NCBI RefSeq assembly: GCF_046105845.1
Contig: NZ_CP151004.1
Length of the DNA stretch: 64,000 nt
Direction: 5' to 3' (one strand)
Source: Escherichia coli
Lineage (GTDB): Bacteria; Pseudomonadota; Gammaproteobacteria; Enterobacterales; Enterobacteriaceae
Shown here: piece after piece, positions 1-64,000 of the stretch
Layout of the letters: every line of letters starts with the position of its first letter
How positions within the stretch are numbered: position 1 is the stretch's first letter
The notes under the pieces: generated by a model
The model's input: only the letters and a program-made list of their open reading frames with translations
The model's database searches: none
Told to the model about the DNA's origin: nothing
Translations under genes and position numbers: made by a program

Positions 1-2
1 AA

Positions 3-2114
3 GGCATTCGCGGGCAGGATGAATTTGTTCGTGTGAGTTGGGATGAGGCGCTGGAGCTTATTCACCAACAACATAAACGCATTCGTGAGGCTTATGGTCC
101 GGCATCGATTTTTGCTGGTTCCTACGGCTGGCGTTCAAACGGCGTGCTGCATAAGGCCTCGACATTATTACAACGCTATATGGCGCTTGCAGGCGGTTAT
201 ACCGGGCATCTGGGGGATTATTCGACCGGTGCAGCACAGGCGATCATGCCGTATGTCGTGGGGGGCAGCGAAGTTTATCAACAGCAAACCAGTTGGCCGT
301 TGGTGCTGGAACATAGCGATGTCGTGGTGCTGTGGAGTGCTAACCCACTCAATACGCTGAAAATTGCGTGGAATGCATCCGATGAGCAGGGGCTTTCTTA
401 CTTTTCTGCACTGCGTGACAGCAGGAAAAAGCTGATCTGCATTGATCCAATGCGATCGGAAACCGTCGATTTCTTTGGCGATAAAATGGAGTGGGTGGCA
501 CCGCACATGGGCACCGATGTTGCGCTGATGCTGGGGATCGCCTATACGCTGGTGGAAAATGGTTGGCACGACGAAGCGTTTCTGGCGCGTTGCACCACAG
601 GTTATGCCGTCTTCGCCTCTTATTTGCTGGGCGAGAGTGACGGAATAGCCAAAACCGCCGAATGGGCGGCAGGGATTTGTGGGGTTAACGCAGAGAAAAT
701 CCGCGAGCTGGCGGCTCTTTTCCACCAAAACACGACCATGCTGATGGCTGGCTGGGGAATGCAGCGTCAACAGTTTGGTGAGCAAAAACATTGGATGATC
801 GTCACGCTGGCGGCAATGTTGGGGCAAATCGGCACACCCGGCGGCGGTTTTGGTCTTTCTTACCATTTTGCCAATGGTGGTAACCCCACGCGGCGTTCTG
901 CGGTGCTCTCTTCCATGCAGGGCAGCTTGCCTGGCGGCACCGATGCGGTGGATAAAATCCCTGTTGCCCGCATTGTTGAAGCACTGGAAAACCCCGGTGG
1001 CGCATATCAACATAACGGTATGGACCGACATTTCCCGGATATTCGTTTTATCTGGTGGGCGGGCGGTGCCAACTTTACTCATCATCAGGATACCAATCGC
1101 CTGATCCGTGCCTGGCAAAAACCGGAGCTGGTGGTGATCTCTGAATGCTTCTGGACGGCTGCGGCGAAACACGCGGATATCGTTCTGCCTGCGACCACTT
1201 CGTTTGAGCGTAATGATCTCACCATGACCGGCGATTACAGCAATCAGCATCTGGTGCCGATGAAACAAGTGGTGCCGCCACGTTATGAAGCGCGTAATGA
1301 TTTTGATGTCTTTGCCGAGTTGAGTGAACGTTGGGAGAAGGGCGGCTATGCGCGGTTTACGGAAGGAAAAAGTGAGCTGCAATGGCTGGAAACGTTTTAT
1401 AACGTTGCCCGGCAGCGCGGGGCAAGCCAGCAGGTTGAATTGCCGCCATTTGCTGAGTTCTGGCAAGCCAACCAGTTAATTGAGATGCCGGAAAACCCGG
1501 ACAGCGAGCGGTTTATTCGCTTCGCCGATTTTCGCCGCGATCCGCAGGCGCATCCATTAAAAACTGCCAGTGGTAAGATTGAAATCTTCTCGCAGCGTAT
1601 TGCCGATTACGCTTATCCGGATTGCCCTGGGCATCCAATGTGGCTGGAGCCGGACGAATGGCAGGGCAATGCCGAACCGGAACAGTTGCAGGTACTTTCT
1701 GCTCATCCGGCACATCGTCTGCATAGCCAGCTGAATTACAGTTCTCTGCGCGAATTGTACGCGGTGGCAAATCGTGAGCCTGTCACCATTCATCCTGACG
1801 ATGCCCAGGCGCGCGGCATACAAGATGGCGATATTGTTCGGTTGTGGAACGCACGCGGGCAAATTCTTGCCGGAGCGGTCATTAGCGAGGGAATTAAACC
1901 TGGCGTGATTTGTATTCATGAAGGGGCATGGCCGGATCTGGATTTAACCGCTGACGGTATTTGTAAAAACGGCGCGGTGAACGTTCTGACCAAAGATCTC
2001 CCCAGCTCGCGGCTGGGGAATGGCTGTGCGGGTAATACGGCGCTGGCATGGCTGGAAAAATACAACGGTCCGGAACTGACACTTACAGCGTTTGAACCAC
2101 CGGCCAGCTCATAA
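3..2114 (+). CDS. bisC: Biotin sulfoxide reductase, 5'-partial (gene begins upstream of the window); molybdopterin oxidoreductase family
   Basis: Open frame runs from position 3 with no stop to TAA at 2114; translation recognised as BisC C-terminal ~700 aa; the ORF-track start at 33 is an internal GTG. Confidence 0.93.
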
Positions 2115-2523
2115 TCCAGGTGGGTAGTTGGGTTTCATCCTGCCATGCGCAGTCGACAATGTGAAAACCCTGCGCATGGTAAAAATATATCGCCGGTTGA
2201 TTTTTTTGATAAACCTCCAGCATCAGATGGGGATGGCGCTGCTGCACATACTGCATTAGCGCCTTACCAATACCGCGTCTGACGGCCTTCGGTGCGACAA
2301 ACATTGCAGCCAGAAATCGGCCTTCCATAATGCTGACAAAACCGAGAAGCTTACCGTCTTCTTCCCAGACCCAGTTTTGCGCGTTGGCAAGATAGGCATC
2401 CCGCACCAGCGGAATGCAATCACGCCAGTAATTCGCTTTTATAAAGGGATGCCCCCAGGTTGTACTTTCCAGCCACAGTTCGAGGATCGCGGGGAGTTCT
2501 GAACGTTGCGCTTCCCGAATCAT
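2083..2523 (-). CDS. yiaC: GNAT-family N-acetyltransferase, 146 aa
   Basis: 146-aa ORF recognised as YiaC; 3' end overlaps the bisC 3' end by 32 nt (convergent); start overlaps the tag stop by 4 nt. Confidence 0.9.
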
Positions 2524-3083
2524 GGTTTATTTCCCGGATAGCAACAGCAGCCAACCACATGATCATTCACCAGCCCACATGCCTGCATAAAGGAGTAACA
2601 GATTGTGGTACCAACAAACTTAAAACCACGCTTTTTCAGGGCTTTAGATAGAGCGTCGGAGGCGGGCGTAGATGTAGGGATTTCGCTCAACGTTGTGGCT
2701 TGTGTCACCTGTGGTTGATGATTGACAAACGACCAGACAAAGTCGGCAAACGGTTCGCCGTTCTGTTCCATTTGCAGGTACGCCCGCGCATTACCAATAA
2801 TTGCCTGAATTTTCCCGCGATGGCGGATAATCCCGGCGTACTGTACCAGTCTTTCGACATCCTCTTCCTGCATTGCAGCCACCTTCACCGGATCGAACTG
2901 ATGAAAGCTGGCGCGATAGTTTTCGCGTTTTTTGAGGACGGTGATCCACGATAATCCAGCCTGCTGCCCTTCAAGGCAGATCATTTCGAACAGTTTTTTA
3001 CTGTCAGTTTCAGGCACGCCCCATTCATTATCATGGTAGGCAATATAAAGCGGGTCCTGACTCACCCAGCCGCAACGTTCCAT
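2520..3083 (-). CDS. tag: 3-methyladenine DNA glycosylase I, 187 aa
   Basis: ORF-track frame 2520..3320 trimmed to internal ATG (CAT on + strand at 3081-3083) giving MERCGWVSQDPLYIAYHDNEWG, the recognised Tag N-terminus. Confidence 0.92.
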   Translation of the reverse strand: MERCGWVSQDPLYIAYHDNEWGVPETDSKKLFEMICLEGQQAGLSWITVLKKRENYRASFHQFDPVKVAAMQEEDVERLVQYAGIIRHRGKIQAIIGNARAYLQMEQNGEPFADFVWSFVNHQPQVTQATTLSEIPTSTPASDALSKALKKRGFKFVGTTICYSFMQACGLVNDHVVGCCCYPGNKP

Positions 3084-3234
3084 ACTTTCCCTCGCTATGT
3101 ACCCGATCGTAAAAATTTCAGCCGCTTTTCTTGACGCATCGGTGAAAAAGTCAATATTTAATACAGGGCTACTATGCCCGATATCCTTCATACAATGACA
3201 ATAATATTGCCGAATTCGGCTCTTCCCTGGAGTC

Positions 3235-3939
3235 GTGTTAATGATCATAAAAAAAAGCGGTGGTCGCTGGCAGCTAAGCCTGCTGGCGAGTGTGGTAATC
3301 AGTGCCTTTTTTCTCAACACAGCTTACGCCTGGCAACAAGAATATATCGTTGATACGCAACCCGGACATTCCACAGAGCGTTACACCTGGGATAGCGATC
3401 ATCAACCTGATTACAACGATATTTTGTCGCAACGTATTCAAAGTAGCCAAAGGGCGCTGGGACTGGAAGTCAATCTGGCGGAAGAAACTCCTGTGGATGT
3501 GACCAGCAGTATGAGTATGGGCTGGAATTTTCCTTTATATGAGCAGGTTACAACCGGCCCGGTCGCGGCATTACATTACGATGGCACAACCACCTCGATG
3601 TATAACGAGTTTGGCGACAGTACTACCACGCTGGCCGATCCGTTATGGCATGCCAGCGTGAGTACCTTAGGCTGGCGTGTTGACTCCCGGCTTGGCGATC
3701 TCCGACCCTGGGCGCAAATCAGCTATAACCAGCAATTTGGCGAGAATATCTGGAAGGCGCAATCAGGCCTGAGCCGGATGACGGCGACAAACCAGAACGG
3801 CAACTGGCTGGATGTCACCGTAGGCGCTGATATGTTGCTCAATCAAAATATTGCTGCCTATGCTGCGCTATCTCAGGCAGAAAATACCACTAACAATAGC
3901 GACTATCTGTATACGATAGGGGTTAGTGCCAAATTTTAA
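3235..3939 (+). CDS. yhjY: Predicted outer-membrane beta-barrel protein, ~232-234 aa
   Basis: ORF with signal-peptide-like N-terminus and aromatic C-terminal residue (…GVSAKF); position and sequence match recalled YhjY. Confidence 0.85.
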   Translation: MLMIIKKSGGRWQLSLLASVVISAFFLNTAYAWQQEYIVDTQPGHSTERYTWDSDHQPDYNDILSQRIQSSQRALGLEVNLAEETPVDVTSSMSMGWNFPLYEQVTTGPVAALHYDGTTTSMYNEFGDSTTTLADPLWHASVSTLGWRVDSRLGDLRPWAQISYNQQFGENIWKAQSGLSRMTATNQNGNWLDVTVGADMLLNQNIAAYAALSQAENTTNNSDYLYTIGVSAKF

Positions 3940-4053
3940 CGTTATATATACAATTGAAACCATTGGATAACAACAGTTGTGGCGATAGTGGGTGCTAACT
4001 TACTAAATAATAAATTTGGTGAATAATTGTCGAGTCATTCATTCCTGAACTAA

Positions 4054-4084
4054 TGCATTTCATTCTGTTCTGATGGCATTTCAT
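4054..4084 (+). promoter_or_regulatory. Direct repeat tGCATTTCAT-N11-GGCATTTCAT, candidate YpdB (PyrR) response-regulator binding site in the yhjX promoter
   Basis: Two 10-bp near-identical direct repeats separated by 11 bp, ~85-115 bp upstream of the yhjX ATG; matches the recalled YpdB motif. Confidence 0.5.
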
Positions 4085-4167
4085 GCCGTTTTTCCCCAGG
4101 CATAAAGTGCACTTCGTTATGGTTGTCAGCAGAGATTTTTCCTTTTTATTACTGCAGGAATACTGCC

Positions 4168-5370
4168 ATGACACCTTCAAATTATCAGCGTACCCGCTGG
4201 TTGACACTCATCGGTACTATCATTACCCAGTTTGCCCTTGGGTCGGTTTATACCTGGAGCCTGTTTAACGGCGCGCTTTCTGCCAAGCTGGATGCGCCGG
4301 TAAGCCAGGTCGCTTTCTCTTTCGGCTTGTTAAGTCTGGGGCTGGCAATTTCATCTTCTGTTGCGGGGAAATTACAGGAACGTTTTGGCGTTAAACGCGT
4401 CACTATGGCTTCCGGCATTTTGCTGGGATTAGGCTTCTTCCTGACAGCGCATTCTGACAACCTGATGATGCTGTGGTTAAGCGCCGGTGTGCTGGTCGGT
4501 CTGGCGGATGGCGCGGGTTACCTACTGACGCTCTCTAACTGCGTGAAGTGGTTCCCGGAGCGTAAAGGTCTGATCTCCGCGTTCGCTATCGGTTCTTATG
4601 GTCTGGGTAGCCTGGGTTTCAAATTTATCGACACGCAGCTGCTGGAAACGGTGGGTCTGGAAAAAACTTTTGTGATTTGGGGAGCGATTGCGCTGGTGAT
4701 GATTGTTTTCGGCGCAACGTTAATGAAAGACGCACCAAAACAGGAAGTGAAAACCAGCAATGGTGTGGTGGAGAAAGATTACACGCTGGCAGAGTCGATG
4801 CGTAAACCGCAGTACTGGATGTTAGCGGTAATGTTCCTGACTGCCTGCATGAGCGGCCTGTACGTGATTGGGGTAGCGAAAGATATCGCCCAAAGTCTGG
4901 CACACCTTGATGTGGTTTCCGCAGCCAATGCAGTCACTGTTATTTCCATCGCCAACCTTTCAGGTCGTCTGGTTCTGGGGATACTGTCTGACAAAATCGC
5001 CCGAATCCGTGTTATCACCATTGGTCAGGTGATTTCGCTGGTGGGTATGGCGGCCCTGCTGTTTGCACCATTGAATGCAGTGACGTTCTTTGCAGCGATT
5101 GCCTGCGTGGCGTTTAACTTTGGCGGCACCATTACCGTTTTCCCGTCACTGGTCAGTGAGTTCTTCGGCCTCAATAACCTGGCGAAAAACTACGGTGTGA
5201 TTTATCTCGGTTTCGGTATCGGCAGCATTTGTGGGTCGATTATCGCCTCACTGTTTGGCGGCTTCTATGTGACCTTCTACGTGATTTTCGCCCTGCTGAT
5301 TCTGTCACTGGCGCTCTCTACGACGATTCGTCAGCCAGAGCAGAAAGTATTGCGTGAGGCACATATTTAG
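4168..5370 (+). CDS. yhjX: MFS transporter (oxalate/formate antiporter-like), pyruvate-inducible, ~400 aa
   Basis: ORF-track frame 4123..5370 trimmed to ATG at 4168 (MTPSNYQRTRWLTLIG…); multi-helix hydrophobic protein recognised as YhjX. Confidence 0.92.
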   Translation: MTPSNYQRTRWLTLIGTIITQFALGSVYTWSLFNGALSAKLDAPVSQVAFSFGLLSLGLAISSSVAGKLQERFGVKRVTMASGILLGLGFFLTAHSDNLMMLWLSAGVLVGLADGAGYLLTLSNCVKWFPERKGLISAFAIGSYGLGSLGFKFIDTQLLETVGLEKTFVIWGAIALVMIVFGATLMKDAPKQEVKTSNGVVEKDYTLAESMRKPQYWMLAVMFLTACMSGLYVIGVAKDIAQSLAHLDVVSAANAVTVISIANLSGRLVLGILSDKIARIRVITIGQVISLVGMAALLFAPLNAVTFFAAIACVAFNFGGTITVFPSLVSEFFGLNNLAKNYGVIYLGFGIGSICGSIIASLFGGFYVTFYVIFALLILSLALSTTIRQPEQKVLREAHI

Positions 5371-5689
5371 AAATATTTATCTACTAAAACAACAAAAGGG
5401 GAGAGGCGTAAGTATCTCCCTTTTTGTATTTTTTGAGTGTAAATAATACAGTGTTATTGATAATTTGAATAAATTATTGGTTTTCATTTTTAATTTATAT
5501 GGTTTTATTCCTAAAAATAAAATTCTGTCTTTTTCTGAGCTAGTAACTTGTTGATTTTTCCGTATATTTAATATGATTCAAAAATTAATATTTAGTAAAA
5601 ACAATTTTATTTTTTGACGCCATTTGTATAATCTGCGCCCGTTGTATAAACAACATCAAGCATATTTATCTATATAAATGGAGTTATAA

Positions 5690-6214
5690 ATGAAAAAGGT
5701 TCTGTTTGCCTTATCTGCGCTTGCGCTGACCTCTACTTCCGTATTCGCAGCTGATGCGGGCGACGGTACTATCAAATTTACCGGTGAGATTGTTGATGCC
5801 GCTTGTGTTGTGTCTCCGGACTCTCAAAAACAAGAAGTTGTTCTGGGCCAGGTGAACAAGTCTGTTTTTACTGCTATTGGTGATAAATCCACAGCAACGC
5901 CGTTCAAAATCAAACTGGAAAACTGTGATATCTCCTCTTTAAAAAATGTGGAAATCAGCTTTAACGGCGTTGGCGCTACAGGGAACGAGAAACTGGTTTC
6001 TGTAAGCACTGAACCAGGTGCTGCAAGTGGCGTAGGTATCGGTATTTATGATAACACCAATACCCTGGTTGACCTGAATTCTGGTAAATCTGCTACCGTT
6101 CTGAAAGAAGGCCAGACCGTTCTCTACTTCACCGCTAACTATGTCGCTACCGCCGATTCAGTAAGCACCGGTTACGGTAACGCCGAAGTCGACTTCAACC
6201 TGACTTACAATTAA
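5690..6214 (+). CDS. lpfA: Major fimbrial subunit of a long polar fimbriae-type chaperone-usher operon, 174 aa
   Basis: Signal peptide MKKVLFALSALALTSTSVFA, conserved fimbrial Cys pair, C-terminal EVDFNLTYN donor-strand motif; GGAG RBS upstream; resembles recalled LpfA of Salmonella/E. coli O157. Confidence 0.88.
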   Translation: MKKVLFALSALALTSTSVFAADAGDGTIKFTGEIVDAACVVSPDSQKQEVVLGQVNKSVFTAIGDKSTATPFKIKLENCDISSLKNVEISFNGVGATGNEKLVSVSTEPGAASGVGIGIYDNTNTLVDLNSGKSATVLKEGQTVLYFTANYVATADSVSTGYGNAEVDFNLTYN

Positions 6215-6297
6215 TCGCCCCTAACAGGACGATCATCTCTCAATGGCAACAGAGACTCTGTTGCCATTATTCACACCAATGACTCAGGGACCGAATC

Positions 6298-6984
6298 ATG
6301 AAACGTATTAGCCTTGCCGTGCTGGCACTTTTAATGACCGCACAACAGTGTTTTGCTGGTGGCGTAGCCTTAAGTACGACGCGTGTTATTTATGATGGCG
6401 GCAAGAAAGAAGCGTCGCTGACCGTTGAAAATCATAATAAAAATGAAGAGTTTTTGATCCAGTCATGGATTGATGACGTGAATGGTAATAAAAAAACGCC
6501 GTTCATTATTACACCGCCATTATTCAAACTTGATCCCGATAAAAATAACGTCTTACGTATCGTCAATATTGAAGATACCTTACCTAAAGATCGTGAATCC
6601 GTTTACTGGATTAATGTAAAAGCGATTCCTGCGAAAAGTGCTGAAAATGAAAATAAAAACGTCTTACAGATAGCCGTTCGCACCCGTCTGAAGTTGTTCT
6701 ATCGTCCAAAAGGTTTGCCGGGAAGCAACCTCGAGGCAATGAAACAGTTACGTTTCCAGCGTCAAAATAACCAAATTGTGGTTAACAACGACTCCGCTTA
6801 TAACCTGACCTTTAATCAGTTTTCCGTTAATGGACAAAAGATTGAACGGGCGGGAATGGTTCTCGCAAAAGGGACGTTAAACATTAACCTTCCAGCCGGT
6901 ACAGGCAACGCGAACGAAGTGAAATACAGCATTATTAATGATTTCGGTGTTGCCGGCGAAATGCTGATGAAGCCGATCAACTGA
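6298..6984 (+). CDS. lpfB: Periplasmic fimbrial chaperone (PapD-like), 228 aa
   Basis: Signal peptide plus PapD-family-like sequence (…RVIYDGGKKEASLTVEN…, …VRTRLKLFYRP…); sits between major subunit and usher. Confidence 0.88.
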   Translation: MKRISLAVLALLMTAQQCFAGGVALSTTRVIYDGGKKEASLTVENHNKNEEFLIQSWIDDVNGNKKTPFIITPPLFKLDPDKNNVLRIVNIEDTLPKDRESVYWINVKAIPAKSAENENKNVLQIAVRTRLKLFYRPKGLPGSNLEAMKQLRFQRQNNQIVVNNDSAYNLTFNQFSVNGQKIERAGMVLAKGTLNINLPAGTGNANEVKYSIINDFGVAGEMLMKPIN

Positions 6985-7007
6985 CCCTTTTACAAGGCGC
7001 TTTTACT

Positions 7008-9539
7008 ATGCATTGGATGCATTTACCTCTCTATCACTACAGAGCGCATTTTTCCTTCTCACTGCTGGCATTAACGATTGCCAGTTCGTTACCTGCGTAT
7101 GGCGGAAAATTTAACCCTAAATTTCTCGAAAACGTTCAGGGTATCGATCAACACATCGACTTGTCGGTATACGACTCACCTGTAGGCCAGCAAATACCCG
7201 GTAAATATCGGGTTTCGGTGTTTGTAAACGAAGAAAAAATGGCTTCCCGGACGCTGGATTTTAGTACCGCCAGCGAAGCGAAACGCAAAGCCAGCGGTGA
7301 GTCGCTTATGCCTTGCCTTAGCCGGGTGCAACTGGAAGAAATGGGCGTGCGCGTTGACAGCTTTCCGGCGCTGAAGATGTCGCCACCGGAAGCCTGTGTG
7401 GCGTTTGATGAAATCATTCCCCAAGCCACCAGCCGCTTTGATTTTAATACTCAGACGCTACATCTTTCCTTCCCACAAGCGGCAATGATGATGACCGCTC
7501 GCGGCACGGTTGATCCTTCTCGCTGGGATGAAGGAATACCTGCGCTGTTGCTTGATTACAGCTTTAGTGGCAGCAATGGACGCAATGAAGGTACAGGTTC
7601 ATCTTCAGATTCGACCAGTGACAGTTATTACCTGAACCTGCGCAGCGGTTTGAACGTCGGTCCGTGGCGTTTACGTAATAACAGTATCTGGAACCGTATC
7701 GATGGTCAAAACCAATGGGATAACGTTGGCACATCGTTAAACCGGGCGATTATTCCACTCAAGTCACAGATAACGCTGGGTGATACCGCCACACCTGGCG
7801 AGATTTTTGACAGTGTACAAATGCGCGGGGCGCTACTGGCATCCGACGATGAGATGTTGCCGGACAGCCAGCGTGGCTTTGCTCCGGTGGTGCGCGGCAT
7901 CGCCAAAAGCAACGCTGAAGTGAGTATCGAACAGAACGGCTATGTTATTTATCGTACCTTTGTTCAGCCGGGCGCATTTGAGATTAACGATCTCTACGCA
8001 ACCTCCGGCAGCGGCGACCTGACGGTAATCATTAAAGAAGCCGACGGAAGTGAACAACGTTTTATCCAGCCGTTTTCAGCGGTGGCGATTTTCCAGCGTG
8101 AAGGTTATCTGAAATACAGCCTGGCTGCCGGTGAGTATCGTGCGGGTAATTACGACAGCGATAAACCACATTTCGGGCAATTTACCGCCATGTATGGATT
8201 GCCGTGGGGGATGACCGCCTACGGTGGCGCATTGTTGTCGGCAGACTACAACGCTTTAGCGCTGGGGCTGGGGAAAAACTTCGGCACCATTGGCGCGGTA
8301 TCGGTGGATGTCACTCAGGCGAAAAGTCAGTTACGTAACAATGAAAAAGAGGAAGGCCAGTCTTATCGATTCCTCTATTCGAAAAGTTTTGATGGGGGCA
8401 CTGACCTGCGTCTGTTGGGCTACAAGTACTCAACCAGTGGCTATTACACCTTCCAGGAAGCAACTGATGTTCGCAGTGACGCCGACAGTGATTACCGTCG
8501 TTATCACAAGCGTAGCCAGATACAGGGCAACATTACCCAGCAACTGGGAGACTACGGCTCTGTTTATTTCAATATGACGCAGCAGGATTACTGGAACGTT
8601 GACGGTAAGGAAAACTCCTTAAGCGCCGGTTATCACGGTCATATTGGTCGGGTGAATTACAGTGTTGCCTATACCTGGACGAGAAGCCCGGAATGGGAAG
8701 AAGACGATCGCTTGTGGTCATTCAGTGTTTCAATCCCTCTGGGGGGCGCGTGGAGCAGTTATCGCATGACCACCGACCAGAATGGCAAGTCGTCGCAACA
8801 GGCCTCTGTCAGCGGAACGTTACTGGAAGATCGTAACCTGAACTATAACGTCCAGCAGGGTTACACCAGTAATGGCGTAGGCTACAGTGGCAGCGTCAAC
8901 ATGGGGTATATGGGAGGCTCTGGCAACATTGACGTGGGCTATAACTATTCCAAAGATAACCAACAGGTTAACTATGGCGTGCGCGGCGGTGTCATTGTTC
9001 ACAGTGAAGGTATAACGCTTTCGCAGCCCTTAGGTGAAAGCCTGGCAATTGTTTCTGCGCCGGGTGCGCGTGGTGGACATGTAGTAAATAGCAGCGGCGT
9101 TGAAGTTGACTGGATGGGCAACGCAGTGGTGCCTTATCTCACGCCATATCGTGAAACCATTGTGGAATTGCGCAGCGACACGCTGGGGCAAAACGTTGAA
9201 CTACAGGAAGCATTCCAGAAAGTCGTGCCAACGCGTGGTGCAGTTGTACGTTCCCGCTTTGATACCCGCGTCGGTTACCGTGTGCTGATGAGCTTAAAAC
9301 AGGCCAATGGCAACGCAGTACCGTTTGGTGCCACCGCAGCATTAATTGATGAGAGCAAACCTGCCAGCAGCATTGTGGGTGAAGAGGGACAGCTTTATAT
9401 CAGCGGGATGCCAGAAGAGGGCGAATTGCAGGTAAGCTGGGGGAACGAGCAGGCACAACGTTGCCGTGTGCCATTCCGCTTGCCAGAGAACAAGGACAAT
9501 TCGGGTATCGTGATGGTTAATGCGGTATGCGAGAAATAA
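7008..9539 (+). CDS. lpfC: Outer-membrane fimbrial usher, 843 aa, intact
   Basis: 843-aa uninterrupted ORF of usher size and composition; start may be at 7008 or the ATG at 7017. Confidence 0.88.
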   Translation: MHWMHLPLYHYRAHFSFSLLALTIASSLPAYGGKFNPKFLENVQGIDQHIDLSVYDSPVGQQIPGKYRVSVFVNEEKMASRTLDFSTASEAKRKASGESLMPCLSRVQLEEMGVRVDSFPALKMSPPEACVAFDEIIPQATSRFDFNTQTLHLSFPQAAMMMTARGTVDPSRWDEGIPALLLDYSFSGSNGRNEGTGSSSDSTSDSYYLNLRSGLNVGPWRLRNNSIWNRIDGQNQWDNVGTSLNRAIIPLKSQITLGDTATPGEIFDSVQMRGALLASDDEMLPDSQRGFAPVVRGIAKSNAEVSIEQNGYVIYRTFVQPGAFEINDLYATSGSGDLTVIIKEADGSEQRFIQPFSAVAIFQREGYLKYSLAAGEYRAGNYDSDKPHFGQFTAMYGLPWGMTAYGGALLSADYNALALGLGKNFGTIGAVSVDVTQAKSQLRNNEKEEGQSYRFLYSKSFDGGTDLRLLGYKYSTSGYYTFQEATDVRSDADSDYRRYHKRSQIQGNITQQLGDYGSVYFNMTQQDYWNVDGKENSLSAGYHGHIGRVNYSVAYTWTRSPEWEEDDRLWSFSVSIPLGGAWSSYRMTTDQNGKSSQQASVSGTLLEDRNLNYNVQQGYTSNGVGYSGSVNMGYMGGSGNIDVGYNYSKDNQQVNYGVRGGVIVHSEGITLSQPLGESLAIVSAPGARGGHVVNSSGVEVDWMGNAVVPYLTPYRETIVELRSDTLGQNVELQEAFQKVVPTRGAVVRSRFDTRVGYRVLMSLKQANGNAVPFGATAALIDESKPASSIVGEEGQLYISGMPEEGELQVSWGNEQAQRCRVPFRLPENKDNSGIVMVNAVCEK

Positions 9540-9543
9540 GGAT

Positions 9544-10599
9544 ATGCAGATGAAGAAGATATTTGCGAGTGCAATATTTTTTAGCGTAATTTTATTTTCA
9601 GAGGCACTTTACGCTGCAGATTGGGGACCATGTAAGATTGCTTTTGATGGTCCTCCATTCGATTATAGTTTCGATATCAGTCAGAGTATCCAGGAACCAA
9701 CTGAAAATAAGACTGGTAAAATATTAACGTCAACATGGAATTTGGGAACAAAGTACTCAGCATATTGTGAATGCCCTTCGAAGAATCCTGATGCCGGCAA
9801 ACCTACACTCTTTAAAGCTGATGTGAATTTGCAATCCGGGCATGCAACTGATTATTTCAAGGTTAATGATTTTTTAGACGTTACCACTAAGGTTTATGTG
9901 GTGTCATATGGTAATTGGCAAACTCCTTTTACGGATTTAAGTAACCGAACAACAGGTAAGGAGTGTGATCCGGATCATCCGGGAACAGGTTGGGCTACAG
10001 GAAGTAGAGGGGAGTTAAAACTATATATAGTTAAACCTTTTGTAGGACAACTTGATATACCTAAAACAGAAGTTGTGGCAATTTTTGGTACAAAGCAAGC
10101 GGGGGTTTATTATTCGACACCTTTATCAACAGTAAATATATTCGGTAATATAACTGTAACCCAAGGATGTGAACTTGCTGCGGGGACAACGCTTGAGATC
10201 CCCTTTGGCGAATATCAGGCTCATGACTTCAAAGGGCGTGCCGGACAACCGCCCCAGGGGGTACGAAAAATACAAAAAGAGTTAAGTTTTGACTGCAACA
10301 ATATTTCCGATGGAGTCAAAATCTATCTTAGCATTGAAGGTACTCCGAATACGGACTACCCCAGTGCAATCAGTTTGGGTAATTCAGATGTCGGCGCAGT
10401 TATTGAAGATGGGAAAGGCAATATCTTGAAGCCTAACGATAGCAATAGCTTATTGGAAATGGCTCCTGGTTCTCTGTATGACACGGTTAAGCGTACCGCG
10501 AAAACGACAATTACCGCCTACCCAGTCAGTACGAACGGGAAACTCCCCGCTGCAGGTGATTATAGCGGCATTGCTACCATACATGTCGAACTGGAGTAA
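9544..10599 (+). CDS. lpfD: Fimbrial minor subunit / putative tip adhesin, ~350 aa
   Basis: ORF following the usher with signal peptide MKKIFASAIFFSVILFSEALYA; start ambiguous (ATG 9544 or 9550; ORF track gives 9520, overlapping lpfC); visibly AT-rich. Confidence 0.8.
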   Translation: MQMKKIFASAIFFSVILFSEALYAADWGPCKIAFDGPPFDYSFDISQSIQEPTENKTGKILTSTWNLGTKYSAYCECPSKNPDAGKPTLFKADVNLQSGHATDYFKVNDFLDVTTKVYVVSYGNWQTPFTDLSNRTTGKECDPDHPGTGWATGSRGELKLYIVKPFVGQLDIPKTEVVAIFGTKQAGVYYSTPLSTVNIFGNITVTQGCELAAGTTLEIPFGEYQAHDFKGRAGQPPQGVRKIQKELSFDCNNISDGVKIYLSIEGTPNTDYPSAISLGNSDVGAVIEDGKGNILKPNDSNSLLEMAPGSLYDTVKRTAKTTITAYPVSTNGKLPAAGDYSGIATIHVELE

Positions 10600-10604
10600 C
10601 AGTC

Positions 10605-11126
10605 ATGAAGCGAACAATACTTGCGTTATGCCTGCTGCCTCTTTCCTTATCGACAATGGCGCTTACGGATTTGGGAGCGAAGGGTGATTTAAAATTCACT
10701 TTGCAGATCCGCCAGGGTGCCTGTGAACTGGTAAAAGACAATATTGAGGTAGACCTGGGAAGAGCGGTACTTAAACAGCCTGTAAGAATCGGAACAGAAC
10801 TTAATCCCACTACTTTTTCCATCGGTCTGAAAAACTGTAGCGAAGTTGTCAGGGCTTACGTCACCATGAATGGTACGCCCAATACGGACGATCCAAATCT
10901 TTTTGCGCTGGATGCGGGTGGCGCTACGGGCGTTGGGCTGAAAATCAAAACCGCTGCGGGAGTACAACAGTTCCCGGAAAATACGACACCGACGCCGATT
11001 GAGTTCGCGATTAACAGTGATGGCTCACATCAATTGAACTATATCGCCAGCTACGTGCCAATTCGCGCTGATGCAACCATTGGTCGCGCGGATGCAACGG
11101 TCGATTTTACCGTTCAGTACGAATAA
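10605..11126 (+). CDS. lpfE: Fimbrial minor subunit, 173 aa
   Basis: Signal peptide, fimbrial Cys pair, C-terminal …TVDFTVQYE motif; last gene of operon. Confidence 0.85.
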   Translation: MKRTILALCLLPLSLSTMALTDLGAKGDLKFTLQIRQGACELVKDNIEVDLGRAVLKQPVRIGTELNPTTFSIGLKNCSEVVRAYVTMNGTPNTDDPNLFALDAGGATGVGLKIKTAAGVQQFPENTTPTPIEFAINSDGSHQLNYIASYVPIRADATIGRADATVDFTVQYE

Positions 11127-11137
11127 TTTCGCTTCAC

Positions 11138-11161
11138 AGGGCTAGTTAACTAGCCCTTTTT
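11138..11161 (+). terminator. Rho-independent terminator downstream of lpfE
   Basis: Perfect palindrome AGGGCTAGTTAACTAGCCCT followed by TTTT. Confidence 0.7.
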
Positions 11162-11377
11162 ACTGCTTTGTGTAACACTAAAGTCCTTTTTCAAACTTGC
11201 ATTTTTGTAAATTTGTGCTTCATGCACACTCTTTCCCCACACTTTTTCCCTTTGCTGTGGTCTACTTAATCGCGCGTGTAGATTTTACTTATCTGACTAC
11301 CTCCGCACTTTTCCCCTGCCGGGCCTGAAAAGCCGTTAAGCAGGGTGTTATCACCTGTTTGTCCAGGGTTTGTTTGC

Positions 11378-13069
11378 ATGAGATACATCAAATCGATTAC
11401 ACAGCAGAAGCTGAGCTTTTTGCTTGCAATCTATATTGGCCTTTTTATGAATGGCGCGGTTTTTTACCGCCGCTTCGGCAGCTATGCGCACGATTTTACC
11501 GTCTGGAAAGGCATTTCTGCTGTTGTTGAACTGGCCGCCACCGTACTGGTGACCTTCTTTTTACTACGTCTTCTTTCGCTGTTTGGCCGCCGTAGCTGGC
11601 GTATTCTGGCGTCGCTGGTGGTGCTCTTTTCCGCAGGTGCCAGCTATTACATGACCTTCCTTAATGTGGTCATTGGTTATGGCATCATCGCTTCCGTCAT
11701 GACCACCGATATCGACCTGTCAAAAGAAGTTGTTGGTCTGAACTTTATTCTCTGGTTAATCGCCGTTAGCGCATTGCCTCTTATCCTTATCTGGAATAAC
11801 CGCTGTCGCTACACCTTGCTCCGACAACTGCGAACCCCAGGGCAGCGTATTCGCAGCCTGGCGGTCGTCGTACTGGCGGGTATTATGGTTTGGGCACCGA
11901 TTCGTTTGCTGGATATCCAGCAGAAGAAAGTGGAGAGGGCGACCGGTGTTGATTTGCCCAGCTATGGCGGTGTCGTAGCGAACTCTTATCTGCCATCAAA
12001 CTGGCTTTCTGCGTTGGGGCTGTATGCCTGGGCGCGGGTCGATGAATCTTCCGATAACAATTCATTGCTTAACCCGGCGAAGAAATTCACTTACCAGGCA
12101 CCGCAAAATGTTGATGACACTTATGTCGTGTTTATCATTGGTGAAACCACGCGTTGGGATCATATGGGCATTTTCGGCTATGAACGTAACACCACACCGA
12201 AGCTGGCCCAGGAGAAAAATCTGGCAGCGTTCCGTGGTTACTCCTGTGATACCGCAACCAAACTCTCACTGCGTTGCATGTTTGTACGACAGGGTGGGGC
12301 GGAAGATAATCCGCAGCGCACATTAAAAGAACAGAACATTTTCGCGGTATTGAAGCAGTTAGGATTCAGTTCTGATCTCTACGCTATGCAAAGCGAAATG
12401 TGGTTCTACAGCAACACGATGGCAGACAACATTGCTTATCGTGAGCAGATTGGTGCGGAGCCACGTAACCGTGGCAAGCCGGTAGATGATATGTTGCTGG
12501 TAGACGAAATGCAGCAATCGCTGGGGCGCAACCCGGATGGCAAGCATCTGATCATTTTGCATACCAAAGGTTCGCACTTTAACTACACCCAGCGTTACCC
12601 GCGCAGCTTTGCGCAGTGGAAGCCGGAATGTATTGGTGTTGATAGCGGCTGTACCAAAGCGCAGATGATCAACTCCTATGACAACTCGGTGACCTATGTG
12701 GATCACTTTATCTCCAGCGTGATTGATCAGGTTCGCGATAAGAAAGCGATTGTGTTCTACGCAGCTGACCACGGTGAGTCAATTAATGAACGCGAGCACC
12801 TGCACGGCACGCCGCGTGAACTGGCACCGCCGGAGCAGTTCCGCGTGCCGATGATGGTCTGGATGTCAGATAAATATCTGGAAAATCCGGTCAATGCGCA
12901 GGCATTTGCGCAGCTGAAAAAAGAAGCCGACATGAAAGTGCCACGCCGTCATGTAGAGCTGTACGACACCATCATGGGTTGTCTTGGCTATACTTCACCG
13001 GATGGTGGAATTAACGAAAACAACAACTGGTGCCACATCCCGCAGGCAAGAGAGGCGGCGGCTAACTAA
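11378..13069 (+). CDS. eptB: Kdo2-lipid A phosphoethanolamine transferase, 563 aa
   Basis: ORF-track frame 11345..13069 trimmed to ATG at 11378 ([14 protein letters not shown]…); N-terminal TM helices plus sulfatase-like domain recognised as EptB (YhjW). Confidence 0.92.
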
Positions 13070-13160
13070 GAGGCCTGCTGACTTTCTCGCCGATCAAAAG
13101 GCATTTTGCTATTAAGGGATTGACGAGGGCGTATCTGCGCAGTAAGATGCGCCCCGCATT

Positions 13161-13494
<334 letters not shown>

Positions 13495-13495
13495 C

Positions 13496-13584
13496 GTAGG
13501 CCTGATAAGACGCGCCAGCGTCGCTTCAGGCAACGGCACCGCACTTATTGTCGGATGCGGCGCGACCGCCTTATTCGACCTATA
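13496..13584. repeat. BIME: two REP (palindromic unit) elements in inverted orientation
   Basis: GTAGGCCTGATAAGACGCGCCAGCGTCGCTTCAGGC and GTCGGATGCGGCGCGACCGCCTTATTCGACCTAT resemble the E. coli REP consensus. Confidence 0.75.
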
Positions 13585-14148
13585 CACCATACATTTCCCT
13601 GCCAAATTTGCGCCCCATATCTCACTATCCATTAACGGATTTGTGACAGAAACCATTGCCTTTTTTTATATTTGCTTAAATCTTTTTTTGCGTTACTTAT
13701 GGCTGGCGCTGGCATTTTCCGCTGTGCGTTTTAGCGTTCATGGTATTAATCGCTCAGATATCCACCTTTTCCTCAGATTTTTTTCACTAAATGCATAAAA
13801 CTTAATCACCAATTGTTGCTAAATATTAAGCTGATTGTTCTGGTCATGTTGGAGTAGCACAAATTTCTCTGCTGCAAATAGCTGTTTGAAGTTTTTTTAA
13901 TCTTTGTTTGTGGATTCTCACCGTTGGTGTAAATCCCGGTTGGCTGTATTGACGTTTTCACATTCTGTTGACAGATTGTAGGTCACGAGGGGCATTTTAT
14001 GGAGGATCCGCACTGTTACACTGATGTTAATTAGTACGGCATCCCCACCTCATACGTTGACCCGACCGGGCAAAAAACAAAAAAGGTCAGGCAGCGACAA
14101 CCCACTGCAAAGGGTTAAAACAACAAACATCACAATTGGAGCAGAATA

Positions 14149-15756
14149 ATGCGTATTTCCTTGAAAAAGTCAGGGATGCTGAAGCTTGGTCTCAGCCTGG
14201 TGGCTATGACCGTCGCAGCAAGTGTTCAGGCTAAAACTCTGGTTTATTGCTCAGAAGGATCTCCGGAAGGGTTTAACCCGCAGTTGTTTACCTCCGGTAC
14301 TACCTATGACGCCTCTTCCGTGCCGCTTTATAACCGCCTGGTTGAATTTAAAATCGGCACCACCGAAGTAATCCCGGGCCTCGCTGAAAAGTGGGAAGTC
14401 AGCGAAGACGGTAAAACCTATACCTTCCATCTGCGTAAAGGTGTGAAGTGGCACGACAACAAAGAATTCAAACCGACGCGCGAACTGAACGCCGACGACG
14501 TGGTGTTCTCGTTCGATCGTCAGAAAAACGCGCAAAACCCGTACCATAAAGTTTCTGGCGGCAGCTACGAATACTTTGAAGGCATGGGCTTGCCGGAGCT
14601 GATCAGCGAAGTGAAAAAGGTGGACGACAACACTGTTCAGTTTGTGCTGACTCGACCGGAAGCGCCGTTCCTCGCTGACCTGGCAATGGACTTCGCCTCT
14701 ATTCTGTCAAAAGAATATGCTGACGCGATGATGAAAGCCGGTACACCGGAAAAACTGGACCTCAACCCAATCGGCACCGGTCCGTTCCAGTTACAGCAGT
14801 ACCAAAAAGATTCCCGTATCCGCTACAAAGCGTTTGATGGCTACTGGGGCACCAAACCGCAGATCGATACGCTGGTTTTCTCTATTACCCCTGATGCTTC
14901 CGTGCGTTACGCGAAATTGCAGAAGAATGAATGCCAGGTGATGCCGTACCCGAACCCGGCAGATATCGCTCGCATGAAGCAGGATAAATCCATCAATCTG
15001 ATGGAAATGCCGGGGCTTAACGTCGGCTATCTTTCATATAACGTGCAGAAAAAACCACTTGATGACGTGAAAGTTCGCCAGGCTCTGACCTACGCGGTGA
15101 ACAAAGACGCTATCATCAAAGCGGTTTATCAGGGCGCGGGCGTGGCAGCGAAAAACCTGATCCCGCCAACCATGTGGGGCTATAACGACGACGTTCAGGA
15201 CTACACCTACGATCCCGAAAAAGCGAAAGCCTTGCTGAAAGAAGCGGGCCTGGAAAAAGGCTTCTCCATCGACCTGTGGGCAATGCCGGTACAACGTCCG
15301 TATAACCCGAATGCTCGCCGCATGGCAGAGATGATTCAGGCAGACTGGGCGAAAGTGGGCGTGCAGGCCAAAATTGTCACTTACGAATGGGGTGAGTATC
15401 TCAAGCGTGCGAAAGATGGCGAGCATCAGACGGTAATGATGGGCTGGACTGGCGACAACGGGGATCCGGATAACTTCTTCGCCACCCTGTTCAGCTGCGC
15501 CGCCTCTGAACAAGGCTCCAACTACTCAAAATGGTGCTACAAACCGTTTGAAGATCTGATTCAACCGGCGCGTGCTACCGACGACCATAACAAACGCGTT
15601 GAACTGTACAAGCAAGCGCAGGTGGTGATGCACGATCAGGCTCCGGCACTGATCATCGCTCACTCCACCGTGTTTGAACCGGTACGCAAAGAAGTTAAAG
15701 GCTATGTGGTTGATCCATTAGGCAAACATCACTTCGAAAACGTCTCTATCGAATAA
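14149..15756 (+). CDS. dppA: Periplasmic dipeptide-binding protein, 535 aa
   Basis: Signal peptide plus family-5 solute-binding protein sequence recognised as DppA; long upstream leader. Confidence 0.96.
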   Translation: MRISLKKSGMLKLGLSLVAMTVAASVQAKTLVYCSEGSPEGFNPQLFTSGTTYDASSVPLYNRLVEFKIGTTEVIPGLAEKWEVSEDGKTYTFHLRKGVKWHDNKEFKPTRELNADDVVFSFDRQKNAQNPYHKVSGGSYEYFEGMGLPELISEVKKVDDNTVQFVLTRPEAPFLADLAMDFASILSKEYADAMMKAGTPEKLDLNPIGTGPFQLQQYQKDSRIRYKAFDGYWGTKPQIDTLVFSITPDASVRYAKLQKNECQVMPYPNPADIARMKQDKSINLMEMPGLNVGYLSYNVQKKPLDDVKVRQALTYAVNKDAIIKAVYQGAGVAAKNLIPPTMWGYNDDVQDYTYDPEKAKALLKEAGLEKGFSIDLWAMPVQRPYNPNARRMAEMIQADWAKVGVQAKIVTYEWGEYLKRAKDGEHQTVMMGWTGDNGDPDNFFATLFSCAASEQGSNYSKWCYKPFEDLIQPARATDDHNKRVELYKQAQVVMHDQAPALIIAHSTVFEPVRKEVKGYVVDPLGKHHFENVSIE

Positions 15757-15768
15757 TTAAAAGCCATA

Positions 15769-15805
15769 CCCGGTGGCGCTGTGCCTCTGCGTGCAGCGCC
15801 ATCCG
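15769..15805 (+). other. GC-rich stem-loop in the dppA-dppB intergenic region (no T-run)
   Basis: CCCGGTGGCGCTG…CAGCGCCATCCGG inverted repeat, 12-bp stem with one bulge. Confidence 0.5.
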
Positions 15806-15906
15806 GCAGCAATACTTCATTCCCTGCCCGACCTGGGCGGGAATTGATTTGTGAGCAATACAGACACGCAGTTCCAGGCTGCGGGTCACTACAGAGAATC
15901 CGGGTT

Positions 15907-16926
15907 ATGTTGCAGTTTATTCTCCGACGTTTGGGACTCGTCATCCCCACGTTTATCGGTATTACCCTTCTCACATTTGCCTTTGTCCACATGATCCCGG
16001 GCGATCCGGTGATGATCATGGCGGGCGAACGTGGGATCTCCCCAGAGCGTCACGCGCAGCTGCTGGCTGAACTCGGCTTAGATAAACCGATGTGGCAGCA
16101 GTATCTCCATTACATTTGGGGCGTAATGCACGGCGATTTAGGCATTTCAATGAAAAGCCGCATCCCGGTTTGGGAAGAGTTCGTGCCGCGCTTTCAGGCC
16201 ACGCTGGAGCTTGGTGTCTGCGCGATGATTTTTGCGACTGCGGTCGGTATTCCGGTTGGTGTGCTGGCTGCGGTTAAACGCGGTTCTATTTTTGATCACA
16301 CAGCGGTTGGCCTGGCGCTGACAGGTTATTCAATGCCTATCTTCTGGTGGGGCATGATGCTGATCATGCTGGTTTCGGTGCACTGGAACCTGACGCCCGT
16401 CTCCGGTCGCGTGAGCGACATGGTGTTCCTCGATGATTCCAATCCGTTAACCGGTTTTATGCTAATCGACACCGCCATCTGGGGTGAAGACGGTAACTTT
16501 ATCGATGCCGTCGCCCATATGATCCTGCCCGCTATTGTGCTGGGTACGATACCGCTGGCGGTCATTGTGCGTATGACACGCTCCTCGATGCTGGAAGTGC
16601 TGGGTGAAGATTACATCCGCACCGCGCGCGCCAAAGGGTTGACCCGCCTTAGGGTGATTATCGTCCACGCGCTGCGTAACGCGATGCTGCCGGTGGTGAC
16701 CGTTATCGGCCTGCAGGTGGGAACATTGCTGGCGGGGGCGATTCTGACCGAAACCATCTTCTCGTGGCCCGGTCTGGGGCGCTGGTTGATTGACGCACTG
16801 CAACGCCGCGACTATCCGGTAGTGCAGGGCGGCGTATTGCTGGTGGCGACGATGATTATCCTCGTCAACCTGCTGGTCGATCTGCTGTACGGCGTGGTGA
16901 ACCCGCGTATTCGTCATAAGAAGTAA
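15907..16926 (+). CDS. dppB: Dipeptide ABC transporter permease, 339 aa
   Basis: ORF-track frame 15781..16926 trimmed to ATG at 15907 (MLQFILRRLGLVIPTFIG…), the recognised DppB start. Confidence 0.95.
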   Translation: MLQFILRRLGLVIPTFIGITLLTFAFVHMIPGDPVMIMAGERGISPERHAQLLAELGLDKPMWQQYLHYIWGVMHGDLGISMKSRIPVWEEFVPRFQATLELGVCAMIFATAVGIPVGVLAAVKRGSIFDHTAVGLALTGYSMPIFWWGMMLIMLVSVHWNLTPVSGRVSDMVFLDDSNPLTGFMLIDTAIWGEDGNFIDAVAHMILPAIVLGTIPLAVIVRMTRSSMLEVLGEDYIRTARAKGLTRLRVIIVHALRNAMLPVVTVIGLQVGTLLAGAILTETIFSWPGLGRWLIDALQRRDYPVVQGGVLLVATMIILVNLLVDLLYGVVNPRIRHKK

Positions 16927-16935
16927 GGGGACATC

Positions 16936-17838
16936 ATGTCACAGGTTACTGAAAATAAAGTGATTAGCGCACCGGTGCCGATGACCCCGTTACAGGAGTT
17001 CTGGCACTATTTTAAACGCAACAAAGGCGCGGTCGTCGGGCTGGTTTACGTCGTCATCGTGCTGTTTATCGCGATCTTTGCCAACTGGATTGCACCCTAT
17101 AACCCGGCGGAACAGTTCCGCGATGCACTGCTCGCCCCGCCAGCCTGGCAGGAAGGCGGCAGCATGGCGCACTTGCTGGGCACCGATGACGTAGGCCGTG
17201 ATGTGCTGTCGCGTCTGATGTACGGTGCGCGATTGTCACTGCTGGTTGGCTGTCTGGTAGTGGTGTTATCGCTGATTATGGGCGTTATTCTCGGCCTGAT
17301 CGCCGGTTACTTCGGCGGCCTGGTCGATAACATCATCATGCGCGTGGTCGATATCATGCTGGCGCTGCCAAGTCTGCTGTTGGCACTGGTGCTGGTGGCG
17401 ATTTTCGGCCCGTCGATTGGTAACGCCGCGCTGGCACTGACCTTCGTTGCCTTGCCGCACTATGTGCGCTTAACACGCGCCGCCGTGCTGGTGGAGGTGA
17501 ATCGCGATTACGTTACCGCGTCTCGCGTGGCGGGTGCCGGGGCGATGCGCCAGATGTTTATAAACATCTTCCCGAACTGCCTTGCGCCTCTGATTGTTCA
17601 GGCGTCGCTCGGTTTCTCTAACGCCATTCTCGATATGGCTGCTCTTGGTTTCCTCGGCATGGGGGCGCAGCCGCCAACGCCGGAGTGGGGCACCATGCTC
17701 TCCGACGTGTTGCAGTTCGCGCAAAGCGCCTGGTGGGTCGTGACCTTCCCGGGTCTGGCGATCCTGCTGACGGTGCTGGCATTTAACCTGATGGGTGACG
17801 GTCTGCGTGACGCGCTCGATCCCAAACTGAAGCAGTAA
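16936..17838 (+). CDS. dppC: Dipeptide ABC transporter permease, 300 aa
   Basis: ORF recognised as DppC; ABC permease hydrophobic profile. Confidence 0.95.
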
Positions 17839-17848
17839 GAGGTTCGAG

Positions 17849-18828
<980 letters not shown>

Positions 18829-18832
<4 letters not shown>

Positions 18833-19833
18833 GTACGCAAGAGGCCACCTCGCAACAACCGCTGTTGCAGGCTATCGACCTGAAAAAACATTATCCGGTG
18901 AAGAAAGGTATGTTCGCACCGGAACGTCTGGTGAAGGCGCTGGATGGCGTTTCGTTTAACCTTGAACGTGGCAAAACGCTGGCAGTAGTAGGTGAATCTG
19001 GCTGCGGTAAATCGACCCTCGGTCGGTTGCTGACGATGATCGAAATGCCCACCGGTGGTGAGCTGTATTACCAGGGGCAGGATCTGCTCAAGCACGATCC
19101 GCAGGCGCAGAAGTTGCGTCGGCAGAAAATCCAGATCGTCTTTCAGAATCCCTATGGTTCGCTAAATCCGCGTAAAAAAGTTGGGCAAATTCTTGAAGAG
19201 CCGCTGCTTATTAATACCAGCTTAAGCAAAGAACAGCGTCGGGAAAAAGCCCTGTCGATGATGGCGAAAGTCGGCCTGAAAACCGAGCATTACGACCGCT
19301 ATCCGCATATGTTCTCCGGCGGTCAGCGTCAGCGTATCGCCATTGCCCGTGGTCTGATGCTCGACCCGGATGTGGTGATTGCCGATGAGCCGGTCTCCGC
19401 GCTGGACGTTTCAGTGCGTGCGCAGGTGCTGAATCTGATGATGGATTTGCAGCAGGAGTTGGGGCTGTCTTATGTCTTTATCTCGCACGACCTGTCAGTG
19501 GTTGAGCACATTGCCGATGAAGTGATGGTGATGTACCTGGGCCGCTGCGTGGAGAAGGGAACGAAGGACCAAATCTTCAATAACCCGCGTCATCCGTACA
19601 CTCAGGCGCTACTCTCCGCGACGCCGCGCCTGAACCCGGACGATCGCCGCGAGCGCATCAAGCTCACCGGTGAACTGCCAAGCCCGCTCAATCCACCGCC
19701 GGGCTGCGCGTTTAACGCCCGCTGTCGTCGGCGCTTCGGCCCCTGCACCCAGTTGCAGCCGCAGCTAAAAGACTACGGCGGTCAACTGGTAGCTTGTTTT
19801 GCTGTTGATCAGGATGAAAATCCGCAGCGTTAA
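18829..19833 (+). CDS. dppF: Dipeptide ABC transporter ATP-binding protein, 334 aa
   Basis: Walker [10 protein letters not shown], signature FSGGQRQR; start overlaps dppD stop by 4 nt (ATGA). Confidence 0.95.
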
Positions 19834-19838
19834 CTCAC

Positions 19839-19864
19839 AAAACCGGGGCCATGCGCTCCGGTTT
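19839..19864. terminator. Hairpin between convergent dppF and yhjV, probable bidirectional terminator
   Basis: AAAACCGG…CCGGTTT inverted repeat between the two stop codons. Confidence 0.5.
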
Positions 19865-21134
19865 ACTCAATCAGCTTCAACAGTGGCGACAAGCATAACA
19901 AAATGCCGTACAGCAGAATCAGCCAGGCTTTAAACCCGCGAAGTTTTTCCAGTTGTGCGACTTTATAGATCAGGAAAAATGGAATGAGGCACGACACAAT
20001 GCCATATAACGGGCTTCCCAACTGAAAGAACACCAGCACCGATACACGAAACGAAACCCAAATCGTCAACGTAATGACGATAAAAGCGCAGATCGCCAGA
20101 GTCAGCACGCGTGAGTTAATTTTCTTGGTATCAATAATTCGGCTTAACAGATTGAGAATAATGCCTTTAATGGCCTCGTGGAAACCGAGATAAATGCCAA
20201 AGAATGCGGTCAGTACGGCAAAGATATTCAGCACCGTAGAGGTGATATGAATGATATGCCCAGGGATCACCTGCGCGGCCAGTGCCAGTGCCGAGATATT
20301 TTGTTCAAAGGCAGAAACGGCTTCTTCGTGGCTAATTGAGAAGGTAAACGAAAAGGCAAAAAACAGTATCACCGCGATGAGCGTGATATAACTAATTCGG
20401 TGGGTACGCAGCGCGAGCCGGGTTGCCAGTACTTTATCCGCTTCCCGTTTACGATAGGCAATATTCATTGGGTTAAGTACCTGAATAAATACTGCAGAAA
20501 AGAAGCAAAATGGAATGGTAAGCAGGACATCGCGGAAAAAGACGGAGGCTTGCGGGAAGGCGGTTATATTGGCGAAATTCCAGTGCGGGATCATCGCAAA
20601 ACCGAACACGACAATAATCCCTACTTTGACCACCACCATTGGCCCAGAAATCTTAAACAGTAATCGTTCACCACCAGACGCAATCGCCACCAGTACGGCG
20701 AAAATAGCGACTTTATAAAGTAGAGATTGTGAAAGATCGGCATCGGTTAAACCGAAGGTTTTCAGGTACGAGGCGCTGTCGAAAACCACGGAGAGAGAGT
20801 AGATAAAAATCCCGTGGATAATCATCAAAAAGTAGATAACCCCGAGGAAAATTCCCCAGTTCTTCCCCAGGTAATGACTGATAATATCGGTGTAGTCATT
20901 ACAGGAATCGCTTTCAGAAAGGGTTTTTAAATAAATGTCCTGCACTACCCAGGTGGCAGGATAAGCAATGATCGCTGCGGTAATAAATACCCAAATTCCC
21001 TTCAAGCCAATTTGTACTGGCATCAGCACGGTTCCGGCACCAATCGCCATGCCTATACATAATAAAACCCAGCCGAAGTCGTAGCGTGTAAACGGCAATT
21101 TCTGATCGTGTTTCGGTAGTGTGTTGTGCTGCAT
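19863..21134 (-). CDS. yhjV: Amino-acid transporter family membrane protein (HAAAP-like), 423 aa
   Basis: ORF-track frame 19863..21197 trimmed to ATG (CAT on + strand at 21132-21134) giving [12 protein letters not shown]…; recognised as YhjV. Confidence 0.9.
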
Positions 21135-21492
21135 AAAGTCCTGTCCAGAAAGAAGTCGGCCTCGCAAAAATGAATAAACCCAGTTTCTCTTGCGCAACAG
21201 GTGGAGAAGTCGAATACGCAGTATGTAAAAAATGAGGCAACAGATTCACTGGGGAGGTCGCGAGGAGGCGCAATTCTACAAAATTGCGCATTTCACTACC
21301 AGTCTGGAGTCAGCCCGGATATGAACTGCAACTATTGCAAATAAAGAAATTAAGCTGGAAGGCATCACGCAATGAGGAAGATAGCCGGGTGCTGACAGTA
21401 AAAAGCAATCGTAAAATCAGCGGCAAGCCGGAAGGGTTCCGGTGAGGCGCAATGTTGCGGGGGCTTTATCCCTGGTGGCATTGGTTGCTGGA

Positions 21493-21559
21493 GAGAGAAA
21501 ACCCCCGCACGTTGCAGGTATGCACCTGACAACACCACGGGGGCTAATCTTGACTCTAG
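21493..21559 (-). ncRNA. rdlD: Rdl antisense sRNA, copy 1 (ends approximate)
   Basis: On the minus strand a CCCCCG…CGGGGG hairpin followed by UUUUCUCUC (intrinsic terminator) lies antisense to the ldr leader; boundaries inferred from the recalled ~66-nt Rdl length. Confidence 0.55.
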
Positions 21560-21609
21560 ACCACTCAAGAATAGCCGCGAAACGTTGTCATTACAACACA
21601 GGCGGCTAT

Positions 21610-21717
21610 ATGACGCTCGCAGAGCTGGGCATGGCCTTCTGGCATGATTTAGCGGCTCCGGTCATTGCTGGCATTCTTGCCAGCATGATCGTGAACTGGC
21701 TGAATAAGCGGAAGTAA
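21610..21717 (+). CDS. ldrD: Type I toxin Ldr, 35 aa (MTLAELGMAFWHDLAAPVIAGILASMIVNWLNKRK)
   Basis: 35-codon ORF encoding a hydrophobic peptide recognised as Ldr family; chromosomal position between yhjV and bcsG matches K-12 ldrD. Confidence 0.85.
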   Translation: MTLAELGMAFWHDLAAPVIAGILASMIVNWLNKRK

Positions 21718-21975
21718 CGTGTCAGACGGGCGTCAGGCTGCCGTAATGGCAATTTGCGTCCGGACCAGGCCGCAGGGATAAAACTCTGTGGCCTTTTTCG
21801 TAAGAAAAATGCAACGGTTGCAAGCGGATAATATTCTGCGGAATGCGCAGCACAGAGTGAAGAAGTGATGGATTCCGGAACAGAAAAACAGTCGTAGAAT
21901 CAGCGGCAAGCCGGAAGGGTTCCGGTGAGGCGCAATGTTGCGGGGGCTTAATCCCTGGTGGCATTGGTTGCTGGA

Positions 21976-22042
21976 GAGAGAAAACCCCCGCACGTTGCAG
22001 GTATGCACCTGACAACATCACGGGGGCTAATCTTGAACCCAA
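21976..22042 (-). ncRNA. Rdl antisense sRNA, copy 2 (ends approximate)
   Basis: Same hairpin plus U-tract as copy 1, 483 bp downstream. Confidence 0.5.
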
Positions 22043-22092
22043 ACAACTCAAGAATAGCCGCGAAACGTTGTCATTACAACTCAGGCGGCTAT

Positions 22093-22200
22093 ATGACGCT
22101 CGCAGAGCTGGGCATGGCCTTCTGGCATGATTTAGCGGCTCCGGTCATTGCTGGCATTCTTGCCAGTCTGATCGTGAACTGGCTGAATAAGCGGAAGTAA
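22093..22200 (+). CDS. Type I toxin Ldr, second tandem copy, 35 aa (MTLAELGMAFWHDLAAPVIAGILASLIVNWLNKRK)
   Basis: Paralogous 35-codon ORF; differs from copy 1 by one residue (M26L). Confidence 0.8.
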   Translation: MTLAELGMAFWHDLAAPVIAGILASLIVNWLNKRK

Positions 22201-22286
22201 CGTGTCATGCGGGCGTCAGGCTGCCGTAATGGCAATTTGCGCCCGGACCAGGCCGCAGGGGTGAAACTCTGCGGCCTTTTTCGTGC

Positions 22287-23966
22287 TTACTGCGGGTAAG
22301 GCACCCAGTCGCCGCCGTTCAGGCGAACGTACGGTTTATCCTGGTATTGAATAACTACTGCATTTGAGTTCTCTGAGACCGGTGCTGTTTGTGGCAACCC
22401 ACTGGTGAGTTTTTTCCAGTCAACATTGTCTTCGGTGAAAATCTTGCCATCAAGAACGCGAACCACCAGATCGGAGATAGCCAGGAAGCTGCTCGGTTGG
22501 TCGATGACAATCGGTGCCCCCTGATGTGGTGCCTTCATGCCGAAGAATTTCACCCCAACGGGGACGTCTGTGATAGACGGGCTAGGGATATCACGTAGGC
22601 CAGATACCTGCATTCTGTCGCCCTTCAGCGCGCCGCCGTGTTCCGGCACCACGACCACCATCACTTTACGACCCGATTTCTCCAGTTCAGTAAAGAAGGC
22701 GTCCAGTTCATCAAAGAATTTCTGCGCCCGTGCTTTGTAATCCGCTGTTTTGCTGACGCCCGGATAATGGTTGCCGTCATGCAGTGGAAGCGTGTTGTAG
22801 AACGTGGCACTACGGCTGTTTTTATCTTTTTCGGTAACGTCCAGCCAGCGGTTAAGCACGGCGGTATCGTCATAAACCGGCGAACCATCAAAGCCCAGCA
22901 AAATAACCGGCAGATTTGTTTGATCCATCAATTCGGTCTGCATGCCGCCATTTTCGCGAACTTCTTTCAAAAAACCGCCGAACTGGCCGTTATGTCCCAT
23001 CATCAGGTGCTGGGTAAAGCCCAGTTTCGACAGGTTATCAAACAGATAGCAGTCGTTATTTGCCGGTTGATACAGATTAGTGTGCGAAGTCTGCCCGCAG
23101 CTGGCGCGCAGTAAACGGATCGCTGCCGGGCCACTGTAGGAGGTGGCGGAGTTAAAGTTCTTGAACTCAATATCGAAATGCGACCACAGCGGATGCGACA
23201 TTAACCCGGCGGCTTCAATATCCGACCAGGAAAGCGAACAGATATTAATCACCAGTAGTTCAAATGGCTGAGCATCAGCGGGCAGCGAAGACGGGAAGGT
23301 CGATTTACGTTTCGCCTCCGCGTTATAGAAATTATTCAGCCAGGCGTTAAGGTTCGCCGTTGTTGGCGGTGCAGTTTGTGCGGGCATATCACCCACTACC
23401 GGTGCGCCACCCGTCGCCGCAACGGTTGCCGCTGCGTTACCACCCGTCGTTGTTACAGTGGTCGTCGGTTGACCGGCTGGCCACAAGGAGAAACTTGGTC
23501 CCGCCAGGGTAAGTACGTTCAGCCATAGCAGAATGGCAACCACAAAAACGGTAATGCGAATCCATTGTGACAGGAATAACCAGGCCACTAATAAAACAAA
23601 AATGGCCCCAATCATCTGCCAGTTAATAAAGCGTGTGACAAGGTCGATTAAATAATCGGTACTGAACCCCGCCACCTGCGAACCCTGGCTCATTATGCTT
23701 TCCGGGCCAGGCAACCAGGTGTCATGCCATAACAAAGCAAAGCCGATCGGCAGGGCAATCCAGTGGCGTAAGCGATGCAGGCTGTAGCGCGGAATGGGCA
23801 TCAGCAGAAACGCGGCAAACACCAGATTGAGGAGCGGATGGAAGTTAAGATATCCCGCCCACAACAGGCCGAACTTAACCAGAAAATAGAAGTTCCAGCC
23901 GGAAAGGCCGCGCCAGTATTGCCAGAGGGAAGAAGGCATGGCGGTATTTTGCGTAAATTGAGTCAT
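22287..23966 (-). CDS. bcsG: Cellulose biosynthesis protein BcsG (pEtN-cellulose transferase), 559 aa
   Basis: 559-aa ORF recognised as BcsG (YhjU); N-terminal TM region and alkaline-phosphatase-like C-terminal domain. Confidence 0.93.
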
Positions 23967-24154
23967 TTTTTGGTTGCCCTGGCTTTTTCCGTGCGGCGTA
24001 ACGTCCCGGCCGGTTTAACATAACGAGGTTTAGCAAAGAACAAACGTAAGGTGTCGCGAATGCGTCGCAAAGAGTGCCGCGCCAGATAGCCCAGCGGGAA
24101 AAATATCAGTGCGCAAACGACAATAATTTCAATGATATCGCTGATGGTCATCAT
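23963..24154 (-). CDS. bcsF: Cellulose biosynthesis protein BcsF, 63 aa
   Basis: 63-aa single-TM ORF ([27 protein letters not shown]…); overlaps bcsG start and bcsE stop by 4 nt each. Confidence 0.9.
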
Positions 24155-25722
24155 GATGAGCGCTCCACAGCATCATCTAACAGTCGCATTGGTTCTGGTA
24201 TTCGTCGCCAGTGGCGACCATCGTGCTCGGCATTAATGACCGGTTTAGAATTTTGCGTTAAAGGCAGCGGCATGCCCCATTGTTCTGGGGCAAGCAGGCG
24301 CATCTGCACCAGCTCGGCACTGATTTGATCATCTTCAAACCAGACCATACGGTTTGAGAAAATTTCGCCAGTCGGCAATGGGAAAATATGATTCAACGCG
24401 GTATCCAGATCGTTAATCCGACAGAATGAGAGAAACAGCACCAGCCGATTACCGCCAATAGTCATGATATCGCCGGTGCGGTTAGGGCGACACAGCGTCA
24501 GGGCTTGTTCAACGCGGATACCCGGTACCGGACGTAGGGCAACCAGAACGCCTTTACCGTGGGCAGGTAATAGAGGGTTATTCATCATGCTGTTGACGGC
24601 ATTACAGAACACATCCCACTTCTGGAAACCACGCAGTTTGAGCGGCTGGGTCATTGACAGCAAGGTAGTGATATCTTCCGGCACATAGCGACTAAACTTC
24701 TGCCCTTGCACGCTTTCGATCATCGTCAGACAGCGTGAGAGTGGCGCATTCCATGGGATAACCATATTTGCACCGCAGGCCAATAACAAACGTTCATCGG
24801 TGGCGCGTAGGCTAGCGGTATTTTCCCGTACGAGGATTTTCATCGCACTACCGCGCTGGCGACGCAGGGTATGAATGCTGCGGGCCAGTGGCTCGATTTG
24901 TGCATTTTGCTGTAAAGAAAAGACCACCGTCGCCGCCTGAGCGGTACGGGCTTCATTGAACAGGACTTCGTTATTGTTGAACAGTTGCCAGTGTTCCGAT
25001 AGCGGCGGCGCACCTTCCAGTACAGCAACATTACTCAGAATGCGTTTTTCGTCGCTGCGTGGTTGGATCTCCGCTTCTTCGCTTTGAACTAATGTCCAGA
25101 TACCCTTTTGTTGCTGAACGCTAAGCTGCTGACGGGCGCTGACCCCTTTTTCGTTGCACCAGAAGGCAATATCCAGCAAATGTTGGTCGCCCTGGAAACG
25201 CAAACTGGCAAGACCAAAAAGTGAACGGTATTCCTCAAGCAACAATGAAAATTGTTTATCGTTATTATTTCCGGGATTAATTACCAAAAGCGAACAATGG
25301 TTTAACCTGCTCCATTTATTCATTTTATCCAACCACGAGTGAAGCCGCTCGGCAGGAATGTTTTGCCATGCGTTATTTGCGCAAACAAGAATAAAAAGGT
25401 AATTATGGGGATCAATAGAACACTGCAAATCACGGGCCAAATAGTATAGACCTTTTTCATGATTTAGCATTGAAAATAATTTTATTTTTTCCGGCCCTTG
25501 AGAATCATCTAATTGAAAGATTTTCGCCGGATCGCTGTCCATGCTAATGACCGCGACGTGTGCGGTTTCAGCCTGGGATGCAATTGTTTGATTCGCCAGA
25601 CTGATAGCATCTTCATGGCGATCGACGTTAAACCACCAGACGCCGCCTGCTGGCATATGTCGCAGCTCATCCCATAATGATGAGATACCGATAGAGAATA
25701 CAGGGTCCACAATGTCCCTCAT
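24151..25722 (-). CDS. bcsE: Cellulose biosynthesis protein BcsE (c-di-GMP binding), 523 aa
   Basis: 523-aa ORF recognised as BcsE (YhjS); first gene of the bcsEFG operon, divergent from bcsR. Confidence 0.93.
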
Positions 25723-25993
25723 GTCATCATTTTGTCTGATTATCAGTTTACTAGCGAAAGCTAAGAAATAAACCTACCATTGAAATTAAAACTTATCAGA
25801 TTTAGCATGTGAATCAATTTAGCAGGTCACAAGACGTGTGATTTTAGTCTTTTCGTTTTTAACTTTTTTTGTTGCGTAACGGAAAGTCAAAAAGTGAGCA
25901 AATTCCCGTCTCGCCGTAAACAATAAACCGGCGAAATGCTAACGGTTAGAATTGTCTCATGAACGGTACGGTTATTTCATAGGGATCAAGCAA

Positions 25994-26182
25994 ATGAATA
26001 ACAATGAACCAGATACTCTGCCTGATCCCGCGATAGGCTATATCTTCCAGAATGATATTTTGGCGTTAAAGCAGGCATTTTCACTGCCTGATATTGATTA
26101 TGCCGATATTTCCCAACGCGAACAGTTGGCCGCGGCATTAAAACGCTGGCCGTTGCTGGCAGAGTTTGCGCAACAAAAGTAG
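25994..26182 (+). CDS. bcsR: Cellulose biosynthesis protein BcsR, 62 aa
   Basis: ORF-track frame 25952..26182 trimmed to ATG at 25994 (MNNNEPDTLPDPAIGYIFQ…). Confidence 0.88.
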   Translation: MNNNEPDTLPDPAIGYIFQNDILALKQAFSLPDIDYADISQREQLAAALKRWPLLAEFAQQK

Positions 26183-26193
26183 GGGATTGGTGA

Positions 26194-26946
26194 ATGGCCG
26201 TACTGGGATTGCAGGGGGTGCGGGGAGGCGTGGGGACAACAACCATCACCGCCGCATTAGCCTGGTCATTACAAATGTTGGGAGAAAATGTCCTGGTGGT
26301 CGATGCCTGCCCGGACAACTTGTTGCGCCTGTCATTTAACGTTGATTTTACCCACCGTCAGGGCTGGGCCAGAGCTATGCTGGATGACCAGGACTGGCGT
26401 GACGCCGGGTTGCGCTATACCTCGCAGCTCGATTTGCTGCCTTTTGGTCAGTTATCCATTGAAGAACAAGAAAATCCACAGCACTGGCAAACCCGGCTGA
26501 GCGATATTTGCTCCGGCTTACAGCAACTCAAAGCCAGCGGGCGTTACCATTGGATTTTAATCGACTTACCGCGTGATTCCTCGCAGATAACCCACCAGCT
26601 GCTGAGTTTGTGCGATCACTCGCTGGCAATCGTCAATGTGGATGCCAACTGCCATATCCGACTGCATCAGCAAGCGCTACCGGATGGCGCACATATTTTG
26701 ATTAATGACTTCCGTATCGGCAGTCAAGTTCAGGACGATATTTACCAGCTTTGGTTGCAAAGCCAGCGCCGATTACTGCCGATGCTCATTCATCGTGATG
26801 AAGCGATGGCTGAATGCCTGGCGGCTAAGCAACCAGTCGGTGAATACCGCAGTGATGCGCTGGCGGCTGAAGAGATACTGACGCTGGCTAACTGGTGCCT
26901 GTTGAACTATTCCGGGCTGAAAACGCCAGTCGGGAGTGCATCATGA
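26194..26946 (+). CDS. bcsQ: Cellulose biosynthesis protein BcsQ (ParA/MinD-like ATPase), 250 aa, intact
   Basis: Uninterrupted 250-codon ORF, MAVLGLQGVRGGVGTTT…; codon 6 is TTG (Leu) at 26209-26211. Confidence 0.92.
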   Translation: MAVLGLQGVRGGVGTTTITAALAWSLQMLGENVLVVDACPDNLLRLSFNVDFTHRQGWARAMLDDQDWRDAGLRYTSQLDLLPFGQLSIEEQENPQHWQTRLSDICSGLQQLKASGRYHWILIDLPRDSSQITHQLLSLCDHSLAIVNVDANCHIRLHQQALPDGAHILINDFRIGSQVQDDIYQLWLQSQRRLLPMLIHRDEAMAECLAAKQPVGEYRSDALAAEEILTLANWCLLNYSGLKTPVGSAS

Positions 26947-29561
26947 GTATCCTGACCCGGTGGTTGCTTATCCCGCCGGTCAACGCGCGGCTTATCGGGC
27001 GTTATCGCGATTATCGTCGTCACGGCGCGTCGGCTTTCAGCGCGACGCTCGGCTGTTTTTGGTTGATTCTGGCCTGGATTTTTATTCCGCTGGAGCACCC
27101 GCGCTGGCAGCGTATTCGCGCAGAACATAAAAACCTGTATCCGCATATCAACGCCTCCCGTCCGCGTCCGCTGGACCCGGTCCGTTATCTCATTCAAACA
27201 TGCTGGTTACTGATCGGTACATCGCGCAAAGAAACGCCGAAACCGCGCAGGCGGACATTTTCAGGTCTGCAGAATATTCGTGGACGTTACCATCAATGGA
27301 TGAACGAGCTGCCTGAGCGCGTTAGCCATAAAACACAGCATCTCGATGAGAAAAAAGAGCTCGGTCATTTGAGCGCCGGGGCGCGGCGGTTGATCCTCGG
27401 TATCATCGTCACCTTCTCGCTGATTCTGGCGTTAATCTGCGTTACCCAGCCGTTTAACCCGCTGGCGCAGTTTATCTTCCTGATGCTGCTGTGGGGTGTA
27501 GCGCTGATCGTACGGCGGATGCCGGGGCGCTTCTCGGCGCTAATGTTGATTGTGCTGTCGCTGACCGTTTCTTGCCGTTATATCTGGTGGCGCTACACCT
27601 CTACGCTGAACTGGGACGATCCGGTCAGCCTGGTGTGCGGGCTTATTCTGCTGTTCGCCGAAACGTACGCGTGGATTGTGCTGGTGCTCGGCTACTTCCA
27701 GGTAGTATGGCCGCTGAATCGTCAGCCGGTGCCATTGCCGAAAGATATGTCGTTGTGGCCGTCGGTGGATATCTTTGTCCCGACTTACAACGAAGATCTC
27801 AACGTGGTGAAAAATACCATTTACGCCTCGCTGGGTATCGACTGGCCGAAAGACAAGCTGAACATCTGGATCCTTGATGACGGCGGCAGGGAAGAGTTTC
27901 GCCAGTTTGCGCAAAACGTGGGGGTGAAATATATCGCCCGTACCACTCATGAACATGCGAAAGCGGGCAACATCAACAATGCGCTGAAATATGCCAAAGG
28001 CGAGTTCGTGTCGATTTTCGACTGCGACCACGTACCAACGCGATCGTTCCTGCAAATGACCATGGGCTGGTTCCTGAAAGAAAAACAGCTGGCGATGATG
28101 CAGACGCCGCACCACTTCTTCTCACCGGATCCGTTTGAACGCAACCTGGGGCGTTTTCGTAAAACACCGAACGAAGGCACGCTGTTCTATGGTCTGGTGC
28201 AGGATGGCAACGATATGTGGGACGCCACTTTCTTCTGCGGTTCCTGTGCGGTGATTCGCCGTAAGCCGCTGGATGAAATTGGCGGCATTGCTGTCGAAAC
28301 TGTGACTGAAGATGCGCATACTTCTCTGCGCCTGCACCGTCGTGGCTACACCTCTGCATATATGCGTATTCCGCAGGCGGCGGGGCTGGCGACCGAAAGT
28401 CTGTCGGCGCATATCGGTCAGCGTATTCGCTGGGCGCGCGGGATGGTGCAAATCTTCCGTCTCGATAACCCGCTCACCGGTAAAGGGCTGAAGTTTGCTC
28501 AGCGGCTATGTTACGTCAACGCCATGTTCCACTTCTTGTCGGGCATTCCACGGCTGATCTTCCTGACTGCGCCGCTGGCGTTCCTGCTGCTTCATGCCTA
28601 CATCATCTATGCGCCAGCGTTGATGATTGCCCTGTTCGTGCTGCCGCATATGATCCATGCCAGCCTGACCAACTCGAAGATCCAGGGCAAATATCGCCAC
28701 TCTTTCTGGAGTGAAATCTACGAAACGGTGCTGGCGTGGTATATCGCACCACCGACGCTGGTGGCGCTGATTAACCCGCACAAAGGCAAATTTAACGTTA
28801 CCGCCAAAGGTGGACTGGTGGAAGAAGAGTACGTCGACTGGGTGATCTCGCGGCCCTACATCTTCCTTGTTCTGCTCAACCTGGTGGGCGTTGCGGTAGG
28901 CATCTGGCGCTACTTCTATGGCCCGCCAACCGAGATGCTCACCGTGGTCGTCAGTATGGTGTGGGTATTCTACAACCTGATTGTTCTTGGCGGCGCAGTT
29001 GCGGTATCGGTAGAAAGCAAACAGGTACGCCGATCGCACCGCGTGGAGATGACGATGCCCGCGGCAATTGCCCGCGAAGATGGTCACCTCTTCTCGTGTA
29101 CCGTTCAGGATTTCTCCGACGGTGGTTTGGGGATCAAGATCAACGGTCAGGCGCAGATTCTGGAAGGGCAGAAAGTGAATCTGTTGCTTAAACGTGGTCA
29201 GCAGGAATACGTCTTCCCGACCCAGGTGGCGCGCGTGATGGGTAATGAAGTTGGGCTGAAATTAATGCCGCTCACCACCCAGCAACATATCGATTTTGTG
29301 CAGTGTACGTTTGCCCGTGCGGATACATGGGCGCTCTGGCAGGACAGCTATCCGGAAGATAAGCCGCTGGAAAGTCTGCTGGATATTCTGAAGCTCGGCT
29401 TCCGTGGCTACCGCCATCTGGCGGAGTTTGCGCCTTCTTCGGTGAAGGGCATATTCCGTGTGCTGACTTCTCTGGTTTCCTGGGTTGTATCGTTTATTCC
29501 GCGCCGCCCGGAGCGGAGCGAAACGGCACAACCATCGGATCAGGCTTTGGCTCAACAATGA
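26943..29561 (+). CDS. bcsA: Cellulose synthase catalytic subunit, 872 aa
   Basis: ORF-track frame 26895..29561 trimmed to ATG at 26943 (MSILTRWLLIPPVNARLIG…); GT2 motifs and C-terminal PilZ region recognised; start overlaps bcsQ stop. Confidence 0.95.
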   Translation: MSILTRWLLIPPVNARLIGRYRDYRRHGASAFSATLGCFWLILAWIFIPLEHPRWQRIRAEHKNLYPHINASRPRPLDPVRYLIQTCWLLIGTSRKETPKPRRRTFSGLQNIRGRYHQWMNELPERVSHKTQHLDEKKELGHLSAGARRLILGIIVTFSLILALICVTQPFNPLAQFIFLMLLWGVALIVRRMPGRFSALMLIVLSLTVSCRYIWWRYTSTLNWDDPVSLVCGLILLFAETYAWIVLVLGYFQVVWPLNRQPVPLPKDMSLWPSVDIFVPTYNEDLNVVKNTIYASLGIDWPKDKLNIWILDDGGREEFRQFAQNVGVKYIARTTHEHAKAGNINNALKYAKGEFVSIFDCDHVPTRSFLQMTMGWFLKEKQLAMMQTPHHFFSPDPFERNLGRFRKTPNEGTLFYGLVQDGNDMWDATFFCGSCAVIRRKPLDEIGGIAVETVTEDAHTSLRLHRRGYTSAYMRIPQAAGLATESLSAHIGQRIRWARGMVQIFRLDNPLTGKGLKFAQRLCYVNAMFHFLSGIPRLIFLTAPLAFLLLHAYIIYAPALMIALFVLPHMIHASLTNSKIQGKYRHSFWSEIYETVLAWYIAPPTLVALINPHKGKFNVTAKGGLVEEEYVDWVISRPYIFLVLLNLVGVAVGIWRYFYGPPTEMLTVVVSMVWVFYNLIVLGGAVAVSVESKQVRRSHRVEMTMPAAIAREDGHLFSCTVQDFSDGGLGIKINGQAQILEGQKVNLLLKRGQQEYVFPTQVARVMGNEVGLKLMPLTTQQHIDFVQCTFARADTWALWQDSYPEDKPLESLLDILKLGFRGYRHLAEFAPSSVKGIFRVLTSLVSWVVSFIPRRPERSETAQPSDQALAQQ

Positions 29562-29571
29562 TGATAACGCG

Positions 29572-31911
29572 ATGAAAAGAAAACTATTCTGGATTTGTGC
29601 AGTGGCTATGGGGATGAGTGCGTTCCCCTCTTTCATGACGCAGGCGACGCCAGCAACGCAACCACTGATCAATGCTGAGCCAGCTGTAGCCGCCCAGACG
29701 GAACAAAATCCGCAGGTGGGGCAAGTGATGCCGGGCGTGCAGGGCGCTGATGCGCCAGTCGTGGCGCAGAACGGTCCTTCGCGTGATGTGAAGCTGACCT
29801 TTGCGCAAATTGCGCCGCCGCCGGGCAGCATGGTGCTACGTGGCATTAACCCGAACGGCAGCATTGAGTTTGGTATGCGCAGCGATGAAGTGGTGACGAA
29901 GGCGATGCTCAACCTCGAATACACGCCATCGCCGTCTTTGCTACCTGTCCAGTCGCAGTTAAAGGTTTATCTCAATGATGAACTGATGGGCGTGCTGCCA
30001 GTGACCAAAGAACAGTTGGGTAAAAAAACGCTGGCGCAAATGCCCATTAACCCACTGTTTATTACCGACTTCAACCGTGTGCGGCTGGAGTTTGTCGGTC
30101 ATTATCAGGACGTGTGCGAAAACCCGGCCAGCACCACGCTTTGGCTGGATGTTGGGCGGAGCAGTGGACTGGATTTGACCTATCAGACCCTGAATGTGAA
30201 GAATGACCTGTCACACTTCCCGGTACCATTCTTTGACCCGCGTGATAACCGTACTAACACCTTGCCGATGGTCTTTGCGGGTGCGCCGGATGTCGGGCTG
30301 CAACAAGCATCTGCCATTGTCGCCTCGTGGTTTGGTTCGCGTTCTGGCTGGCGTGGGCAGAACTTCCCGGTGCTCTATAACCAATTGCCGGATCGCAATG
30401 CCATCGTTTTTGCCACCAATGACAAACTCCCGGATTTCCTGCGCGATCATCCGGCGGTAAAAGCCCCGGTGATTGAGATGATCAACCATCCGCAGAATCC
30501 TTACGTCAAACTGCTGGTGGTGTTTGGTCGTGACGACAAAGACCTGTTGCAGGCAGCGAAAGGTATCGCTCAGGGTAACATTCTGTTCCGTGGTGAAAGC
30601 GTGGTAGTGAATGAAGTGAAACCGCTGCTACCGCGTAAGCCCTACGATGCGCCGAACTGGGTGCGTACCGATCGTCCGGTCACCTTTGGTGAACTGAAAA
30701 CCTATGAAGAACAGTTGCAATCCAGCGGTCTTGAGCCAGCAGCGATTAATGTTTCGCTAAACCTGCCGCCAGATCTCTACCTGATGCGCAGTACCGGCAT
30801 TGATATGGATATTAATTACCGCTACACCATGCCGCCGGTGAAAGACAGTTCGCGGATGGATATCAGCCTGAATAACCAGTTCCTGCAATCATTCAATCTG
30901 AGCAGCAAACAGGAGGCGAACCGCCTGCTGCTGCGTATTCCGGTATTACAAGGTTTGCTGGATGGCAAAACGGATGTCTCTATTCCGGCGCTGAAACTGG
31001 GCGCGACCAACCAGCTGCGCTTCGACTTTGAGTATATGAACCCGATGCCGGGCGGTTCGGTGGATAACTGTATTACCTTCCAGCCGGTGCAGAATCATGT
31101 GGTGATTGGTGATGATTCCACCATCGACTTCTCGAAGTATTACCACTTCATCCCGATGCCGGATCTACGCGCCTTTGCTAACGCGGGCTTCCCGTTCAGC
31201 CGGATGGCGGATCTGTCGCAAACCATCACCGTGATGCCGAAAACGCCTAACGAAGCACAGATGGAAACCTTGCTGAATACTGTTGGTTTTATCGGCGCAC
31301 AGACGGGCTTCCCGGCGATTAATCTGACGGTGACCGATGATGGCAGCACCATTCAGGGCAAAGATGCCGACATCATGATCATCGGTGGTATCCCGGACAA
31401 ATTAAAAGACGACAAGCAGATCGACCTGCTGGTGCAGGCGACCGAAAGCTGGGTGAAAACGCCGATGCGCCAGACCCCGTTCCCCGGCATTGTTCCGGAC
31501 GAGAGCGATCGCGCGGCAGAAACCCAGTCAACGCTGACCTCTTCCGGTGCGATGGCGGCGGTGATTGGCTTCCAGTCGCCGTATAACGACCAGCGCAGCG
31601 TGATTGCGCTGCTGGCAGATAGCCCACGCGGTTATGAAATGCTTAACGATGCGGTGAACGATAGCGGCAAACGCGCCACCATGTTCGGTTCGGTCGCGGT
31701 GATCCGCGAGTCCGGTATCAATAGCCTACGCGTTGGCGACGTCTATTACGTTGGCCATCTGCCGTGGTTCGAACGCTTATGGTATGCGCTGGCAAACCAT
31801 CCGATTCTGCTGGCGGTGCTGGCGGCAATCAGCGTCGTGCTGCTGGCCTGGGTACTGTGGCGTCTGCTGCGTATTATCAGCCGTCGTCGTCTTAACCCGG
31901 ATAACGAGTAA
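29572..31911 (+). CDS. bcsB: Cellulose synthase periplasmic subunit, 779 aa
   Basis: ORF-track frame 29485..31911 trimmed to ATG at 29572 (MKRKLFWICAVAMGMSAFPSF…). Confidence 0.95.
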   Translation: MKRKLFWICAVAMGMSAFPSFMTQATPATQPLINAEPAVAAQTEQNPQVGQVMPGVQGADAPVVAQNGPSRDVKLTFAQIAPPPGSMVLRGINPNGSIEFGMRSDEVVTKAMLNLEYTPSPSLLPVQSQLKVYLNDELMGVLPVTKEQLGKKTLAQMPINPLFITDFNRVRLEFVGHYQDVCENPASTTLWLDVGRSSGLDLTYQTLNVKNDLSHFPVPFFDPRDNRTNTLPMVFAGAPDVGLQQASAIVASWFGSRSGWRGQNFPVLYNQLPDRNAIVFATNDKLPDFLRDHPAVKAPVIEMINHPQNPYVKLLVVFGRDDKDLLQAAKGIAQGNILFRGESVVVNEVKPLLPRKPYDAPNWVRTDRPVTFGELKTYEEQLQSSGLEPAAINVSLNLPPDLYLMRSTGIDMDINYRYTMPPVKDSSRMDISLNNQFLQSFNLSSKQEANRLLLRIPVLQGLLDGKTDVSIPALKLGATNQLRFDFEYMNPMPGGSVDNCITFQPVQNHVVIGDDSTIDFSKYYHFIPMPDLRAFANAGFPFSRMADLSQTITVMPKTPNEAQMETLLNTVGFIGAQTGFPAINLTVTDDGSTIQGKDADIMIIGGIPDKLKDDKQIDLLVQATESWVKTPMRQTPFPGIVPDESDRAAETQSTLTSSGAMAAVIGFQSPYNDQRSVIALLADSPRGYEMLNDAVNDSGKRATMFGSVAVIRESGINSLRVGDVYYVGHLPWFERLWYALANHPILLAVLAAISVVLLAWVLWRLLRIISRRRLNPDNE

Positions 31912-31917
31912 TTGAAG

Positions 31918-33024
31918 ATGAATGTGTTGCGTAGTGGACTCGTGACGATGCTGCTGCTGGCTGCCTTTAGTGTTCAGGCAGCCTGCAACTGGCCTGCCTG
32001 GGAGCAGTTCAAAAAGGATTACATCAGTCAGGAAGGGCGCGTCATTGACCCAAGTGACGCGCGTAAAATCACCACTTCCGAAGGGCAAAGTTACGGCATG
32101 TTCTTTGCCCTGGCGGCTAACGACCGTGCAGCTTTCGATAATATTCTCGACTGGACGCAGAACAATCTCGCTCAGGGTTCTTTAAAAGAACGTTTGCCCG
32201 CATGGCTGTGGGGCAAGAAAGAGAACAGTAAGTGGGAAGTGCTGGACAGCAATTCGGCCTCCGATGGTGATGTCTGGATGGCCTGGTCGTTGCTGGAGGC
32301 GGGGCGTTTGTGGAAAGAGCAGCGTTATACCGACATCGGCAGCGCGTTGTTAAAACGTATTGCGCGGGAGGAAGTGGTGACGGTGCCTGGGCTGGGTTCC
32401 ATGTTGTTGCCGGGCAAAGTGGGATTTGCAGAGGATAACAGCTGGCGTTTTAACCCCAGCTACCTGCCGCCGACGCTGGCGCAGTATTTCACCCGCTTTG
32501 GCGCGCCGTGGACTACGCTGCGCGAAACCAATCAACGTTTATTGCTGGAAACCGCCCCGAAAGGCTTTTCGCCAGACTGGGTGCGCTATGAGAAAGACAA
32601 AGGCTGGCAGCTAAAAGCCGAAAAAACATTGATCAGCAGCTACGACGCGATCCGCGTTTACATGTGGGTAGGCATGATGCCTGACAGCGATCCGCAAAAA
32701 GCGCGGATGCTCAACCGGTTTAAACCGATGGCGACATTCACCGAGAAAAACGGCTATCCGCCAGAAAAAGTGGATGTGGCTACGGGGAAAGCGCAGGGTA
32801 AAGGACCGGTCGGTTTTTCTGCCGCCATGCTGCCCTTTTTACAAAACCGCGATGCGCAGGCCGTTCAGCGCCAGCGCGTGGCCGATAACTTTCCCGGCAG
32901 CGATGCCTATTACAACTATGTGCTGACCCTGTTTGGACAAGGCTGGGATCAACACCGTTTCCGCTTCTCGACAAAAGGTGAGTTATTACCTGACTGGGGC
33001 CAGGAATGCGCAAATTCACACTAA
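31918..33024 (+). CDS. bcsZ: Endo-1,4-beta-glucanase (GH8), 368 aa
   Basis: ORF-track start at 31912 is TTG; ATG at 31918 gives [21 protein letters not shown]… signal peptide and the expected 368 aa. Confidence 0.93.
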
Positions 33025-36000
33025 ACATATTCACGCTTTCTCTCGGTCTGGCCGTCATGCCGATGGTCGAGGCAGCACCAACCGCTCAGCAACAGTTGCT
33101 GGAGCAAGTTCGGTTAGGCGAAGCGACCCATCGTGAAGACCTGGTGCAACAGTCGTTGTATCGTCTGGAACTTATTGATCCGAATAACCCGGACGTCGTT
33201 GCCGCCCGTTTCCGTTCTCTGTTACGTCAGGGCGATATTGATGGCGCGCAAAAACAGCTCGATCGGCTGTCGCAGTTAGCGCCGAGTTCAAATGCGTATA
33301 AATCGTCGCGGACCACAATGTTGCTTTCCACGCCGGATGGTCGTCAGGCACTGCAACAGGCAAGATTGCAGGCGACGACTGGTCATGCAGAAGAAGCTGT
33401 GGCGAGTTACAACAAACTGTTCAACGGTGCGCCGCCGGAAGGTGACATTGCCGTCGAGTACTGGAGTACGGTGGCGAAAATTCCGGCTCGCCGTGGCGAA
33501 GCGATTAATCAGCTAAAACGCATTAATGCGGATACGCCGGGCAATACGGGCCTGCAAAACAATCTGGCGCTATTGCTGTTTAGTAGCGATCGCCGTGACG
33601 AAGGCTTTGCCGTCCTGGAGCAGATGGCGAAATCGAACGCCGGGCGCGAAGGAGCCTCTAAAATCTGGTACGGGCAGATTAAAGATATGCCCGTCAGCGA
33701 TGCCAGTGTGTCGGCGCTGAAAAAATATCTCTCGATCTTTAGTGATGGCGATAGCGTAGCTGCGGCGCAATCGCAACTGGCAGAACAGCAAAAACAGCTG
33801 GCCGACCCTGCTTTCCGCGCTCGTGCGCAAGGTTTAGCGGCGGTGGACTCTGGTATGGCGGGTAAAGCCATTCCCGAACTACAACAGGCGGTGCGGGCGA
33901 ACCCGAAAGACAGTGAGGCACTGGGGGCGCTGGGCCAGGCGTATTCTCAGAAAGGCGATCGCGCCAATGCGGTGGCGAATCTGGAAAAAGCCCTCGCCCT
34001 GGATCCGCACAGCAGCAACAACGACAAATGGAACAGTCTCCTGAAAGTAAACCGCTACTGGCTGGCGATCCAGCAGGGCGATGCTGCGCTGAAAGCCAAT
34101 AATCCTGACCGGGCAGAACGCCTGTTCCAGCAGGCGCGCAATGTCGATAACACCGACAGCTATGCAGTGCTGGGGCTGGGTGATGTGGCGATGGCGCGCA
34201 AAGATTACCCTGCAGCCGGACGTTATTATCAGCAGACGCTACGGATGGACAGTAGCAACACTAACGCCGTGCGCGGTCTGGCGAATCTTTATCGCCAGCA
34301 ATCGCCGGAAAAAGCCGAAGCGTTTATCGCCTCGCTCTCTGCCAGCCAGCGGCGCAGCATTGATGATATCGAACGCAGCCTGCAAAATGACCGTTTGTCA
34401 CAGCAGGCAGAGGCACTGGAAAAACAGGGCAAATGGGCGCAGGCAGCAGCACTTCAGCGCCAGCGACTGGCGCTGGACCCCGGCAGTGTATGGATTACTT
34501 ACCGACTTTCACAGGATCTCTGGCAGGCCGGACAACGCAGCCAGGCCGATACGTTAATGCGTAATCTGGCGCAGCAGAAGCCGAACGACCCGGAGCAGGT
34601 TTACGCTTACGGGCTGTATCTCTCTGGCCATGACCAGGACAGAGCGGCGCTGGCGCATATCAACAGCCTGCCGCGCGCGCAGTGGAACAGCAATATTCAG
34701 GAGCTGGTTAATCGACTGCAAAGCGATCAGGTACTGGAAACCGCTAATCGCCTGCGAGAAAGCGGCAAAGAAGCTGAAGCGGAAGCGATGCTGCGCCAGC
34801 AACCACCTTCCACGCGCATAGACCTCACGCTGGCTGACTGGGCGCAACAACGACGTGATTACACCGCCGCCCGCACTGCATATCAGAATGTCCTGACGCG
34901 GGAGCCAGCTAACGCCGATGCCATTCTTGGTCTGACGGAAGTGGATATTGCTGCCGGTGACAAAGCGGCGGCACGTAGCCAGCTGGCGAAGCTGCCTGCC
35001 ACCAATAACGCCTCGCTGAACACTCAGCGGCGCGTGGCGCTGGCACAGGCGCAGCTTGGCGATACCGCAGCGGCGCAGCAGACGTTTAATAAGTTGATCC
35101 CGCAGGCAAAATCTCAGCCACCGTCGATGGAAAGCGCGATGGTGCTGCGCGACGGTGCGAAGTTTGAAGCGCAGGCGGGCGATCCAACGCAGGCGCTGGA
35201 AACCTACAAAGACGCCATGGTTGCATCCGGTGTGACCACGATGCGTCCACAGGATAACGACACCTTTACCCGACTGACCCGCAATGACGAGAAAGATGAC
35301 TGGCTGAAACGCGGCGTGCGCAGCGATGCGGCGGACCTCTATCGTCAGCAGGATCTTAACGTCACCCTCGAGCACGATTACTGGGGTTCGAGCGGCACCG
35401 GTGGTTACTCCGATCTGAAAGCGCACACCACCATGTTGCAGGTGGATGCGCCGTACTCTGACGGGCGGATGTTCTTTCGCAGTGATTTCGTCAATATGAA
35501 CGTCGGCAGTTTCTCCACTAATGCCGATGGCAAATGGGATGACAACTGGGGCACCTGTACATTACAGGACTGTAGCGGCAACCGCAGCCAGTCGGATTCC
35601 GGTGCCAGCGTGGCGGTCGGTTGGCGAAATGACGTCTGGAGCTGGGATATCGGCACCACGCCGATGGGCTTCAACGTGGTGGATGTGGTCGGCGGCATCA
35701 GTTACAGCGATGATATCGGGCCGCTGGGTTACACCGTTAACGCCCATCGTCGGCCCATCTCCAGTTCTTTGCTGGCCTTTGGTGGGCAAAAAGACTCTCC
35801 GAGCAATACCGGGAAAAAATGGGGCGGCGTGCGTGCCGACGGCGTGGGGCTAAGCCTGAGCTACGATAAAGGTGAAGCAAACGGCGTCTGGGCATCGCTT
35901 AGCGGTGACCAGTTAACCGGTAAAAATGTCGAAGATAACTGGCGCGTGCGCTGGATGACGGGCTATTACTATAAGATCATCAACCAGAATAATCGCCGTG

Positions 36001-36479
36001 TGACCATTGGTCTTAACAATATGATCTGGCATTACGACAAAGACCTGAGTGGCTACTCACTCGGTCAGGGCGGTTACTACAGCCCGCAGGAATACCTGTC
36101 GTTTGCCATACCGGTGATGTGGCGGGAGCGCACGGAAAACTGGTCGTGGGAGCTGGGGGCGTCTGGCTCGTGGTCGCATTCACGCACCAAAACCATGCCG
36201 CGTTATCCGCTGATGAATCTGATCCCGACCGACTGGCAGGAAGAAGCTGCGCGGCAATCGAACGATGGCGGCAGCAGTCAGGGCTTTGGCTACACGGCGC
36301 GGGCATTACTTGAACGACGTGTTACTTCCAACTGGTTTGTCGGCACGGCAATTGATATCCAGCAGGCGAAAGATTACGCACCCAGCCATTTCCTGCTCTA
36401 CGTACGTTATTCCGCCGCCGGATGGCAGGGTGACATGGATTTACCGCCGCAGCCGCTGATACCTTACGCCGACTGGTAA
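33006..36479 (+). CDS. bcsC: Cellulose synthase outer-membrane subunit (TPR repeats plus beta-barrel), 1157 aa
   Basis: 1157-aa ORF with signal peptide, recognised as BcsC; start overlaps bcsZ 3' end by 19 nt. Confidence 0.95.
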
Positions 36480-36560
36480 GTTTTCAGATAGCGCCTCTCT
36501 TAATGCCGCTGCGATCGGGTATACTCGGGCGGCAATCTGGGATTTCCGGGGGGAGACAAT

Positions 36561-38549
36561 TTGCGCGTAAGTCGCTCGTTAACAATCAAGCAGATGGCAA
36601 TGGTGGCAGCCGTTGTCCTGGTGTTCGTTTTTATTTTTTGCACCGTTTTGCTGTTCCATCTGGTCCAGCAGAATCGCTATAACACGGCTACGCAACTGGA
36701 AAGCATTGCTCGCTCTGTCCGCGAACCCTTATCTTCAGCTATTTTGAAAGGCGATATTCCCGAAGCGGAAGCTATTCTTGCCAGCATTAAACCGGCAGGC
36801 GTGGTCAGCCGTGCCGATGTAGTGCTGCCTAACCAGTTCCAGGCGCTGCGTAAAAGTTTTATTCCAGAGCGTCCGGTGCCGGTAATGGTTACTCGCATGT
36901 TTGAGCTACCGGTTCAAATCTCGCTGGGTGTCTACTCGCTCGAACGTCCGGCAAATCCGCAGCCAATTGCCTATCTGGTGCTACAGGCGGATTCCTTCCG
37001 CATGTATAAGTTCGTGATGAGCACCCTCTCAACGTTAGTGACCATTTACTTACTTTTGTCGTTAATATTGACGGTGGCGATTAGCTGGTGCATTAACCGC
37101 CTGATTTTGCATCCGTTACGCAATATTGCTCGCGAACTTAACGCCATCCCTGCCCAGGAGCTTGTTGGTCACCAACTGGCATTACCACGTCTGCATCAGG
37201 ACGATGAAATCGGTATGCTGGTGCGCAGTTACAACCTCAACCAGCAATTGCTGCAGCGCCATTATGAAGAACAGAACGAAAACGCGATGCGCTTCCCGGT
37301 GTCGGATTTGCCGAACAAAGCCTTGCTGATGGAGATGCTGGAGCAGGTTGTCGCGCGTAAACAAACCACCGCGCTGATGATCATCACCTGTGAAACCCTG
37401 CGTGATACTGCGGGCGTGCTGAAAGAGGCGCAACGAGAAATTCTGCTGCTGACGCTGGTGGAAAAACTCAAATCGGTACTGTCGCCACGTATGATCCTCG
37501 CGCAGATTAGTGGTTATGACTTTGCTGTCATTGCCAACGGGGTACAGGAACCGTGGCACGCAATCACTTTGGGTCAGCAAGTGCTCACTATCATGAGCGA
37601 GCGCCTGCCGATTGAACGTATTCAACTCCGTCCGCACTGTAGCATTGGCGTGGAGATGTTCTACGGCGATCTCACCGCCGAACAGCTTTACAGTCGCGCT
37701 ATTTCTGCGGCATTTACCGCTCGCCATAAAGGCAAGAATCAGATTCAGTTCTTTGATCCGCAGCAGATGGAAGCCGCCCAACAGCGGTTGACGGAAGAGA
37801 GCGATATCCTTAATGCACTGGAAAATCATCAGTTTGCGATTTGGTTACAGCCACAGGTCGAGATGACCAGCGGTAAACTGGTCAGTGCAGAAGTGTTACT
37901 GCGTATCCAGCAACCGGATGGCAGTTGGGATCTGCCGGATGGCTTAATCGATCGCATTGAGTGCTGTGGGCTGATGGTTACCGTCGGTCACTGGGTGCTG
38001 GAAGAGTCCTGTCGATTGCTTGCTGCCTGGCAAGAGCGCGGCATTATGCTGCCCTTGTCGGTAAACCTCTCAGCGCTGCAACTGATGCATCCAAATATGG
38101 TGGCGGATATGCTGGAACTGTTAACCCGCTATCGCATTCAGCCGGGAACACTGATTCTGGAAGTGACAGAAAGCCGACGTATTGACGACCCTCATGCTGC
38201 GGTGGCAATCCTCCGTCCGTTGCGTAATGCCGGAGTTCGGGTGGCGCTGGATGATTTCGGCATGGGCTATGCGGGGCTGCGTCAGCTGCAGCATATGAAA
38301 TCGTTGCCAATCGACGTACTGAAAATCGACAAAATGTTTGTTGAAGGTTTGCCGGAAGATAGCAGCATGATTGCTGCAATTATCATGCTGGCGCAGAGCC
38401 TGAACTTACAAATGATTGCCGAAGGCGTGGAGACTGAAGCACAACGCGACTGGCTGGCAAAAGCGGGCGTTGGTATTGCCCAGGGCTTCCTTTTTGCTCG
38501 CCCACTCCCTATTGAAATCTTCGAAGAGAGTTACCTGGAAGAAAAGTAG
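36561..38549 (+). CDS. pdeK: c-di-GMP phosphodiesterase (HAMP-GGDEF-EAL), ~650-662 aa
   Basis: ORF with N-terminal TM helix and C-terminal EAL domain, recognised as PdeK (YhjK); longest frame starts at TTG 36561, alternative ATGs 33-39 nt downstream. Confidence 0.9.
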
Positions 38550-38587
38550 CTACCCCAAACTGATTACAAAACTTTAAAAAGTGCTGG

Positions 38588-38608
38588 TTTGTGCGAGCCA
38601 GCTCAAAC
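38588..38608 (+). promoter_or_regulatory. Candidate CRP site upstream of dctA
   Basis: TTTGTGCGAGCCAGCTCAAA resembles the TGTGA-N6-TCACA CRP consensus, ~130 bp upstream of the dctA ATG. Confidence 0.35.
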
Positions 38609-38695
38609 TTTTTAACCTTTTTGTTTCAATTATGATCCAGGTACATTTCTGTGATGTTGTCTGGGTGTTATTTTAAGGCCGCAGGTACCCCATAA

Positions 38696-40018
<1,323 letters not shown>

Positions 40019-40032
40019 TCTCACCACTTATG

Positions 40033-40063
40033 CCCGCACTCCCTTCCCCGAGTGCGGGTGTTT
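40033..40063 (+). terminator. Rho-independent terminator of dctA
   Basis: CCCGCACTC-loop-GAGTGCGGG hairpin followed by TGTTT. Confidence 0.7.
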
Positions 40064-40237
40064 GCGCATAATTGACCCCTGTGCCTGAACTTACCACCTG
40101 GGTGAGTTCAGGTTTATTTCACTTCTTCCGTGACATTTTCATGTTCTTGCGGTCTAACACGAAGTGTTTTTAACGTCATTTAGACTGACCGACAACGGGC
40201 AGTTTTTTATTACCAGGATAGTTGATCAGGGGTTCAC

Positions 40238-41734
40238 ATGCAGGGCACAAAAATTCGACTTTTAGCGGGCGGTTTGCTGATGATGGCCACTGCTGGCTAT
40301 GTGCAGGCAGATGCGCTCCAGCCTGATCCAGCATGGCAACAGGGGACGCTTTCCAACGGTTTACAGTGGCAAGTGCTGACCACGCCCCAGCGTCCCAGCG
40401 ATCGTGTTGAAATTCGCCTGCTGGTTAATACCGGTTCGCTCGCCGAAAGTACACAACAGAGCGGTTACAGCCACGCCATCCCTCGTATTGCGTTAACGCA
40501 AAGCGGTGGCCTTGAAGCAGCACAGGCGCGTTCATTGTGGCAGCAGGGGATCGACCCTAAACGCCCGATGCCGCCGGTAATTGTCTCTTATGACACCACG
40601 CTGTTTAATCTGAGTTTGCCCAATAACCGTAACGACTTGCTGAAAGAAGCGCTCTCTTATCTGGCAAATGCCACTGGCAAACTGACTATCACGCCAGAAA
40701 CCATCAACCACGCGCTGCAAAGTCAGGACATGGTGGCAACCTGGCCTGCCGATACTAAAGAGGGCTGGTGGCGCTATCGTCTGAAAGGATCAACCTTGTT
40801 AGGTCACGATCCTGCCGATCCGCTGAAACAACCCGTTGAAGCGGAAAAGATTAAAGATTTCTATCAGAAATGGTACACCCCGGATGCAATGACGCTGCTG
40901 GTGGTGGGAAACGTGGATGCGCGCTCGGTCGTCGACCAAATCAATAAAACGTTTGGCGAACTGAAAGGCAAACGTGAAACACCGGCTCCGGTGCCGACGC
41001 TTTCTCCGCTGCGTGCGGAAGCGGTGAGTATTATGACTGACGCGGTGCGTCAGGACCGGTTATCAATCATGTGGGATACGCCGTGGCAGCCGATTCGTGA
41101 ATCAGCCGCACTGCTGCGCTACTGGCGTGCGGACCTGGCCCGTGAGGCGCTGTTCTGGCATGTTCAGCAAGCGTTAAGCGCCAGTAACAGCAAAGATATC
41201 GGTCTTGGATTTGACTGTCGTGTGCTGTATCTGCGTGCGCAGTGTGCCATTAACATCGAATCACCAAACGACAAGCTGAGCAGCAACCTTAATCTGGTGG
41301 CGCGTGAACTGGCGAAGGTTCGCGATAAAGGTCTGCCGGAAGAAGAGTTCAATGCGTTAGTGGCGCAAAAGAAACTGGAGCTGCAGAAACTGTTTGCCGC
41401 CTATGCGCGAGCTGATACCGATATTCTGATGGGGCAGCGGATGCGTTCGTTGCAAAATCAGGTCGTCGATATCGCGCCGGAGCAATATCAGAAACTGCGT
41501 CAGGATTTCCTTAACAGCCTGACGGTGGAGATGTTAAATCAGGATCTGCGTCAGCAGTTGTCGAATGATATGGCGTTAATACTGCTGCAGCCGAAAGGCG
41601 AGCCGGAATTTAACATGAAAGCGTTGCAGGCGGCCTGGGATCAAATCATGACCCCATCTACTGCCGCTGCGACCACCTCTGTCGCCACGGATGACGTTCA
41701 TCCTGAAGTGACGGATATTCCACCCGCACAGTAA
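40238..41734 (+). CDS. yhjJ: Predicted periplasmic M16-family zinc protease-like protein, 498 aa
   Basis: 498-aa ORF with signal peptide, recognised as YhjJ. Confidence 0.9.
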   Translation: MQGTKIRLLAGGLLMMATAGYVQADALQPDPAWQQGTLSNGLQWQVLTTPQRPSDRVEIRLLVNTGSLAESTQQSGYSHAIPRIALTQSGGLEAAQARSLWQQGIDPKRPMPPVIVSYDTTLFNLSLPNNRNDLLKEALSYLANATGKLTITPETINHALQSQDMVATWPADTKEGWWRYRLKGSTLLGHDPADPLKQPVEAEKIKDFYQKWYTPDAMTLLVVGNVDARSVVDQINKTFGELKGKRETPAPVPTLSPLRAEAVSIMTDAVRQDRLSIMWDTPWQPIRESAALLRYWRADLAREALFWHVQQALSASNSKDIGLGFDCRVLYLRAQCAINIESPNDKLSSNLNLVARELAKVRDKGLPEEEFNALVAQKKLELQKLFAAYARADTDILMGQRMRSLQNQVVDIAPEQYQKLRQDFLNSLTVEMLNQDLRQQLSNDMALILLQPKGEPEFNMKALQAAWDQIMTPSTAAATTSVATDDVHPEVTDIPPAQ

Positions 41735-41829
41735 TGTCTGATGGTGATGAGTTAGCACAACCATCAGGTATTTATGGATGAGCTGGATAGAGGGGTAACA
41801 CTTTATCCAGCCTTTTGCATATGCTGCTT

Positions 41830-42759
41830 TTACGCCGGCATCGCCTCACGCGGGATAATCGCGCCGCGATACTGAATAACGGTACTTGCGGTCAGGTGCC
41901 CGCGTTTCGCCGCATTTTCCGCACTGCCGCCCGTCAAACGTACCGCCAGATAACCGGCACTGAAAGAGTCGCCAGCTGCGGTGGTATCGATCACTTTTTC
42001 TTTCGGCAGTTTCACCGCCGGAACATCCACTAACCCTTCGCCAGCAATGGACACCAGGCAAGAATCCGCCCCGCGTTTCACCACCACTTCTTTCACGCCC
42101 GCGTTATGGGTACGTGCAATGACGTCTTCCACCGGCTGTTGACCCCACAGAGCGTCTTCATCGTCCAGCGTCAGGAAGGCGATATCCGTGCATTCCAGCA
42201 TTTGCTGGTACACCTGCTGTGTCTCTTCTTTGCTGGCCCACAGGCGCGGACGATAGTTATTGTCGAAAATTACTTTTCCGCCGTTGGCGCGGCATTCGCG
42301 CAACAAAGAAAGCAGTTTCTCGCGGCTGGTCGGGCTTAAGATCGCCAGGCTAATCCCGCTCAGGTAGAGATAATCGAAATTCGCCAGCTCTTCGCAAATC
42401 GCCGCAGATTGCTCGCTCTCCAGCCAGAATTTGGCGGCGGCTTCGTTACGCCAGTAGTAGAACGTACGTTCGCCGGTGCTGTCGGTTTCAATGTAGTAAA
42501 GGCCCGGCAGACGGTTTTCCATCCGTTGGGTCAGGGAAGTATCAACGTTCTCGCCGTGCCAGGCGTCCAGCATCTGCTGGCTAAAACTGTCCGTTCCCAG
42601 CGCCGTTACGTAATGAACGGTTAATTCCGCAGGATCGACCTGACGGGCGATATAGACGGAAGTGTTCAGGGTATCGCCGCCGAAACCGCGCTTAACGTCC
42701 GCGCCTTTCTCGGAAAGCTCAATCATGCATTCGCCAATCACGGCAATCTTTTTGGACAT
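41830..42759 (-). CDS. kdgK: 2-dehydro-3-deoxygluconokinase, 309 aa
   Basis: ORF-track frame 41830..43107 trimmed to internal ATG at 42759 giving MSKKIAVIGECMIELSEKGADVKRGFGGDTLNTSVYIARQ…; PfkB-family kinase. Confidence 0.93.
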   Translation of the reverse strand: MSKKIAVIGECMIELSEKGADVKRGFGGDTLNTSVYIARQVDPAELTVHYVTALGTDSFSQQMLDAWHGENVDTSLTQRMENRLPGLYYIETDSTGERTFYYWRNEAAAKFWLESEQSAAICEELANFDYLYLSGISLAILSPTSREKLLSLLRECRANGGKVIFDNNYRPRLWASKEETQQVYQQMLECTDIAFLTLDDEDALWGQQPVEDVIARTHNAGVKEVVVKRGADSCLVSIAGEGLVDVPAVKLPKEKVIDTTAAGDSFSAGYLAVRLTGGSAENAAKRGHLTASTVIQYRGAIIPREAMPA

Positions 42760-42824
42760 AGTCGTGAACCTGATCTGTAAAAAATTAGCGTTAGTTTGCG
42801 CTGTGGTGGTTTGCTGGTCAACCA

Positions 42825-42841
42825 TATTAAAACAGTGTTCC
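42825..42841. promoter_or_regulatory. Candidate KdgR operator in the kdgK promoter
   Basis: ATTAAAACAGTGTTCCA matches 15 of 17 positions of the recalled KdgR box AATRAAAYRNYRTTTYA, ~70 bp upstream of kdgK. Confidence 0.35.
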
Positions 42842-42990
42842 ATTATTTTTTTGAGCCAGAACGTATTCCTGAAAGATTCCGTTGTGGAGTGGGGAAATTT
42901 ACCCCGGCCAGGCGGTAAAGTTCTGCCCTTGCGCGCCGATAATCTTTGTCGAGTCCGGGCAGCATCACTTTTAAACACAGGACATCTTTG

Positions 42991-43758
42991 ATGATAAGGC
43001 AGGTTATCCAGCGAATAAGCAACCCTGAAGCAAGCATCGAGAGCTTGCAGGAACGGCGTTTTTGGTTGCAGTGTGAGCGTGCTTACACCTGGCAGCCGAT
43101 CTATCAAACATGCGGACGGTTAATGGCCGTGGAGCTATTAACGGTGGTCACACATCCCTTGACCCCTTCGCAACGCCTGCCGCCGGATCGCTATTTTACT
43201 GAAATCACCGTCAGCCATCGGATGGAGGTTGTGAAAGAGCAGATTGATTTGCTGGCGCAAAAAGCCGACTTCTTTATAGAGCACGGCCTGCTGGCATCGG
43301 TCAATATTGATGGCCCTACGCTCATCGCCCTGCGTCAGCAACCAAAAATCCTGCGCCAGATTGAGCGTCTTCCCTGGCTGCGTTTCGAACTGGTGGAGCA
43401 TATCCGTCTGCCGAAAGATTCAACCTTTGCCTCGATGTGTGAATTTGGCCCGCTGTGGCTGGATGATTTTGGTACCGGGATGGCAAATTTCTCTGCACTA
43501 AGTGAAGTGCGTTATGACTACATCAAAATCGCGCGAGAACTGTTTGTGATGCTGCGTCAGTCGCCGGAAGGCCGCACGCTCTTTTCTCAGCTTTTACATC
43601 TCATGAATCGCTATTGTCGCGGGGTGATTGTCGAGGGCGTAGAAACGCCGGAAGAGTGGCGTGATGTTCAGAACTCGCCCGCATTCGCCGCACAAGGCTG
43701 GTTTCTTTCACGCCCGGCACCGATAGAAACGCTGAATACGGCGGTTTTGGCGCTATAA
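42991..43758 (+). CDS. pdeH: c-di-GMP phosphodiesterase (EAL-only), 255 aa
   Basis: ORF-track frame 42946..43758 trimmed to ATG at 42991 (MIRQVIQRISNPEASIESLQ…); recognised as PdeH (YhjH). Confidence 0.93.
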   Translation: MIRQVIQRISNPEASIESLQERRFWLQCERAYTWQPIYQTCGRLMAVELLTVVTHPLTPSQRLPPDRYFTEITVSHRMEVVKEQIDLLAQKADFFIEHGLLASVNIDGPTLIALRQQPKILRQIERLPWLRFELVEHIRLPKDSTFASMCEFGPLWLDDFGTGMANFSALSEVRYDYIKIARELFVMLRQSPEGRTLFSQLLHLMNRYCRGVIVEGVETPEEWRDVQNSPAFAAQGWFLSRPAPIETLNTAVLAL

Positions 43759-43827
43759 GCTGCCTCATTTTCCGCCTGGCTGGACTATCTTTAGGACTGG
43801 CACAGGAAGAATATGAGGAAGCGAACG

Positions 43828-45888
43828 ATGAGCAAGGCAGGCAAAATAACCGCTGCGATTTCAGGGGCTTTCTTGTTGTTGATTGTCGTGGCGATCATTT
43901 TGATTGCAACTTTTGATTGGAATCGACTCAAACCGACCATCAACCAGAAAGTCTCTGCGGAGTTGAATCGTCCGTTCGCTATCCGTGGCGATCTGGGCGT
44001 CGTGTGGGAGCGACAAAAACAAGAAACTGGCTGGCGCAGCTGGGTGCCGTGGCCCCATATACACGCGGAAGACATCATTCTCGGCAACCCACCAGATATT
44101 CCCGAAGTCACAATGGTGCATTTGCCACGCGTAGAGGCAACACTGGCCCCGCTGGCGCTGCTGACCAAAACGGTCTGGTTGCCGTGGATCAAGCTCGAAA
44201 AGCCCGACGCACGCCTGATTCGCCTCTCAGAAAAGAACAATAACTGGACCTTTAATCTCGCCAACGATGATAACAAAGACGCGACTGCAAAGCCGTCGGC
44301 ATGGTCGTTTCGGCTGGATAATATTCTGTTCGATCAAGGGCGGATCGCCATTGATGACAAAGTAAGCAAAGCGGATCTGGAAATTTTTGTCGATCCGTTA
44401 GGCAAGGCGCTGCCGTTCAGCGAAGTTACTGGATCGAAAGGTAAAGCGGATAAAGAAAAGGTGGGTGATTACGTTTTTGGCCTGAAGGCGCAGGGACGTT
44501 ATAACGGTGAACCGCTCACGGGTACGGGAAAAATAGGCGGTATGCTGGCGCTGCGTGGCGAAGGGACGCCGTTTCCGGTACAGGCTGATTTCCGCTCTGG
44601 TAACACCCGTGTTGCTTTTGATGGCGTTGTGAATGACCCAATGAAGATGGGTGGTGTCGATTTACGGCTTAAATTTTCTGGCGATTCGCTGGGTGATCTC
44701 TATGAACTGACGGGCGTTCTGCTGCCCGATACCCCGCCGTTTGAAACGGATGGTCGGCTGGTAGCGAAAATCGACACTGAAAAATCGTCGGTCTTTGATT
44801 ATCGCGGTTTTAATGGGCGCATTGGCGATAGCGATATCCACGGTTCTCTGGTCTACACCACCGGCAAGCCACGACCAAAACTAGAAGGTGATGTCGAGTC
44901 GCGGCAATTGCGGCTGGCGGACCTGGGACCGTTGATTGGCGTTGATTCCGGGAAAGGAGCTGAAAAGTCGAAACGGTCTGAACAGAAGAAGGGTGAAAAA
45001 AGCATTCAGCCTGCGGGCAAAGTGCTGCCTTATGACCGCTTCGAAACCGATAAATGGGACGTCATGGATGCCGATGTTCACTTCAAAGGGCGGCGCATTG
45101 AGCATGGCAGTAGCCTGCCGATTAGCGATCTTTCTACTCATATCATCCTCAAAAATGCTGACCTGCGCCTGCAACCGCTGAAATTTGGCATGGCGGGCGG
45201 CAGCATTGCGGCGAATATTCATCTGGAAGGTGATAAAAAACCGATGCAGGGGCGGGCAGATATTCAGGCCCGTCGGCTGAAACTGAAAGAACTGATGCCC
45301 GATGTGGAACTGATGCAGAAGACGCTGGGGGAAATGAACGGTGACGCGGAACTACGCGGTAGCGGTAACTCGGTGGCGGCGCTTCTAGGCAACAGTAACG
45401 GCAACCTGAAACTGTTGATGAATGACGGGCTGGTGAGCCGCAACCTGATGGAGATTGTCGGGCTGAATGTCGGTAACTACATTGTCGGTGCGATATTTGG
45501 TGACGATGAGGTGCGGGTGAACTGTGCGGCGGCGAATCTGGATATTGCCAACGGCGTGGCGCGTCCGCAGATTTTTGCTTTTGATACTGAGAATGCGTTG
45601 ATCAATGTTACCGGCACGGCAAGTTTTGCTTCGGAGCAACTGGATTTGACTATCGATCCAGAAAGTAAAGGGATTCGGATTATCACGCTGCGTTCGCCGC
45701 TGTATGTGCGTGGGACGTTTAAAAATCCGCAGGCTGGGGTAAAAGCCGGACCGTTGATTGCTCGCGGAGCCGTCGCGGCGGCACTGGCAACGCTGGTAAC
45801 ACCAGCGGCGGCGTTACTGGCGCTGATCTCACCTTCCGAAGGGGAGGCTAATCAGTGTCGGACGATTTTGTCGCAGATGAAGAAGTGA
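43828..45888 (+). CDS. yhjG: AsmA-family inner-membrane-anchored protein, 686 aa
   Basis: ORF-track frame 43813..45888 trimmed to ATG at 43828 (MSKAGKITAAISGAFLLLIVVAIIL…). Confidence 0.9.
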   Translation: MSKAGKITAAISGAFLLLIVVAIILIATFDWNRLKPTINQKVSAELNRPFAIRGDLGVVWERQKQETGWRSWVPWPHIHAEDIILGNPPDIPEVTMVHLPRVEATLAPLALLTKTVWLPWIKLEKPDARLIRLSEKNNNWTFNLANDDNKDATAKPSAWSFRLDNILFDQGRIAIDDKVSKADLEIFVDPLGKALPFSEVTGSKGKADKEKVGDYVFGLKAQGRYNGEPLTGTGKIGGMLALRGEGTPFPVQADFRSGNTRVAFDGVVNDPMKMGGVDLRLKFSGDSLGDLYELTGVLLPDTPPFETDGRLVAKIDTEKSSVFDYRGFNGRIGDSDIHGSLVYTTGKPRPKLEGDVESRQLRLADLGPLIGVDSGKGAEKSKRSEQKKGEKSIQPAGKVLPYDRFETDKWDVMDADVHFKGRRIEHGSSLPISDLSTHIILKNADLRLQPLKFGMAGGSIAANIHLEGDKKPMQGRADIQARRLKLKELMPDVELMQKTLGEMNGDAELRGSGNSVAALLGNSNGNLKLLMNDGLVSRNLMEIVGLNVGNYIVGAIFGDDEVRVNCAAANLDIANGVARPQIFAFDTENALINVTGTASFASEQLDLTIDPESKGIRIITLRSPLYVRGTFKNPQAGVKAGPLIARGAVAAALATLVTPAAALLALISPSEGEANQCRTILSQMKK

Positions 45889-45931
45889 TGAGGTTGGATT
45901 GTGTTTGTTGGTGAGTTCGGGAGCAGCGTGT

Positions 45932-45969
45932 TCCCCTCACCCTAACCCTCTCCCCAAAGGGGCGAGGGG
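45932..45969 (+). repeat. GC-rich palindromic intergenic repeat, copy A
   Basis: CCCCTCACCCTAACCCTCTCCCCAAAGGGGCGAGGGGA. Confidence 0.7.
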
Positions 45970-46067
45970 ACTGTTTTGTGCGTGTTGAAACAACGAGTAC
46001 CGCTTTTCCGTTCACTTTCTGGGGGGAGGGCTGTTATGTTCGCGATATAACATCTCGCTCCGCTTTT

Positions 46068-46106
46068 CTCCCTCTCCCTTTCAGGGAGAGGGCCGGGGTG
46101 AGGGTG
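46068..46106 (-). repeat. GC-rich palindromic intergenic repeat, copy B (inverted relative to A)
   Basis: TCCCTCTCCCTTTCAGGGAGAGGGCCGGGGTGAGGGTGG is the reverse complement of the copy A motif. Confidence 0.7.
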
Positions 46107-46122
46107 GCAGCCCGCACGATAC

Positions 46123-47445
46123 TTACAACGACTGATGTCGTGTCTCATGGGTCAGCAGCAGGGCGATTAAGGTCAAGCCAGCCATCGCCGCCAGATATAA
46201 CCCCACCGCACCTAACCCGTAGTTAGTCTGCAACCAGGCTGCGATATACGGCGCAACGGAAGCCCCGAGAATCGACGCTACGTTGTAAGAGAACGATGCT
46301 CCGGTGTAACGCACTTCTGTCGGGAACAGCTCTGGTAACAGCGCGCCCATCGGCCCGAAGGTCAGTCCCATCAGACTTAACCCCAGCAGCAGGAAGGCAA
46401 AAACCAGAATCGGGTTGCCAGAACCGAGCAGAGGGTTAAAGGCGAACAGCGCGAACAGGATGATCAGCGTGGTGATGATTACCATGCTTTTACGGCGACC
46501 AAAGGCATCAGCCAGTAATCCGGCGACTGGCACCATCACGCCAAAACCAATCACTGCCATCATCAGCATCCACAATACTTCGTTACGCGGCAGGCCAAGC
46601 CCAACTGGCGCGGCGGCGGTACTAAAGGTCATAGAGTAGACCGTCATGATGTAAAACAGCGTATAGGTTGCCAGCATGATGAAGGTACCGAGCACCGTGA
46701 CGCGTACGTGTTTGGTCAGCAGCGTACCCAGCGGGATCTTCACCTGCTTTTTCGCTTTAGCGACTTTCTCAAACACCGGCGACTCATGCAGCGACACGCG
46801 AACATACAGGCCGATAATGACCAGCACCGCCGAGAAGATAAACGGCACGCGCCAACCCCAGCTCATAAACTGCTCGTCGGTCAGTAGCCAGGAAAGCAGT
46901 AAGAAAGTGCCGTTGGCAAAGAAGAAGCCAATCGGTGCGCCCAGCTGCGGGAAGGAGCCGTACAATGCACGTTTGCGCGGTGGGGCGTTTTCAGTCGCCA
47001 GCAGCGCCGCGCCGCCCCATTCACCGCCTAAGCCCAGACCCTGACCAAATCGAGCCAGTGCCAGCAGCAGCGGGGCGAAAATACCAATCGTGGCATAGCC
47101 CGGCAGCAGACCAATCACCACGGTCGAAATCCCCATCGTTAGCAACGAGGCGACCAGCGTCGCTTTACGCCCAACACGATCGCCAAAATGACCAAAGACG
47201 GCAGAGCCAATAGGGCGCGCGACGAAGGCGATGGCGAAAGTGGCAAGCGACTGTAGCGTTGCTGCCGTAGGATCGCCCTGCGGGAAGAAGATATGCGGAA
47301 ACACAATAACGGCCGCAGTGGCGTAAATATAAAAGTCGAAGAACTCAATGGCCGTGCCAATGAGAGAGGCGACAAGGACTTTATTACGCGAGTTGATCGG
47401 CGTGTATTCTTGCTCGTGGTCGAGTGTTGTGGCTGTTGCTTGCAT
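46123..47445 (-). CDS. yhjE: MFS transporter (metabolite:H+ symporter family), 440 aa
   Basis: 440-aa multi-TM ORF recognised as YhjE. Confidence 0.92.
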   Translation of the reverse strand: MQATATTLDHEQEYTPINSRNKVLVASLIGTAIEFFDFYIYATAAVIVFPHIFFPQGDPTAATLQSLATFAIAFVARPIGSAVFGHFGDRVGRKATLVASLLTMGISTVVIGLLPGYATIGIFAPLLLALARFGQGLGLGGEWGGAALLATENAPPRKRALYGSFPQLGAPIGFFFANGTFLLLSWLLTDEQFMSWGWRVPFIFSAVLVIIGLYVRVSLHESPVFEKVAKAKKQVKIPLGTLLTKHVRVTVLGTFIMLATYTLFYIMTVYSMTFSTAAAPVGLGLPRNEVLWMLMMAVIGFGVMVPVAGLLADAFGRRKSMVIITTLIILFALFAFNPLLGSGNPILVFAFLLLGLSLMGLTFGPMGALLPELFPTEVRYTGASFSYNVASILGASVAPYIAAWLQTNYGLGAVGLYLAAMAGLTLIALLLTHETRHQSL

Positions 47446-47760
47446 AATCTTTTCTTATTTTTTGGCTAACGAATAGCCATATTACGCACAGCAAAAGTGA
47501 TATTTCAATGTGTAACAAATCGCGGAAATAGTCAAAAATCAGGCAAAAAGGGGATAATGTTTAGGCCAGTGATTTTTCTTCTATGAAATGCTTCACATAA
47601 TTTTATAAATGGTGGATAAAACTGGTTTCAGGTTAAATAAAAGTTACCAACTGGATTTATATGCTGGGGTTATGAGTTGGAATGAAATTGTTTGCTCCTG
47701 AAGAGATGTAGTTTCAGGTGGTTATGTGCATGTCATTGCCTGGTCTCTGGCTGGCTTGTA

Positions 47761-47799
47761 CCCCCTCACCCTAATCCTCTCCCCGAAGGGGCGAGGGGA
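47761..47799 (+). repeat. GC-rich palindromic intergenic repeat, copy C
   Basis: CCCCCTCACCCTAATCCTCTCCCCGAAGGGGCGAGGGGA, ~90% identical to copy A. Confidence 0.7.
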
Positions 47800-47836
47800 T
47801 CGACCGTGCGTTTATCAGGCATTATAAACCAATGAA

Positions 47837-48850
47837 TTACCGCTGCGTTTTCCCCGGCATTCGCGGGTCGTCTTTATATTCGGCGGTGGCAATCCACGCC
47901 GCGCAAAACAGCGTCAAACGGGCGAAGAAGTAGAAAAACGCCATCAGCCCCAGCACGGAACCAAATGCTGCGCCAGAGGGGGATTTCATCAGCGATGGCA
48001 GGGTGTAGGTCATCACGATTTTAATCACTTCAAAACCAATCGCAGCCAGAAATGTTCCGCGAATCAGGGCTTTTTTGCGCGGACGGTGGCGCGGTAACCG
48101 CCAGAAGATCCAGAAGAAAAGCAGATAGTTGGCGAAGATGGAAATCGCCAGGCCAATCAACCGCCACGTCGGTTTCAGCCACTCAATGCTGTTCAGGTGC
48201 AGGGCGCTAATAATCATTTGCTGCGCCGAACCGGCAACCGAGGTGATCGAAAGCGTCACAATCAGTGCAATCAACAAACCAATCAGCGAAATAAAATCAC
48301 GCAGATATTTTACCCAGAACTTCTCCTGATCTTGCGGCGAGCGTTCCCAGACATCGCGTGACTGGGCGCGAATCGCTTCACGCAGGTTACCCATCCAGTT
48401 GATGCCGGAATAAAGCGCCACCGCCAGGCCGACAAGCCCTACGGTAGTACGCTGCTGAACGGCGGTGTTAATGGTGTTTTTCAACGTGGCGGCTAGCGTC
48501 GGATCGCTGATGTTTTGCAGAATTTTGTCGAAGATATCCTGTAGCAACATCGGATGGGAGGCCAGCACAAAGCCCCCTGCGGCAAACGACACCATCAAAA
48601 TCGGGATCATCGATAAAAATGAGAAATAGGTGATAGCCGCACCAAACTGGTTACCCAGCCGATCGTTAAAGCGCTCTGTTGCGCGAATCAGGTGCGCAAT
48701 AACCGGTTGGCGTTGGACTTTTTCGGCAGTGGTGGTGACGGTTTCCAGCGCCTGGCTAACTTTGCCGCCTTTCTCGCTATTATCCAACTGCTTAATCGGC
48801 TCGTGCTCCAGATCCTGGGTGGGACGTTTGATCTCGTTTTCCTGCGTCAT
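47837..48850 (-). CDS. yhjD: Inner-membrane protein of the YihY/virulence-factor BrkB family, 337 aa
   Basis: 337-aa ORF recognised as YhjD. Confidence 0.9.
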   Translation of the reverse strand: MTQENEIKRPTQDLEHEPIKQLDNSEKGGKVSQALETVTTTAEKVQRQPVIAHLIRATERFNDRLGNQFGAAITYFSFLSMIPILMVSFAAGGFVLASHPMLLQDIFDKILQNISDPTLAATLKNTINTAVQQRTTVGLVGLAVALYSGINWMGNLREAIRAQSRDVWERSPQDQEKFWVKYLRDFISLIGLLIALIVTLSITSVAGSAQQMIISALHLNSIEWLKPTWRLIGLAISIFANYLLFFWIFWRLPRHRPRKKALIRGTFLAAIGFEVIKIVMTYTLPSLMKSPSGAAFGSVLGLMAFFYFFARLTLFCAAWIATAEYKDDPRMPGKTQR

Positions 48851-48898
48851 CCGCTCTTTTGTCCTTCTGTCGTGGTCATTCTTAAAAAGTATAGTCGG

Positions 48899-49798
48899 TC
48901 AGTCCAGGTGCTCTTTCATTACGCCAGCCAGCCACTGCATAAACAGGTTTACACGCCGGGAAAGCTCCCGACGCTGCGGATAAATCAGCGAAAGGGAGAG
49001 CGGCTCGGCACGGTAGCCAGGCAACACTTCAATAAGCCGCCCGGCACGCAGGGCTTCGCGCACGGCAATGCGCGGGATCTGAATAATCCCCAGACCGGCA
49101 AGACCGGCGGCGAGATAGTTTTCGCGACTGTTTACCGTCAACATGCCGCCAGACTTAAACCACTGGACGCCATTAACGCTGGCAACCTCAAAACCTAACG
49201 GATGTACACCCAGGTGCGGTGTGTAGCGCACTATTGCGTGCGAAGTCAGATCGTCGGGGCTTTGAGGATAACCAAAGCGCGTCAGATAGTGCGGACTGGC
49301 ACAGTTGACCATGGTCAGTTTGCCGAGGGGACGGGCGATAACGCCATTTTCCGGTAACGCGCCAGTGCGTATCACGCAATCAAAACCATCGTGAAGAATA
49401 TCTACCGGACGGTCATGGCTACTCAGCTCCAGCTCAATTCCCGGATGCAGATAGAGAAATTCCGACAGACGCGGCAGTAACAGGCTTTTCGCGATTCCTG
49501 GCGGGATGTCGATGCGTAATTTACCGCTGATACTGGTGGCATCCTGTTGAAACAGACCGTCCAGTTCGTTGAGATTACTCAACACATCTTTTGCCCGTTG
49601 ATAATAGGTCATGCCTTCTGGCGTGAGTTTGACCCGCCGCGTGGTGCGCTGGAGAAGCTGGGTGCCAAGTTGATGTTCCAGTGCCTGTATCTGGCGCGAA
49701 ACACTTCCCTTTGGCAAAGCAAAGAAATCCGCCGCGCGGGAAAAACTTTCCAGCTCCGCGACTTTGATGAACAACTGCATTGCGTGAATTTTATCCAT
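48899..49798 (-). CDS. yhjC: LysR-family transcriptional regulator, 299 aa
   Basis: ORF-track frame 48899..49870 trimmed to ATG at 49798 (MDKIHAMQLFIKVAELESFSRAADFF…, LysR HTH region). Confidence 0.9.
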   Translation of the reverse strand: MDKIHAMQLFIKVAELESFSRAADFFALPKGSVSRQIQALEHQLGTQLLQRTTRRVKLTPEGMTYYQRAKDVLSNLNELDGLFQQDATSISGKLRIDIPPGIAKSLLLPRLSEFLYLHPGIELELSSHDRPVDILHDGFDCVIRTGALPENGVIARPLGKLTMVNCASPHYLTRFGYPQSPDDLTSHAIVRYTPHLGVHPLGFEVASVNGVQWFKSGGMLTVNSRENYLAAGLAGLGIIQIPRIAVREALRAGRLIEVLPGYRAEPLSLSLIYPQRRELSRRVNLFMQWLAGVMKEHLD

Positions 49799-50316
49799 TT
49801 CTTTGACCGATTGTTGTTCACAGCGAAACAGTAACGCGCATATCGCATTGTTTATTGTTTTTTCTAACATCTAATGCCGGGTTTCACAATGTTGTCATGA
49901 CGAATGTAGCGATTTCTCAGCAGGAAAATGGCGGAATAGCTTTATGAGAAGGTGAATCCCCTTAAACAGAGCGTATTTTTCAGCGATTCCCTTTAAAGTG
50001 AACAGAGGACGTATTGGCTATTTGTGCTTATTTTTGTCTCATTGCCATTTGTTATTTTTGCTTGTGGTCGCGGAGTTTCATTTTTAATTGCATGCGTACT
50101 AACCATCAATATAAGGAAATCCTCAAAATTGTTTTAAATAGTGCCCTCGACATGTAATTTCAGGCGTTTAGCTGTAACTATTTATATCGGTAACTATTTT
50201 CTACGCGTCATCTCTGTAGAATGGCTACCGCCAAATGGCGAATTCTTATTTTTTCTCGCGGGTAATACCCTTCCACTACTTAAGTCTTTTTAACGTATTC
50301 AGGTGGAGATTCAGTT

Positions 50317-50919
50317 ATGCAAATAGTCATGTTTGACAGGCAGTCAATATTTATTCATGGAATGAAAATCAGTTTACAGCAGCGTATTCCAGGAGTGAGT
50401 ATTCAGGGGGCCAGTCAGGCAGATGAGTTATGGCAAAAGCTGGAAAGTTACCCTGAAGCCTTAGTGATGCTCGATGGCGATCAGGATGGTGAGTTTTGCT
50501 ACTGGTTGCTGCAAAAAACCGTGGTGCAATTTCCTGAGATTAAGGTGTTAATCACGGCGACGGATTGCAATAAACGGTGGTTACAGGAAGTTATCCATTT
50601 TAATGTGCTGGCCATTGTGCCTCGTGATTCAACCGTTGAGACATTTGCGTTGGCGGTAAATAGTGCGGCGATGGGGATGATGTTTCTGCCGGGAGACTGG
50701 CGAACGACGCCGGAAAAGGACATTAAAGATCTCAAATCGTTAAGCGCCCGCCAGCGGGAGATTTTAACCATGTTAGCGGCGGGCGAATCAAATAAGGAGA
50801 TCGGCAGGGCGCTGAATATCAGTACCGGAACGGTAAAAGCGCATCTGGAATCCCTGTATCGCCGTCTGGAAGTGAAAAATCGCACCCAGGCGGCAATGAT
50901 GTTAAATATCTCCTCCTGA
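50317..50919 (+). CDS. yhjB: LuxR/FixJ-family response-regulator-like protein, 200 aa
   Basis: 200-aa ORF with C-terminal LuxR-type HTH (…LSARQREILTMLAAGESNKEIGRALNISTGTVKAHL…). Confidence 0.9.
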   Translation: MQIVMFDRQSIFIHGMKISLQQRIPGVSIQGASQADELWQKLESYPEALVMLDGDQDGEFCYWLLQKTVVQFPEIKVLITATDCNKRWLQEVIHFNVLAIVPRDSTVETFALAVNSAAMGMMFLPGDWRTTPEKDIKDLKSLSARQREILTMLAAGESNKEIGRALNISTGTVKAHLESLYRRLEVKNRTQAAMMLNISS

Positions 50920-50930
50920 AGAGGATAATT

Positions 50931-50967
50931 TTACAGCCAGCAGGAAGTTAGCGGCTGGCTGTAAAAA
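50931..50967. terminator. Bidirectional hairpin terminator between convergent yhjB and treF
   Basis: TTACAGCCAGC…GCTGGCTGTAA perfect 11-bp inverted repeat flanked by A/T runs. Confidence 0.6.
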
Positions 50968-50969
50968 TA

Positions 50970-52649
<1,680 letters not shown>

Positions 52650-52905
52650 TTATCGGGCTTTTCTTTAAGGGTAGTCATTCGCTCCGCCTGGTGGGCGACA
52701 AAGCGTGCGGTGGATCACGTTTATTAACCTGTCAAAAAATATAACGCACTAATATCCATGGAATTTATAAAAATACAGATTTCGTGTTGTTTTTCATTTT
52801 CAGAACATTCAATCCTACTCTCGCCGCAATCATGATATGCCATTCCTGATCTGGATAATAGGCATAGGCTATCTTATTGATAGTTTATATTCATGTAATT
52901 GATTG

Positions 52906-52919
52906 ATTCCTATCAAAAA
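52906..52919 (+). promoter_or_regulatory. Candidate FNR box upstream of yhjA
   Basis: TTGAT-TCCT-ATCAA is a perfect match to the FNR consensus TTGAT-N4-ATCAA, ~110 bp upstream of the yhjA ATG. Confidence 0.5.
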
Positions 52920-53023
52920 GCGTATCTCCCTGTTTTTTATGATGGCTTTGTCTCGCAGAGACGTTTGCAGCATTCTGGAAAATTTTCTGGGTCACAATAA
53001 CTCACCACCGTGAGGGAAGAATA

Positions 53024-54421
53024 ATGAAAATGGTCTCACGTATTACCGCGATCGGCCTGGCTGGCGTCGCGATTTGCTATTTAGGGTTATCTGGTTATGT
53101 GTGGTACCACGATAATAAACGCAGTAAACAGGCTGATGTTCAGGCATCTGCTGTCAGTGAAAATAATCAGGTTTTAGGCTTTCTCCGCGAAAAAGGATGC
53201 GACTATTGCCACACGCCTTCGGCAGAATTACCCGCCTATTATTATATTCCTGGCGCGAAACAGTTGATGGATTACGACATTAAGCTCGGATATAAATCTT
53301 TTAACCTCGAGGCCGTGCGTGCGGCTCTGCTGGCTGATAAACCTGTTTCGCAAAGCGATCTGAATAAGATTGAATGGGTGATGCAGTATGAAACTATGCC
53401 ACCAACGCGTTATACCGCGCTACACTGGGCGGGTAAGGTGAGTGATGAAGAGCGGGCGGAAATACTGGCCTGGATTGCAAAACAGCGCGCAGAATATTAC
53501 GCCAGTAATGATACTGCTCCGGAGCATCGCAATGAACCGGTGCAGCCCATCCCGCAAAAACTGCCTACCGATGCGCAAAAAGTGGCGTTGGGCTTTGCGC
53601 TGTATCACGATCCCCGTTTATCGGCTGATAGCACCATTTCATGCGCTCATTGCCATGCGTTGAATGCGGGGGGCGTCGATGGCAGAAAAACATCGATTGG
53701 TGTTGGTGGCGCAGTTGGGCCGATTAACGCGCCGACGGTATTTAACTCAGTATTTAACGTTGAGCAGTTCTGGGATGGTCGTGCGGCAACATTGCAGGAT
53801 CAGGCTGGTGGACCGCCGTTGAACCCGATTGAAATGGCGTCGAAATCCTGGGACGAAATTATTGCTAAGCTGGAAAAAGATCCGCAGCTTAAAGCTCAGT
53901 TCCTCGAAGTCTATCCGCAAGGTTTCAGTGGCGAAAATATTACTGATGCCATTGCTGAATTTGAGAAAACATTAATTACGCCGGATTCCCCATTTGATAA
54001 ATGGTTGCGTGGAGATGAGAATGCGCTGACGGCACAACAGAAAAAAGGCTATCAATTATTTAAAGATAATAAATGTGCAACTTGTCATGGTGGTATTATT
54101 CTCGGCGGACGTTCCTTCGAACCGTTGGGGCTGAAAAAAGACTTTAATTTTGGTGAAATTACGGCGGCGGATATTGGTCGTATGAATGTGACTAAAGAAG
54201 AGCGCGATAAATTGCGTCAGAAAGTACCCGGTTTACGTAACGTTGCACTAACGGCACCGTACTTCCATCGCGGTGATGTGCCGACGCTGGACGGGGCGGT
54301 GAAACTGATGTTGCGCTATCAGGTAGGCAAAGAGCTGCCGCAGGAGGATGTGGATGATATCGTAGCTTTCCTGCACAGTCTGAACGGGGTTTACACGCCG
54401 TATATGCAGGATAAACAATAA
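53024..54421 (+). CDS. yhjA: Di-haem cytochrome c peroxidase, 465 aa
   Basis: 465-aa ORF with haem-binding motifs CxxCH (CDYCH, CAHCH, CATCH); recognised as YhjA/Ccp. Confidence 0.93.
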   Translation: MKMVSRITAIGLAGVAICYLGLSGYVWYHDNKRSKQADVQASAVSENNQVLGFLREKGCDYCHTPSAELPAYYYIPGAKQLMDYDIKLGYKSFNLEAVRAALLADKPVSQSDLNKIEWVMQYETMPPTRYTALHWAGKVSDEERAEILAWIAKQRAEYYASNDTAPEHRNEPVQPIPQKLPTDAQKVALGFALYHDPRLSADSTISCAHCHALNAGGVDGRKTSIGVGGAVGPINAPTVFNSVFNVEQFWDGRAATLQDQAGGPPLNPIEMASKSWDEIIAKLEKDPQLKAQFLEVYPQGFSGENITDAIAEFEKTLITPDSPFDKWLRGDENALTAQQKKGYQLFKDNKCATCHGGIILGGRSFEPLGLKKDFNFGEITAADIGRMNVTKEERDKLRQKVPGLRNVALTAPYFHRGDVPTLDGAVKLMLRYQVGKELPQEDVDDIVAFLHSLNGVYTPYMQDKQ

Positions 54422-54431
54422 TTAATTTAAT

Positions 54432-54462
54432 CGCCCGAACAGGAATGTTCGGGTGATTTTTA
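54432..54462 (+). terminator. Rho-independent terminator of yhjA
   Basis: CCCGAACA-GGAA-TGTTCGGG hairpin followed by TGATTTTTA. Confidence 0.7.
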
Positions 54463-54532
54463 TTGCGATAATAAAGTCTGTTTTTAATATTATCATGTTA
54501 AATGTTTATATTATAAAAAGTCGTTTTTCTGC

Positions 54533-54552
54533 TTAGGATTTTGTTATTTAAA
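54533..54552 (+). promoter_or_regulatory. GAD box (GadE binding site) in the gadA promoter
   Basis: TTAGGATTTTGTTATTTAAA matches the recalled 20-bp GAD box, ~80 bp upstream of the gadA ATG. Confidence 0.65.
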
Positions 54553-54631
54553 TTAAGCCTGTAATGCCTTGCTTCCATTGCGGATAAATCCTACTTTTTT
54601 ATTGCCTTCAAATAAATTTAAGGAGTTCGAA

Positions 54632-56032
54632 ATGGACCAGAAGCTGTTAACGGATTTCCGCTCAGAACTACTCGATTCACGTTTTGGCGCAAAGGCCATT
54701 TCTACTATCGCGGAGTCAAAACGATTTCCGCTGCATGAAATGCGCGATGATGTCGCATTCCAGATTATCAATGATGAATTATATCTTGATGGCAACGCTC
54801 GTCAGAACCTGGCCACTTTCTGCCAGACCTGGGACGACGAAAATGTCCACAAGTTGATGGATTTATCCATTAACAAAAACTGGATCGACAAAGAAGAATA
54901 TCCGCAATCTGCAGCCATCGACCTGCGTTGCGTAAACATGGTTGCCGATCTGTGGCATGCGCCTGCGCCGAAAAATGGTCAGGCCGTTGGCACCAACACC
55001 ATTGGTTCTTCCGAGGCCTGTATGCTCGGCGGGATGGCGATGAAATGGCGTTGGCGCAAGCGTATGGAAGCTGCAGGCAAACCGACCAACAAACCAAACC
55101 TGGTGTGCGGTCCGGTACAAATCTGCTGGCATAAATTCGCCCGCTACTGGGATGTGGAGCTGCGTGAGATCCCTATGCGCCCCGGTCAGTTGTTTATGGA
55201 CCCGAAACGCATGATTGAAGCCTGCGACGAAAACACCATCGGCGTGGTGCCGACTTTCGGCGTGACCTACACCGGTAACTATGAGTTCCCGCAACCGCTG
55301 CACGATGCGCTGGATAAATTCCAGGCCGACACCGGTATCGACATCGACATGCACATCGACGCCGCCAGCGGTGGCTTCCTGGCACCGTTCGTCGCCCCGG
55401 ATATCGTCTGGGACTTCCGCCTGCCGCGTGTGAAATCGATCAGTGCTTCAGGCCATAAATTCGGTCTGGCTCCGCTGGGCTGCGGCTGGGTTATCTGGCG
55501 TGATGAAGAAGCGCTGCCGCAGGAACTGGTGTTCAACGTTGACTATCTCGGTGGTCAGATAGGGACTTTCGCCATCAACTTCTCCCGCCCGGCGGGTCAG
55601 GTAATTGCACAGTACTATGAATTCCTGCGCCTCGGTCGTGAAGGCTATACCAAAGTACAGAACGCCTCTTACCAGGTTGCCGCTTATCTGGCGGATGAAA
55701 TCGCCAAACTGGGGCCGTATGAGTTCATCTGTACCGGTCGCCCGGACGAAGGCATCCCGGCGGTTTGCTTCAAACTGAAAGATGGTGAAGATCCGGGATA
55801 CACCCTCTACGACCTCTCTGAACGTCTGCGTCTGCGCGGCTGGCAGGTTCCGGCCTTCACTCTCGGCGGTGAAGCCACCGACATCGTGGTGATGCGCATT
55901 ATGTGTCGTCGCGGCTTCGAAATGGACTTTGCTGAACTGTTGCTGGAAGACTACAAAGCCTCCCTGAAATATCTCAGCGATCACCCGAAACTGCAGGGTA
56001 TTGCCCAGCAGAACAGCTTTAAACACACCTGA
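54632..56032 (+). CDS. gadA: Glutamate decarboxylase alpha (PLP-dependent), 466 aa
   Basis: ORF-track frame 54569..56032 trimmed to ATG at 54632 ([23 protein letters not shown]…); AGGAG RBS; adjacent to gadX, so gadA rather than gadB. Confidence 0.96.
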
Positions 56033-56050
56033 TAACATAACGTTGTAAAA

Positions 56051-56098
56051 ACCGAATGCCCAACCTTTAAAAAACAGTTGGGCATTCGGTTGCTTATT
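56051..56098 (+). terminator. Hairpin terminator downstream of gadA
   Basis: ACCGAATGCCCAAC…GTTGGGCATTCGGT perfect 14-bp inverted repeat followed by TGCTTATT. Confidence 0.65.
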
Positions 56099-56400
56099 AA
56101 TCGCAATAATATATTGGCTGTCTATTCATCGTGTTGATAAGATATATGTTATATGAATGTTTATTAAATGTAGCAATTATATTTAATGTAACAAAAAGGG
56201 ATTATTTGCTTACTATTAATTTCCCTGCGTTCTTATACACGTTTTTGTATTATAAATCCAGTCATCCTGCCCGTAGAACATCACACATTATCATCCTGTT
56301 TTCCCGCTTCGTTTAAATTTATTTATCAATCAATTTGACTTAAGAGGGCGGCGTGCTACATTAATAAACAGTAATATGTTTATGTAATATTAAGCCAACT

Positions 56401-57225
56401 ATGCAATCACTACATGGGAATTGTCTAATTGCGTACGCAAGACATAAATATATTCTCACCATGGTTAATGGTGAATATCGCTATTTTAATGGCGGTGATC
56501 TGGTTTTTGCGGATGCAAGCCAAATTCAAGTGGATAAGTGTGTTGAGAATTTCGTATTAGTTTCAAGAGACACGCTTTCATTATTTCTCCCGATGCTCAA
56601 GGAGGAGGCATTAAAACTTCATGCACATAAAAAAGTTCCTGCATTACTCGTTCATCACTGTACCAGAGATATTCCTGTTTTTCAGGAAGTTGCGCAACTA
56701 TCGCAGAATAAGAATCTTCGCTATGCAGAAATGCTACGTAAAAGGGCATTAATCTTTGCGTTGTTATCTGTTTTTCTTGAGGATACGCAGTTTATACCGT
56801 TACTTCTGAACGTGTTGCAACCGAACATGCGAACACGAGTTTGTACGGTCATCAATAATAATATCGCCCATGAGTGGACATTAGCCCGAATCGCTAGCGA
56901 ATTGTTGATGAGTCCAAGCCTGTTAAAGAAAAAATTGCGCGAAGAAGGTACGTCATATTCACAGTTGCTTACTGAGTGTAGAATGCAGCGTGCTTTACAA
57001 CTTATTGTTATATATGGTGTTTCAATTAAGCGAGTTGCAGTATCCTGTGGATATCACAGCGTGTCGTATTTCATTTACGTTTTTCGAAATTATTATGGGA
57101 TGACGCCCACAGAGTATCAGGAGCGATCGGCGCAGGAATTACCGAACTGTGGCTCGGCGGCAAGTATGGCTGCGCAAGGGAATTTTTACGGCACTGACCG
57201 TTCTGCGGAAGGAATAAGATTATAG
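56401..57225 (+). CDS. gadX: AraC-family acid-resistance regulator, 274 aa
   Basis: 274-aa ORF with C-terminal AraC HTH, recognised as GadX. Confidence 0.95.
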   Translation: MQSLHGNCLIAYARHKYILTMVNGEYRYFNGGDLVFADASQIQVDKCVENFVLVSRDTLSLFLPMLKEEALKLHAHKKVPALLVHHCTRDIPVFQEVAQLSQNKNLRYAEMLRKRALIFALLSVFLEDTQFIPLLLNVLQPNMRTRVCTVINNNIAHEWTLARIASELLMSPSLLKKKLREEGTSYSQLLTECRMQRALQLIVIYGVSIKRVAVSCGYHSVSYFIYVFRNYYGMTPTEYQERSAQELPNCGSAASMAAQGNFYGTDRSAEGIRL

Positions 57226-57241
57226 AGTTTTACTCAGACAT

Positions 57242-57347
57242 AAAAAAAACCCGGCATAGGGGACCGGGAAGAGGATAGTCTGCCGTCTCCAGACTAATAA
57301 ACCGTTATAACACTCCCTGTTGGCACGGGAAACTTTGTGCTCTCAGT
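57242..57347 (-). ncRNA. gadY: GadY small RNA (antisense to the gadX 3' UTR)
   Basis: Minus-strand sequence ACTGAGAGCACAAAGTTTCCCGTGCCAACAGGGAGTGTTATAACGGTTTATTAGTCTGGAGACGGCAGACTATCCTCTTCCCGGTCCCCTATGCCGGGTTTTTTTT matches recalled GadY and ends in a hairpin plus U8 terminator. Confidence 0.85.
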
Positions 57348-57593
57348 AAGTTAAATATAACTTTTACTGGAAATAAGATCAGCCATTTTTTTATAAACAT
57401 AAGCTATACGCTGTGCGAAAATATATTCGTGCTGCATTTACTTATTATCAATTAACTGTTATGCAAAACTACTTTGTGGATAAATTTTGGTCCTACCAAA
57501 TCTGGCAGTTTTTGCGCTAAGAAACAGTCTGGCATCATTTCATTAGTATACTGAAATTGAAATAATCGCAGTAATGAAATATAAGGGATAGTC

Positions 57594-58322
57594 ATGACTC
57601 ATGTCTGCTCGGTGATCCTCGTTCGTCGTTCATTCGATATTTATCATGAACAGCAAAAAATATCGTTGCACAACGAGAGTATCCTGTTACTGGATAAAAA
57701 TTTGGCAGACGATTTTACGTTTTGTTCACCGGATACGCGACGACTGGATATCGATGAGCTGACAGTTTGCCATTACTTACAAAATATTCGTCAGATACCA
57801 CGCAATTTAGGGTTACATAGCAAAGACCGTCTGTTAATTAACCAGTCACCCCCCATGCCGCTGGTGACGGCGATTTTTGATAGTTTCAATGACTCTGGGG
57901 TAAATTCGCCGATACTGAGCAAAATGCTCTATCTTTCCTGTTTATCGATGTTTTCTCATAAGAAAGAACTGATCCCCTTACTTTTCAATAGTATCAGTAC
58001 TGTTTCAGGAAAAGTTGAACGCCTTATTAGCTTTGATATCGCTAAACGTTGGTATCTGCGCGATATCGCGGAAAGAATGTATACCAGCGAGAGTCTCATC
58101 AAAAAAAAGTTGCAGGATGAAAATACCTGTTTCAGTAAAATATTACTCGCCTCCAGGATGTCGATGGCCAGACGATTACTCGAGTTACGTCAAATTCCTC
58201 TGCATACTATTGCGGAAAAATGTGGCTATAGCAGTACGTCGTACTTTATAAACACATTTCGACAATATTATGGTGTAACGCCACATCAGTTTGCGCAACA
58301 TTCGCCAGGTACCTTTTCCTGA
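57594..58322 (+). CDS. gadW: AraC-family acid-resistance regulator, 242 aa
   Basis: 242-aa ORF with C-terminal AraC HTH, recognised as GadW. Confidence 0.95.
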   Translation: MTHVCSVILVRRSFDIYHEQQKISLHNESILLLDKNLADDFTFCSPDTRRLDIDELTVCHYLQNIRQIPRNLGLHSKDRLLINQSPPMPLVTAIFDSFNDSGVNSPILSKMLYLSCLSMFSHKKELIPLLFNSISTVSGKVERLISFDIAKRWYLRDIAERMYTSESLIKKKLQDENTCFSKILLASRMSMARRLLELRQIPLHTIAEKCGYSSTSYFINTFRQYYGVTPHQFAQHSPGTFS

Positions 58323-58466
58323 CATATTTTGCATTTGAATATTGGTCAGGATCTCACACCTGCTTCATGTGAAACTCTTCCCTGATGATTTCTGCCGGGC
58401 TACCGGCTAGTTCTCTTTCGCAGTTTGCCAGGCGGTATAGGTATTTTCAGGAGGAAAAGACTCGGC

Positions 58467-58748
58467 ATGTTTGGGATTATTAAGCTGACAATTCATACGA
58501 TTACGGGAATGTGGGTCAGTATTGTGTTGTTTAAATTGATGACGAATGGCTGGAGTGGTTTCTACTTTCAGTGCTGTGTACTAAGCCTGGTATTCCTGAC
58601 GGTTAGCTGGTTGTTGAGTGGTGAATGGTTAGCAGGAAAGAGTAAGGCTGAATCCTCACGTTCAACCTTACTCTCATTTACACGTTACGCTTTTTTAAAG
58701 CGGGCAAAGAGATGTTCCACTACAACGAAAAAGACCGGAACGAAGTAA
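58467..58748 (+). CDS. Hypothetical 93-aa hydrophobic small protein (candidate only)
   Basis: ATG at 58467 preceded by AGGAGG at 58449-58454 (12-nt spacer, longer than optimal); two hydrophobic segments; last 64 nt overlap the mdtF 3' end on the opposite strand. Confidence 0.2.
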
Positions 58749-61700
58749 ATTGCCAGCACTGTTGCGGCAAACATCCCGCCCATCACGCCGGTACCTACCG
58801 CGTTTTGCGCGCCAGAACCGGCACCATGACTGATAACCAGCGGCAGCACGCCGAGAATAAAGGCCAGAGAGGTCATCAGGATTGGGCGTAAACGCATTCG
58901 CGCCGCTTCGATGATCGCCTCTATCGGCGTTTTCCCTTCTTTCTGCATCATCTCAACGGCAAATTCGACAATCAGGATGGCGTTTTTGGCGGAAAGCCCG
59001 ATGGTGGTCAGCAAACCAACCTGGAAGTAGACGTCATTACTTAAGCCGCGTAGATCGGTGGCCAGTAATGCGCCAACGACGCCTAACGGTACAACCAACA
59101 TCACCGAGAACGGAATTGACCAGCTCTCATAAAGTGCGGCGAGGGCGAGGAACACCACGACCAGTGAAATGGCATACAGCGCGGGAGCCTGGTTTGAGGA
59201 TAACGCTTCCTGATACGACAGTCCGGTCCATGAGTAGCCGACGCCTGCCGGAAGTTTAGCGACCAGGTCTGCCATAAATTTCATGGCGTCACCGGTACTT
59301 TTCCCGGCCGCCGCTTCACCTAAAATCTCCATTGACGGGATGCCGTTGTAGCGTTCCAGTCGCGGTGAACCATAGGTCCATTCGGTAGACGAATAGGCAG
59401 AAAGCGGTGCCATCGTGCCAGAGGCGTTGCGTACATACCACTGGTTGATGTTATCCGGCAACATACGGAACGGCGTGCCTGCCTGGACATACACTTTTTT
59501 CACCCGCCCCTGGTTGAGGAAGTCGTTCACGTAGCTGCTGCCGAAGGCGGTGGAAATTGTCTGGTTGATATCAGACAGCGCCACACCCATTGCCTCGGCT
59601 TTCGCGGCGTTGACGTTCACTTTGAACATCGGTGTATCTTCCAGGCCGTTCGGGCGTACCCCGGTGACTTGATTCGGTGATTGCGCTGCCAGTGATAATA
59701 GCTCGTTTCGCGCCTGGGTCAGTTTTTCGTGCCCCAGGTTGCCGTTGTCCAGCAGTTCCATATCAAAACCTGACGCGGTACCCAGTTCAGCCACCGCAGG
59801 TAAGTTGAACGGGAAGACGACGGCTTTATTGATACTGCTTAACGCAATCATTGCCCGCTGAATGATCGCGGTAACCGAGTTTTCCTCACCGACACGTTCA
59901 GACCACGGTTTGAGGCTGATAAACGCCAGACCGTTGTTTTGCCCCTGGCCGCTGAAGCCAAAGCCGCCAACGGTAAACACCGACTGAACATTATCTTTCT
60001 CTTTAGTCAGATAATAATCCGTCACCTGTTGCAGCACTTTCGTGGTGTTAACCATGGTGGCACCGGAAGGTAACTGCGCGGTGGTCATAAATACCCCCTG
60101 ATCCTCTTCTGGTAAGAAAGAGGTCGGCGTACGCAGGAACAGCACCGCCATCCCGGCGCAAATCAGCAGGTAGACCACCATGTAGCGACCGGTACAACGC
60201 AACAGCGAGCGGGTGCTATCGGTATAGTGCTGAGTTGATTTTTCAAACAGCGTGTTGAAGCGTGCGAACAGGGCGTTAGGTTTATGACCGCCTTCCGGCG
60301 CGGCTTTCAGAATGGTGGCGCACAGGGCAGGAGTCAGGCTCATTGCCACAAATACTGAAAGCAGCATGGAGGAGATCAGCGTGATGGAGAACTGGCGGTA
60401 GATCTCCCCGGTTGCACCGCTCATAAAGGCCATCGGCATAAACACTGCGGAAAGAACAACGGCAATCCCGACCAGCGCACGTTGGATCTGCCCCATCGAT
60501 TTATGCGTTGCTTCCTTCGGCGGTAGCTTATCTTCCGCAATGACACGCTCGACGTTCTCCACCACCACGATGGCGTCATCCACCAGTAACCCTATCGCCA
60601 GCACCATCCCGAACATAGTTAACGTGTTGATGGTGAAACCGACCGCCGACAAGATCGCAAACGTCCCGAGAATAACCACCGGTACGGCAATCGTCGGGAT
60701 GATTGTGGCACGGAAATTCTGCAAAAACAGATACATGACTAGGAAGACGAGGATGATAGCCTCAACCAGTGTTTTAAAAACTTCCTGAATAGAAATTTCG
60801 ATAAACGGCGTGGTGTCGTAAGGATAAACCGTCTTCAGACTTGCGGGGAAATAGGCTGATAAGCGGTTCAGCTCCTCTTTGACTGCCCGCGAGGTATCCA
60901 GGGCGTTTGCTCCGGTAGCCAGTTTGATGGCGATCCCGGCAGCAGGTTTGCCGTTATAGCGCGCCACGGTGGAATAATCTTCCGCTCCAAGTTCGACGCG
61001 GGCGACATCACGCAGCAGCACTTGCGAACCATCTTGCTGAACTTTCAACAGGATTTTGCCAAATTCTTCCGGCGTTTGCAGACGCGTCTGCACAATGATC
61101 GAGGCGTTTAGTTGCTGGTCTGCCGCCTGTGGCATGCCACCCAGTTGACCACCAGAAATCTGGTTGTTCTGCACCTTAATCTGGGAAATAACATCGGAAG
61201 GTACCAGATTGTATTTATTGAGTTTTTGCGGGTCCAGCCAGATACGCATGGCGTACTCGGAACCAAAGAGCTGTACGCTACCAACGCCCGCGGTACGGCT
61301 TAGCGGGTCTTTGATATTAGACGCTACATAGTCCGCGATATCGTACTGGTTGAGGCTGCCGTTATCAGAAATAAACGCCGCTACCATCAGGATATTACTG
61401 CTCGACTTATCGACGCTAATCCCCTGCTGCTGCACCGCTTCAGGTAATGAAGGCATAGCGAGTTGCAGTTTATTTTGCACCTGAACCTGTGCGATATCAG
61501 GAGATGTCCCAGTCTCGAAGGTCAGAGTGATAGAGGCATTGCCCGCCGCATCACTGGTTGAAGACATGTACATCAGGCCATCAAGCCCATTCATATTTTG
61601 CTCAATCACCTGAGTGACCGAGTCTTCTACCGTTTGCGCATCGGCACCTGGATAGGTAGCGCTGACGGTAATGGTCGGTGGCGCAATCTGCGGATACTGC

Positions 61701-61798
61701 GCAACCGGTAAGTTCATGATCGCCAGACCGCCTGCAAGCATCATAATAATGGCAAGTACCCAGGCAAAAACCGGGCGATCAATAAAATAGTTAGCCAT
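58685..61798 (-). CDS. mdtF: RND multidrug efflux transporter, 1037 aa
   Basis: 1037-aa ORF recognised as MdtF (AcrB family). Confidence 0.96.
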
Positions 61799-61822
61799 GA
61801 AAGTCCCCTTAAGCCTGCAACG

Positions 61823-62980
61823 TTATTGTTTCGATTCGGTGCTGGCGTTTTCCTGGCTGGAGGAAATTGCTCGTGCTTTGATACCCGGACGAATGCGTTG
61901 CAAACCGGAAACGATCACCCGATCGCCAGCCTGCAAGCCAGAGGTTACAACCCACTGGTCGCCGATGGCTTTGCTGGCTTCGATTTCGCGTAGCTGCACG
62001 ACATTGTCTTTATCCAGAATGAGCGCCGTTGCTTTACCCTGGGCGTTGTGGGTGACGCCTTCCTGCGGCACCAGTAATACATTCTGGCGGCTACCTTCAT
62101 CCACTAATGCCGTAACGTACATGCCAGGCAGCAAGTCACCATTTGGGTTGGGGAAAATCGCCCGTAACGTCACGGAGCCCGTGGTTTCATCCACCGTCGG
62201 GTCGGAGAATTTCAGCGTGCCGGTCTGGCTGTAACGTTTACCATTTTCCAGATTGAGCTGTACTGGCGTACTGCCCTGAACCTGTTTGATTTGCCCACTG
62301 GCGACCTCTTCTTTCATACGCAAGAAATCCTGCACCGACTGCGTGAGATCGACATAAATCGGGTCCAGACGTTGTACGGTAACCAGCGAATCTGCCTGAT
62401 TAGCGGTAACGAGTGCGCCGACGGTCACCGACGATTTCCCGCTGACGCCCGTAATCGGCGAGGTGACATTCGCGTATTGCAAATTGATCGTCGCCTGTTC
62501 AACAGCCGCTTTGGCGACGGTGACATTGGCTTCTGCTTCATTCAGCTGGGTGCGCGCGGTGTCGTAATCCTGACGGCTAACGTAGTTGGTCTTCAGCAAC
62601 GATGCCTGGCGGTTAAAGGTGATGCGGGCATTGCTGGCGGTAGAGAGCGCTTTCGCCAGCGTGCCTTTGGCGGAGTTCAGCTCGGCCTGTAAAGGTGCAG
62701 GATCAATCTGATACAGCGAATCGCCCTGGTTCACTTTATCGCCTTCGATAAAGTTGCGTTTAATGATAATACCGCCCACCTGGGGACGTATCTCGGCAAC
62801 TTCATAAGGAACGGTTCTACCGGGCAATTCGCTCAATACATTGACCGAACCGGGGGAGAGTGTGACGACACCGACCTCAGGCGTCATGGCGGCAGCGTTT
62901 TCCGCCGATTTGTCATCGCAGGCGGTGAGCATCGCGCCGCAGAATAACAACGGTATTAACAGCTTTCTTCTTCTGTTCAT
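61823..62980 (-). CDS. mdtE: RND efflux membrane-fusion (periplasmic adaptor) lipoprotein, 385 aa
   Basis: 385-aa ORF with lipoprotein signal (…GAMLTAC), recognised as MdtE. Confidence 0.96.
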   Translation of the reverse strand: MNRRRKLLIPLLFCGAMLTACDDKSAENAAAMTPEVGVVTLSPGSVNVLSELPGRTVPYEVAEIRPQVGGIIIKRNFIEGDKVNQGDSLYQIDPAPLQAELNSAKGTLAKALSTASNARITFNRQASLLKTNYVSRQDYDTARTQLNEAEANVTVAKAAVEQATINLQYANVTSPITGVSGKSSVTVGALVTANQADSLVTVQRLDPIYVDLTQSVQDFLRMKEEVASGQIKQVQGSTPVQLNLENGKRYSQTGTLKFSDPTVDETTGSVTLRAIFPNPNGDLLPGMYVTALVDEGSRQNVLLVPQEGVTHNAQGKATALILDKDNVVQLREIEASKAIGDQWVVTSGLQAGDRVIVSGLQRIRPGIKARAISSSQENASTESKQ

Positions 62981-63318
62981 TTTAGTCCCTGAAAATTCTT
63001 GAGAAATAACGGTTCTTTAAATTGCGCGCGAGGAGAGATATGAGGGATTTACAGACCAGCGGCGTAGTGGGGTTGTCAGCCAGTAAGGTGGGATACAGGC
63101 ATAGTGATCGACATGGTGAGGTCAACGACAAAAAAAATGTTGCCGTTCTGCCAACAGTTCCTGCCAGCATTCGGGCAACGAAGGGTTCTACTGGTGGATA
63201 CATATACCAGGGGAATAAAGTCGTTTTAACCTCTCCTTTAGTAATCACCGGGGGTAATGAAATCAGCATCTGCATCCCTCGTCATGCCAGCCATCAATTT
63301 CAGTTGCTTATGTCCTGA

Positions 63319-63846
63319 CTAAAAATAAGATGTGATACCCAGGGTGACGATGTCGCTCATACGTCTTAGTTTCAGCTTGTACATAATGTTGAATTTCTGA
63401 ATCTTTAATGTTTGTTGCGAAATATTGAGCGTCGACGTGATATTGCTTTCATTTTTATTTTTCAGAATCAGTTGCATAATTTTGAACTGATTATGTGAAA
63501 AACATAATTGTGAATTCTTATGGGGCAAGTGTTTACCATAAGTAATCTCAAGAAGATTTTTGATACTTTCTTTGCGGCTGACAAAATAAATAGGCGCTTT
63601 AGCTTTTAGTTTACTGATGTGATAAGGTGCCAAAACAATAATTCTCTCGGCATCTAATTTCTCCAGAAATTTAATCGCTTCTTCATCAAGGATATGATTG
63701 TGATAGGTATCAATGATAACCTTGAAGGGTTTATTACCTACTTTTTTGATCTCTGACAGGGAATTGATTTTTATCATTTCGTGATTATCTTTCAACTGCC
63801 AAAAGCCCTGTAAAAGAAAAGAATCTTTCGTCATGAGAAAAATCAT
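63319..63846 (-). CDS. gadE: LuxR-family acid-resistance activator, 175 aa
   Basis: ORF-track frame 63319..63924 trimmed to ATG (CAT on + strand at 63844-63846) giving MIFLMTKDSFLLQGFWQLKD…; C-terminal LuxR HTH. Confidence 0.92.
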   Translation of the reverse strand: MIFLMTKDSFLLQGFWQLKDNHEMIKINSLSEIKKVGNKPFKVIIDTYHNHILDEEAIKFLEKLDAERIIVLAPYHISKLKAKAPIYFVSRKESIKNLLEITYGKHLPHKNSQLCFSHNQFKIMQLILKNKNESNITSTLNISQQTLKIQKFNIMYKLKLRRMSDIVTLGITSYF

Positions 63847-64000
63847 AACTTGCTCCTTAGCCGTTATCGTTTCGAACATGTCATCCTTTTCATTATTTAC
63901 ATCCTTGTCCGAATCGTTGTTCAATATAGTAAACGCCTATAAGAACTTTGCCCTTCGTGAACTAATACGTCTATTAACACTAATCAATGCTTCAGATTTA

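Follow-up and report, generated by a model that had tools for sequence, protein, structure and literature searches.

Do three GC-rich palindromic repeats around yhjE form a device built around this gene, or is each an ordinary occupant of the intergenic region in which it lies? The repeats are found in a 64-kb stretch of Escherichia coli DNA (the window). The first-pass annotation, which left them unassigned to any repeat family, took their bracketing of yhjE to suggest transcript insulation or a recombination hotspot. All three are present, within 1–2 nt of where it had placed them. The gene layout rests on open reading frames and on the RefSeq annotation of homologous loci, principally that of the nearly identical GF4-3 locus, and on this basis all copies are intergenic. 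yhjG (43,813–45,888, + strand; AsmA family protein) and yhjE (46,123–47,445, − strand; MFS transporter) converge on a 234-nt region (gap 1; 45,889–46,122), where an inverted pair of repeats faces the 3′ end of yhjG. The third copy lies on the other side of yhjE, in the region (gap 2) past the 3′ end of yhjD (47,837–48,850, − strand; inner membrane protein), an arrangement that had been correctly described from the start.

Copy 1 (45,934–45,968; G-rich strand −) starts 45 nt past the yhjG stop codon, copy 2 (46,070–46,104, + strand), inverted with respect to copy 1, ends 18 nt short of the yhjE stop codon (46,123), and copy 3 (47,763–47,797, − strand) is 39 nt beyond the yhjD stop codon; the distance past a stop codon is thus 18–45 nt throughout. 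With their flanks, the three elements extend over approximately 45,918–45,990, 46,052–46,120 and 47,745–47,818. The ~255 nt of gap 2 closest to yhjE are conserved in alignments, and copy 3 lies ~255 nt upstream of a promoter-like site predicted for yhjE (47,508–47,479).

Assignment of the repeats to BoxC

Judged by their sequences, the three repeats are ordinary members of a small intergenic family of E. coli and other enterobacteria that has already been described under the names BoxC (Bergler et al. 1992; Bachellier et al. 1999), PIT (Hoyne et al. 2000; Hoyne & Maher 2002), TMECO (Holder et al. 2015, PMC4666352) and HPG1/HPG2, the last as G-quadruplex motifs (2016, PMC5100583). Among known E. 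coli repeat families, BoxC is given a length of ~50–56 bp and 22–32 copies. In the core, one C-rich block precedes two G-rich ones, and a family-specific flank of ~20 nt adjoins it at either end; the core is captured by the published TMECO pattern, 5′-CCCTCNCCC N3-6 GGGNGAGGG N3 GGGNGAGGG-3′, in which one mismatch is tolerated (PMC4666352). Copies 1 and 2 match this pattern exactly and copy 3 with one substitution, in the middle G block (GGGAGAGGA), where GF4-3 and AR_0372 have an unmutated GGG; a regex scan of the window at up to three substitutions returned no other match. The 36-nt core of copy 1 is base for base that of K-12 TMECO nos. 7, 11 and 15, and copy 2 is one base apart from K-12 no. 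10. Copies 1 and 3 are of type A (TTA second loop) and copy 2 is of type B (CCG second loop). K-12 has five closely spaced inverted pairs, each made up of one type A and one type B copy (PMC4666352), and the inverted pair of the window has the same A + B arrangement.

The resemblance extends into the flanks, for which the K-12 copies at hrpB, fepB, gcvP, alx and lldD were compared. Type A flanks (..GCAC....GTC before the core, AACA.GC.. after it) are common to the window and K-12 copies, and type B flanks (..CGCTTTTCT before the core, ..CAG(G/C)CCGCAC after it) to the window, K-12 and Enterobacter copies. Copy 2 has TTTTCT before the core and CAGCCCGCAC after it, both also present in K-12 and Enterobacter copies. 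The left flank of copy 2 (GTGCGGGCTGCCA) was considered as a sign of orthology with the Enterobacter copies; this was rejected because the same flank is found at unrelated K-12 type B copies, and it is therefore regarded as part of the element. Copy 1 contains the exact HPG1 21-mer (GGGAGAGGGTTAGGGTGAGGG) and copy 2 the exact HPG2 21-mer (GGGAGAGGGCCGGGGTGAGGG) as published (PMC5100583). The HPG four-G-run motif, present in both of these, is absent from copy 3, where the G runs (GGGG, GG, GGG, GGGGG) include only three of at least 3 G and the fit to a four-tract quadruplex is lost.

An nhmmer search of the 64 kb with a profile of the published K-12 copies (n = 23) recovered copies 1, 2 and 3 with E values of 3e-11, 9e-9 and 3e-9, and yielded no further BoxC copy at a cut-off as loose as E<10. 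The type A copies form a direct repeat (45,933–45,970 and 47,762–47,799; 38 nt, 95% identity), and the inverted copy (46,070–46,104) shows 80% complementarity to either of them over 35 nt. Allowing up to three mismatches, the window has two occurrences of the 22-mer CCCTCACCCTAACCCTCTCCCC, where 100 dinucleotide-preserving shuffles give an expectation of 0.00. Gap 1 also contains a decayed type B half-copy (CCGCTTTTC...CTTTCTGGGGGGAGGGC; 46,000–46,031, + strand), which repeats the left part of copy 2 in direct orientation and whose local alignment to 46,059–46,093 has a score of 25, equalled in 1 of 2000 shuffles. No Rfam match was obtained over 45,500–48,200 (best 14–19 bits, against gathering scores of 37–90; E≥1); the best sub-threshold matches were to unrelated eukaryotic or archaeal families.

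REP/BIME elements resemble BoxC in being short, GC-rich intergenic palindromes that lie just after genes and vary among strains, but the two are unrelated in sequence: the REP consensus palindrome, GCC(G/T)GATG...CATC(C/A)GGC, was not found in the three copies, BoxC has a third G block, and REP is present in hundreds of copies where BoxC has ~20–30. The distinction drawn in the first-pass annotation between the repeats around yhjE and the REP/BIME elements at 13,496–13,584 holds, the latter being a genuine pair of REP units with no sequence relationship to the BoxC copies. From BoxC/PIT/TMECO, by comparison, the window copies show no difference in kind, sharing core, loops, A + B pairing, flanks, intergenic chromosomal location, copy numbers in the tens and association with variable gaps, and differing only in the one extra mismatch of copy 3.

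With a 60-nt probe, E. coli genomes have a median of 18 BoxC places (range 1–32), of which 99.9% (86,582/86,635) are chromosomal; BoxC is rare in phage (5/50,697) and plasmid (510/72,556) records. For MG1655, 23 copies have been published (PMC4666352). The yhjE locus lacks BoxC in K-12 and hence is not among these 23. It had been anticipated that the motif might be a common, already-named repeat with hundreds of copies, leaving nothing specific to the locus, and this is largely the case: the family is a named one, although its copies number in the tens. The locus stands out by its polymorphism.

Replacement and assortment of the two gaps

Allele frequencies were counted over 5426 complete E. 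coli genomes. Gap 1 acts as a single replaceable cassette, which in the window is unlike that of K-12 over its entire length between the two stop codons, and its paired BoxC allele, counted by the single-copy spacer, is present in 1600 genomes (29.5%). In gap 2, alignments and the site table define a variable block (47,699–47,841) adjoining the yhjD stop codon, which contains copy 3 in the window and REP units in K-12; the block with copy 3 was found in 600/5426 genomes (11%). K-12 and most strains, O157 and CFT073 included, have REP/BIME in place of BoxC at both gaps, making REP and BoxC positional alternatives at exactly these two sites, while gap 1 of SF-173 has a 40-nt hairpin only. Gap 1 has at least four alleles and gap 2 at least two, and the alternative alleles also vary in length (178, 181 and 40 nt at gap 1; 392, 410 and 411 nt at gap 2). 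In AR_0372, gap 1 is missing exactly 46,032–46,093 (62 bp), with the half-copy, which provides the left end-point, joined to the last G block of copy 2 and the copy 2 hairpin removed. The cassettes end at the stop codons, with no target-site duplication to be seen there.

These alternative cassettes and the 62-bp deletion, together with the report that rearrangement is much more frequent at TMECO loci than at control intergenic sites and that the family is tied to intergenic variability (Holder 2015; PMC4666352), lend partial support to the proposed recombination hotspot in a weaker sense, that of a hypervariable intergenic site. The repeat family is a known one and the locus is an ordinary hypervariable intergenic cassette.

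The two gap polymorphisms assort independently, and it is by chance that yhjE has BoxC on either side. All four cassette combinations were found among strains (both, 2; gap 1 only, 16; gap 2 only, 5; neither, 36, in an even-step sample of 59), and both BoxC alleles occur together in ~3% of genomes, against 3.2% expected (29.5% × 11%). The window therefore represents the uncommon double-BoxC combination, and the idea that yhjE is bracketed as a unit has to be abandoned. The yhjE locus itself was matched in 5425/5426 genomes regardless of the repeat alleles around it. A single haplotype block across yhjE is ruled out by the occurrence of all four combinations, by the double allele being at its independence frequency and by flanking SNPs, which are mosaic and unlinked to cassette type. 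Import of BoxC cassettes on a divergent recombination tract is likewise unsupported, as yhjE and the adjoining gene ends differ no more between the BoxC and REP classes than inside either class. In the few strains examined, the yhjD protein allele tracks the gap 2 cassette.

We consider it likely (probability about 0.7) that the BoxC copies are ordinary family members in hypervariable, replaceable intergenic cassettes, passively inherited and largely neutral, with no device around yhjE. Each gap is a replaceable cassette that contains BoxC, REP/BIME or a bare hairpin depending on the E. coli strain, and the structured DNA would persist in the 3′ parts of intergenic regions, where little harm comes of it. 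Its presence may have two side effects: the neighboring genes would gain a stable hairpin in their 3′ untranslated RNA, and slippage or deletion between repeated G blocks would be promoted locally, adding to the high turnover of the gaps. Two features count against neutrality. Among enterobacteria, all orthologues of the yhjE/yhjG gap that were examined have a GC-rich hairpin element of one kind or another, possibly because a structured element is selected for there, and a position close behind stop codons, seen here and in four of the five K-12 pairs inspected, is the distribution expected of a 3′-end element such as REP.

Folding, instability and transcription signals

The strong RNA hairpins envisaged in the first-pass annotation are well supported by folding. 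Single elements fold as RNA at −20 to −35 kcal/mol (ViennaRNA), and the whole yhjG/yhjE gap is far more structured than its shuffles (z = −5.1 on the + strand, −3.95 on the − strand). Copy 2 forms a perfect 10-bp hairpin and single strands of the elements, DNA or RNA, fold to a GC hairpin of 9–10 bp. The copies were also checked for the triads of a purine-motif intrastrand triplex (C:G pairs plus G.G, A.A and T.A third-strand contacts), giving 9/10 Watson–Crick and 10/10 third-strand positions in copy 1, 9/9 and 9/9 in copy 2, and 8/10 and 9/10 in copy 3. The isolated G-rich strand has a very stable three-stranded fold in vitro, K-12 type A and B oligonucleotides melting at 70–82 °C (PMC4666352). 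Copy 1 belongs to the same sequence class as the melted oligonucleotides (type A, one mismatch).

Such folds raise the possibility that BoxC is an active instability element, a triplex, hairpin or G-quadruplex formed transiently by the G-rich strand in replication or transcription stalling polymerases and leading to deletions and replacements, so that the repeats would cause, and not merely mark, the hypervariability of the gaps. We regard this as possible but, on balance, unlikely. The excess of rearrangement at TMECO loci and the high melting temperatures are consistent with it, as are the number of alleles at both gaps, the presence in copies 1 and 2 of all triads for a three-stranded fold (one Watson–Crick position of copy 1 apart) and the position of the 62-bp deletion, whose end-points lie inside two G blocks. 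PIT elements are reported to block DNA polymerase in vitro and to have had no effect in vivo, and in vivo DMS footprinting detected no triplex, the double-stranded form being an ordinary duplex (PMC4666352). The alternative REP alleles are variable too, and the variability is therefore not specific to BoxC, while replacement of whole cassettes from stop codon to stop codon is unlike a product of slippage. Causation could also run in the reverse direction, with repeats accumulating where gaps are already variable.

The elements share with Rho-independent terminators a GC-rich hairpin shortly past a stop codon, but the window copies have no T-run after it, and in the family consensus TTTTCT lies ahead of the hairpin. 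A scan of 45,700–48,000 found no intrinsic terminator (hairpin plus T-run) at any copy, and the three terminator-like sites in this region are no excess over the 2.7 in shuffles. The intrinsic-terminator explanation was therefore rejected. Promoter and terminator activity were both absent for the elements according to Hoyne & Maher 2002, as summarised in PMC4666352, which, with the misplaced T-run, leaves the transcript insulation proposed earlier unsupported.

A functional 3′-end module could act differently, in the manner of REP, guarding the upstream mRNA from 3′-to-5′ decay or damping convergent read-through, with BoxC, REP and hairpins interchangeable and kept by selection. REP has documented effects on mRNA 3′ ends, both members of a convergent gene pair tend to be more highly expressed where REP elements separate them, and REP325 has been reported as a partial terminator and mRNA stabiliser. 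The short distance of all three copies from a stop codon and the strong structure of the gap on both strands fit this explanation, as does the replacement of BoxC by REP, or the reverse, at both E. coli gaps. Across 33 enterobacterial loci, the site directly behind yhjE is filled by a full BoxC 7 times, by a BoxC-like bare hairpin 9 times and by REP 9 times. Set against these are the blank terminator scan at the copies, the hairpins with no T-run and the reported absence of terminator and promoter activity cited above, and the persistence in natural strains of both the 40-nt allele and the allele in which the copy 2 hairpin is deleted. We judge a selected 3′-end module to be improbable, if less so than the explanations that follow.

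A broader version holds that the yhjE/yhjG gap always needs a GC-rich hairpin, with BoxC, REP and bare hairpins swapped or re-inserted across at least six enterobacterial genera; this we think rather doubtful. BoxC or a BoxC-like hairpin occupies the gap in several other enterobacterial genera, in differing orientations and type orders, and in some genera, Kosakonia (L048) for example, the orthologous gap has a BoxC-like stem followed by a T-run. E. albertii, the one Escherichia outgroup compared, has a GCCGGATG-type hairpin and apparently lacks yhjG beside yhjE; BoxC at this gap was, tentatively, probably derived within E. coli.

Lastly, that the inverted copies are the ends of a transposon-like or MITE-like element, the pair or the yhjE-flanking copies moving together, is largely refuted at this locus and very improbable: the 35-nt arms are inverted and 80% complementary, a 27-nt spacer common to three K-12 pairs implies that some pairs have been repeated as composites, and filling of the same gap in several genera in differing orientation and type order suggests repeated arrival, but the 95-nt interior of the pair (45,972–46,066) is single-copy, once per genome in 1600/1600 carrier genomes, which rules out a composite or MITE, yhjE is a core gene whatever repeats flank it, its two sides assort independently, the cassette boundaries show no target-site duplication, and plasmids and phages have almost no copies of the family. 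REP has an associated transposase family, RAYT; for BoxC we know of no associated transposase or other enzyme, nor of any demonstrated function.

Implications for the BoxC family

For annotation, a repeat that had been left unassigned is settled as BoxC. RefSeq records do not annotate BoxC and Rfam does not include it, and the family will consequently keep being rediscovered. The locus itself is a clear natural case of intergenic cassette replacement, with sharp boundaries at stop codons and independent assortment of the cassettes on the two sides of one gene.

Should the REP-like explanation prove true, BoxC would have a role in protection of mRNA 3′ ends or in buffering of convergent transcription that was missed by the promoter and terminator assays of 2002, and some targeting of BoxC to existing hairpin sites would be implied. 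If the recurrent occupation of the yhjE/yhjG gap in different genera reflects function and not tolerance, the natural alleles described here would provide ready-made material for an mRNA 3′-end test of a question that dates from 1992.

BoxC elements around yhjE

The three repeats near yhjE lie at 45934–45968 (−; copy 1), 46070–46104 (+; copy 2) and 47763–47797 (−; copy 3). A 38-nt direct repeat (45933–45970 and 47762–47799; 95% identity) and its inverted counterpart at 46070–46104, which shows 80% complementarity to both copy 1 and copy 3 across 35 nt, bear out the inverted pair plus third copy described in the first-pass annotation, and the 22-mer CCCTCACCCTAACCCTCTCCCC (≤3 mismatches) occurs twice in the window versus 0.00 expected from shuffles. 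From ORFs and RefSeq annotation of homologous E. coli loci, yhjG occupies 43813–45888 (+), yhjE 46123–47445 (−) and yhjD 47837–48850 (−), so that copies 1 and 2 are in the convergent yhjG/yhjE intergenic region (gap 1, 45889–46122) and copy 3 is directly behind yhjD in the yhjE/yhjD region (gap 2). Mechanical ORFs of 68 (45942–46148, −) and 82 aa (45978–46226, +) cross the repeat-filled gap 1; the 99% identical GF4-3 locus has no annotated gene for either, and both almost certainly arise artefactually from the GC-rich repeats. The REP pair at 13496–13584 (GTAGGCCTGATAAGACGCGCCAGCGTCGCTTCAGGC and TGTCGGATGCGGCGCGACCGCCTTATTCGACCTA) is genuine and, as previously noted, unrelated to the repeats flanking yhjE.

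The repeats, initially left without a family name, match the TMECO motif, defined as 5′-CCCTCNCCC N3-6 GGGNGAGGG N3 GGGNGAGGG-3′ (Holder et al. 2015, PMC4666352) and previously named BoxC (Bergler 1992) and PIT (Hoyne et al. 2000) (PMC4666352); the same G-rich sequences have also been published under a fourth name, as the HPG1 and HPG2 G-quadruplex-hairpin switch (Kaplan et al. 2016). Scanning the window with the TMECO pattern gave exactly three sites (copies 1 and 2, no mismatches; copy 3, one mismatch), and a profile of the 23 K-12 cores found only these copies in the whole 64 kb. Compared with the 23 MG1655 copies in Table 1 of PMC4666352, copy 1 is identical to TMECO nos. 7, 11 and 15 and copy 2 is one base off no. 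10. Subtypes are distinguished by the second loop (type A, TTA; type B, CCG), and in K-12 each of the five inverted pairs lying close together consists of an A and a B (PMC4666352), as does the pair here (copy 1, A; copy 2, B); copy 3 is type A. Alignment of all copies with 35 nt of flank, including the K-12 loci hrpB/mrcB, fepB/entC, gcvP/ygfF, alx/sstT and lldD/trmL, revealed distinct conserved flanks of ~15–20 nt for each type, which the window copies have in common with K-12 loci and with copies from Enterobacter, Kluyvera, Buttiauxella and others. The full element is therefore ~60–75 nt, consistent with the published BoxC length of 50–56 bp. No corresponding Rfam family was found, and RefSeq records have no feature annotated beneath the copies. 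All three repeats are, with very little doubt, ordinary BoxC elements.

In K-12, three pairs face each other with G-ends inward (fepB/entC, L088 2580–2677; gcvP/ygfF, L089 2490–2588; alx/sstT, L090 2600–2699; L-numbers denote fetched comparison loci with internal coordinates) across a near-identical 26–27-nt spacer (AACAGGCCGGCACTGGCGCGAATATTT and variants), so that in this arrangement the A+B pair recurs as a composite palindrome of ~100 nt. In the window the pair is arranged the opposite way round, with a unique 101-nt spacer. Each genome that carries this spacer has it only once, which rules out the gap 1 pair as a repeated composite or MITE.

A 60-nt probe over copy 1 identified a median of 18 BoxC places per complete E. 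coli genome (range 1–32), 86,582 of 86,635 places being chromosomal; matches were very rare in phage records (5/50,697) and uncommon in plasmid records (510/72,556, several chromosome-sized). These counts agree with the 23 copies published for MG1655, unconnected to mobile elements (PMC4666352). The motif is thus already named, under four names, but the family numbers tens of copies in E. coli, not hundreds. Two Campylobacter phage records (MG065686.1 and MG065691.1; 174 kb each) have three probe matches apiece (95.5% over 44 nt), odd for an enterobacterial chromosomal repeat; contamination, convergence on a G-rich motif and a real occurrence are all possible.

Cassette alleles at the two gaps

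BoxC is absent from both gaps in K-12 MG1655. REP/BIME sequences are found there in K-12 and most E. coli (L001 8110–8290 and 6377–6786, versus 45889–46122 and 47699–47841 in the window). In gap 1 nothing is shared between the two stop codons, K-12 having a small GCCGGATG-type hairpin plus REP units, and the gap offers a clear natural example of an intergenic region replaced as an entire cassette. In gap 2 ~255 nt adjoining yhjE are conserved and ~140 nt adjoining the yhjD stop are replaced (REP units in K-12). The gap 2 difference reaches two bases into the last yhjD codon (47840–47841), and in the strains examined the YhjD accession tracks the cassette: WP_000191259.1 with BoxC (L004, L094, L095) and WP_000191257.1 with REP (L003, L005, L006, L092, L093).

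Across 5426 complete genomes gap 1 has at least four alleles: the BoxC pair (231–234 nt; window, GF4-3 and others; 1600 genomes, 29.5%), a 62-bp deletion derivative (172 nt; AR_0372, L004 2701–2872; about 3% of the spread sample), the REP form (178–181 nt; K-12, O157:H7, CFT073 and most remaining genomes) and a hairpin alone (40 nt; SF-173; 2/59 chromosome rows of the spread sample). In gap 2, 600 genomes (11%) carry the BoxC block. AR_0372 lacks exactly 46032–46093 of the BoxC-pair allele, the end-points lying in the G block of a decayed type B half-copy (46000–46031; an equally good alignment in only 1/2000 shuffles) and in the middle G block of copy 2, so that the copy 2 hairpin is gone and a chimeric half-element is left. 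In SF-173 (L003 2701–4063) and similar database matches (H96, H188, H189), gap 1 is a single GCCGGATG-type hairpin. yhjE of SF-173 differs from all other E. coli examined at 76–100 of 1323 positions (6–7.5%), its flanking genes differing far less; by sequence divergence, this suggests that the segment was imported.

Bracketing of yhjE by the repeats had been taken to suggest transcript insulation or a recombination hotspot, but yhjE is not bracketed as one unit, since all four combinations of gap 1 and gap 2 cassettes occur: BoxC/BoxC (window, GF4-3, AR_0372), BoxC/REP (O111:H8 1074-2, JNU), REP/BoxC (ECCNB12-2, PS_131_S11, SMS-3-5) and REP/REP (K-12, O157:H7, CFT073 and, as grouped here, SF-173 with its 40-nt hairpin in gap 1). 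A query across both gaps, taking genomes at regular intervals through the full ranking, returned 59 chromosome rows, with BoxC in both gaps in two, gap 1 only in 16, gap 2 only in five and neither in 36. The two marginals (30.5% and 11.9%) match the frequencies counted directly, and the double class (~3.4%) is at the product of the marginals (0.295 × 0.11 = 3.2%). Over 177 informative sites in 11 strains the region is a recombination mosaic, with flanking SNPs unlinked to cassette type. The yhjE locus matches in 5425/5426 genomes whatever the cassettes, and a transposon-like unit here is effectively excluded.

Over 20 kb (20000–40000, bcs cellulose region), identity to the window does not exceed 99.0% in any complete RefSeq E. 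coli genome, and near yhjG (45689–46322) the window diverges at 3–4% of sites from every strain examined; it therefore belongs to an E. coli or Shigella lineage without a close relative among the 5426 complete genomes searched.

The yhjE 3′ gap in other genera

Scanning one genome per species for YhjE relatives yielded 80 loci, of which 33 from Enterobacteriaceae were classified, crudely and with species not independent, by the sequence just 3′ of the yhjE stop. Seven carry a full BoxC (Enterobacter asburiae, E. cloacae, two Pseudocitrobacter, Buttiauxella, strain RIT691 and Cedecea neteri; ~3821–3941 in L025, L027, L028, L029, L033, L035 and L062). A bare CCCTCTCC-type hairpin or degenerate BoxC is found in nine, including Leclercia, Kosakonia, Pluralibacter and several Enterobacter (the bare hairpins share the CCCTCTCC/GGAGAGGG stem and lie at ~3825–3895 in L017, L030, L034, L048, L024, L021, L012 and L037), REP in nine (including the E. 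coli representative genome, Citrobacter and Lelliottia) and something else in eight. BoxC matches are far denser in this gap than in the remainder of the ~6-kb loci. Type B is nearest yhjE in the window, Enterobacter, Pseudocitrobacter and Cedecea, and type A in Buttiauxella and RIT691; such variation in orientation and type order between genera argues for repeated arrival or turnover, not one ancient insertion. The recurrent occupation is open to reading as a hot spot, as selection for a hairpin or as repeated BoxC decay. In Buttiauxella sp. A111 an inverted BoxC pair is also found upstream of yhjE (L033 2186–2264), flanking the gene on both sides.

A GCCGGATG-type hairpin is common to E. albertii and the B2 strain SF-173, which hints, tentatively and from one outgroup, that the BoxC alleles are derived within E. 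coli. In E. albertii NBRC 107761 (L008 3821–4080) a different gene, also convergent, ends beyond this hairpin. Within the 260 nt 3′ of yhjE there is no sign of the conserved 3′ end of yhjG, which may be absent or moved.

Structure and interpretation

The suspected strong RNA hairpins were recovered on folding: single elements gave −20 to −35 kcal/mol (modest z, −0.9 to −3.0), and the whole 234-nt gap 1 is markedly structured (+ strand, −108.9 kcal/mol, z −5.1; − strand, −87.6 kcal/mol, z −3.95). DNA hairpins of the copies reach −8 to −11 kcal/mol. Blocks of all three are mutually compatible with the published purine-motif triplex (Watson-Crick and third-strand contacts 9/10 and 10/10 in copy 1, 9/9 and 9/9 in copy 2, 8/10 and 9/10 in copy 3); with one G run lost, copy 3 no longer has four-tract quadruplex potential. 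No hairpin-plus-T-run terminator pattern was matched at any copy, and in the type B consensus TTTTCT precedes the hairpin, not follows it.

Our preferred reading, at a probability of roughly 0.7, is that these are ordinary BoxC elements acting as replaceable cassettes at 3′-proximal intergenic positions, their two-sided arrangement being a coincidence of two independent polymorphisms. Effects at the locus would likely be incidental: BoxC would put a stable hairpin into the 3′ untranslated RNA of neighbouring genes and may promote local deletion between repeated G blocks. The active, structure-driven instability role proposed by Holder et al. (PMC4666352) is a less likely alternative here. According to that source, as far as its account and summary of earlier work extend, the isolated G-rich strand forms a very stable triplex (Tm 70–82 °C), ordinary duplex forms with the complement present, the triplex footprint is absent in vivo, polymerase blockage is in vitro only and no promoter or terminator activity is reported. 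A REP-like 3′-end function, argued by analogy with recent REP325 work, from the position of the copies and from the constant presence of some hairpin element in the yhjE/yhjG gap across genera, is another alternative of lower probability.

Already known are the repeat family and its tendency to mark variable intergenic regions; new, and local, are the alleles catalogued at yhjG/yhjE/yhjD with their frequencies, the finding that the two gaps vary independently, the deletion allele with its decayed half-copy and the repeated presence of such elements in the orthologous gap of other genera. Unsurprising to a specialist, these findings can help annotation and offer a natural test bed.

What the first reader, a model, noticed from the sequence alone, without database searches (positions are those of the whole stretch)
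52906..52919. Perfect FNR consensus box upstream of yhjA
TTGATTCCTATCAA matches TTGAT-N4-ATCAA exactly and sits ~110 bp upstream of the di-haem cytochrome c peroxidase gene, consistent with anaerobic induction.
Basis: partly seen in the sequence, partly recalled or inferred. Interest (0 to 1): 0.15.

Follow-up and report, generated by a model that had tools for sequence, protein, structure and literature searches.

The report
Known FNR site of ccp promoter
This is the already published binding site for the oxygen sensor FNR in front of the E. coli cytochrome c peroxidase gene (ccp/yhjA); it is real, well placed and conserved, but ordinary and not new.

Summary
TTGATTCCTATCAA is in the window, but at 52903-52916, 3 nt left of the stated coordinates. 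It is the only perfect TTGAT-N4-ATCAA in 64 kb (0.08 expected). The locus is the E. coli treF / ccp (yhjA) intergenic region. The only good -10 downstream (TATGAT, 52938-52943) puts the box centre at about -40.5, the class II activation position. Immediately upstream (52858-52894) is the window's best OxyR-type site.

A motif-blind alignment of ccp upstream regions from 12 enterobacterial lineages conserves only the four OxyR tetrads, the two FNR half-sites and an nAnnAT -10. The N4 varies freely, and the OxyR-to-FNR spacing is fixed, apart from one +11 bp insertion in a Providencia. The module follows ccp, not treF.

FNR plus OxyR control of yhjA was published in 2007 (Partridge, Poole & Green), and this exact site is listed in the 2013 FNR ChIP-seq study. 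There it had no ChIP-seq peak in anaerobic glucose medium and lay under H-NS and IHF, whereas ChIP-qPCR in another study was positive.

Already known; low interest.

The parts
52903..52916 (.). FNR box TTGATTCCTATCAA (palindromic core; centre at 52909.5)
   Evidence: Exact match and the only one in the window. Identical to the yhjA/treF site TTGATAGGAATCAA (reverse complement) in PMC3688515 Table S6. Half-sites carry 1.72 bits/column across 12 lineages, against 0.47 for the N4 and 0.43 for background; the motif-blind MAFFT alignment shows the same. Intact in at least 5322 of 5426 E. coli genomes.
52858..52894 (.). OxyR-type site ATAG-N7-CTAT-N7-ATAG-N7-(TCAT), ending 8 bp before the FNR box
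   Evidence: 2 mismatches out of 16 specified bases; the next best in the window has 4. The tetrads are conserved (1.58 bits) and the spacers are not (0.67 bits). The site starts 51.5 bp upstream of the FNR centre in every genus that has both, except P. burhodogranariea at 62.5. Within E. coli the variation falls only in the spacer (52865, 52866, 52868). OxyR activation of yhjA comes from the literature.
52938..52943 (+). Predicted -10 hexamer TATGAT (no -35 element, as expected for an activator-dependent promoter)
   Evidence: The only hexamer with at least 4/6 matches, A2 and T6 between the box and 52975. An nAnnAT hexamer lies 21-22 nt after the box in the other genera, and 23 nt in E. albertii. 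Invariant in the sampled E. coli alleles.
52949..52951 (+). Predicted transcription start (inferred, not mapped here); 52950 puts the FNR centre at -40.5 and the OxyR site at -92 to -56
   Evidence: Inferred from the -10 position. The published primer-extension result could not be read.
52950..53023 (+). Predicted 5' UTR (about 74 nt), with inverted repeats at 52950-52962 (GTCTC-GCA-GAGAC) and 53001-53014 (CTCAC-CACC-GTGAG, next to the Shine-Dalgarno sequence)
   Evidence: Sequence; the terminator-like scan hit on the minus strand at 53014-53001; folds have non-significant z-scores.
53024..54421 (+). ccp (yhjA) coding sequence, 465 aa: membrane-anchored cytochrome c peroxidase with three haem sites
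   Evidence: ORF; RefSeq annotation ccp/b3518; Pfam Haem_bd 3e-30, CCP_MauG 5e-57, Cytochrom_C 1.5e-11.
52896..52908 (-). IHF consensus match AATCAATCAATTA (WATCAANNNNTTR), overlapping the left FNR half-site; a possible competing nucleoid-protein site
   Evidence: The only match in the 404-bp intergenic region. An IHF ChIP-chip region at MG1655 3667035-3667586 covers the FNR site at 3667319 (PMC3688515 Table S4). This is weak evidence: given an FNR half-site, only about 6 further bits are needed.

Best explanation
The box is the FNR operator of the ccp (yhjA) promoter, a two-activator promoter. Shown by sequence: a perfect FNR core sits 21 nt upstream of the only good -10 and no -35 is present, so the box replaces the -35 region at about -40.5. 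Inferred from established knowledge of class II FNR promoters: under anoxia the [4Fe-4S] FNR dimer binds here and contacts RNA polymerase directly. Shown by sequence: a four-tetrad OxyR-type site abuts the box on the upstream side (about -92 to -56) at a spacing that is fixed across genera. Inferred: OxyR bound there supplies the second input, probably through the polymerase alpha C-terminal domain, by helping FNR compete with H-NS/IHF, or both. Together the two sites work as an AND gate: ccp is made when oxygen is absent and H2O2 is present. [quoted passage not shown] The surrounding DNA is AT-rich (39% GC against 51% for the window) and in MG1655 lies under H-NS and IHF. This plausibly explains why FNR occupancy was not seen by ChIP-seq without peroxide.
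For: Exact and unique consensus match. Class II geometry from the only -10. OxyR-type site with 2/16 mismatches, the best in the window. 32 of 40 ccp-orthologue loci have a box with at most 1 mismatch in the 400 nt upstream (26 perfect), against a background of 0.029 per 300 nt in the same loci. About 11 different N4 sequences occur with conserved half-sites. The motif-blind MAFFT alignment of 12 lineages conserves only the OxyR tetrads, the FNR half-sites and nAnnAT. OxyR-FNR spacing is constant at 51.5 bp, with one exception of +11 bp, one helical turn. A -10-like hexamer lies 21-22 nt after the box in all genera with a good box. The module is present in genera where treF is not the neighbour. 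The box is unchanged in at least 98% of E. coli genomes, and sampled variation avoids the box, the -10 and the tetrads. Literature: FNR and OxyR regulation of yhjA; ChIP-qPCR binding in vivo; OxyR induction under hypoxia and the respiratory role; 2-fold higher anaerobic expression (Table S12).
Against: No FNR ChIP-seq peak at this site in anaerobic glucose minimal medium. [quoted passage not shown] The transcription start was not verified here, and the generic sigma-70 scan did not call this promoter because it lacks a -35. The PatSer score of 14.16 is mid-range, below the best sites at about 17. The proposed OxyR mechanism (alpha-CTD contact or anti-silencing) is inference only.
Confidence: 0.9

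Rival explanations
1. The box is a silent consensus match: sequence-perfect but permanently occluded by H-NS/IHF, with no regulatory role in vivo.
For: PMC3688515 Table S6 lists it among predicted sites lacking a ChIP-seq peak and overlapping H-NS and IHF enrichment. No unmasked peak is recorded in delta-hns/delta-stpA. An IHF consensus overlaps the left half-site.
Against: Half-sites are conserved across at least 8 genera with a free N4 and fixed spacing to the OxyR site and the -10, which neutral or occluded DNA would not keep. ChIP-qPCR was positive. FNR dependence of yhjA expression is published. The ChIP-seq was done without H2O2, so OxyR was not activated.
Confidence: 0.04
2. The box mainly serves the divergent gene treF (cytoplasmic trehalase), or both genes, rather than ccp alone.
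For: DISTILLER predicted treF as a high-confidence FNR target and ChIP-qPCR was positive for it. treF is about 2-fold higher anaerobically in delta-hns/delta-stpA (Table S11). The intergenic region is shared.
Against: The box lies 284-297 bp from the treF start codon but at class II distance from a ccp-oriented -10. ChIP cannot separate two genes 404 bp apart. The OxyR-FNR module persists upstream of ccp in Providencia, Hafnia, Yersinia, Trabulsiella and others where treF is not adjacent.
Confidence: 0.05
3. The palindrome is bound by another CRP/FNR-family protein (CRP), or is a chance palindrome in AT-rich DNA.
For: CRP and FNR sites are related. The window-level chance of one perfect match is not negligible (8 of 100 shuffles).
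Against: The half-sites read TTGAT/ATCAA, not the GTGA/TCAC that CRP prefers (sequence). Cross-genus conservation of exactly the FNR-specific positions rules out chance.
Confidence: 0.01

Closest known systems
E. coli K-12 yhjA (ccp) promoter as described by Partridge, Poole & Green 2007 (Microbiology 153:1499; cited)
   Same: It is the same locus and the same site. The K-12 intergenic sequence is identical to the window from 52866 to 53030, covering the box, most of the OxyR site, the -10 and the UTR. Regulation by FNR and OxyR is what that paper's title states.
   Different: Nothing of substance. The window is another E. coli strain: 7 differences from K-12 in the 404-bp intergenic region, one of them (T for C at 52865) in an OxyR spacer and none in the box, the -10 or an OxyR tetrad. 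The paper's own site positions could not be read here.
Class II FNR promoters with an upstream second activator and nucleoid-protein repression, e.g. nirB and nrfA (FNR at -41.5 with NarL/NarP upstream counteracting IHF/Fis); from my own knowledge of the Busby/Browning literature, not checked here
   Same: FNR box overlapping the -35 position; a second, signal-specific activator bound just upstream; nucleoid proteins (IHF, H-NS) over the region.
   Different: The co-activator is OxyR (peroxide) rather than NarL/NarP (nitrate). Whether OxyR acts as an anti-repressor here is untested.
'Silent' high-scoring FNR sites masked by H-NS/IHF/Fis (Myers et al. 2013, PMC3688515)
   Same: This exact site is in that class in Table S6: PatSer 14.16, no peak, H-NS + IHF.
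   Different: Unlike most silent sites it has independent genetic and ChIP-qPCR support and a deep phylogenetic footprint, so it is conditionally used rather than non-functional.
FNR/ANR-controlled bacterial cytochrome c peroxidase genes in other bacteria (e.g. Neisseria gonorrhoeae ccp, Pseudomonas aeruginosa ccpR); from my own knowledge, not checked here
   Same: Oxygen-limitation control of a periplasmic haem-c peroxidase through an FNR-type box.
   Different: Those are soluble or lipoprotein di-haem enzymes. The E. coli protein has an extra N-terminal haem domain and a membrane anchor and adds OxyR control.

Membership tests
FNR binding site (E. coli FNR box) | Inverted repeat TTGAT-N4-ATCAA | tested here: met
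   10 of 10 core bases match at 52903-52916.
FNR binding site (E. coli FNR box) | FNR-type rather than CRP-type half-site (T, not G, before TGA) | tested here: met
   Both half-sites read TTGA/TCAA. The same holds in all orthologous boxes.
FNR binding site (E. coli FNR box) | FNR occupancy in vivo or in vitro | not testable with these tools
   The literature is mixed: ChIP-qPCR positive (PMC2690998), but no ChIP-seq peak in anaerobic glucose minimal medium (PMC3688515 Table S6).
Class II FNR-activated promoter | Site centred near -41.5 relative to the transcription start, replacing the -35 element | tested here: inconclusive
   The predicted -10 TATGAT 21 nt after the box gives -40.5 +/- 1, and no -35 is present. 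The same spacing holds in other genera. The start itself was not mapped here and the 2007 paper is not held.
Class II FNR-activated promoter | FNR-dependent, anaerobic expression of the downstream gene | not testable with these tools
   Reported in the literature. yhjA +O2/-O2 = 0.50 in Table S12; I inferred the direction of that ratio from the Table S11 footnote.
Functional regulatory site (phylogenetic footprint) | Motif positions conserved in orthologous promoters while neighbouring positions diverge | tested here: met
   Half-sites 1.72 bits against 0.47 for the N4 and 0.43 for background; 0 of 100000 random column sets reach that value (motif-anchored). Confirmed by a motif-blind MAFFT alignment.
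OxyR binding site | Four ATAG-type elements at 10-11 bp intervals (ATAGnt-N7-CTAT-N7-ATAG-N7-CTAT) | tested here: met
   52858-52894 matches 14 of 16 bases; both mismatches are in the promoter-proximal tetrad. 0-3 mismatches... more precisely 1-3 mismatches in most orthologues, with variable spacers.
Bacterial cytochrome c peroxidase (CCP_MauG family) | CCP_MauG domain plus a C-terminal cytochrome c domain with CXXCH motifs | tested here: met
   PF03150 at 4.6e-57 and PF00034 at 1.5e-11, plus an extra N-terminal PF14376 Haem_bd; three CXXCH motifs. It is therefore the three-haem YhjA subtype, not a plain di-haem enzyme.
IHF binding site | WATCAANNNNTTR consensus with IHF occupancy | tested here: inconclusive
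   Consensus match at 52896-52908 on the minus strand, inside the MG1655 IHF ChIP-chip region. The match borrows ATCAA from the FNR half-site, so it is weak.

The most novel reading that the evidence does not exclude
The OxyR site and the FNR box may form one rigid, helically phased unit conserved across Enterobacterales: fixed 51.5-bp offset, with the single exception an 11-bp, one-turn insertion. In this reading, FNR can occupy its perfect box only after OxyR has displaced or remodelled an H-NS/IHF complex. That would be a hierarchical AND gate, and it would explain why a consensus-perfect site is ChIP-seq-silent in anoxic cells without peroxide. As far as I could see in the papers available here, neither the cross-genus rigidity of the spacing nor the dependence of FNR occupancy on OxyR has been described. 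I could not read the 2007 and 2017 primary papers, so part of this may already be known.
Probability: 0.2. Interest if true: 0.35.

Novelty: already known. Interest (0 to 1): 0.1.

Why it matters
It matters little as a discovery. The site, its regulator and the physiology (H2O2 respiration under anoxia) are all published. It does show that the first-stage reader can recognise a genuine operator from raw sequence. It is also a clear example that a perfect consensus match does not predict occupancy. This perfect site had no ChIP-seq peak, whereas the 1-mismatch site at 63764-63777, inside gadE in the same window, did. The fixed OxyR-FNR spacing across genera is a small, testable addition to what is known about how the two inputs are combined.

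Tried and rejected
(1) The primary papers could not be read. Partridge et al. 2007, Khademian & Imlay 2017 (PMC5565418) and PMC8043972 are not held, so the published transcription start and site positions are not cited.

(2) A literature search for promoter positions was badly designed: min_terms=2 did not force 'yhjA', and it returned only irrelevant papers. A search for 'yhjA' plus 'transcription start site' found only the genomic SELEX papers, which place a constitutive promoter at gadA rather than ccp.

(3) The generic sigma-70 scan did not call the ccp promoter. It proposed ATGATA-16-GATAAT at 52832-52859 instead. I rejected this because it would put the FNR box downstream of +1, it overlaps the OxyR site, and its -10 depends on the window-specific A at 52855 (K-12 and most sampled alleles have G).

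(4) 5'-terminal hairpin idea. GTCTC-GCA-GAGAC at the predicted +1 shows compensatory-looking changes in Citrobacter, but the folding z-scores (-0.5 to -2.1) are not significant, and Providencia and Yersinia lack it. I left it as a passing note.

(5) treF as the real target: rejected because of the gene-neighbourhood result.

(6) The motif-anchored conservation statistic is partly circular, so I repeated it with a motif-blind MAFFT alignment, which gave the same pattern.

Full report
OBSERVATION. The 14-mer TTGATTCCTATCAA is in the window at 52903-52916. It is the only perfect TTGAT-N4-ATCAA in 64 kb; dinucleotide-preserving shuffles give 0.08 per window, and 8 of 100 shuffles had at least one match. 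A single match is therefore only mildly surprising by itself, and the case rests on position and conservation.

The box ends 107 nt before the ATG (53024) of a 465-aa ORF. That ORF is annotated in RefSeq as ccp, cytochrome c peroxidase, b3518, the former yhjA. The divergent gene is treF (50970-52619, minus strand), and gadA follows ccp. The 481-bp region is present in 5422 of 5426 complete E. coli genomes.

The protein has Haem_bd, CCP_MauG and Cytochrom_C domains and three CXXCH motifs. 'Di-haem' is thus the family's name, not this enzyme's haem count.

ANATOMY. Between the box and 52975 there is one acceptable -10, TATGAT at 52938-52943, 21 nt after the box and with no -35 hexamer. A start 6-8 nt further on puts the box centre at -39.5 to -41.5, and at -40.5 for a start at 52950. 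That is the class II position, where FNR takes the place of the -35 element.

At 52858-52894, ending 8 bp before the box, lies ATAG-N7-CTAT-N7-ATAG-N7-TCAT. It matches the four-tetrad OxyR pattern at 14 of 16 bases, and the next best match in the window has 4 mismatches. With a start at 52950 this site spans about -92 to -56.

The intergenic region is 39% GC, against 51% for the window. An IHF consensus (AATCAATCAATTA, minus strand, 52896-52908) overlaps the left half-site. This is weak evidence, because the FNR half-site already supplies the ATCAA.

CONSERVATION WITHIN E. COLI. In K-12 and four of the most divergent alleles sampled, all variation in the promoter core falls in an OxyR spacer (52865, 52866, 52868) or in the box-to-(-10) spacer (52922, 52926, 52929). 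The box, the -10 and all four tetrads are invariant. A 32-nt query around the box needs a 28-nt exact word that necessarily spans 52898-52921, and it hits 5322 of 5426 genomes. One exception is strain fS54a, where an IS5-family element is inserted inside the box with a CTAT duplication.

CONSERVATION ACROSS GENERA. A scan of one genome per species with the Ccp protein returned 41 loci. In the 400 nt upstream, 32 of the 40 loci I scanned have a box with at most one mismatch, and 26 of those are perfect. The background in the same loci is 0.029 per 300 nt.

The genera with such a box include Escherichia, Citrobacter, Providencia, Trabulsiella, Hafnia, Enterobacillus and Yersinia, plus an enterobacterial MAG. 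Pluralibacter, Entomohabitans and Buttiauxella have 2-mismatch versions at the same position.

- **N4:** the central four bases take about eleven different sequences.
- **Information content:** the half-sites hold 1.72 bits per column, against 0.47 for the N4 and 0.43 for background.
- **Spacing to the OxyR site:** the OxyR-type site starts 51.5 bp upstream of the box centre in every genus that has both. The one exception is Providencia burhodogranariea at 62.5 bp, an 11-bp, one-turn insertion.
- **-10 element:** an nAnnAT hexamer follows the box at 21-22 nt, and at 23 nt in E. albertii.

The stack used for the information values was anchored on the motifs themselves, which is partly circular. 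I therefore repeated the comparison with a motif-blind MAFFT alignment of 12 lineages. Its only conserved blocks are ATaGg..A..CTAT...A..gATAG, TTGATa....TCAA and At.AT.

treF is the upstream neighbour only in Escherichia and Citrobacter, yet the module persists elsewhere, so it belongs to ccp.

LITERATURE. FNR and OxyR regulation of yhjA was published by Partridge, Poole & Green in 2007. I could not read that paper. It is summarised in PMC10301912 as dual regulation, with transcription restricted to low oxygen plus peroxide, and it is curated as 'FNR - yhjA - activator - anaerobiosis' in PMC4207228.

PMC2690998 reports ChIP-qPCR binding of FNR in vivo at yhjA and at treF. [quoted passage not shown]

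In PMC3688515 Table S6 this exact site (TTGATAGGAATCAA, yhjA/treF, MG1655 coordinate 3667319, PatSer 14.16) is a predicted site with NO ChIP-seq peak in anaerobic glucose minimal medium. It overlaps H-NS and IHF enrichment.

- The H-NS regions are 3661953-3667384 (anaerobic) and 3661345-3668418 (aerobic).
- The IHF region is 3667035-3667586.
- In the same study yhjA is about 2-fold higher anaerobically (Table S12 value 0.50). I inferred the direction of that ratio from the Table S11 footnote.

Those cultures received no H2O2, so OxyR was not activated.

MECHANISM. The best-supported account, at about 0.9 confidence, is a two-activator promoter. FNR binds at about -40.5 under anoxia (class II) and OxyR binds immediately upstream, giving an AND gate for 'no oxygen, peroxide present'.

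- **Shown here:** the sites, their geometry relative to a predicted -10, and their co-conservation at fixed spacing.
- **Taken from the literature:** FNR and OxyR dependence of expression, and in vivo binding by ChIP-qPCR.
- **Inferred:** how OxyR helps, whether by alpha-CTD contact or by relief of H-NS/IHF occlusion.

RIVALS. There are three.
1. A permanently silent, occluded site. The ChIP-seq result favours it, but the deep footprint, the ChIP-qPCR result and the published genetics contradict it.
2. An operator for treF. The distance and the gene-neighbourhood result contradict it.
3. A CRP site or a chance palindrome. The FNR-type half-sites and their conservation contradict it.

COMPARISON AND NOVELTY. 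This is the same object as the published yhjA promoter, so it is already known. It works like other class II FNR promoters with an upstream co-activator under nucleoid-protein repression (nirB, nrfA; from my own knowledge). It also sits in the 'silent high-scoring site' class of Myers et al.

It suggests a testable hierarchical model in which OxyR first opens the promoter for FNR; I put its probability at about 0.2.

VERDICT. Novelty: already known. Interest: 0.1.

Noticed in passing
L006 (NZ_CM176577.1, E. coli strain fS54a), locus 1536-2760; equivalent to window 52910-52913: An IS5-like ISKpn26-family element (frameshifted transposase) is inserted inside the FNR box with a 4-bp CTAT duplication (TTGATTCCTAT|IS|CTATCAA). 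This is a natural knock-out of the site. Another genome (NZ_CM194533.1, H12) matches the region in two pieces and may carry a different insertion.
   Followed up: partly
window 63764-63777 (inside the ORF 63319-63924, minus strand, which by coordinate mapping to Table S6 should be gadE): The 1-mismatch FNR-type site TTGATTTTTATCAT (reverse complement ATGATAAAAATCAA) maps by coordinate arithmetic to the 'gadE' site at MG1655 3656458. In PMC3688515 Table S6 that site DOES carry an FNR ChIP-seq peak, unlike the perfect ccp box. A second 1-mismatch site, GTGATAGGTATCAA, lies at 63700-63713.
   Followed up: partly
L023 (Providencia burhodogranariea), upstream of ccp: The OxyR-type site and the FNR box are 11 bp further apart than in every other genus (62.5 against 51.5 bp). 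This is a one-helical-turn insertion that keeps the two proteins on the same face of the DNA.
   Followed up: partly
window 52896-52908, minus strand: An IHF consensus match (AATCAATCAATTA) overlaps the left FNR half-site, inside the IHF ChIP-chip region reported for MG1655. IHF may compete with FNR here.
   Followed up: partly
window 52950-52962: The inverted repeat GTCTC-GCA-GAGAC sits exactly at the predicted +1. Citrobacter species keep the pairing with different bases (GTCC/GGAC, GTCTT/AAGAC, GTCT/AGAC). Hafnia, Trabulsiella and a MAG have unrelated hairpins at the same place. Folding z-scores are not significant, and Providencia and Yersinia lack it. It could be a 5'-terminal mRNA stem-loop or another operator.
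   Followed up: partly
window 53001-53014: The inverted repeat CTCAC-CACC-GTGAG lies directly before, and overlaps, the Shine-Dalgarno region (GTGAGGGAAG) of ccp. It is conserved in Citrobacter and could affect translation initiation.
   Followed up: no
whole window: Matches to TTGATNNNNATCAA with up to 2 mismatches number 65, against 33.6 +/- 5.6 in dinucleotide-preserving shuffles, and none of 100 shuffles reached 65. Most lie inside genes. The likely cause is codon or higher-order composition rather than regulation, but I did not examine it.
   Followed up: no
window 52865 and 52855: The window's strain has T at 52865 (an OxyR spacer) where K-12 and all four other sampled alleles have C. 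It has A at 52855 where K-12 and three others have G; this A creates a spurious GATAAT -10-like hexamer that the promoter scan picked up.
   Followed up: yes
L044, L046 (Lachnospiraceae MAGs), L047 (Chloracidobacterium MAG), L032 (Saezia sanguinis): Ccp relatives at 36-73% identity occur outside Enterobacterales, including a 73%-identical copy in the betaproteobacterium Saezia. None has the OxyR-FNR module upstream.
   Followed up: no

Follow-up and report, generated by a model that had tools for sequence, protein, structure and literature searches.

The acid fitness island and the position of gadY

The window, a stretch of 64,000 nt of Escherichia coli DNA, carries the genes ccp-gadA-gadX-(gadY)-gadW-mdtF in the same synteny as K-12 (Table 1); the locus is the acid fitness island of K-12, here inverted. 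The gadX product scores 587.5 bits with the NCBIfam equivalog NF007432 (cut-off 500), and the RefSeq annotation of near-identical genomes agrees. On the same strand, gadW follows 368 nt downstream of the gadX stop codon; its name is taken from the RefSeq annotation of a 99.8% identical genome and from K-12, and no NCBIfam model scored above its cut-off on this protein. Between the two genes, the opposite strand encodes the small RNA GadY, which overlaps the gadX 3'UTR as is characteristic of its family.

To identify the RNA, the whole window was searched against Rfam 15. The search placed GadY (RF00122) at 57350–57237 on the minus strand, scoring 150 bits where the gathering score is 45 (cmscan, E = 8.3e-32), which puts the match well outside what chance would produce. 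The match covers model positions 1–114 of 114, and is thus not truncated, and all of its bases agree with the consensus. Moreover, the minus strand from 57347 to 57242 is identical at 106/106 positions to gadY of K-12 MG1655 (b4452), which occupies NC_000913.3 3664864–3664969 (106 nt) on the strand opposite gadW (b3515) and gadX (b3516). A sequence-only reading of this DNA had recognized a minus-strand match to GadY of about 105 nt, and had named alignment to K-12 gadY as the check; that alignment contains 0 mismatches in 106 nt, and the family model is matched at full length. The same reading had taken the RNA to establish the strand and identity of the locus, which is borne out by gadX and gadW lying on the strand opposite GadY, as in K-12.

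Read on the + strand between 57200 and 57350, the sequence runs ...GAAGGAATAAGATTATAG, the gadX stop codon TAG (57223–57225), the 16 bases AGTTTTACTCAGACAT, a run of eight A residues (57242–57249), and CCCGGCATAGGGGACCGGG...CTCTCAGT at 57347. The minus-strand reading of the GadY stretch is ACUGAGAGCAC...CCCGGUCCCCUAUGCCGGGUUUUUUUU, in which the 5' end of the RNA is the A of ACUGAGAGC at 57347 and the 3' end is the last U of the U8 run at 57242. These coordinates refine two earlier statements. The interval 57226–57347 had been assigned to GadY as a whole; its larger part (57242–57347) is indeed GadY, while the 16 bases at 57226–57241 are spacer and lie outside it. Likewise, the description of GadY as antisense to the gadX 3' end holds for the 3'UTR and not for the coding sequence, with which there is no overlap; what GadY opposes is the gadX–gadW intergenic part of the dicistronic mRNA. 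The proposed distance of 17 nt past the gadX stop codon is accurate in that the U-run begins at the 17th base, leaving a gap of 16 nt between the stop codon and the GadY 3' end, in the window and in K-12 alike.

Table 1. Features of the gadX–gadW locus in the window. The last column gives percentage identity to the window across Escherichia loci.
Feature	Position	Strand	Description	Basis	Identity
ccp	53024–54421	+	ORF	ccp in near-identical strain PCN033	
gadA	54569–56032	+	ORF; annotated 466-aa start at 54632	TIGR01788 match, 692 bits	
gadX	56401–57225	+	274 aa, AraC-family acid-resistance activator; 3'UTR is the GadY target strand		
Last 326 nt of gadX					67–88%
Spacer	57226–57241		16 nt between gadX stop codon and GadY 3' end; outside GadY; poorly conserved		25–75%
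GadY, full-length form	57242–57347	−	5' end 57347, 3' end 57242 after U8	K-12 identity and RF00122	98–100% (biased upward, see text)
Stem-loop 3	57250–57268	−	Intrinsic terminator hairpin, CCCGGU CCCCUAU GCCGGG	Terminator scan, MFE fold and Rfam	
Stem-loop 2	57276–57296	−	UAGUCUG GAGACGG CAGACUA	Rfam consensus structure and MFE fold	
Stem-loop 1	57301–57347	−	5' domain; outer helix ACUG/CGGU around GCACA...CCCGUGCCAACAGGGAGUGU hairpin	Rfam consensus structure and MFE fold	
gadY promoter					88–93%
gadY −10 hexamer	57354–57359	−	TATATT, positions −12 to −7; same in K-12	Read directly from sequence	
AppY motif match	57379–57386	−	ATGGCTGA; overlaps gadY −35 region	Matched by eye	
Remaining gadW–gadY intergenic region					70–93%
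gadW	57594–58322	+	242 aa, AraC family, downstream cistron of gadX–gadW mRNA		
mdtF	58685–61798	−			

In comparison with K-12 GadY (b4452; RF00122), the 106-nt sequence, the promoter, the strand relation, the 16-nt gap, and the three helices with terminator are all the same, and in the RNA itself nothing is different. The differences lie in the host, which is not K-12, and in the flanking sequence. The last 326 nt of gadX are 94.2% identical to K-12, as against 100% for GadY and its promoter, and the gadX–gadW intergenic region (401-nt minus-strand alignment) shows only 2 differences, a substitution and an indel of a single base, each located just upstream of the gadW start codon; GadY and approximately 200 nt upstream of it are identical.

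Sequence identity, position, strand, structure, terminator, promoter elements, and strong conservation were each observed directly, as detailed here and below. We put the probability at roughly 97% that this feature is E. coli gadY, extending from a sigma-S-type promoter to an intrinsic terminator and encoding an RNA that acts on the gadX–gadW mRNA; none of the results speaks against the identification. GadY is already known, and here occupies its canonical place with the same sequence as the reference, in agreement with the earlier judgment that it offers no novelty. Its value is that of an annotation anchor for the gadA-gadX-gadY-gadW-mdtFE-gadE acid fitness island, whose strand and identity it establishes, and it reveals that this strain possesses an intact GadY regulatory module identical to that of K-12.

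The gadY promoter

The gadY −10 hexamer is followed by TAA at positions −6 to −4 (+1 = 57347), and is preceded by a weak −35 element, read from the sequence as CTGATC with a 17-bp spacer. Sigma-S promoters are expected to combine a good extended −10 with a poor −35. The hexamer and TAA together appear to match the extended −10 typical of this promoter class, and are consistent with gadY being read from a sigma-S promoter. Because its −35 is weak, the gadY promoter was missed by a generic sigma-70 scan. The −35 region also overlaps the 8-bp AppY motif ATGSCWGM (PMC10057817), and the promoter region, including this motif, is identical to that of K-12. GadY is reported to require RpoS (PMC4152358). 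In this strain, the gadY promoter would be expected to be active.

RNA structure and terminator

The minimum free energy (MFE) fold of the 106-nt GadY (−28.6 kcal/mol) contains three helices, as in the Rfam consensus. The RNA thus comprises three stem-loops, the last of which is a Rho-independent terminator with a U-run. The sequence-only reading had described a hairpin plus U8 at this end, and both were recovered by the minus-strand terminator scan: the hairpin, at 57268–57250, has 6 pairs, 5 of them G-C, closing a loop of 7, and is followed directly by the U-run TTTTTTTT at 57249–57242. A GGA sequence spans the junction of stem-loop 2.

The fold of GadY is not more stable than that of shuffled sequences (z = −0.73; 42/200 shuffles fold as well), so that support for the structure comes from the family model instead of from folding energy. 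Nor did comparison of the window with five other Escherichia loci reveal compensatory changes; covariation support is lacking because the sequence hardly varies, and two substitutions, in E. whittamii and Escherichia sp. E1V33, weaken GadY pairs.

Proposed action on the gadX–gadW mRNA

Transcription of gadY would start at 57347 and run to the intrinsic terminator, producing an RNA of 105/106 nt with three stem-loops. Species of 105, 90, and 59 nt are reportedly formed, as Opdyke et al. are said to have described in 2004. Because of the cis arrangement, GadY is perfectly complementary to the + strand transcript from the 17th nt past the gadX stop codon onward. In stationary-phase or acid-stressed cells, GadY would pair with the gadX–gadW mRNA, with RNase III and at least one further activity cutting the duplex within the complementary region. 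Once separated, the gadX and gadW parts of the mRNA would be stabilized and accumulate to higher levels, and the raised GadX would increase expression of the glutamate-dependent acid-resistance genes (gadA, gadBC, gadE).

This model follows published work on GadY, from which its expression, RpoS dependence, Hfq binding, duplex cleavage, and effect on GadX would be expected to extend to this strain; it also agrees with the sequence-only reading, which had named a cis-antisense arrangement directing the processing of this transcript. A passage in PMC4152358 describes GadY as a cis-encoded antisense RNA whose pairing leads to cleavage that separates the gadX and gadW cistrons and stabilizes both products, and stabilization of the gadX mRNA by GadY is also reported elsewhere (PMC10057817). 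GadY binds Hfq, and activates gadA, gadB, and gadC through GadX (PMC11300174). With regard to the nuclease, PMC10783499 is inconsistent, naming RNase E in the text and RNase III in a figure legend; we follow the RNase III statement, with which the title of Opdyke 2011 agrees. According to a passage in PMC3919570 that cites Opdyke et al. 2011, an rnc mutant still cleaves the GadY–gadXW duplex, for which reason another double-strand-specific activity is proposed there.

Conservation of GadY and its flanks

GadY and its promoter, taken together as 154 nt, are present in 5412 of 5426 complete E. coli genomes and are at least 99% identical in 5379; a match is absent from the other 14. The element is always chromosomal and has a median copy number of one; as there are 5418 places among the 5412 genomes, a few genomes carry two GadY places. 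When the stretch is extended to 601 nt, so as to take in the neighboring coding ends (3' of gadX, 5' of gadW) and the remaining intergenic sequence, 99% identity is reached in only 339 genomes.

Among the 25 RefSeq E. coli genomes listed, in which the GadY match has 99–100% identity, no feature is annotated under the match. The gene is annotated in K-12 MG1655, and its absence from the annotation of the listed non-K-12 genomes is a pipeline gap and not a biological difference. Recognition of gadY from raw sequence, where RefSeq leaves it unannotated, was therefore the correct call.

To extend the comparison across species, a single scan of species-representative genomes was conducted with a pattern of 20 specified GadY bases, in which the helix 2 stem was left free. 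The scan recovered five loci, all of them in Escherichia (E. whittamii, two assigned to E. coli, and two further species), and GadY carries 0–2 substitutions in them, with a single-base insertion in one genome. Conservation falls away directly past the GadY U-run, into the spacer (Table 1). A modest additional result, covering window positions 56900–57650, is that GadY stays nearly invariant while the sequence on either side of it diverges fast. The identity of GadY in this comparison is biased upward, since the loci were chosen by exact GadY matches: 20/106 positions are identical by construction, and diverged copies are missed.

A purely cis-antisense RNA keeps its complementarity under any mutation, yet GadY is 98–100% identical among these selected loci while its flanks are 67–93% identical. 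As complementarity is automatic, such near-invariance indicates constraints beyond complementarity. One explanation is that the main selected function of GadY is exerted in trans, by titration of CsrA and/or Hfq-dependent pairing with unlinked mRNAs such as sdiA, and that its cis effect on gadXW is secondary. Such trans roles are in print: Parker 2017, as cited in a passage of PMC10057817, links titration of CsrA by GadY to PGA-dependent biofilm formation, and pairing of GadY with sdiA is described in PMC11300174. GadY also contains GGA motifs, at the stem-loop 2 junction (UGGAGA) and in CAGGGAG. Were this explanation true, the whole 106 nt of GadY would be constrained by trans partners that are not yet fully mapped. 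However, double constraint on overlapping transcripts explains the conservation equally well: the structure, Hfq site, and terminator of GadY would be maintained along with the processing sites of gadXW. Moreover, trans effects of GadY have been seen mostly on overproduction, whereas both genetic and biochemical evidence directly supports the cis mechanism (PMC3919570, PMC4152358). We regard a primarily trans-acting GadY as unlikely, and retain the reading in which GadY acts on the gadX–gadW mRNA. The contrast in conservation between GadY and its flanks is modest and fits the published hints of trans roles; the GadY finding as a whole raises no new question.

Other readings of the conserved block

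The hairpin at 57250–57268 is palindromic, and so also forms in the + strand transcript. Together with the lack of a RefSeq feature here in the non-K-12 genomes listed, this could suggest that the conserved block is simply a gadX 3'UTR with a bidirectional terminator, and that the minus strand holds no separate RNA gene. We consider this very improbable, and rejected it on two grounds. Firstly, the terminator scan called no intrinsic terminator on the + strand at the GadY hairpin; the hairpin on that strand is followed by AAGAGGATAG without a U-run (AAGAGGAUAG after the hairpin), and U8 occurs on the minus strand only. Secondly, the promoter (−10 hexamer, TAA, and AppY motif) is intact and equal to that of K-12, where the GadY RNA has been demonstrated. 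The missing + strand terminator instead fits transcription of gadX reading through into gadW, which would give the dicistronic target of GadY.

That the minus strand codes for a small protein instead of, or besides, the GadY RNA is scarcely credible and was also rejected: the sole ORF overlapping GadY, a 31-aa ATG ORF (57400–57305, minus strand) that covers its 5' part, begins 53 nt upstream of the transcription start at 57347, such that the RNA does not contain the whole ORF, while an ORF search found none of at least 20 aa within 57347–57242, and both Rfam and the K-12 annotation treat GadY as a non-coding RNA.

Comparison with other regulatory RNAs

GadY resembles other chromosomal cis-antisense RNAs whose duplexes are processed by RNase III, such as the type I antitoxins OrzO/zorO and Sok/hok, as well as lambda OOP/cII-O, in forming a perfect duplex with an mRNA that is cut inside the paired region (PMC3919570). 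In those systems cleavage represses the target, whereas GadY-directed cleavage constitutes positive regulation, with both cistrons stabilized (PMC4152358). Binding of Hfq by GadY (PMC11300174) is also unusual for a cis-antisense RNA.

A second comparison is offered by GadF (b4718; Rfam ES205), likewise an sRNA of the acid fitness island that ends in a hairpin and U-run. Unlike GadY, which is antisense to its neighbor, GadF lies between gadE and mdtE and shares the strand of gadE, and is therefore a sense, 3'UTR-type RNA. The window contains an ES205 match at 63130–63201 on the minus strand (105 bits), between gadE (stop 63319) and mdtE (start 62980) and on the strand of both. On its 3' side this match stops 150 nt short of the mdtE start, where gadF (b4718) of K-12 also has its 3' end; the ES205 match thus represents the 3' part of the GadF sRNA.

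Other RNA families were also detected elsewhere in the window. A tRNA-Pro(CGG) gene (13161–13237, + strand) is directly followed by an RtT-family match (13272–13405, + strand, 102 bits), and a match to the REP-derived naRNA4 family lies at 13499–13580 on the strand opposite the tRNA, just above its gathering score. The RtT and naRNA4 hits are probably matches to repeat elements downstream of proK. Furthermore, two tandem Ldr-type toxin ORFs, ending at 21717 and 22200, occupy the + strand (window 21442–22200), and their C-terminal 35 aa read MTLAELGMAFWHDLAAPVIAGILAS[M/L]IVNWLNKRK. Each ORF has its own match to the rdlD antisense RNA on the minus strand, at 21496–21561 (87 bits) and 21979–22044 (90 bits), and the Ldr/rdlD pairs adjoin bcsG (22287–23966, minus strand). 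Only one ldrD/rdlD pair occupies this place in K-12 MG1655, and this type I toxin-antitoxin module is therefore duplicated in the present strain.

Follow-up and report, generated by a model that had tools for sequence, protein, structure and literature searches.

The 93-codon open reading frame (ORF) located between gadW and mdtF in the stretch of Escherichia coli DNA analyzed here (64,000 nucleotides of contig NZ_CP151004.1, referred to as “the window”) is rcpA, i.e., “repressor of curli production A”, and is the same gene as the one published as sORF15; it is a real and already known gene that is missing from the standard annotation. The explanation that best accommodates the data, and a very probable one, is that rcpA encodes a genuine acid-induced inner-membrane protein, which most likely would act as an output of the Gad regulon that represses curli. 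What the present analysis adds is the link between the names rcpA and sORF15, proof from evolution that the frame is coding, and a delimitation of the part of the protein that is conserved. An earlier sequence-only reading of this DNA had singled out the ORF as unannotated, and this proved correct: no gene is annotated at the position of rcpA in NC_000913.3 (the RefSeq record of MG1655), nor in any of 40 annotated E. coli genomes chosen to span the range of identities. That the gene had already been published, both as rcpA and as sORF15, escaped this reading.

The window comprises the E. coli acid fitness island, in reversed orientation with respect to K-12, and the order gadW, rcpA and convergent mdtF is identical in K-12 (Table 1). 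The start of rcpA lies 144 nt 3′ of gadW on the same strand of the window; the ATG, the AGGAGG upstream of it, the 12-nt spacing and the 93 codons are all present where the earlier reading had placed them, and the machine-made ORF list opens the frame earlier, at a TTG (58425) that would yield 107 aa. The rcpA region is found with at least 95% identity in 5414 of 5426 complete genomes, about six of the 5414 having less than 80% coverage of it. An Rfam scan of positions 55000–60000 (E ≤ 1) returned GadY as its sole match and none within the rcpA ORF.

Table 1. Features of the gadX–mdtF region of the window (positions of the window; + is the strand shown).
Feature	Position	Strand	Basis or remark
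gadX	56401-57225	+	
GadY sRNA	57237-57350	-	Rfam, 150 bits
gadW, AraC-family acid-resistance regulator	57594-58322	+	ORF list; annotation of matching E. coli genomes
Shine-Dalgarno AGGAGG	58449-58454	+	sequence; 12-nt spacer to ATG
rcpA (= sORF15) CDS	58467-58748	+	ATG 58467-58469; 93 codons; TAA 58746-58748
rcpA conserved core, codons 1-54	58467-58628	+	two TM helices, NGWSGF loop, CC motif
Rho-dependent termination region peak (published; K-12 3663625, minus strand)	58587	+	K-12/window alignment
Hairpin AGAGTAAGG...CCTTACTCT, 16 bp, in rcpA codons 58-70	~58638-58675	-	sequence and folding
rcpA 3′ end / mdtF 3′ end antisense overlap, 64 nt	58685-58748	both	ORF coordinates
mdtF, RND multidrug efflux permease, convergent neighbor	58685-61798	-	ORF list; annotation

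Two papers, neither of which cites the other, describe this gene. Nhu et al. (2018, mBio, PMC6106082) reported rcpA as MS7163_03831 of the UPEC strain MS7163, a CDS of 282 bp encoding 93 aa directly 3′ of gadW; for its product they predicted two TM helices, with the C-terminus in the cytoplasm. The published rcpA qRT-PCR primers have exact and single matches in the window at 58534–58552 (+) and 58632–58650 (−), as does the rcpA screening primer at 58499–58516 (−), and it is because these primers map inside it that the ORF can be equated with rcpA. The partner screening primer falls in the 3′ end of gadW (58288–58305); it differs from the window at one base but matches four of six sampled E. 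coli strains exactly, among them the B2 strain Nissle 1917. The likeness of MS7163 rcpA to the ORF of the window concerns primers, size and position, the curli phenotype being that of MS7163 and UTI89. On the other hand, Schumacher et al. (2023, mSystems, PMC10746267) called by hand, in the gadW 3′ UTR of K-12, the 93-aa sORF15 (NC_000913.3:3663464-3663745, minus strand), to which (Table S7) the product of the window ORF is identical at 91 of 93 residues (98%), with equal length and start. Residue 63 is S in the window and P in the common E. coli allele. The 2023 paper mentions neither rcpA nor curli and proposes instead a link with GadC or MdtF; in the literature on sORF15/gadW and on rcpA/curli no paper joining the two names and no mechanistic follow-up was found.

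In K-12, both the RNA and the ribosome footprints of sORF15 increase approximately 16-fold at pH 4.4, the Ribo-seq log2FC being +4.2 (padj 1e-38; pH 4.4 vs pH 7.6) and that of the RNA at pH 4.4 +4.0, with unchanged translation efficiency (PMC10746267). sORF15 was placed by the same authors in the “long 3′ UTR” and transcription unit of gadW (PMC10746267), and a promoter scan of 58200–58900 returned no sigma-70-like site and no support for a promoter belonging to rcpA itself; the lack of such a site between gadW and rcpA is consistent with the published view that the gadW transcript extends into rcpA at its 3′ end.

The effect on curli was described with Tn5 insertions at −23, −25 and −26 from the rcpA ATG (PMC6106082), which correspond to positions 58444, 58442 and 58441 of the window, just upstream of the AGGAGG. 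In the Tn5 read-in mutant the rcpA transcript is up 3.2-fold, csgD is down ~70-fold and csgA ~4000-fold (PMC6106082). Indeed, this mutant, a chromosomal insertion of the PcL promoter and the plasmid pRcpA each abolish curli and lower the csgD and csgA transcripts; furthermore, the loss of curli was reproduced in UTI89 and the PcL-rcpA strain was outcompeted in the mouse bladder (PMC6106082). The induction by acid (~16-fold) is larger than the 3.2-fold increase that suffices for the loss of curli, from which one would expect curli to be repressed via RcpA in severe acid. The curli study (PMC6106082) contains no start-codon mutant of rcpA, and no loss-of-function mutant was found in the literature. 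The curli phenotype is that of overexpression of a hydrophobic peptide only, and generic envelope stress could explain it.

Transcription of the region may also be subject to control by Rho. In the data of Adams et al. (2021, eLife, Supplementary file 2) a Rho-dependent region peaks at K-12 3663625 (−), a coordinate carried over to the window via a gap-free K-12/window alignment. Coverage upstream and downstream was 100 and 25, respectively, without the Rho inhibitor bicyclomycin (BCM) and 415 and 267 with BCM, while the Rho score of 2.57 (P = 2.9e-5), obtained in LB, refers to windows of 800 nt and is therefore coarse. These data suggest, as a lead of coarse resolution, that the majority of transcripts end prematurely inside rcpA when the gene is not induced. 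For K-12 3663400–3663899 the same source lists no curated 3′ ends but only the Rho region.

As to the product, RcpA is predicted to be a 93-residue inner-membrane protein with TM helices at residues ~4–26 and ~31–54 connected by a short, invariant NGWSGF loop. Kyte-Doolittle values above 1.6 are reached by 19-residue windows that start at residues 4 and 31–38, DeepTMHMM assigned two TM helices to sORF15 (PMC10746267), and the tail (residues 51–93) contains 11 K+R vs 2 D+E; the small two-helix membrane protein that the earlier reading had anticipated is thus supported by two hydrophobic segments followed by a basic tail. Both hydropathy and the positive-inside rule point to an N-in/C-in hairpin in which the loop would be periplasmic and the basic tail cytoplasmic. 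AlphaFold2, run with a 9-sequence alignment, modeled helices at 2–26 and 31–86 at low confidence (mean pLDDT 64.7, pTM 0.29). Scans of RcpA against Pfam and NCBIfam yielded no family at E ≤ 10. That the gene might encode a type I toxin was considered and rejected, overexpressing strains having been seen to grow and to colonize plates (PMC6106082) and no Pfam match having been obtained.

RcpA resembles MgrB and SafA in being a small, hydrophobic, stress-induced protein of the inner membrane that alters the transcription of a distant regulon. MgrB and SafA are small inner-membrane proteins that modulate sensor kinases. The resemblance extends to gene organization in that rcpA, like safA in safA-ydeO, is co-transcribed with the gene of an AraC-family acid-response regulator. 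Unlike MgrB and SafA, RcpA has two helices instead of one and has no sequence similarity to them, so that the likeness is a functional analogy; homology to either protein was not found, there being no Pfam match and profile searches leading to Escherichia orthologues only. The analogy with MgrB was already offered by Nhu et al. (PMC6106082). By this analogy, RcpA could tentatively be regarded as a connector that acts at the membrane, in the manner of MgrB and SafA, on a signaling system controlling csgD, a suggestion that we hold to be possible but short of probable.

Could RcpA instead be an accessory subunit of MdtEF, as AcrZ is for AcrB, or of the GadC antiporter, the loss of curli being a side effect of its overexpression? 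An association with GadC or MdtF has been proposed by Schumacher et al. (PMC10746267); rcpA is convergent with mdtF and overlaps it within one acid fitness island, this convergent arrangement is kept across the genus, including E. fergusonii, and RND pumps are known to be bound by small membrane proteins, AcrZ pulling down both AcrB and MdtF. RcpA is indeed similar to AcrZ in being a small membrane protein linked genetically or physically to an RND permease. However, AcrZ has 49 aa and one TM helix whereas RcpA has 93 aa, two hydrophobic segments and another topology; RcpA is unrelated in sequence to AcrZ or to any Pfam family, the search for membership of the AcrZ Pfam family having given no Pfam or NCBIfam match at E ≤ 10, and rcpA lies on the strand opposite to mdtEF, as part of the gadW and not of the mdtEF transcript. 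Interaction data for RcpA were not found in the literature searched, and curli are already abolished when the transcript rises 3.2-fold, which argues for a specific regulatory effect. An accessory subunit is therefore an unlikely identity for RcpA.

That rcpA is a selected coding gene can be deduced from its evolution. The locus was collected from six GTDB Escherichia species representatives found via GadW (including E. albertii, E. whittamii, Escherichia sp. E1V33 and strain E69), from K-12 and from six further E. coli (including Nissle 1917, O157 Sakai and W). In 14 of 14 Escherichia sequences rcpA has exactly 93 codons, keeps the ATG and the AGGAGG and contains no indel, whereas the 144-nt spacer 5′ of it has, in the same set, several indels including an 11-bp deletion. 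At the Shine-Dalgarno sequence, TTTTCAGGAGGAAAA is unchanged in all eight Escherichia sequences compared, with variable flanks. The dN/dS of the rcpA frame (NG86, i.e., Nei-Gojobori 1986) vs the window sequence is 0.07–0.27 over the 72 codons outside the mdtF overlap, as compared with ~0.3–3 in the two other frames of the same DNA; with respect to E. albertii, dS is 0.78 and dN 0.069. Codons 1–57 of rcpA overlap with no other feature and contain 40 synonymous vs 29 non-synonymous changes, only 35 of their 171 sites being synonymous (binomial P = 1.4e-11), and in codons 1–55 the variable columns are distributed over codon positions 1, 2 and 3 as 16:8:33. An opposite-strand gene was considered as a source of this periodicity and rejected, the minus strand being without an ORF of at least 25 aa over 58497–58684. 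Furthermore, the six added E. coli strains, which belong to different lineages, encode one identical RcpA protein despite silent differences. In the same genomes sORF14, a published neighboring candidate (58369–58410), is not conserved: depending on the genome, the stop or the GTG start is missing, the frame is shifted, or a stop codon interrupts it. Judged from these substitution patterns, rcpA is under purifying selection, and this in its own frame only. The comparison of conservation and of synonymous and non-synonymous substitutions, by which the sequence-only reading had suggested verifying the ORF, therefore gives an intact frame in 14 Escherichia sequences with a dN/dS of 0.07–0.27, and the suspicion that the ORF could be spurious gives way, on account of these intact sequences and of the substitution pattern, to that of a real gene.

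Translation itself is documented by two types of published data. sORF15-3xFLAG, expressed from pBAD24 upon arabinose induction with 15 nt of its native leader, is positive in Western blots (PMC10746267), and since the FLAG tag is C-terminal, ribosomes must be able to translate as far as the annotated stop, at least when the gene is on a plasmid. For the gene in its chromosomal place, translation is indicated by conventional Ribo-seq, as opposed to start-site mapping (PMC10746267); the TRAINSPOTTER supplements contain no match to rcpA in terms of start-site or N-terminal evidence.

The family to which RcpA belongs appears to be confined to the genus. When 1.84 billion representative proteins were searched with a profile, nothing but orthologues from Escherichia and assembly variants was retrieved, and in two word-indexed searches covering 5.8 billion proteins the family was found in Escherichia/Shigella records only. 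Homologues with >80% identity have been claimed in Vibrio, Klebsiella, Salmonella and Enterococcus (PMC10746267) and, across the two papers (PMC6106082 and PMC10746267), Vibrio, Klebsiella, Enterococcus or Achromobacter homologues of >80% identity are mentioned; none of these claimed non-Escherichia homologues was recovered in the profile and word-indexed searches, and they are probably mislabeled or contaminated assemblies.

The sole divergent relative found is a syntenic ORF of 54 aa in E. fergusonii ATCC 35469, which starts 19 nt after the stop of a GadW orthologue (62% identical to GadW) and ends 41 nt before the stop of mdtF, without overlapping it, and is followed by a GC-rich hairpin of its own. 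Its product shares 49% identity with RcpA over 41 residues, the DNA being 55% identical, and keeps GIIKL, GWSGFxFxCC and both hydrophobic helices; at synonymous sites the divergence from rcpA has reached saturation (pS 0.97), as against a pN of 0.30, and the differences are distributed over the three codon positions as 20:9:36. The identity of MdtF to the window protein is 92.7% in E. fergusonii and 97.1% in E. albertii, and because of this lower identity E. fergusonii can be taken as the most divergent lineage at the locus. The tail of 39 residues, which E. coli, E. albertii and the cryptic clades possess and E. fergusonii lacks, may have been either gained or lost. Since E. fergusonii retains the two-helix core only, the selected unit is the two-helix hairpin.

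In the C-terminal third of rcpA, codons 58–72, which run through the hairpin listed in Table 1, have accumulated 7 synonymous and 9 non-synonymous changes, an indication of relaxed constraint. The hairpin noticed in the earlier reading is present; it is more stable when the minus-strand RNA is folded (−23.2 kcal/mol, z = −4.2) than in the plus-strand RNA, which has the sense of rcpA (−17.8 kcal/mol, z = −2.2). In an alignment of 10 sequences all 16 pairs of the stem are preserved in most, two being broken in one or two sequences, there is one compensatory change from U-A to C-G, and the U-G pairs function only in the minus-strand RNA, as they correspond to A-C mismatches on the rcpA strand. 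Because the hairpin starts ~10 nt past the mdtF stop and is conserved for the minus strand, it is probably the terminator of mdtEF. The earlier guess that it is a terminator is hence plausible, with the difference that the opposite (mdtEF) transcript is the one that it fits better. Beyond the hairpin the frame runs, as had been pointed out, 64 nt into the 3′ end of mdtF: codons 73–93 of rcpA lie antisense to the 3′-terminal 20 codons of mdtF and its stop, in a register in which the third codon positions of the two genes coincide. All variable sites of this overlap are at codon position 3 of rcpA and 11 of 11 changes are synonymous for rcpA; given the coincidence of the third positions, the invariance of the basic tail is inseparable from the constraint imposed by MdtF.

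Alleles lacking the tail also occur in E. coli. Proteins of 47 aa (consistent with a stop at W48; 370 contigs), 54 aa (306 contigs) and 56 aa (131 contigs) are found at low frequency in the assemblies and end directly after helix 2, while the two commonest full-length alleles are found in at least 1000 contigs each. Many database variants have frameshifts in homopolymer runs of the tail, some of which are probably assembly errors, and in one complete O121 genome an IS66 element is inserted in the rcpA ORF. The long 12-nt Shine-Dalgarno spacing, the internal Rho region, the truncated alleles and the rare IS insertions have been counted as points against the best explanation. The sequence-only reading had regarded the C-terminal third with suspicion and had envisaged a gene shorter than the maximal frame; the tail-less E. 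fergusonii protein and the alleles of 47–56 aa give these views some footing, whereas the FLAG signal obtained from the plasmid argues for translation up to the stop.

These properties of the 3′ end also bear on the possibility that the functional product is an RNA, namely a gadW 3′ UTR acting as antisense on mdtF or on other mRNAs, with translation being either incidental or useful only in counteracting Rho. The 64-nt antisense overlap with mdtF together with the shared hairpin, the Rho termination region active inside the ORF under non-inducing conditions, the tail constraint, either relaxed or externally imposed (7 synonymous and 9 non-synonymous changes in codons 58–72), and a curli study without a start-codon mutant all speak for such an RNA. 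Nevertheless, the purifying signal is strong at the level of amino acids, is restricted to this frame and resides in codons 1–57, which overlap nothing else; the peptide is kept in E. fergusonii despite a DNA identity of 55% and no overlap with mdtF, and no Rfam family is found here, with GadY as the only match in 55000–60000. An RNA product is accordingly quite improbable, the substitution pattern contradicting it just as it contradicts the notion of a spurious ORF. The latter notion, i.e., that of a spurious or decaying frame whose footprints derive from pervasive translation of a long 3′ UTR, is hardly credible, since an ORF that is not called by PGAP or RefSeq, has a long Shine-Dalgarno spacing, occurs in many variants with frameshifts in the C-terminal third or stops after residue 47 and carries an IS66 insertion in one complete genome is nonetheless open without indels at a synonymous divergence of up to 0.78 (saturated vs E. 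fergusonii), has a dN/dS of ~0.1, falls below 80% region coverage in only ~6 of 5414 complete genomes and has full-length top alleles in at least 1000 contigs each vs a few hundred per truncated allele, while sORF14, with its lost start and stop, internal stop and frameshift, displays what non-conservation looks like.

If rcpA is, as we favor, a gene for an acid-induced inner-membrane repressor of curli, the following sequence of events can be envisaged. As shown in K-12, rcpA is expressed as a 3′ extension of the gadW transcript, and acid raises both its RNA and its ribosome footprints; as inferred from joining the two papers, RcpA would then most likely be a means by which the Gad regulon, under acid stress, turns off curli and biofilm matrix. 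The two-helix core is the selected part of the protein, whereas the DNA of the tail also forms the mdtF 3′ end and, probably, the mdtEF terminator. A more elaborate version of this scheme, which in its entirety we consider rather doubtful, would have the GadXW extreme-acid response switch off csgD and curli via a genus-restricted two-helix connector, whose synthesis might be gated by Rho inside the ORF as long as strong induction and translation of the gadW transcript do not occur, the tail being a frame extension across the mdtEF terminator into mdtF antisense.

For the specialist, the present analysis represents a useful consolidation rather than a surprise. The purifying selection seen throughout the genus and the 54-aa orthologue of E. 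fergusonii provide an evolutionary support that both papers lacked and justify annotating rcpA, a gene that even the reference annotation of the best-studied bacterium omits and that most omics analyses consequently fail to see. Finally, when the two papers are joined, a testable hypothesis emerges, namely that an acid stress like that of the stomach may repress the biofilm matrix of E. coli via RcpA.

The two-helix core of RcpA constitutes the whole of the syntenic orthologue of E. fergusonii, a product of 54 aa that the source annotation describes as a "putative exported protein". Its reading frame starts 19 nt past the stop codon of the gadW-like gene, no Shine–Dalgarno sequence being visible before this start, and ends 41 nt short of mdtF, the hairpin GGCCGGTTTCCCGGCC coming after it. 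Natural RcpA alleles that stop directly past helix 2 are also found in assemblies of E. coli and Shigella flexneri (clusters P0039 and P0058–P0065 of the protein database searches) and are similar in length to the E. fergusonii form; these short alleles, represented by 370 contigs for the 47-aa, 306 for the 54-aa and 131 for the 56-aa products, in addition to others, may owe their length to a nonsense mutation, to an IS junction or to the end of a contig.

An outright interruption is seen in the complete genome of E. coli O121 strain 201805972, where an IS66-family element (tnpA, tnpB and tnpC), having an IS1 copy on its flank, splits the rcpA ORF near codon 14. Coverage of the region falls below 80% in approximately 6 of 5414 genomes. 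In the RcpA variant P0028, found in 30 contigs of a Logan assembly, residues have repeatedly been exchanged in the sense T-to-I, A-to-V, P-to-L or H-to-Y, a spectrum that C-to-T conversion would be expected to give; the variant probably derives from bisulfite-treated or deaminated sequencing reads and does not represent a natural RcpA allele.

Across the antisense overlap of rcpA with mdtF the two frames share their third codon positions, and the variation is confined to this shared position, all the changes observed being silent in rcpA.

The small ORF sORF14, located in the 3′ UTR of gadW, displays no conservation in a comparison of eight Escherichia sequences: its stop codon is gone in some of them, its GTG start is replaced by GTA in strain E69, its frame is broken in E. 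albertii and a stop lies inside it in E. whittamii. A small GC hairpin, GCCGGGCTACCGGC, overlaps sORF14 as well. That sORF14 gives rise to a functional peptide is unlikely.

As to GadW itself (window 57594–58322), comparison with the Escherichia loci L004–L007 and L017 (E. fergusonii) indicates an evolution that is rapid for a regulator: the E. coli protein shares 75–79% identity with its counterparts in E. albertii, E. whittamii and E1V33, and in E. fergusonii the figure is 62%. The adjoining MdtF retains 97% identity in E. albertii and 93% in E. fergusonii.

Positions of the features in and around rcpA
Feature	Position	Strand	Remarks
rcpA/mdtF antisense overlap	window 58685–58748		64 nt
Rho-dependent termination peak	window 58587 (K-12 3663625)	K-12 minus	Adams et al. 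2021
RcpA orthologue, syntenic	L017:8001–8165		54 aa; E. fergusonii ATCC 35469, CU928158.2
IS66-family insertion in rcpA	L009:1–3000		NZ_CP119441.1; insertion point ~window 58507
sORF14	window 58369–58410	+	published 13-aa candidate, GTG start; gadW 3′ UTR

Finally, Supplementary file 2 of Adams et al. (2021) lists, for growth in LB of neutral pH, a region of Rho-dependent termination having its peak within the rcpA ORF; termination by Rho within the ORF may act as a gate on rcpA expression.
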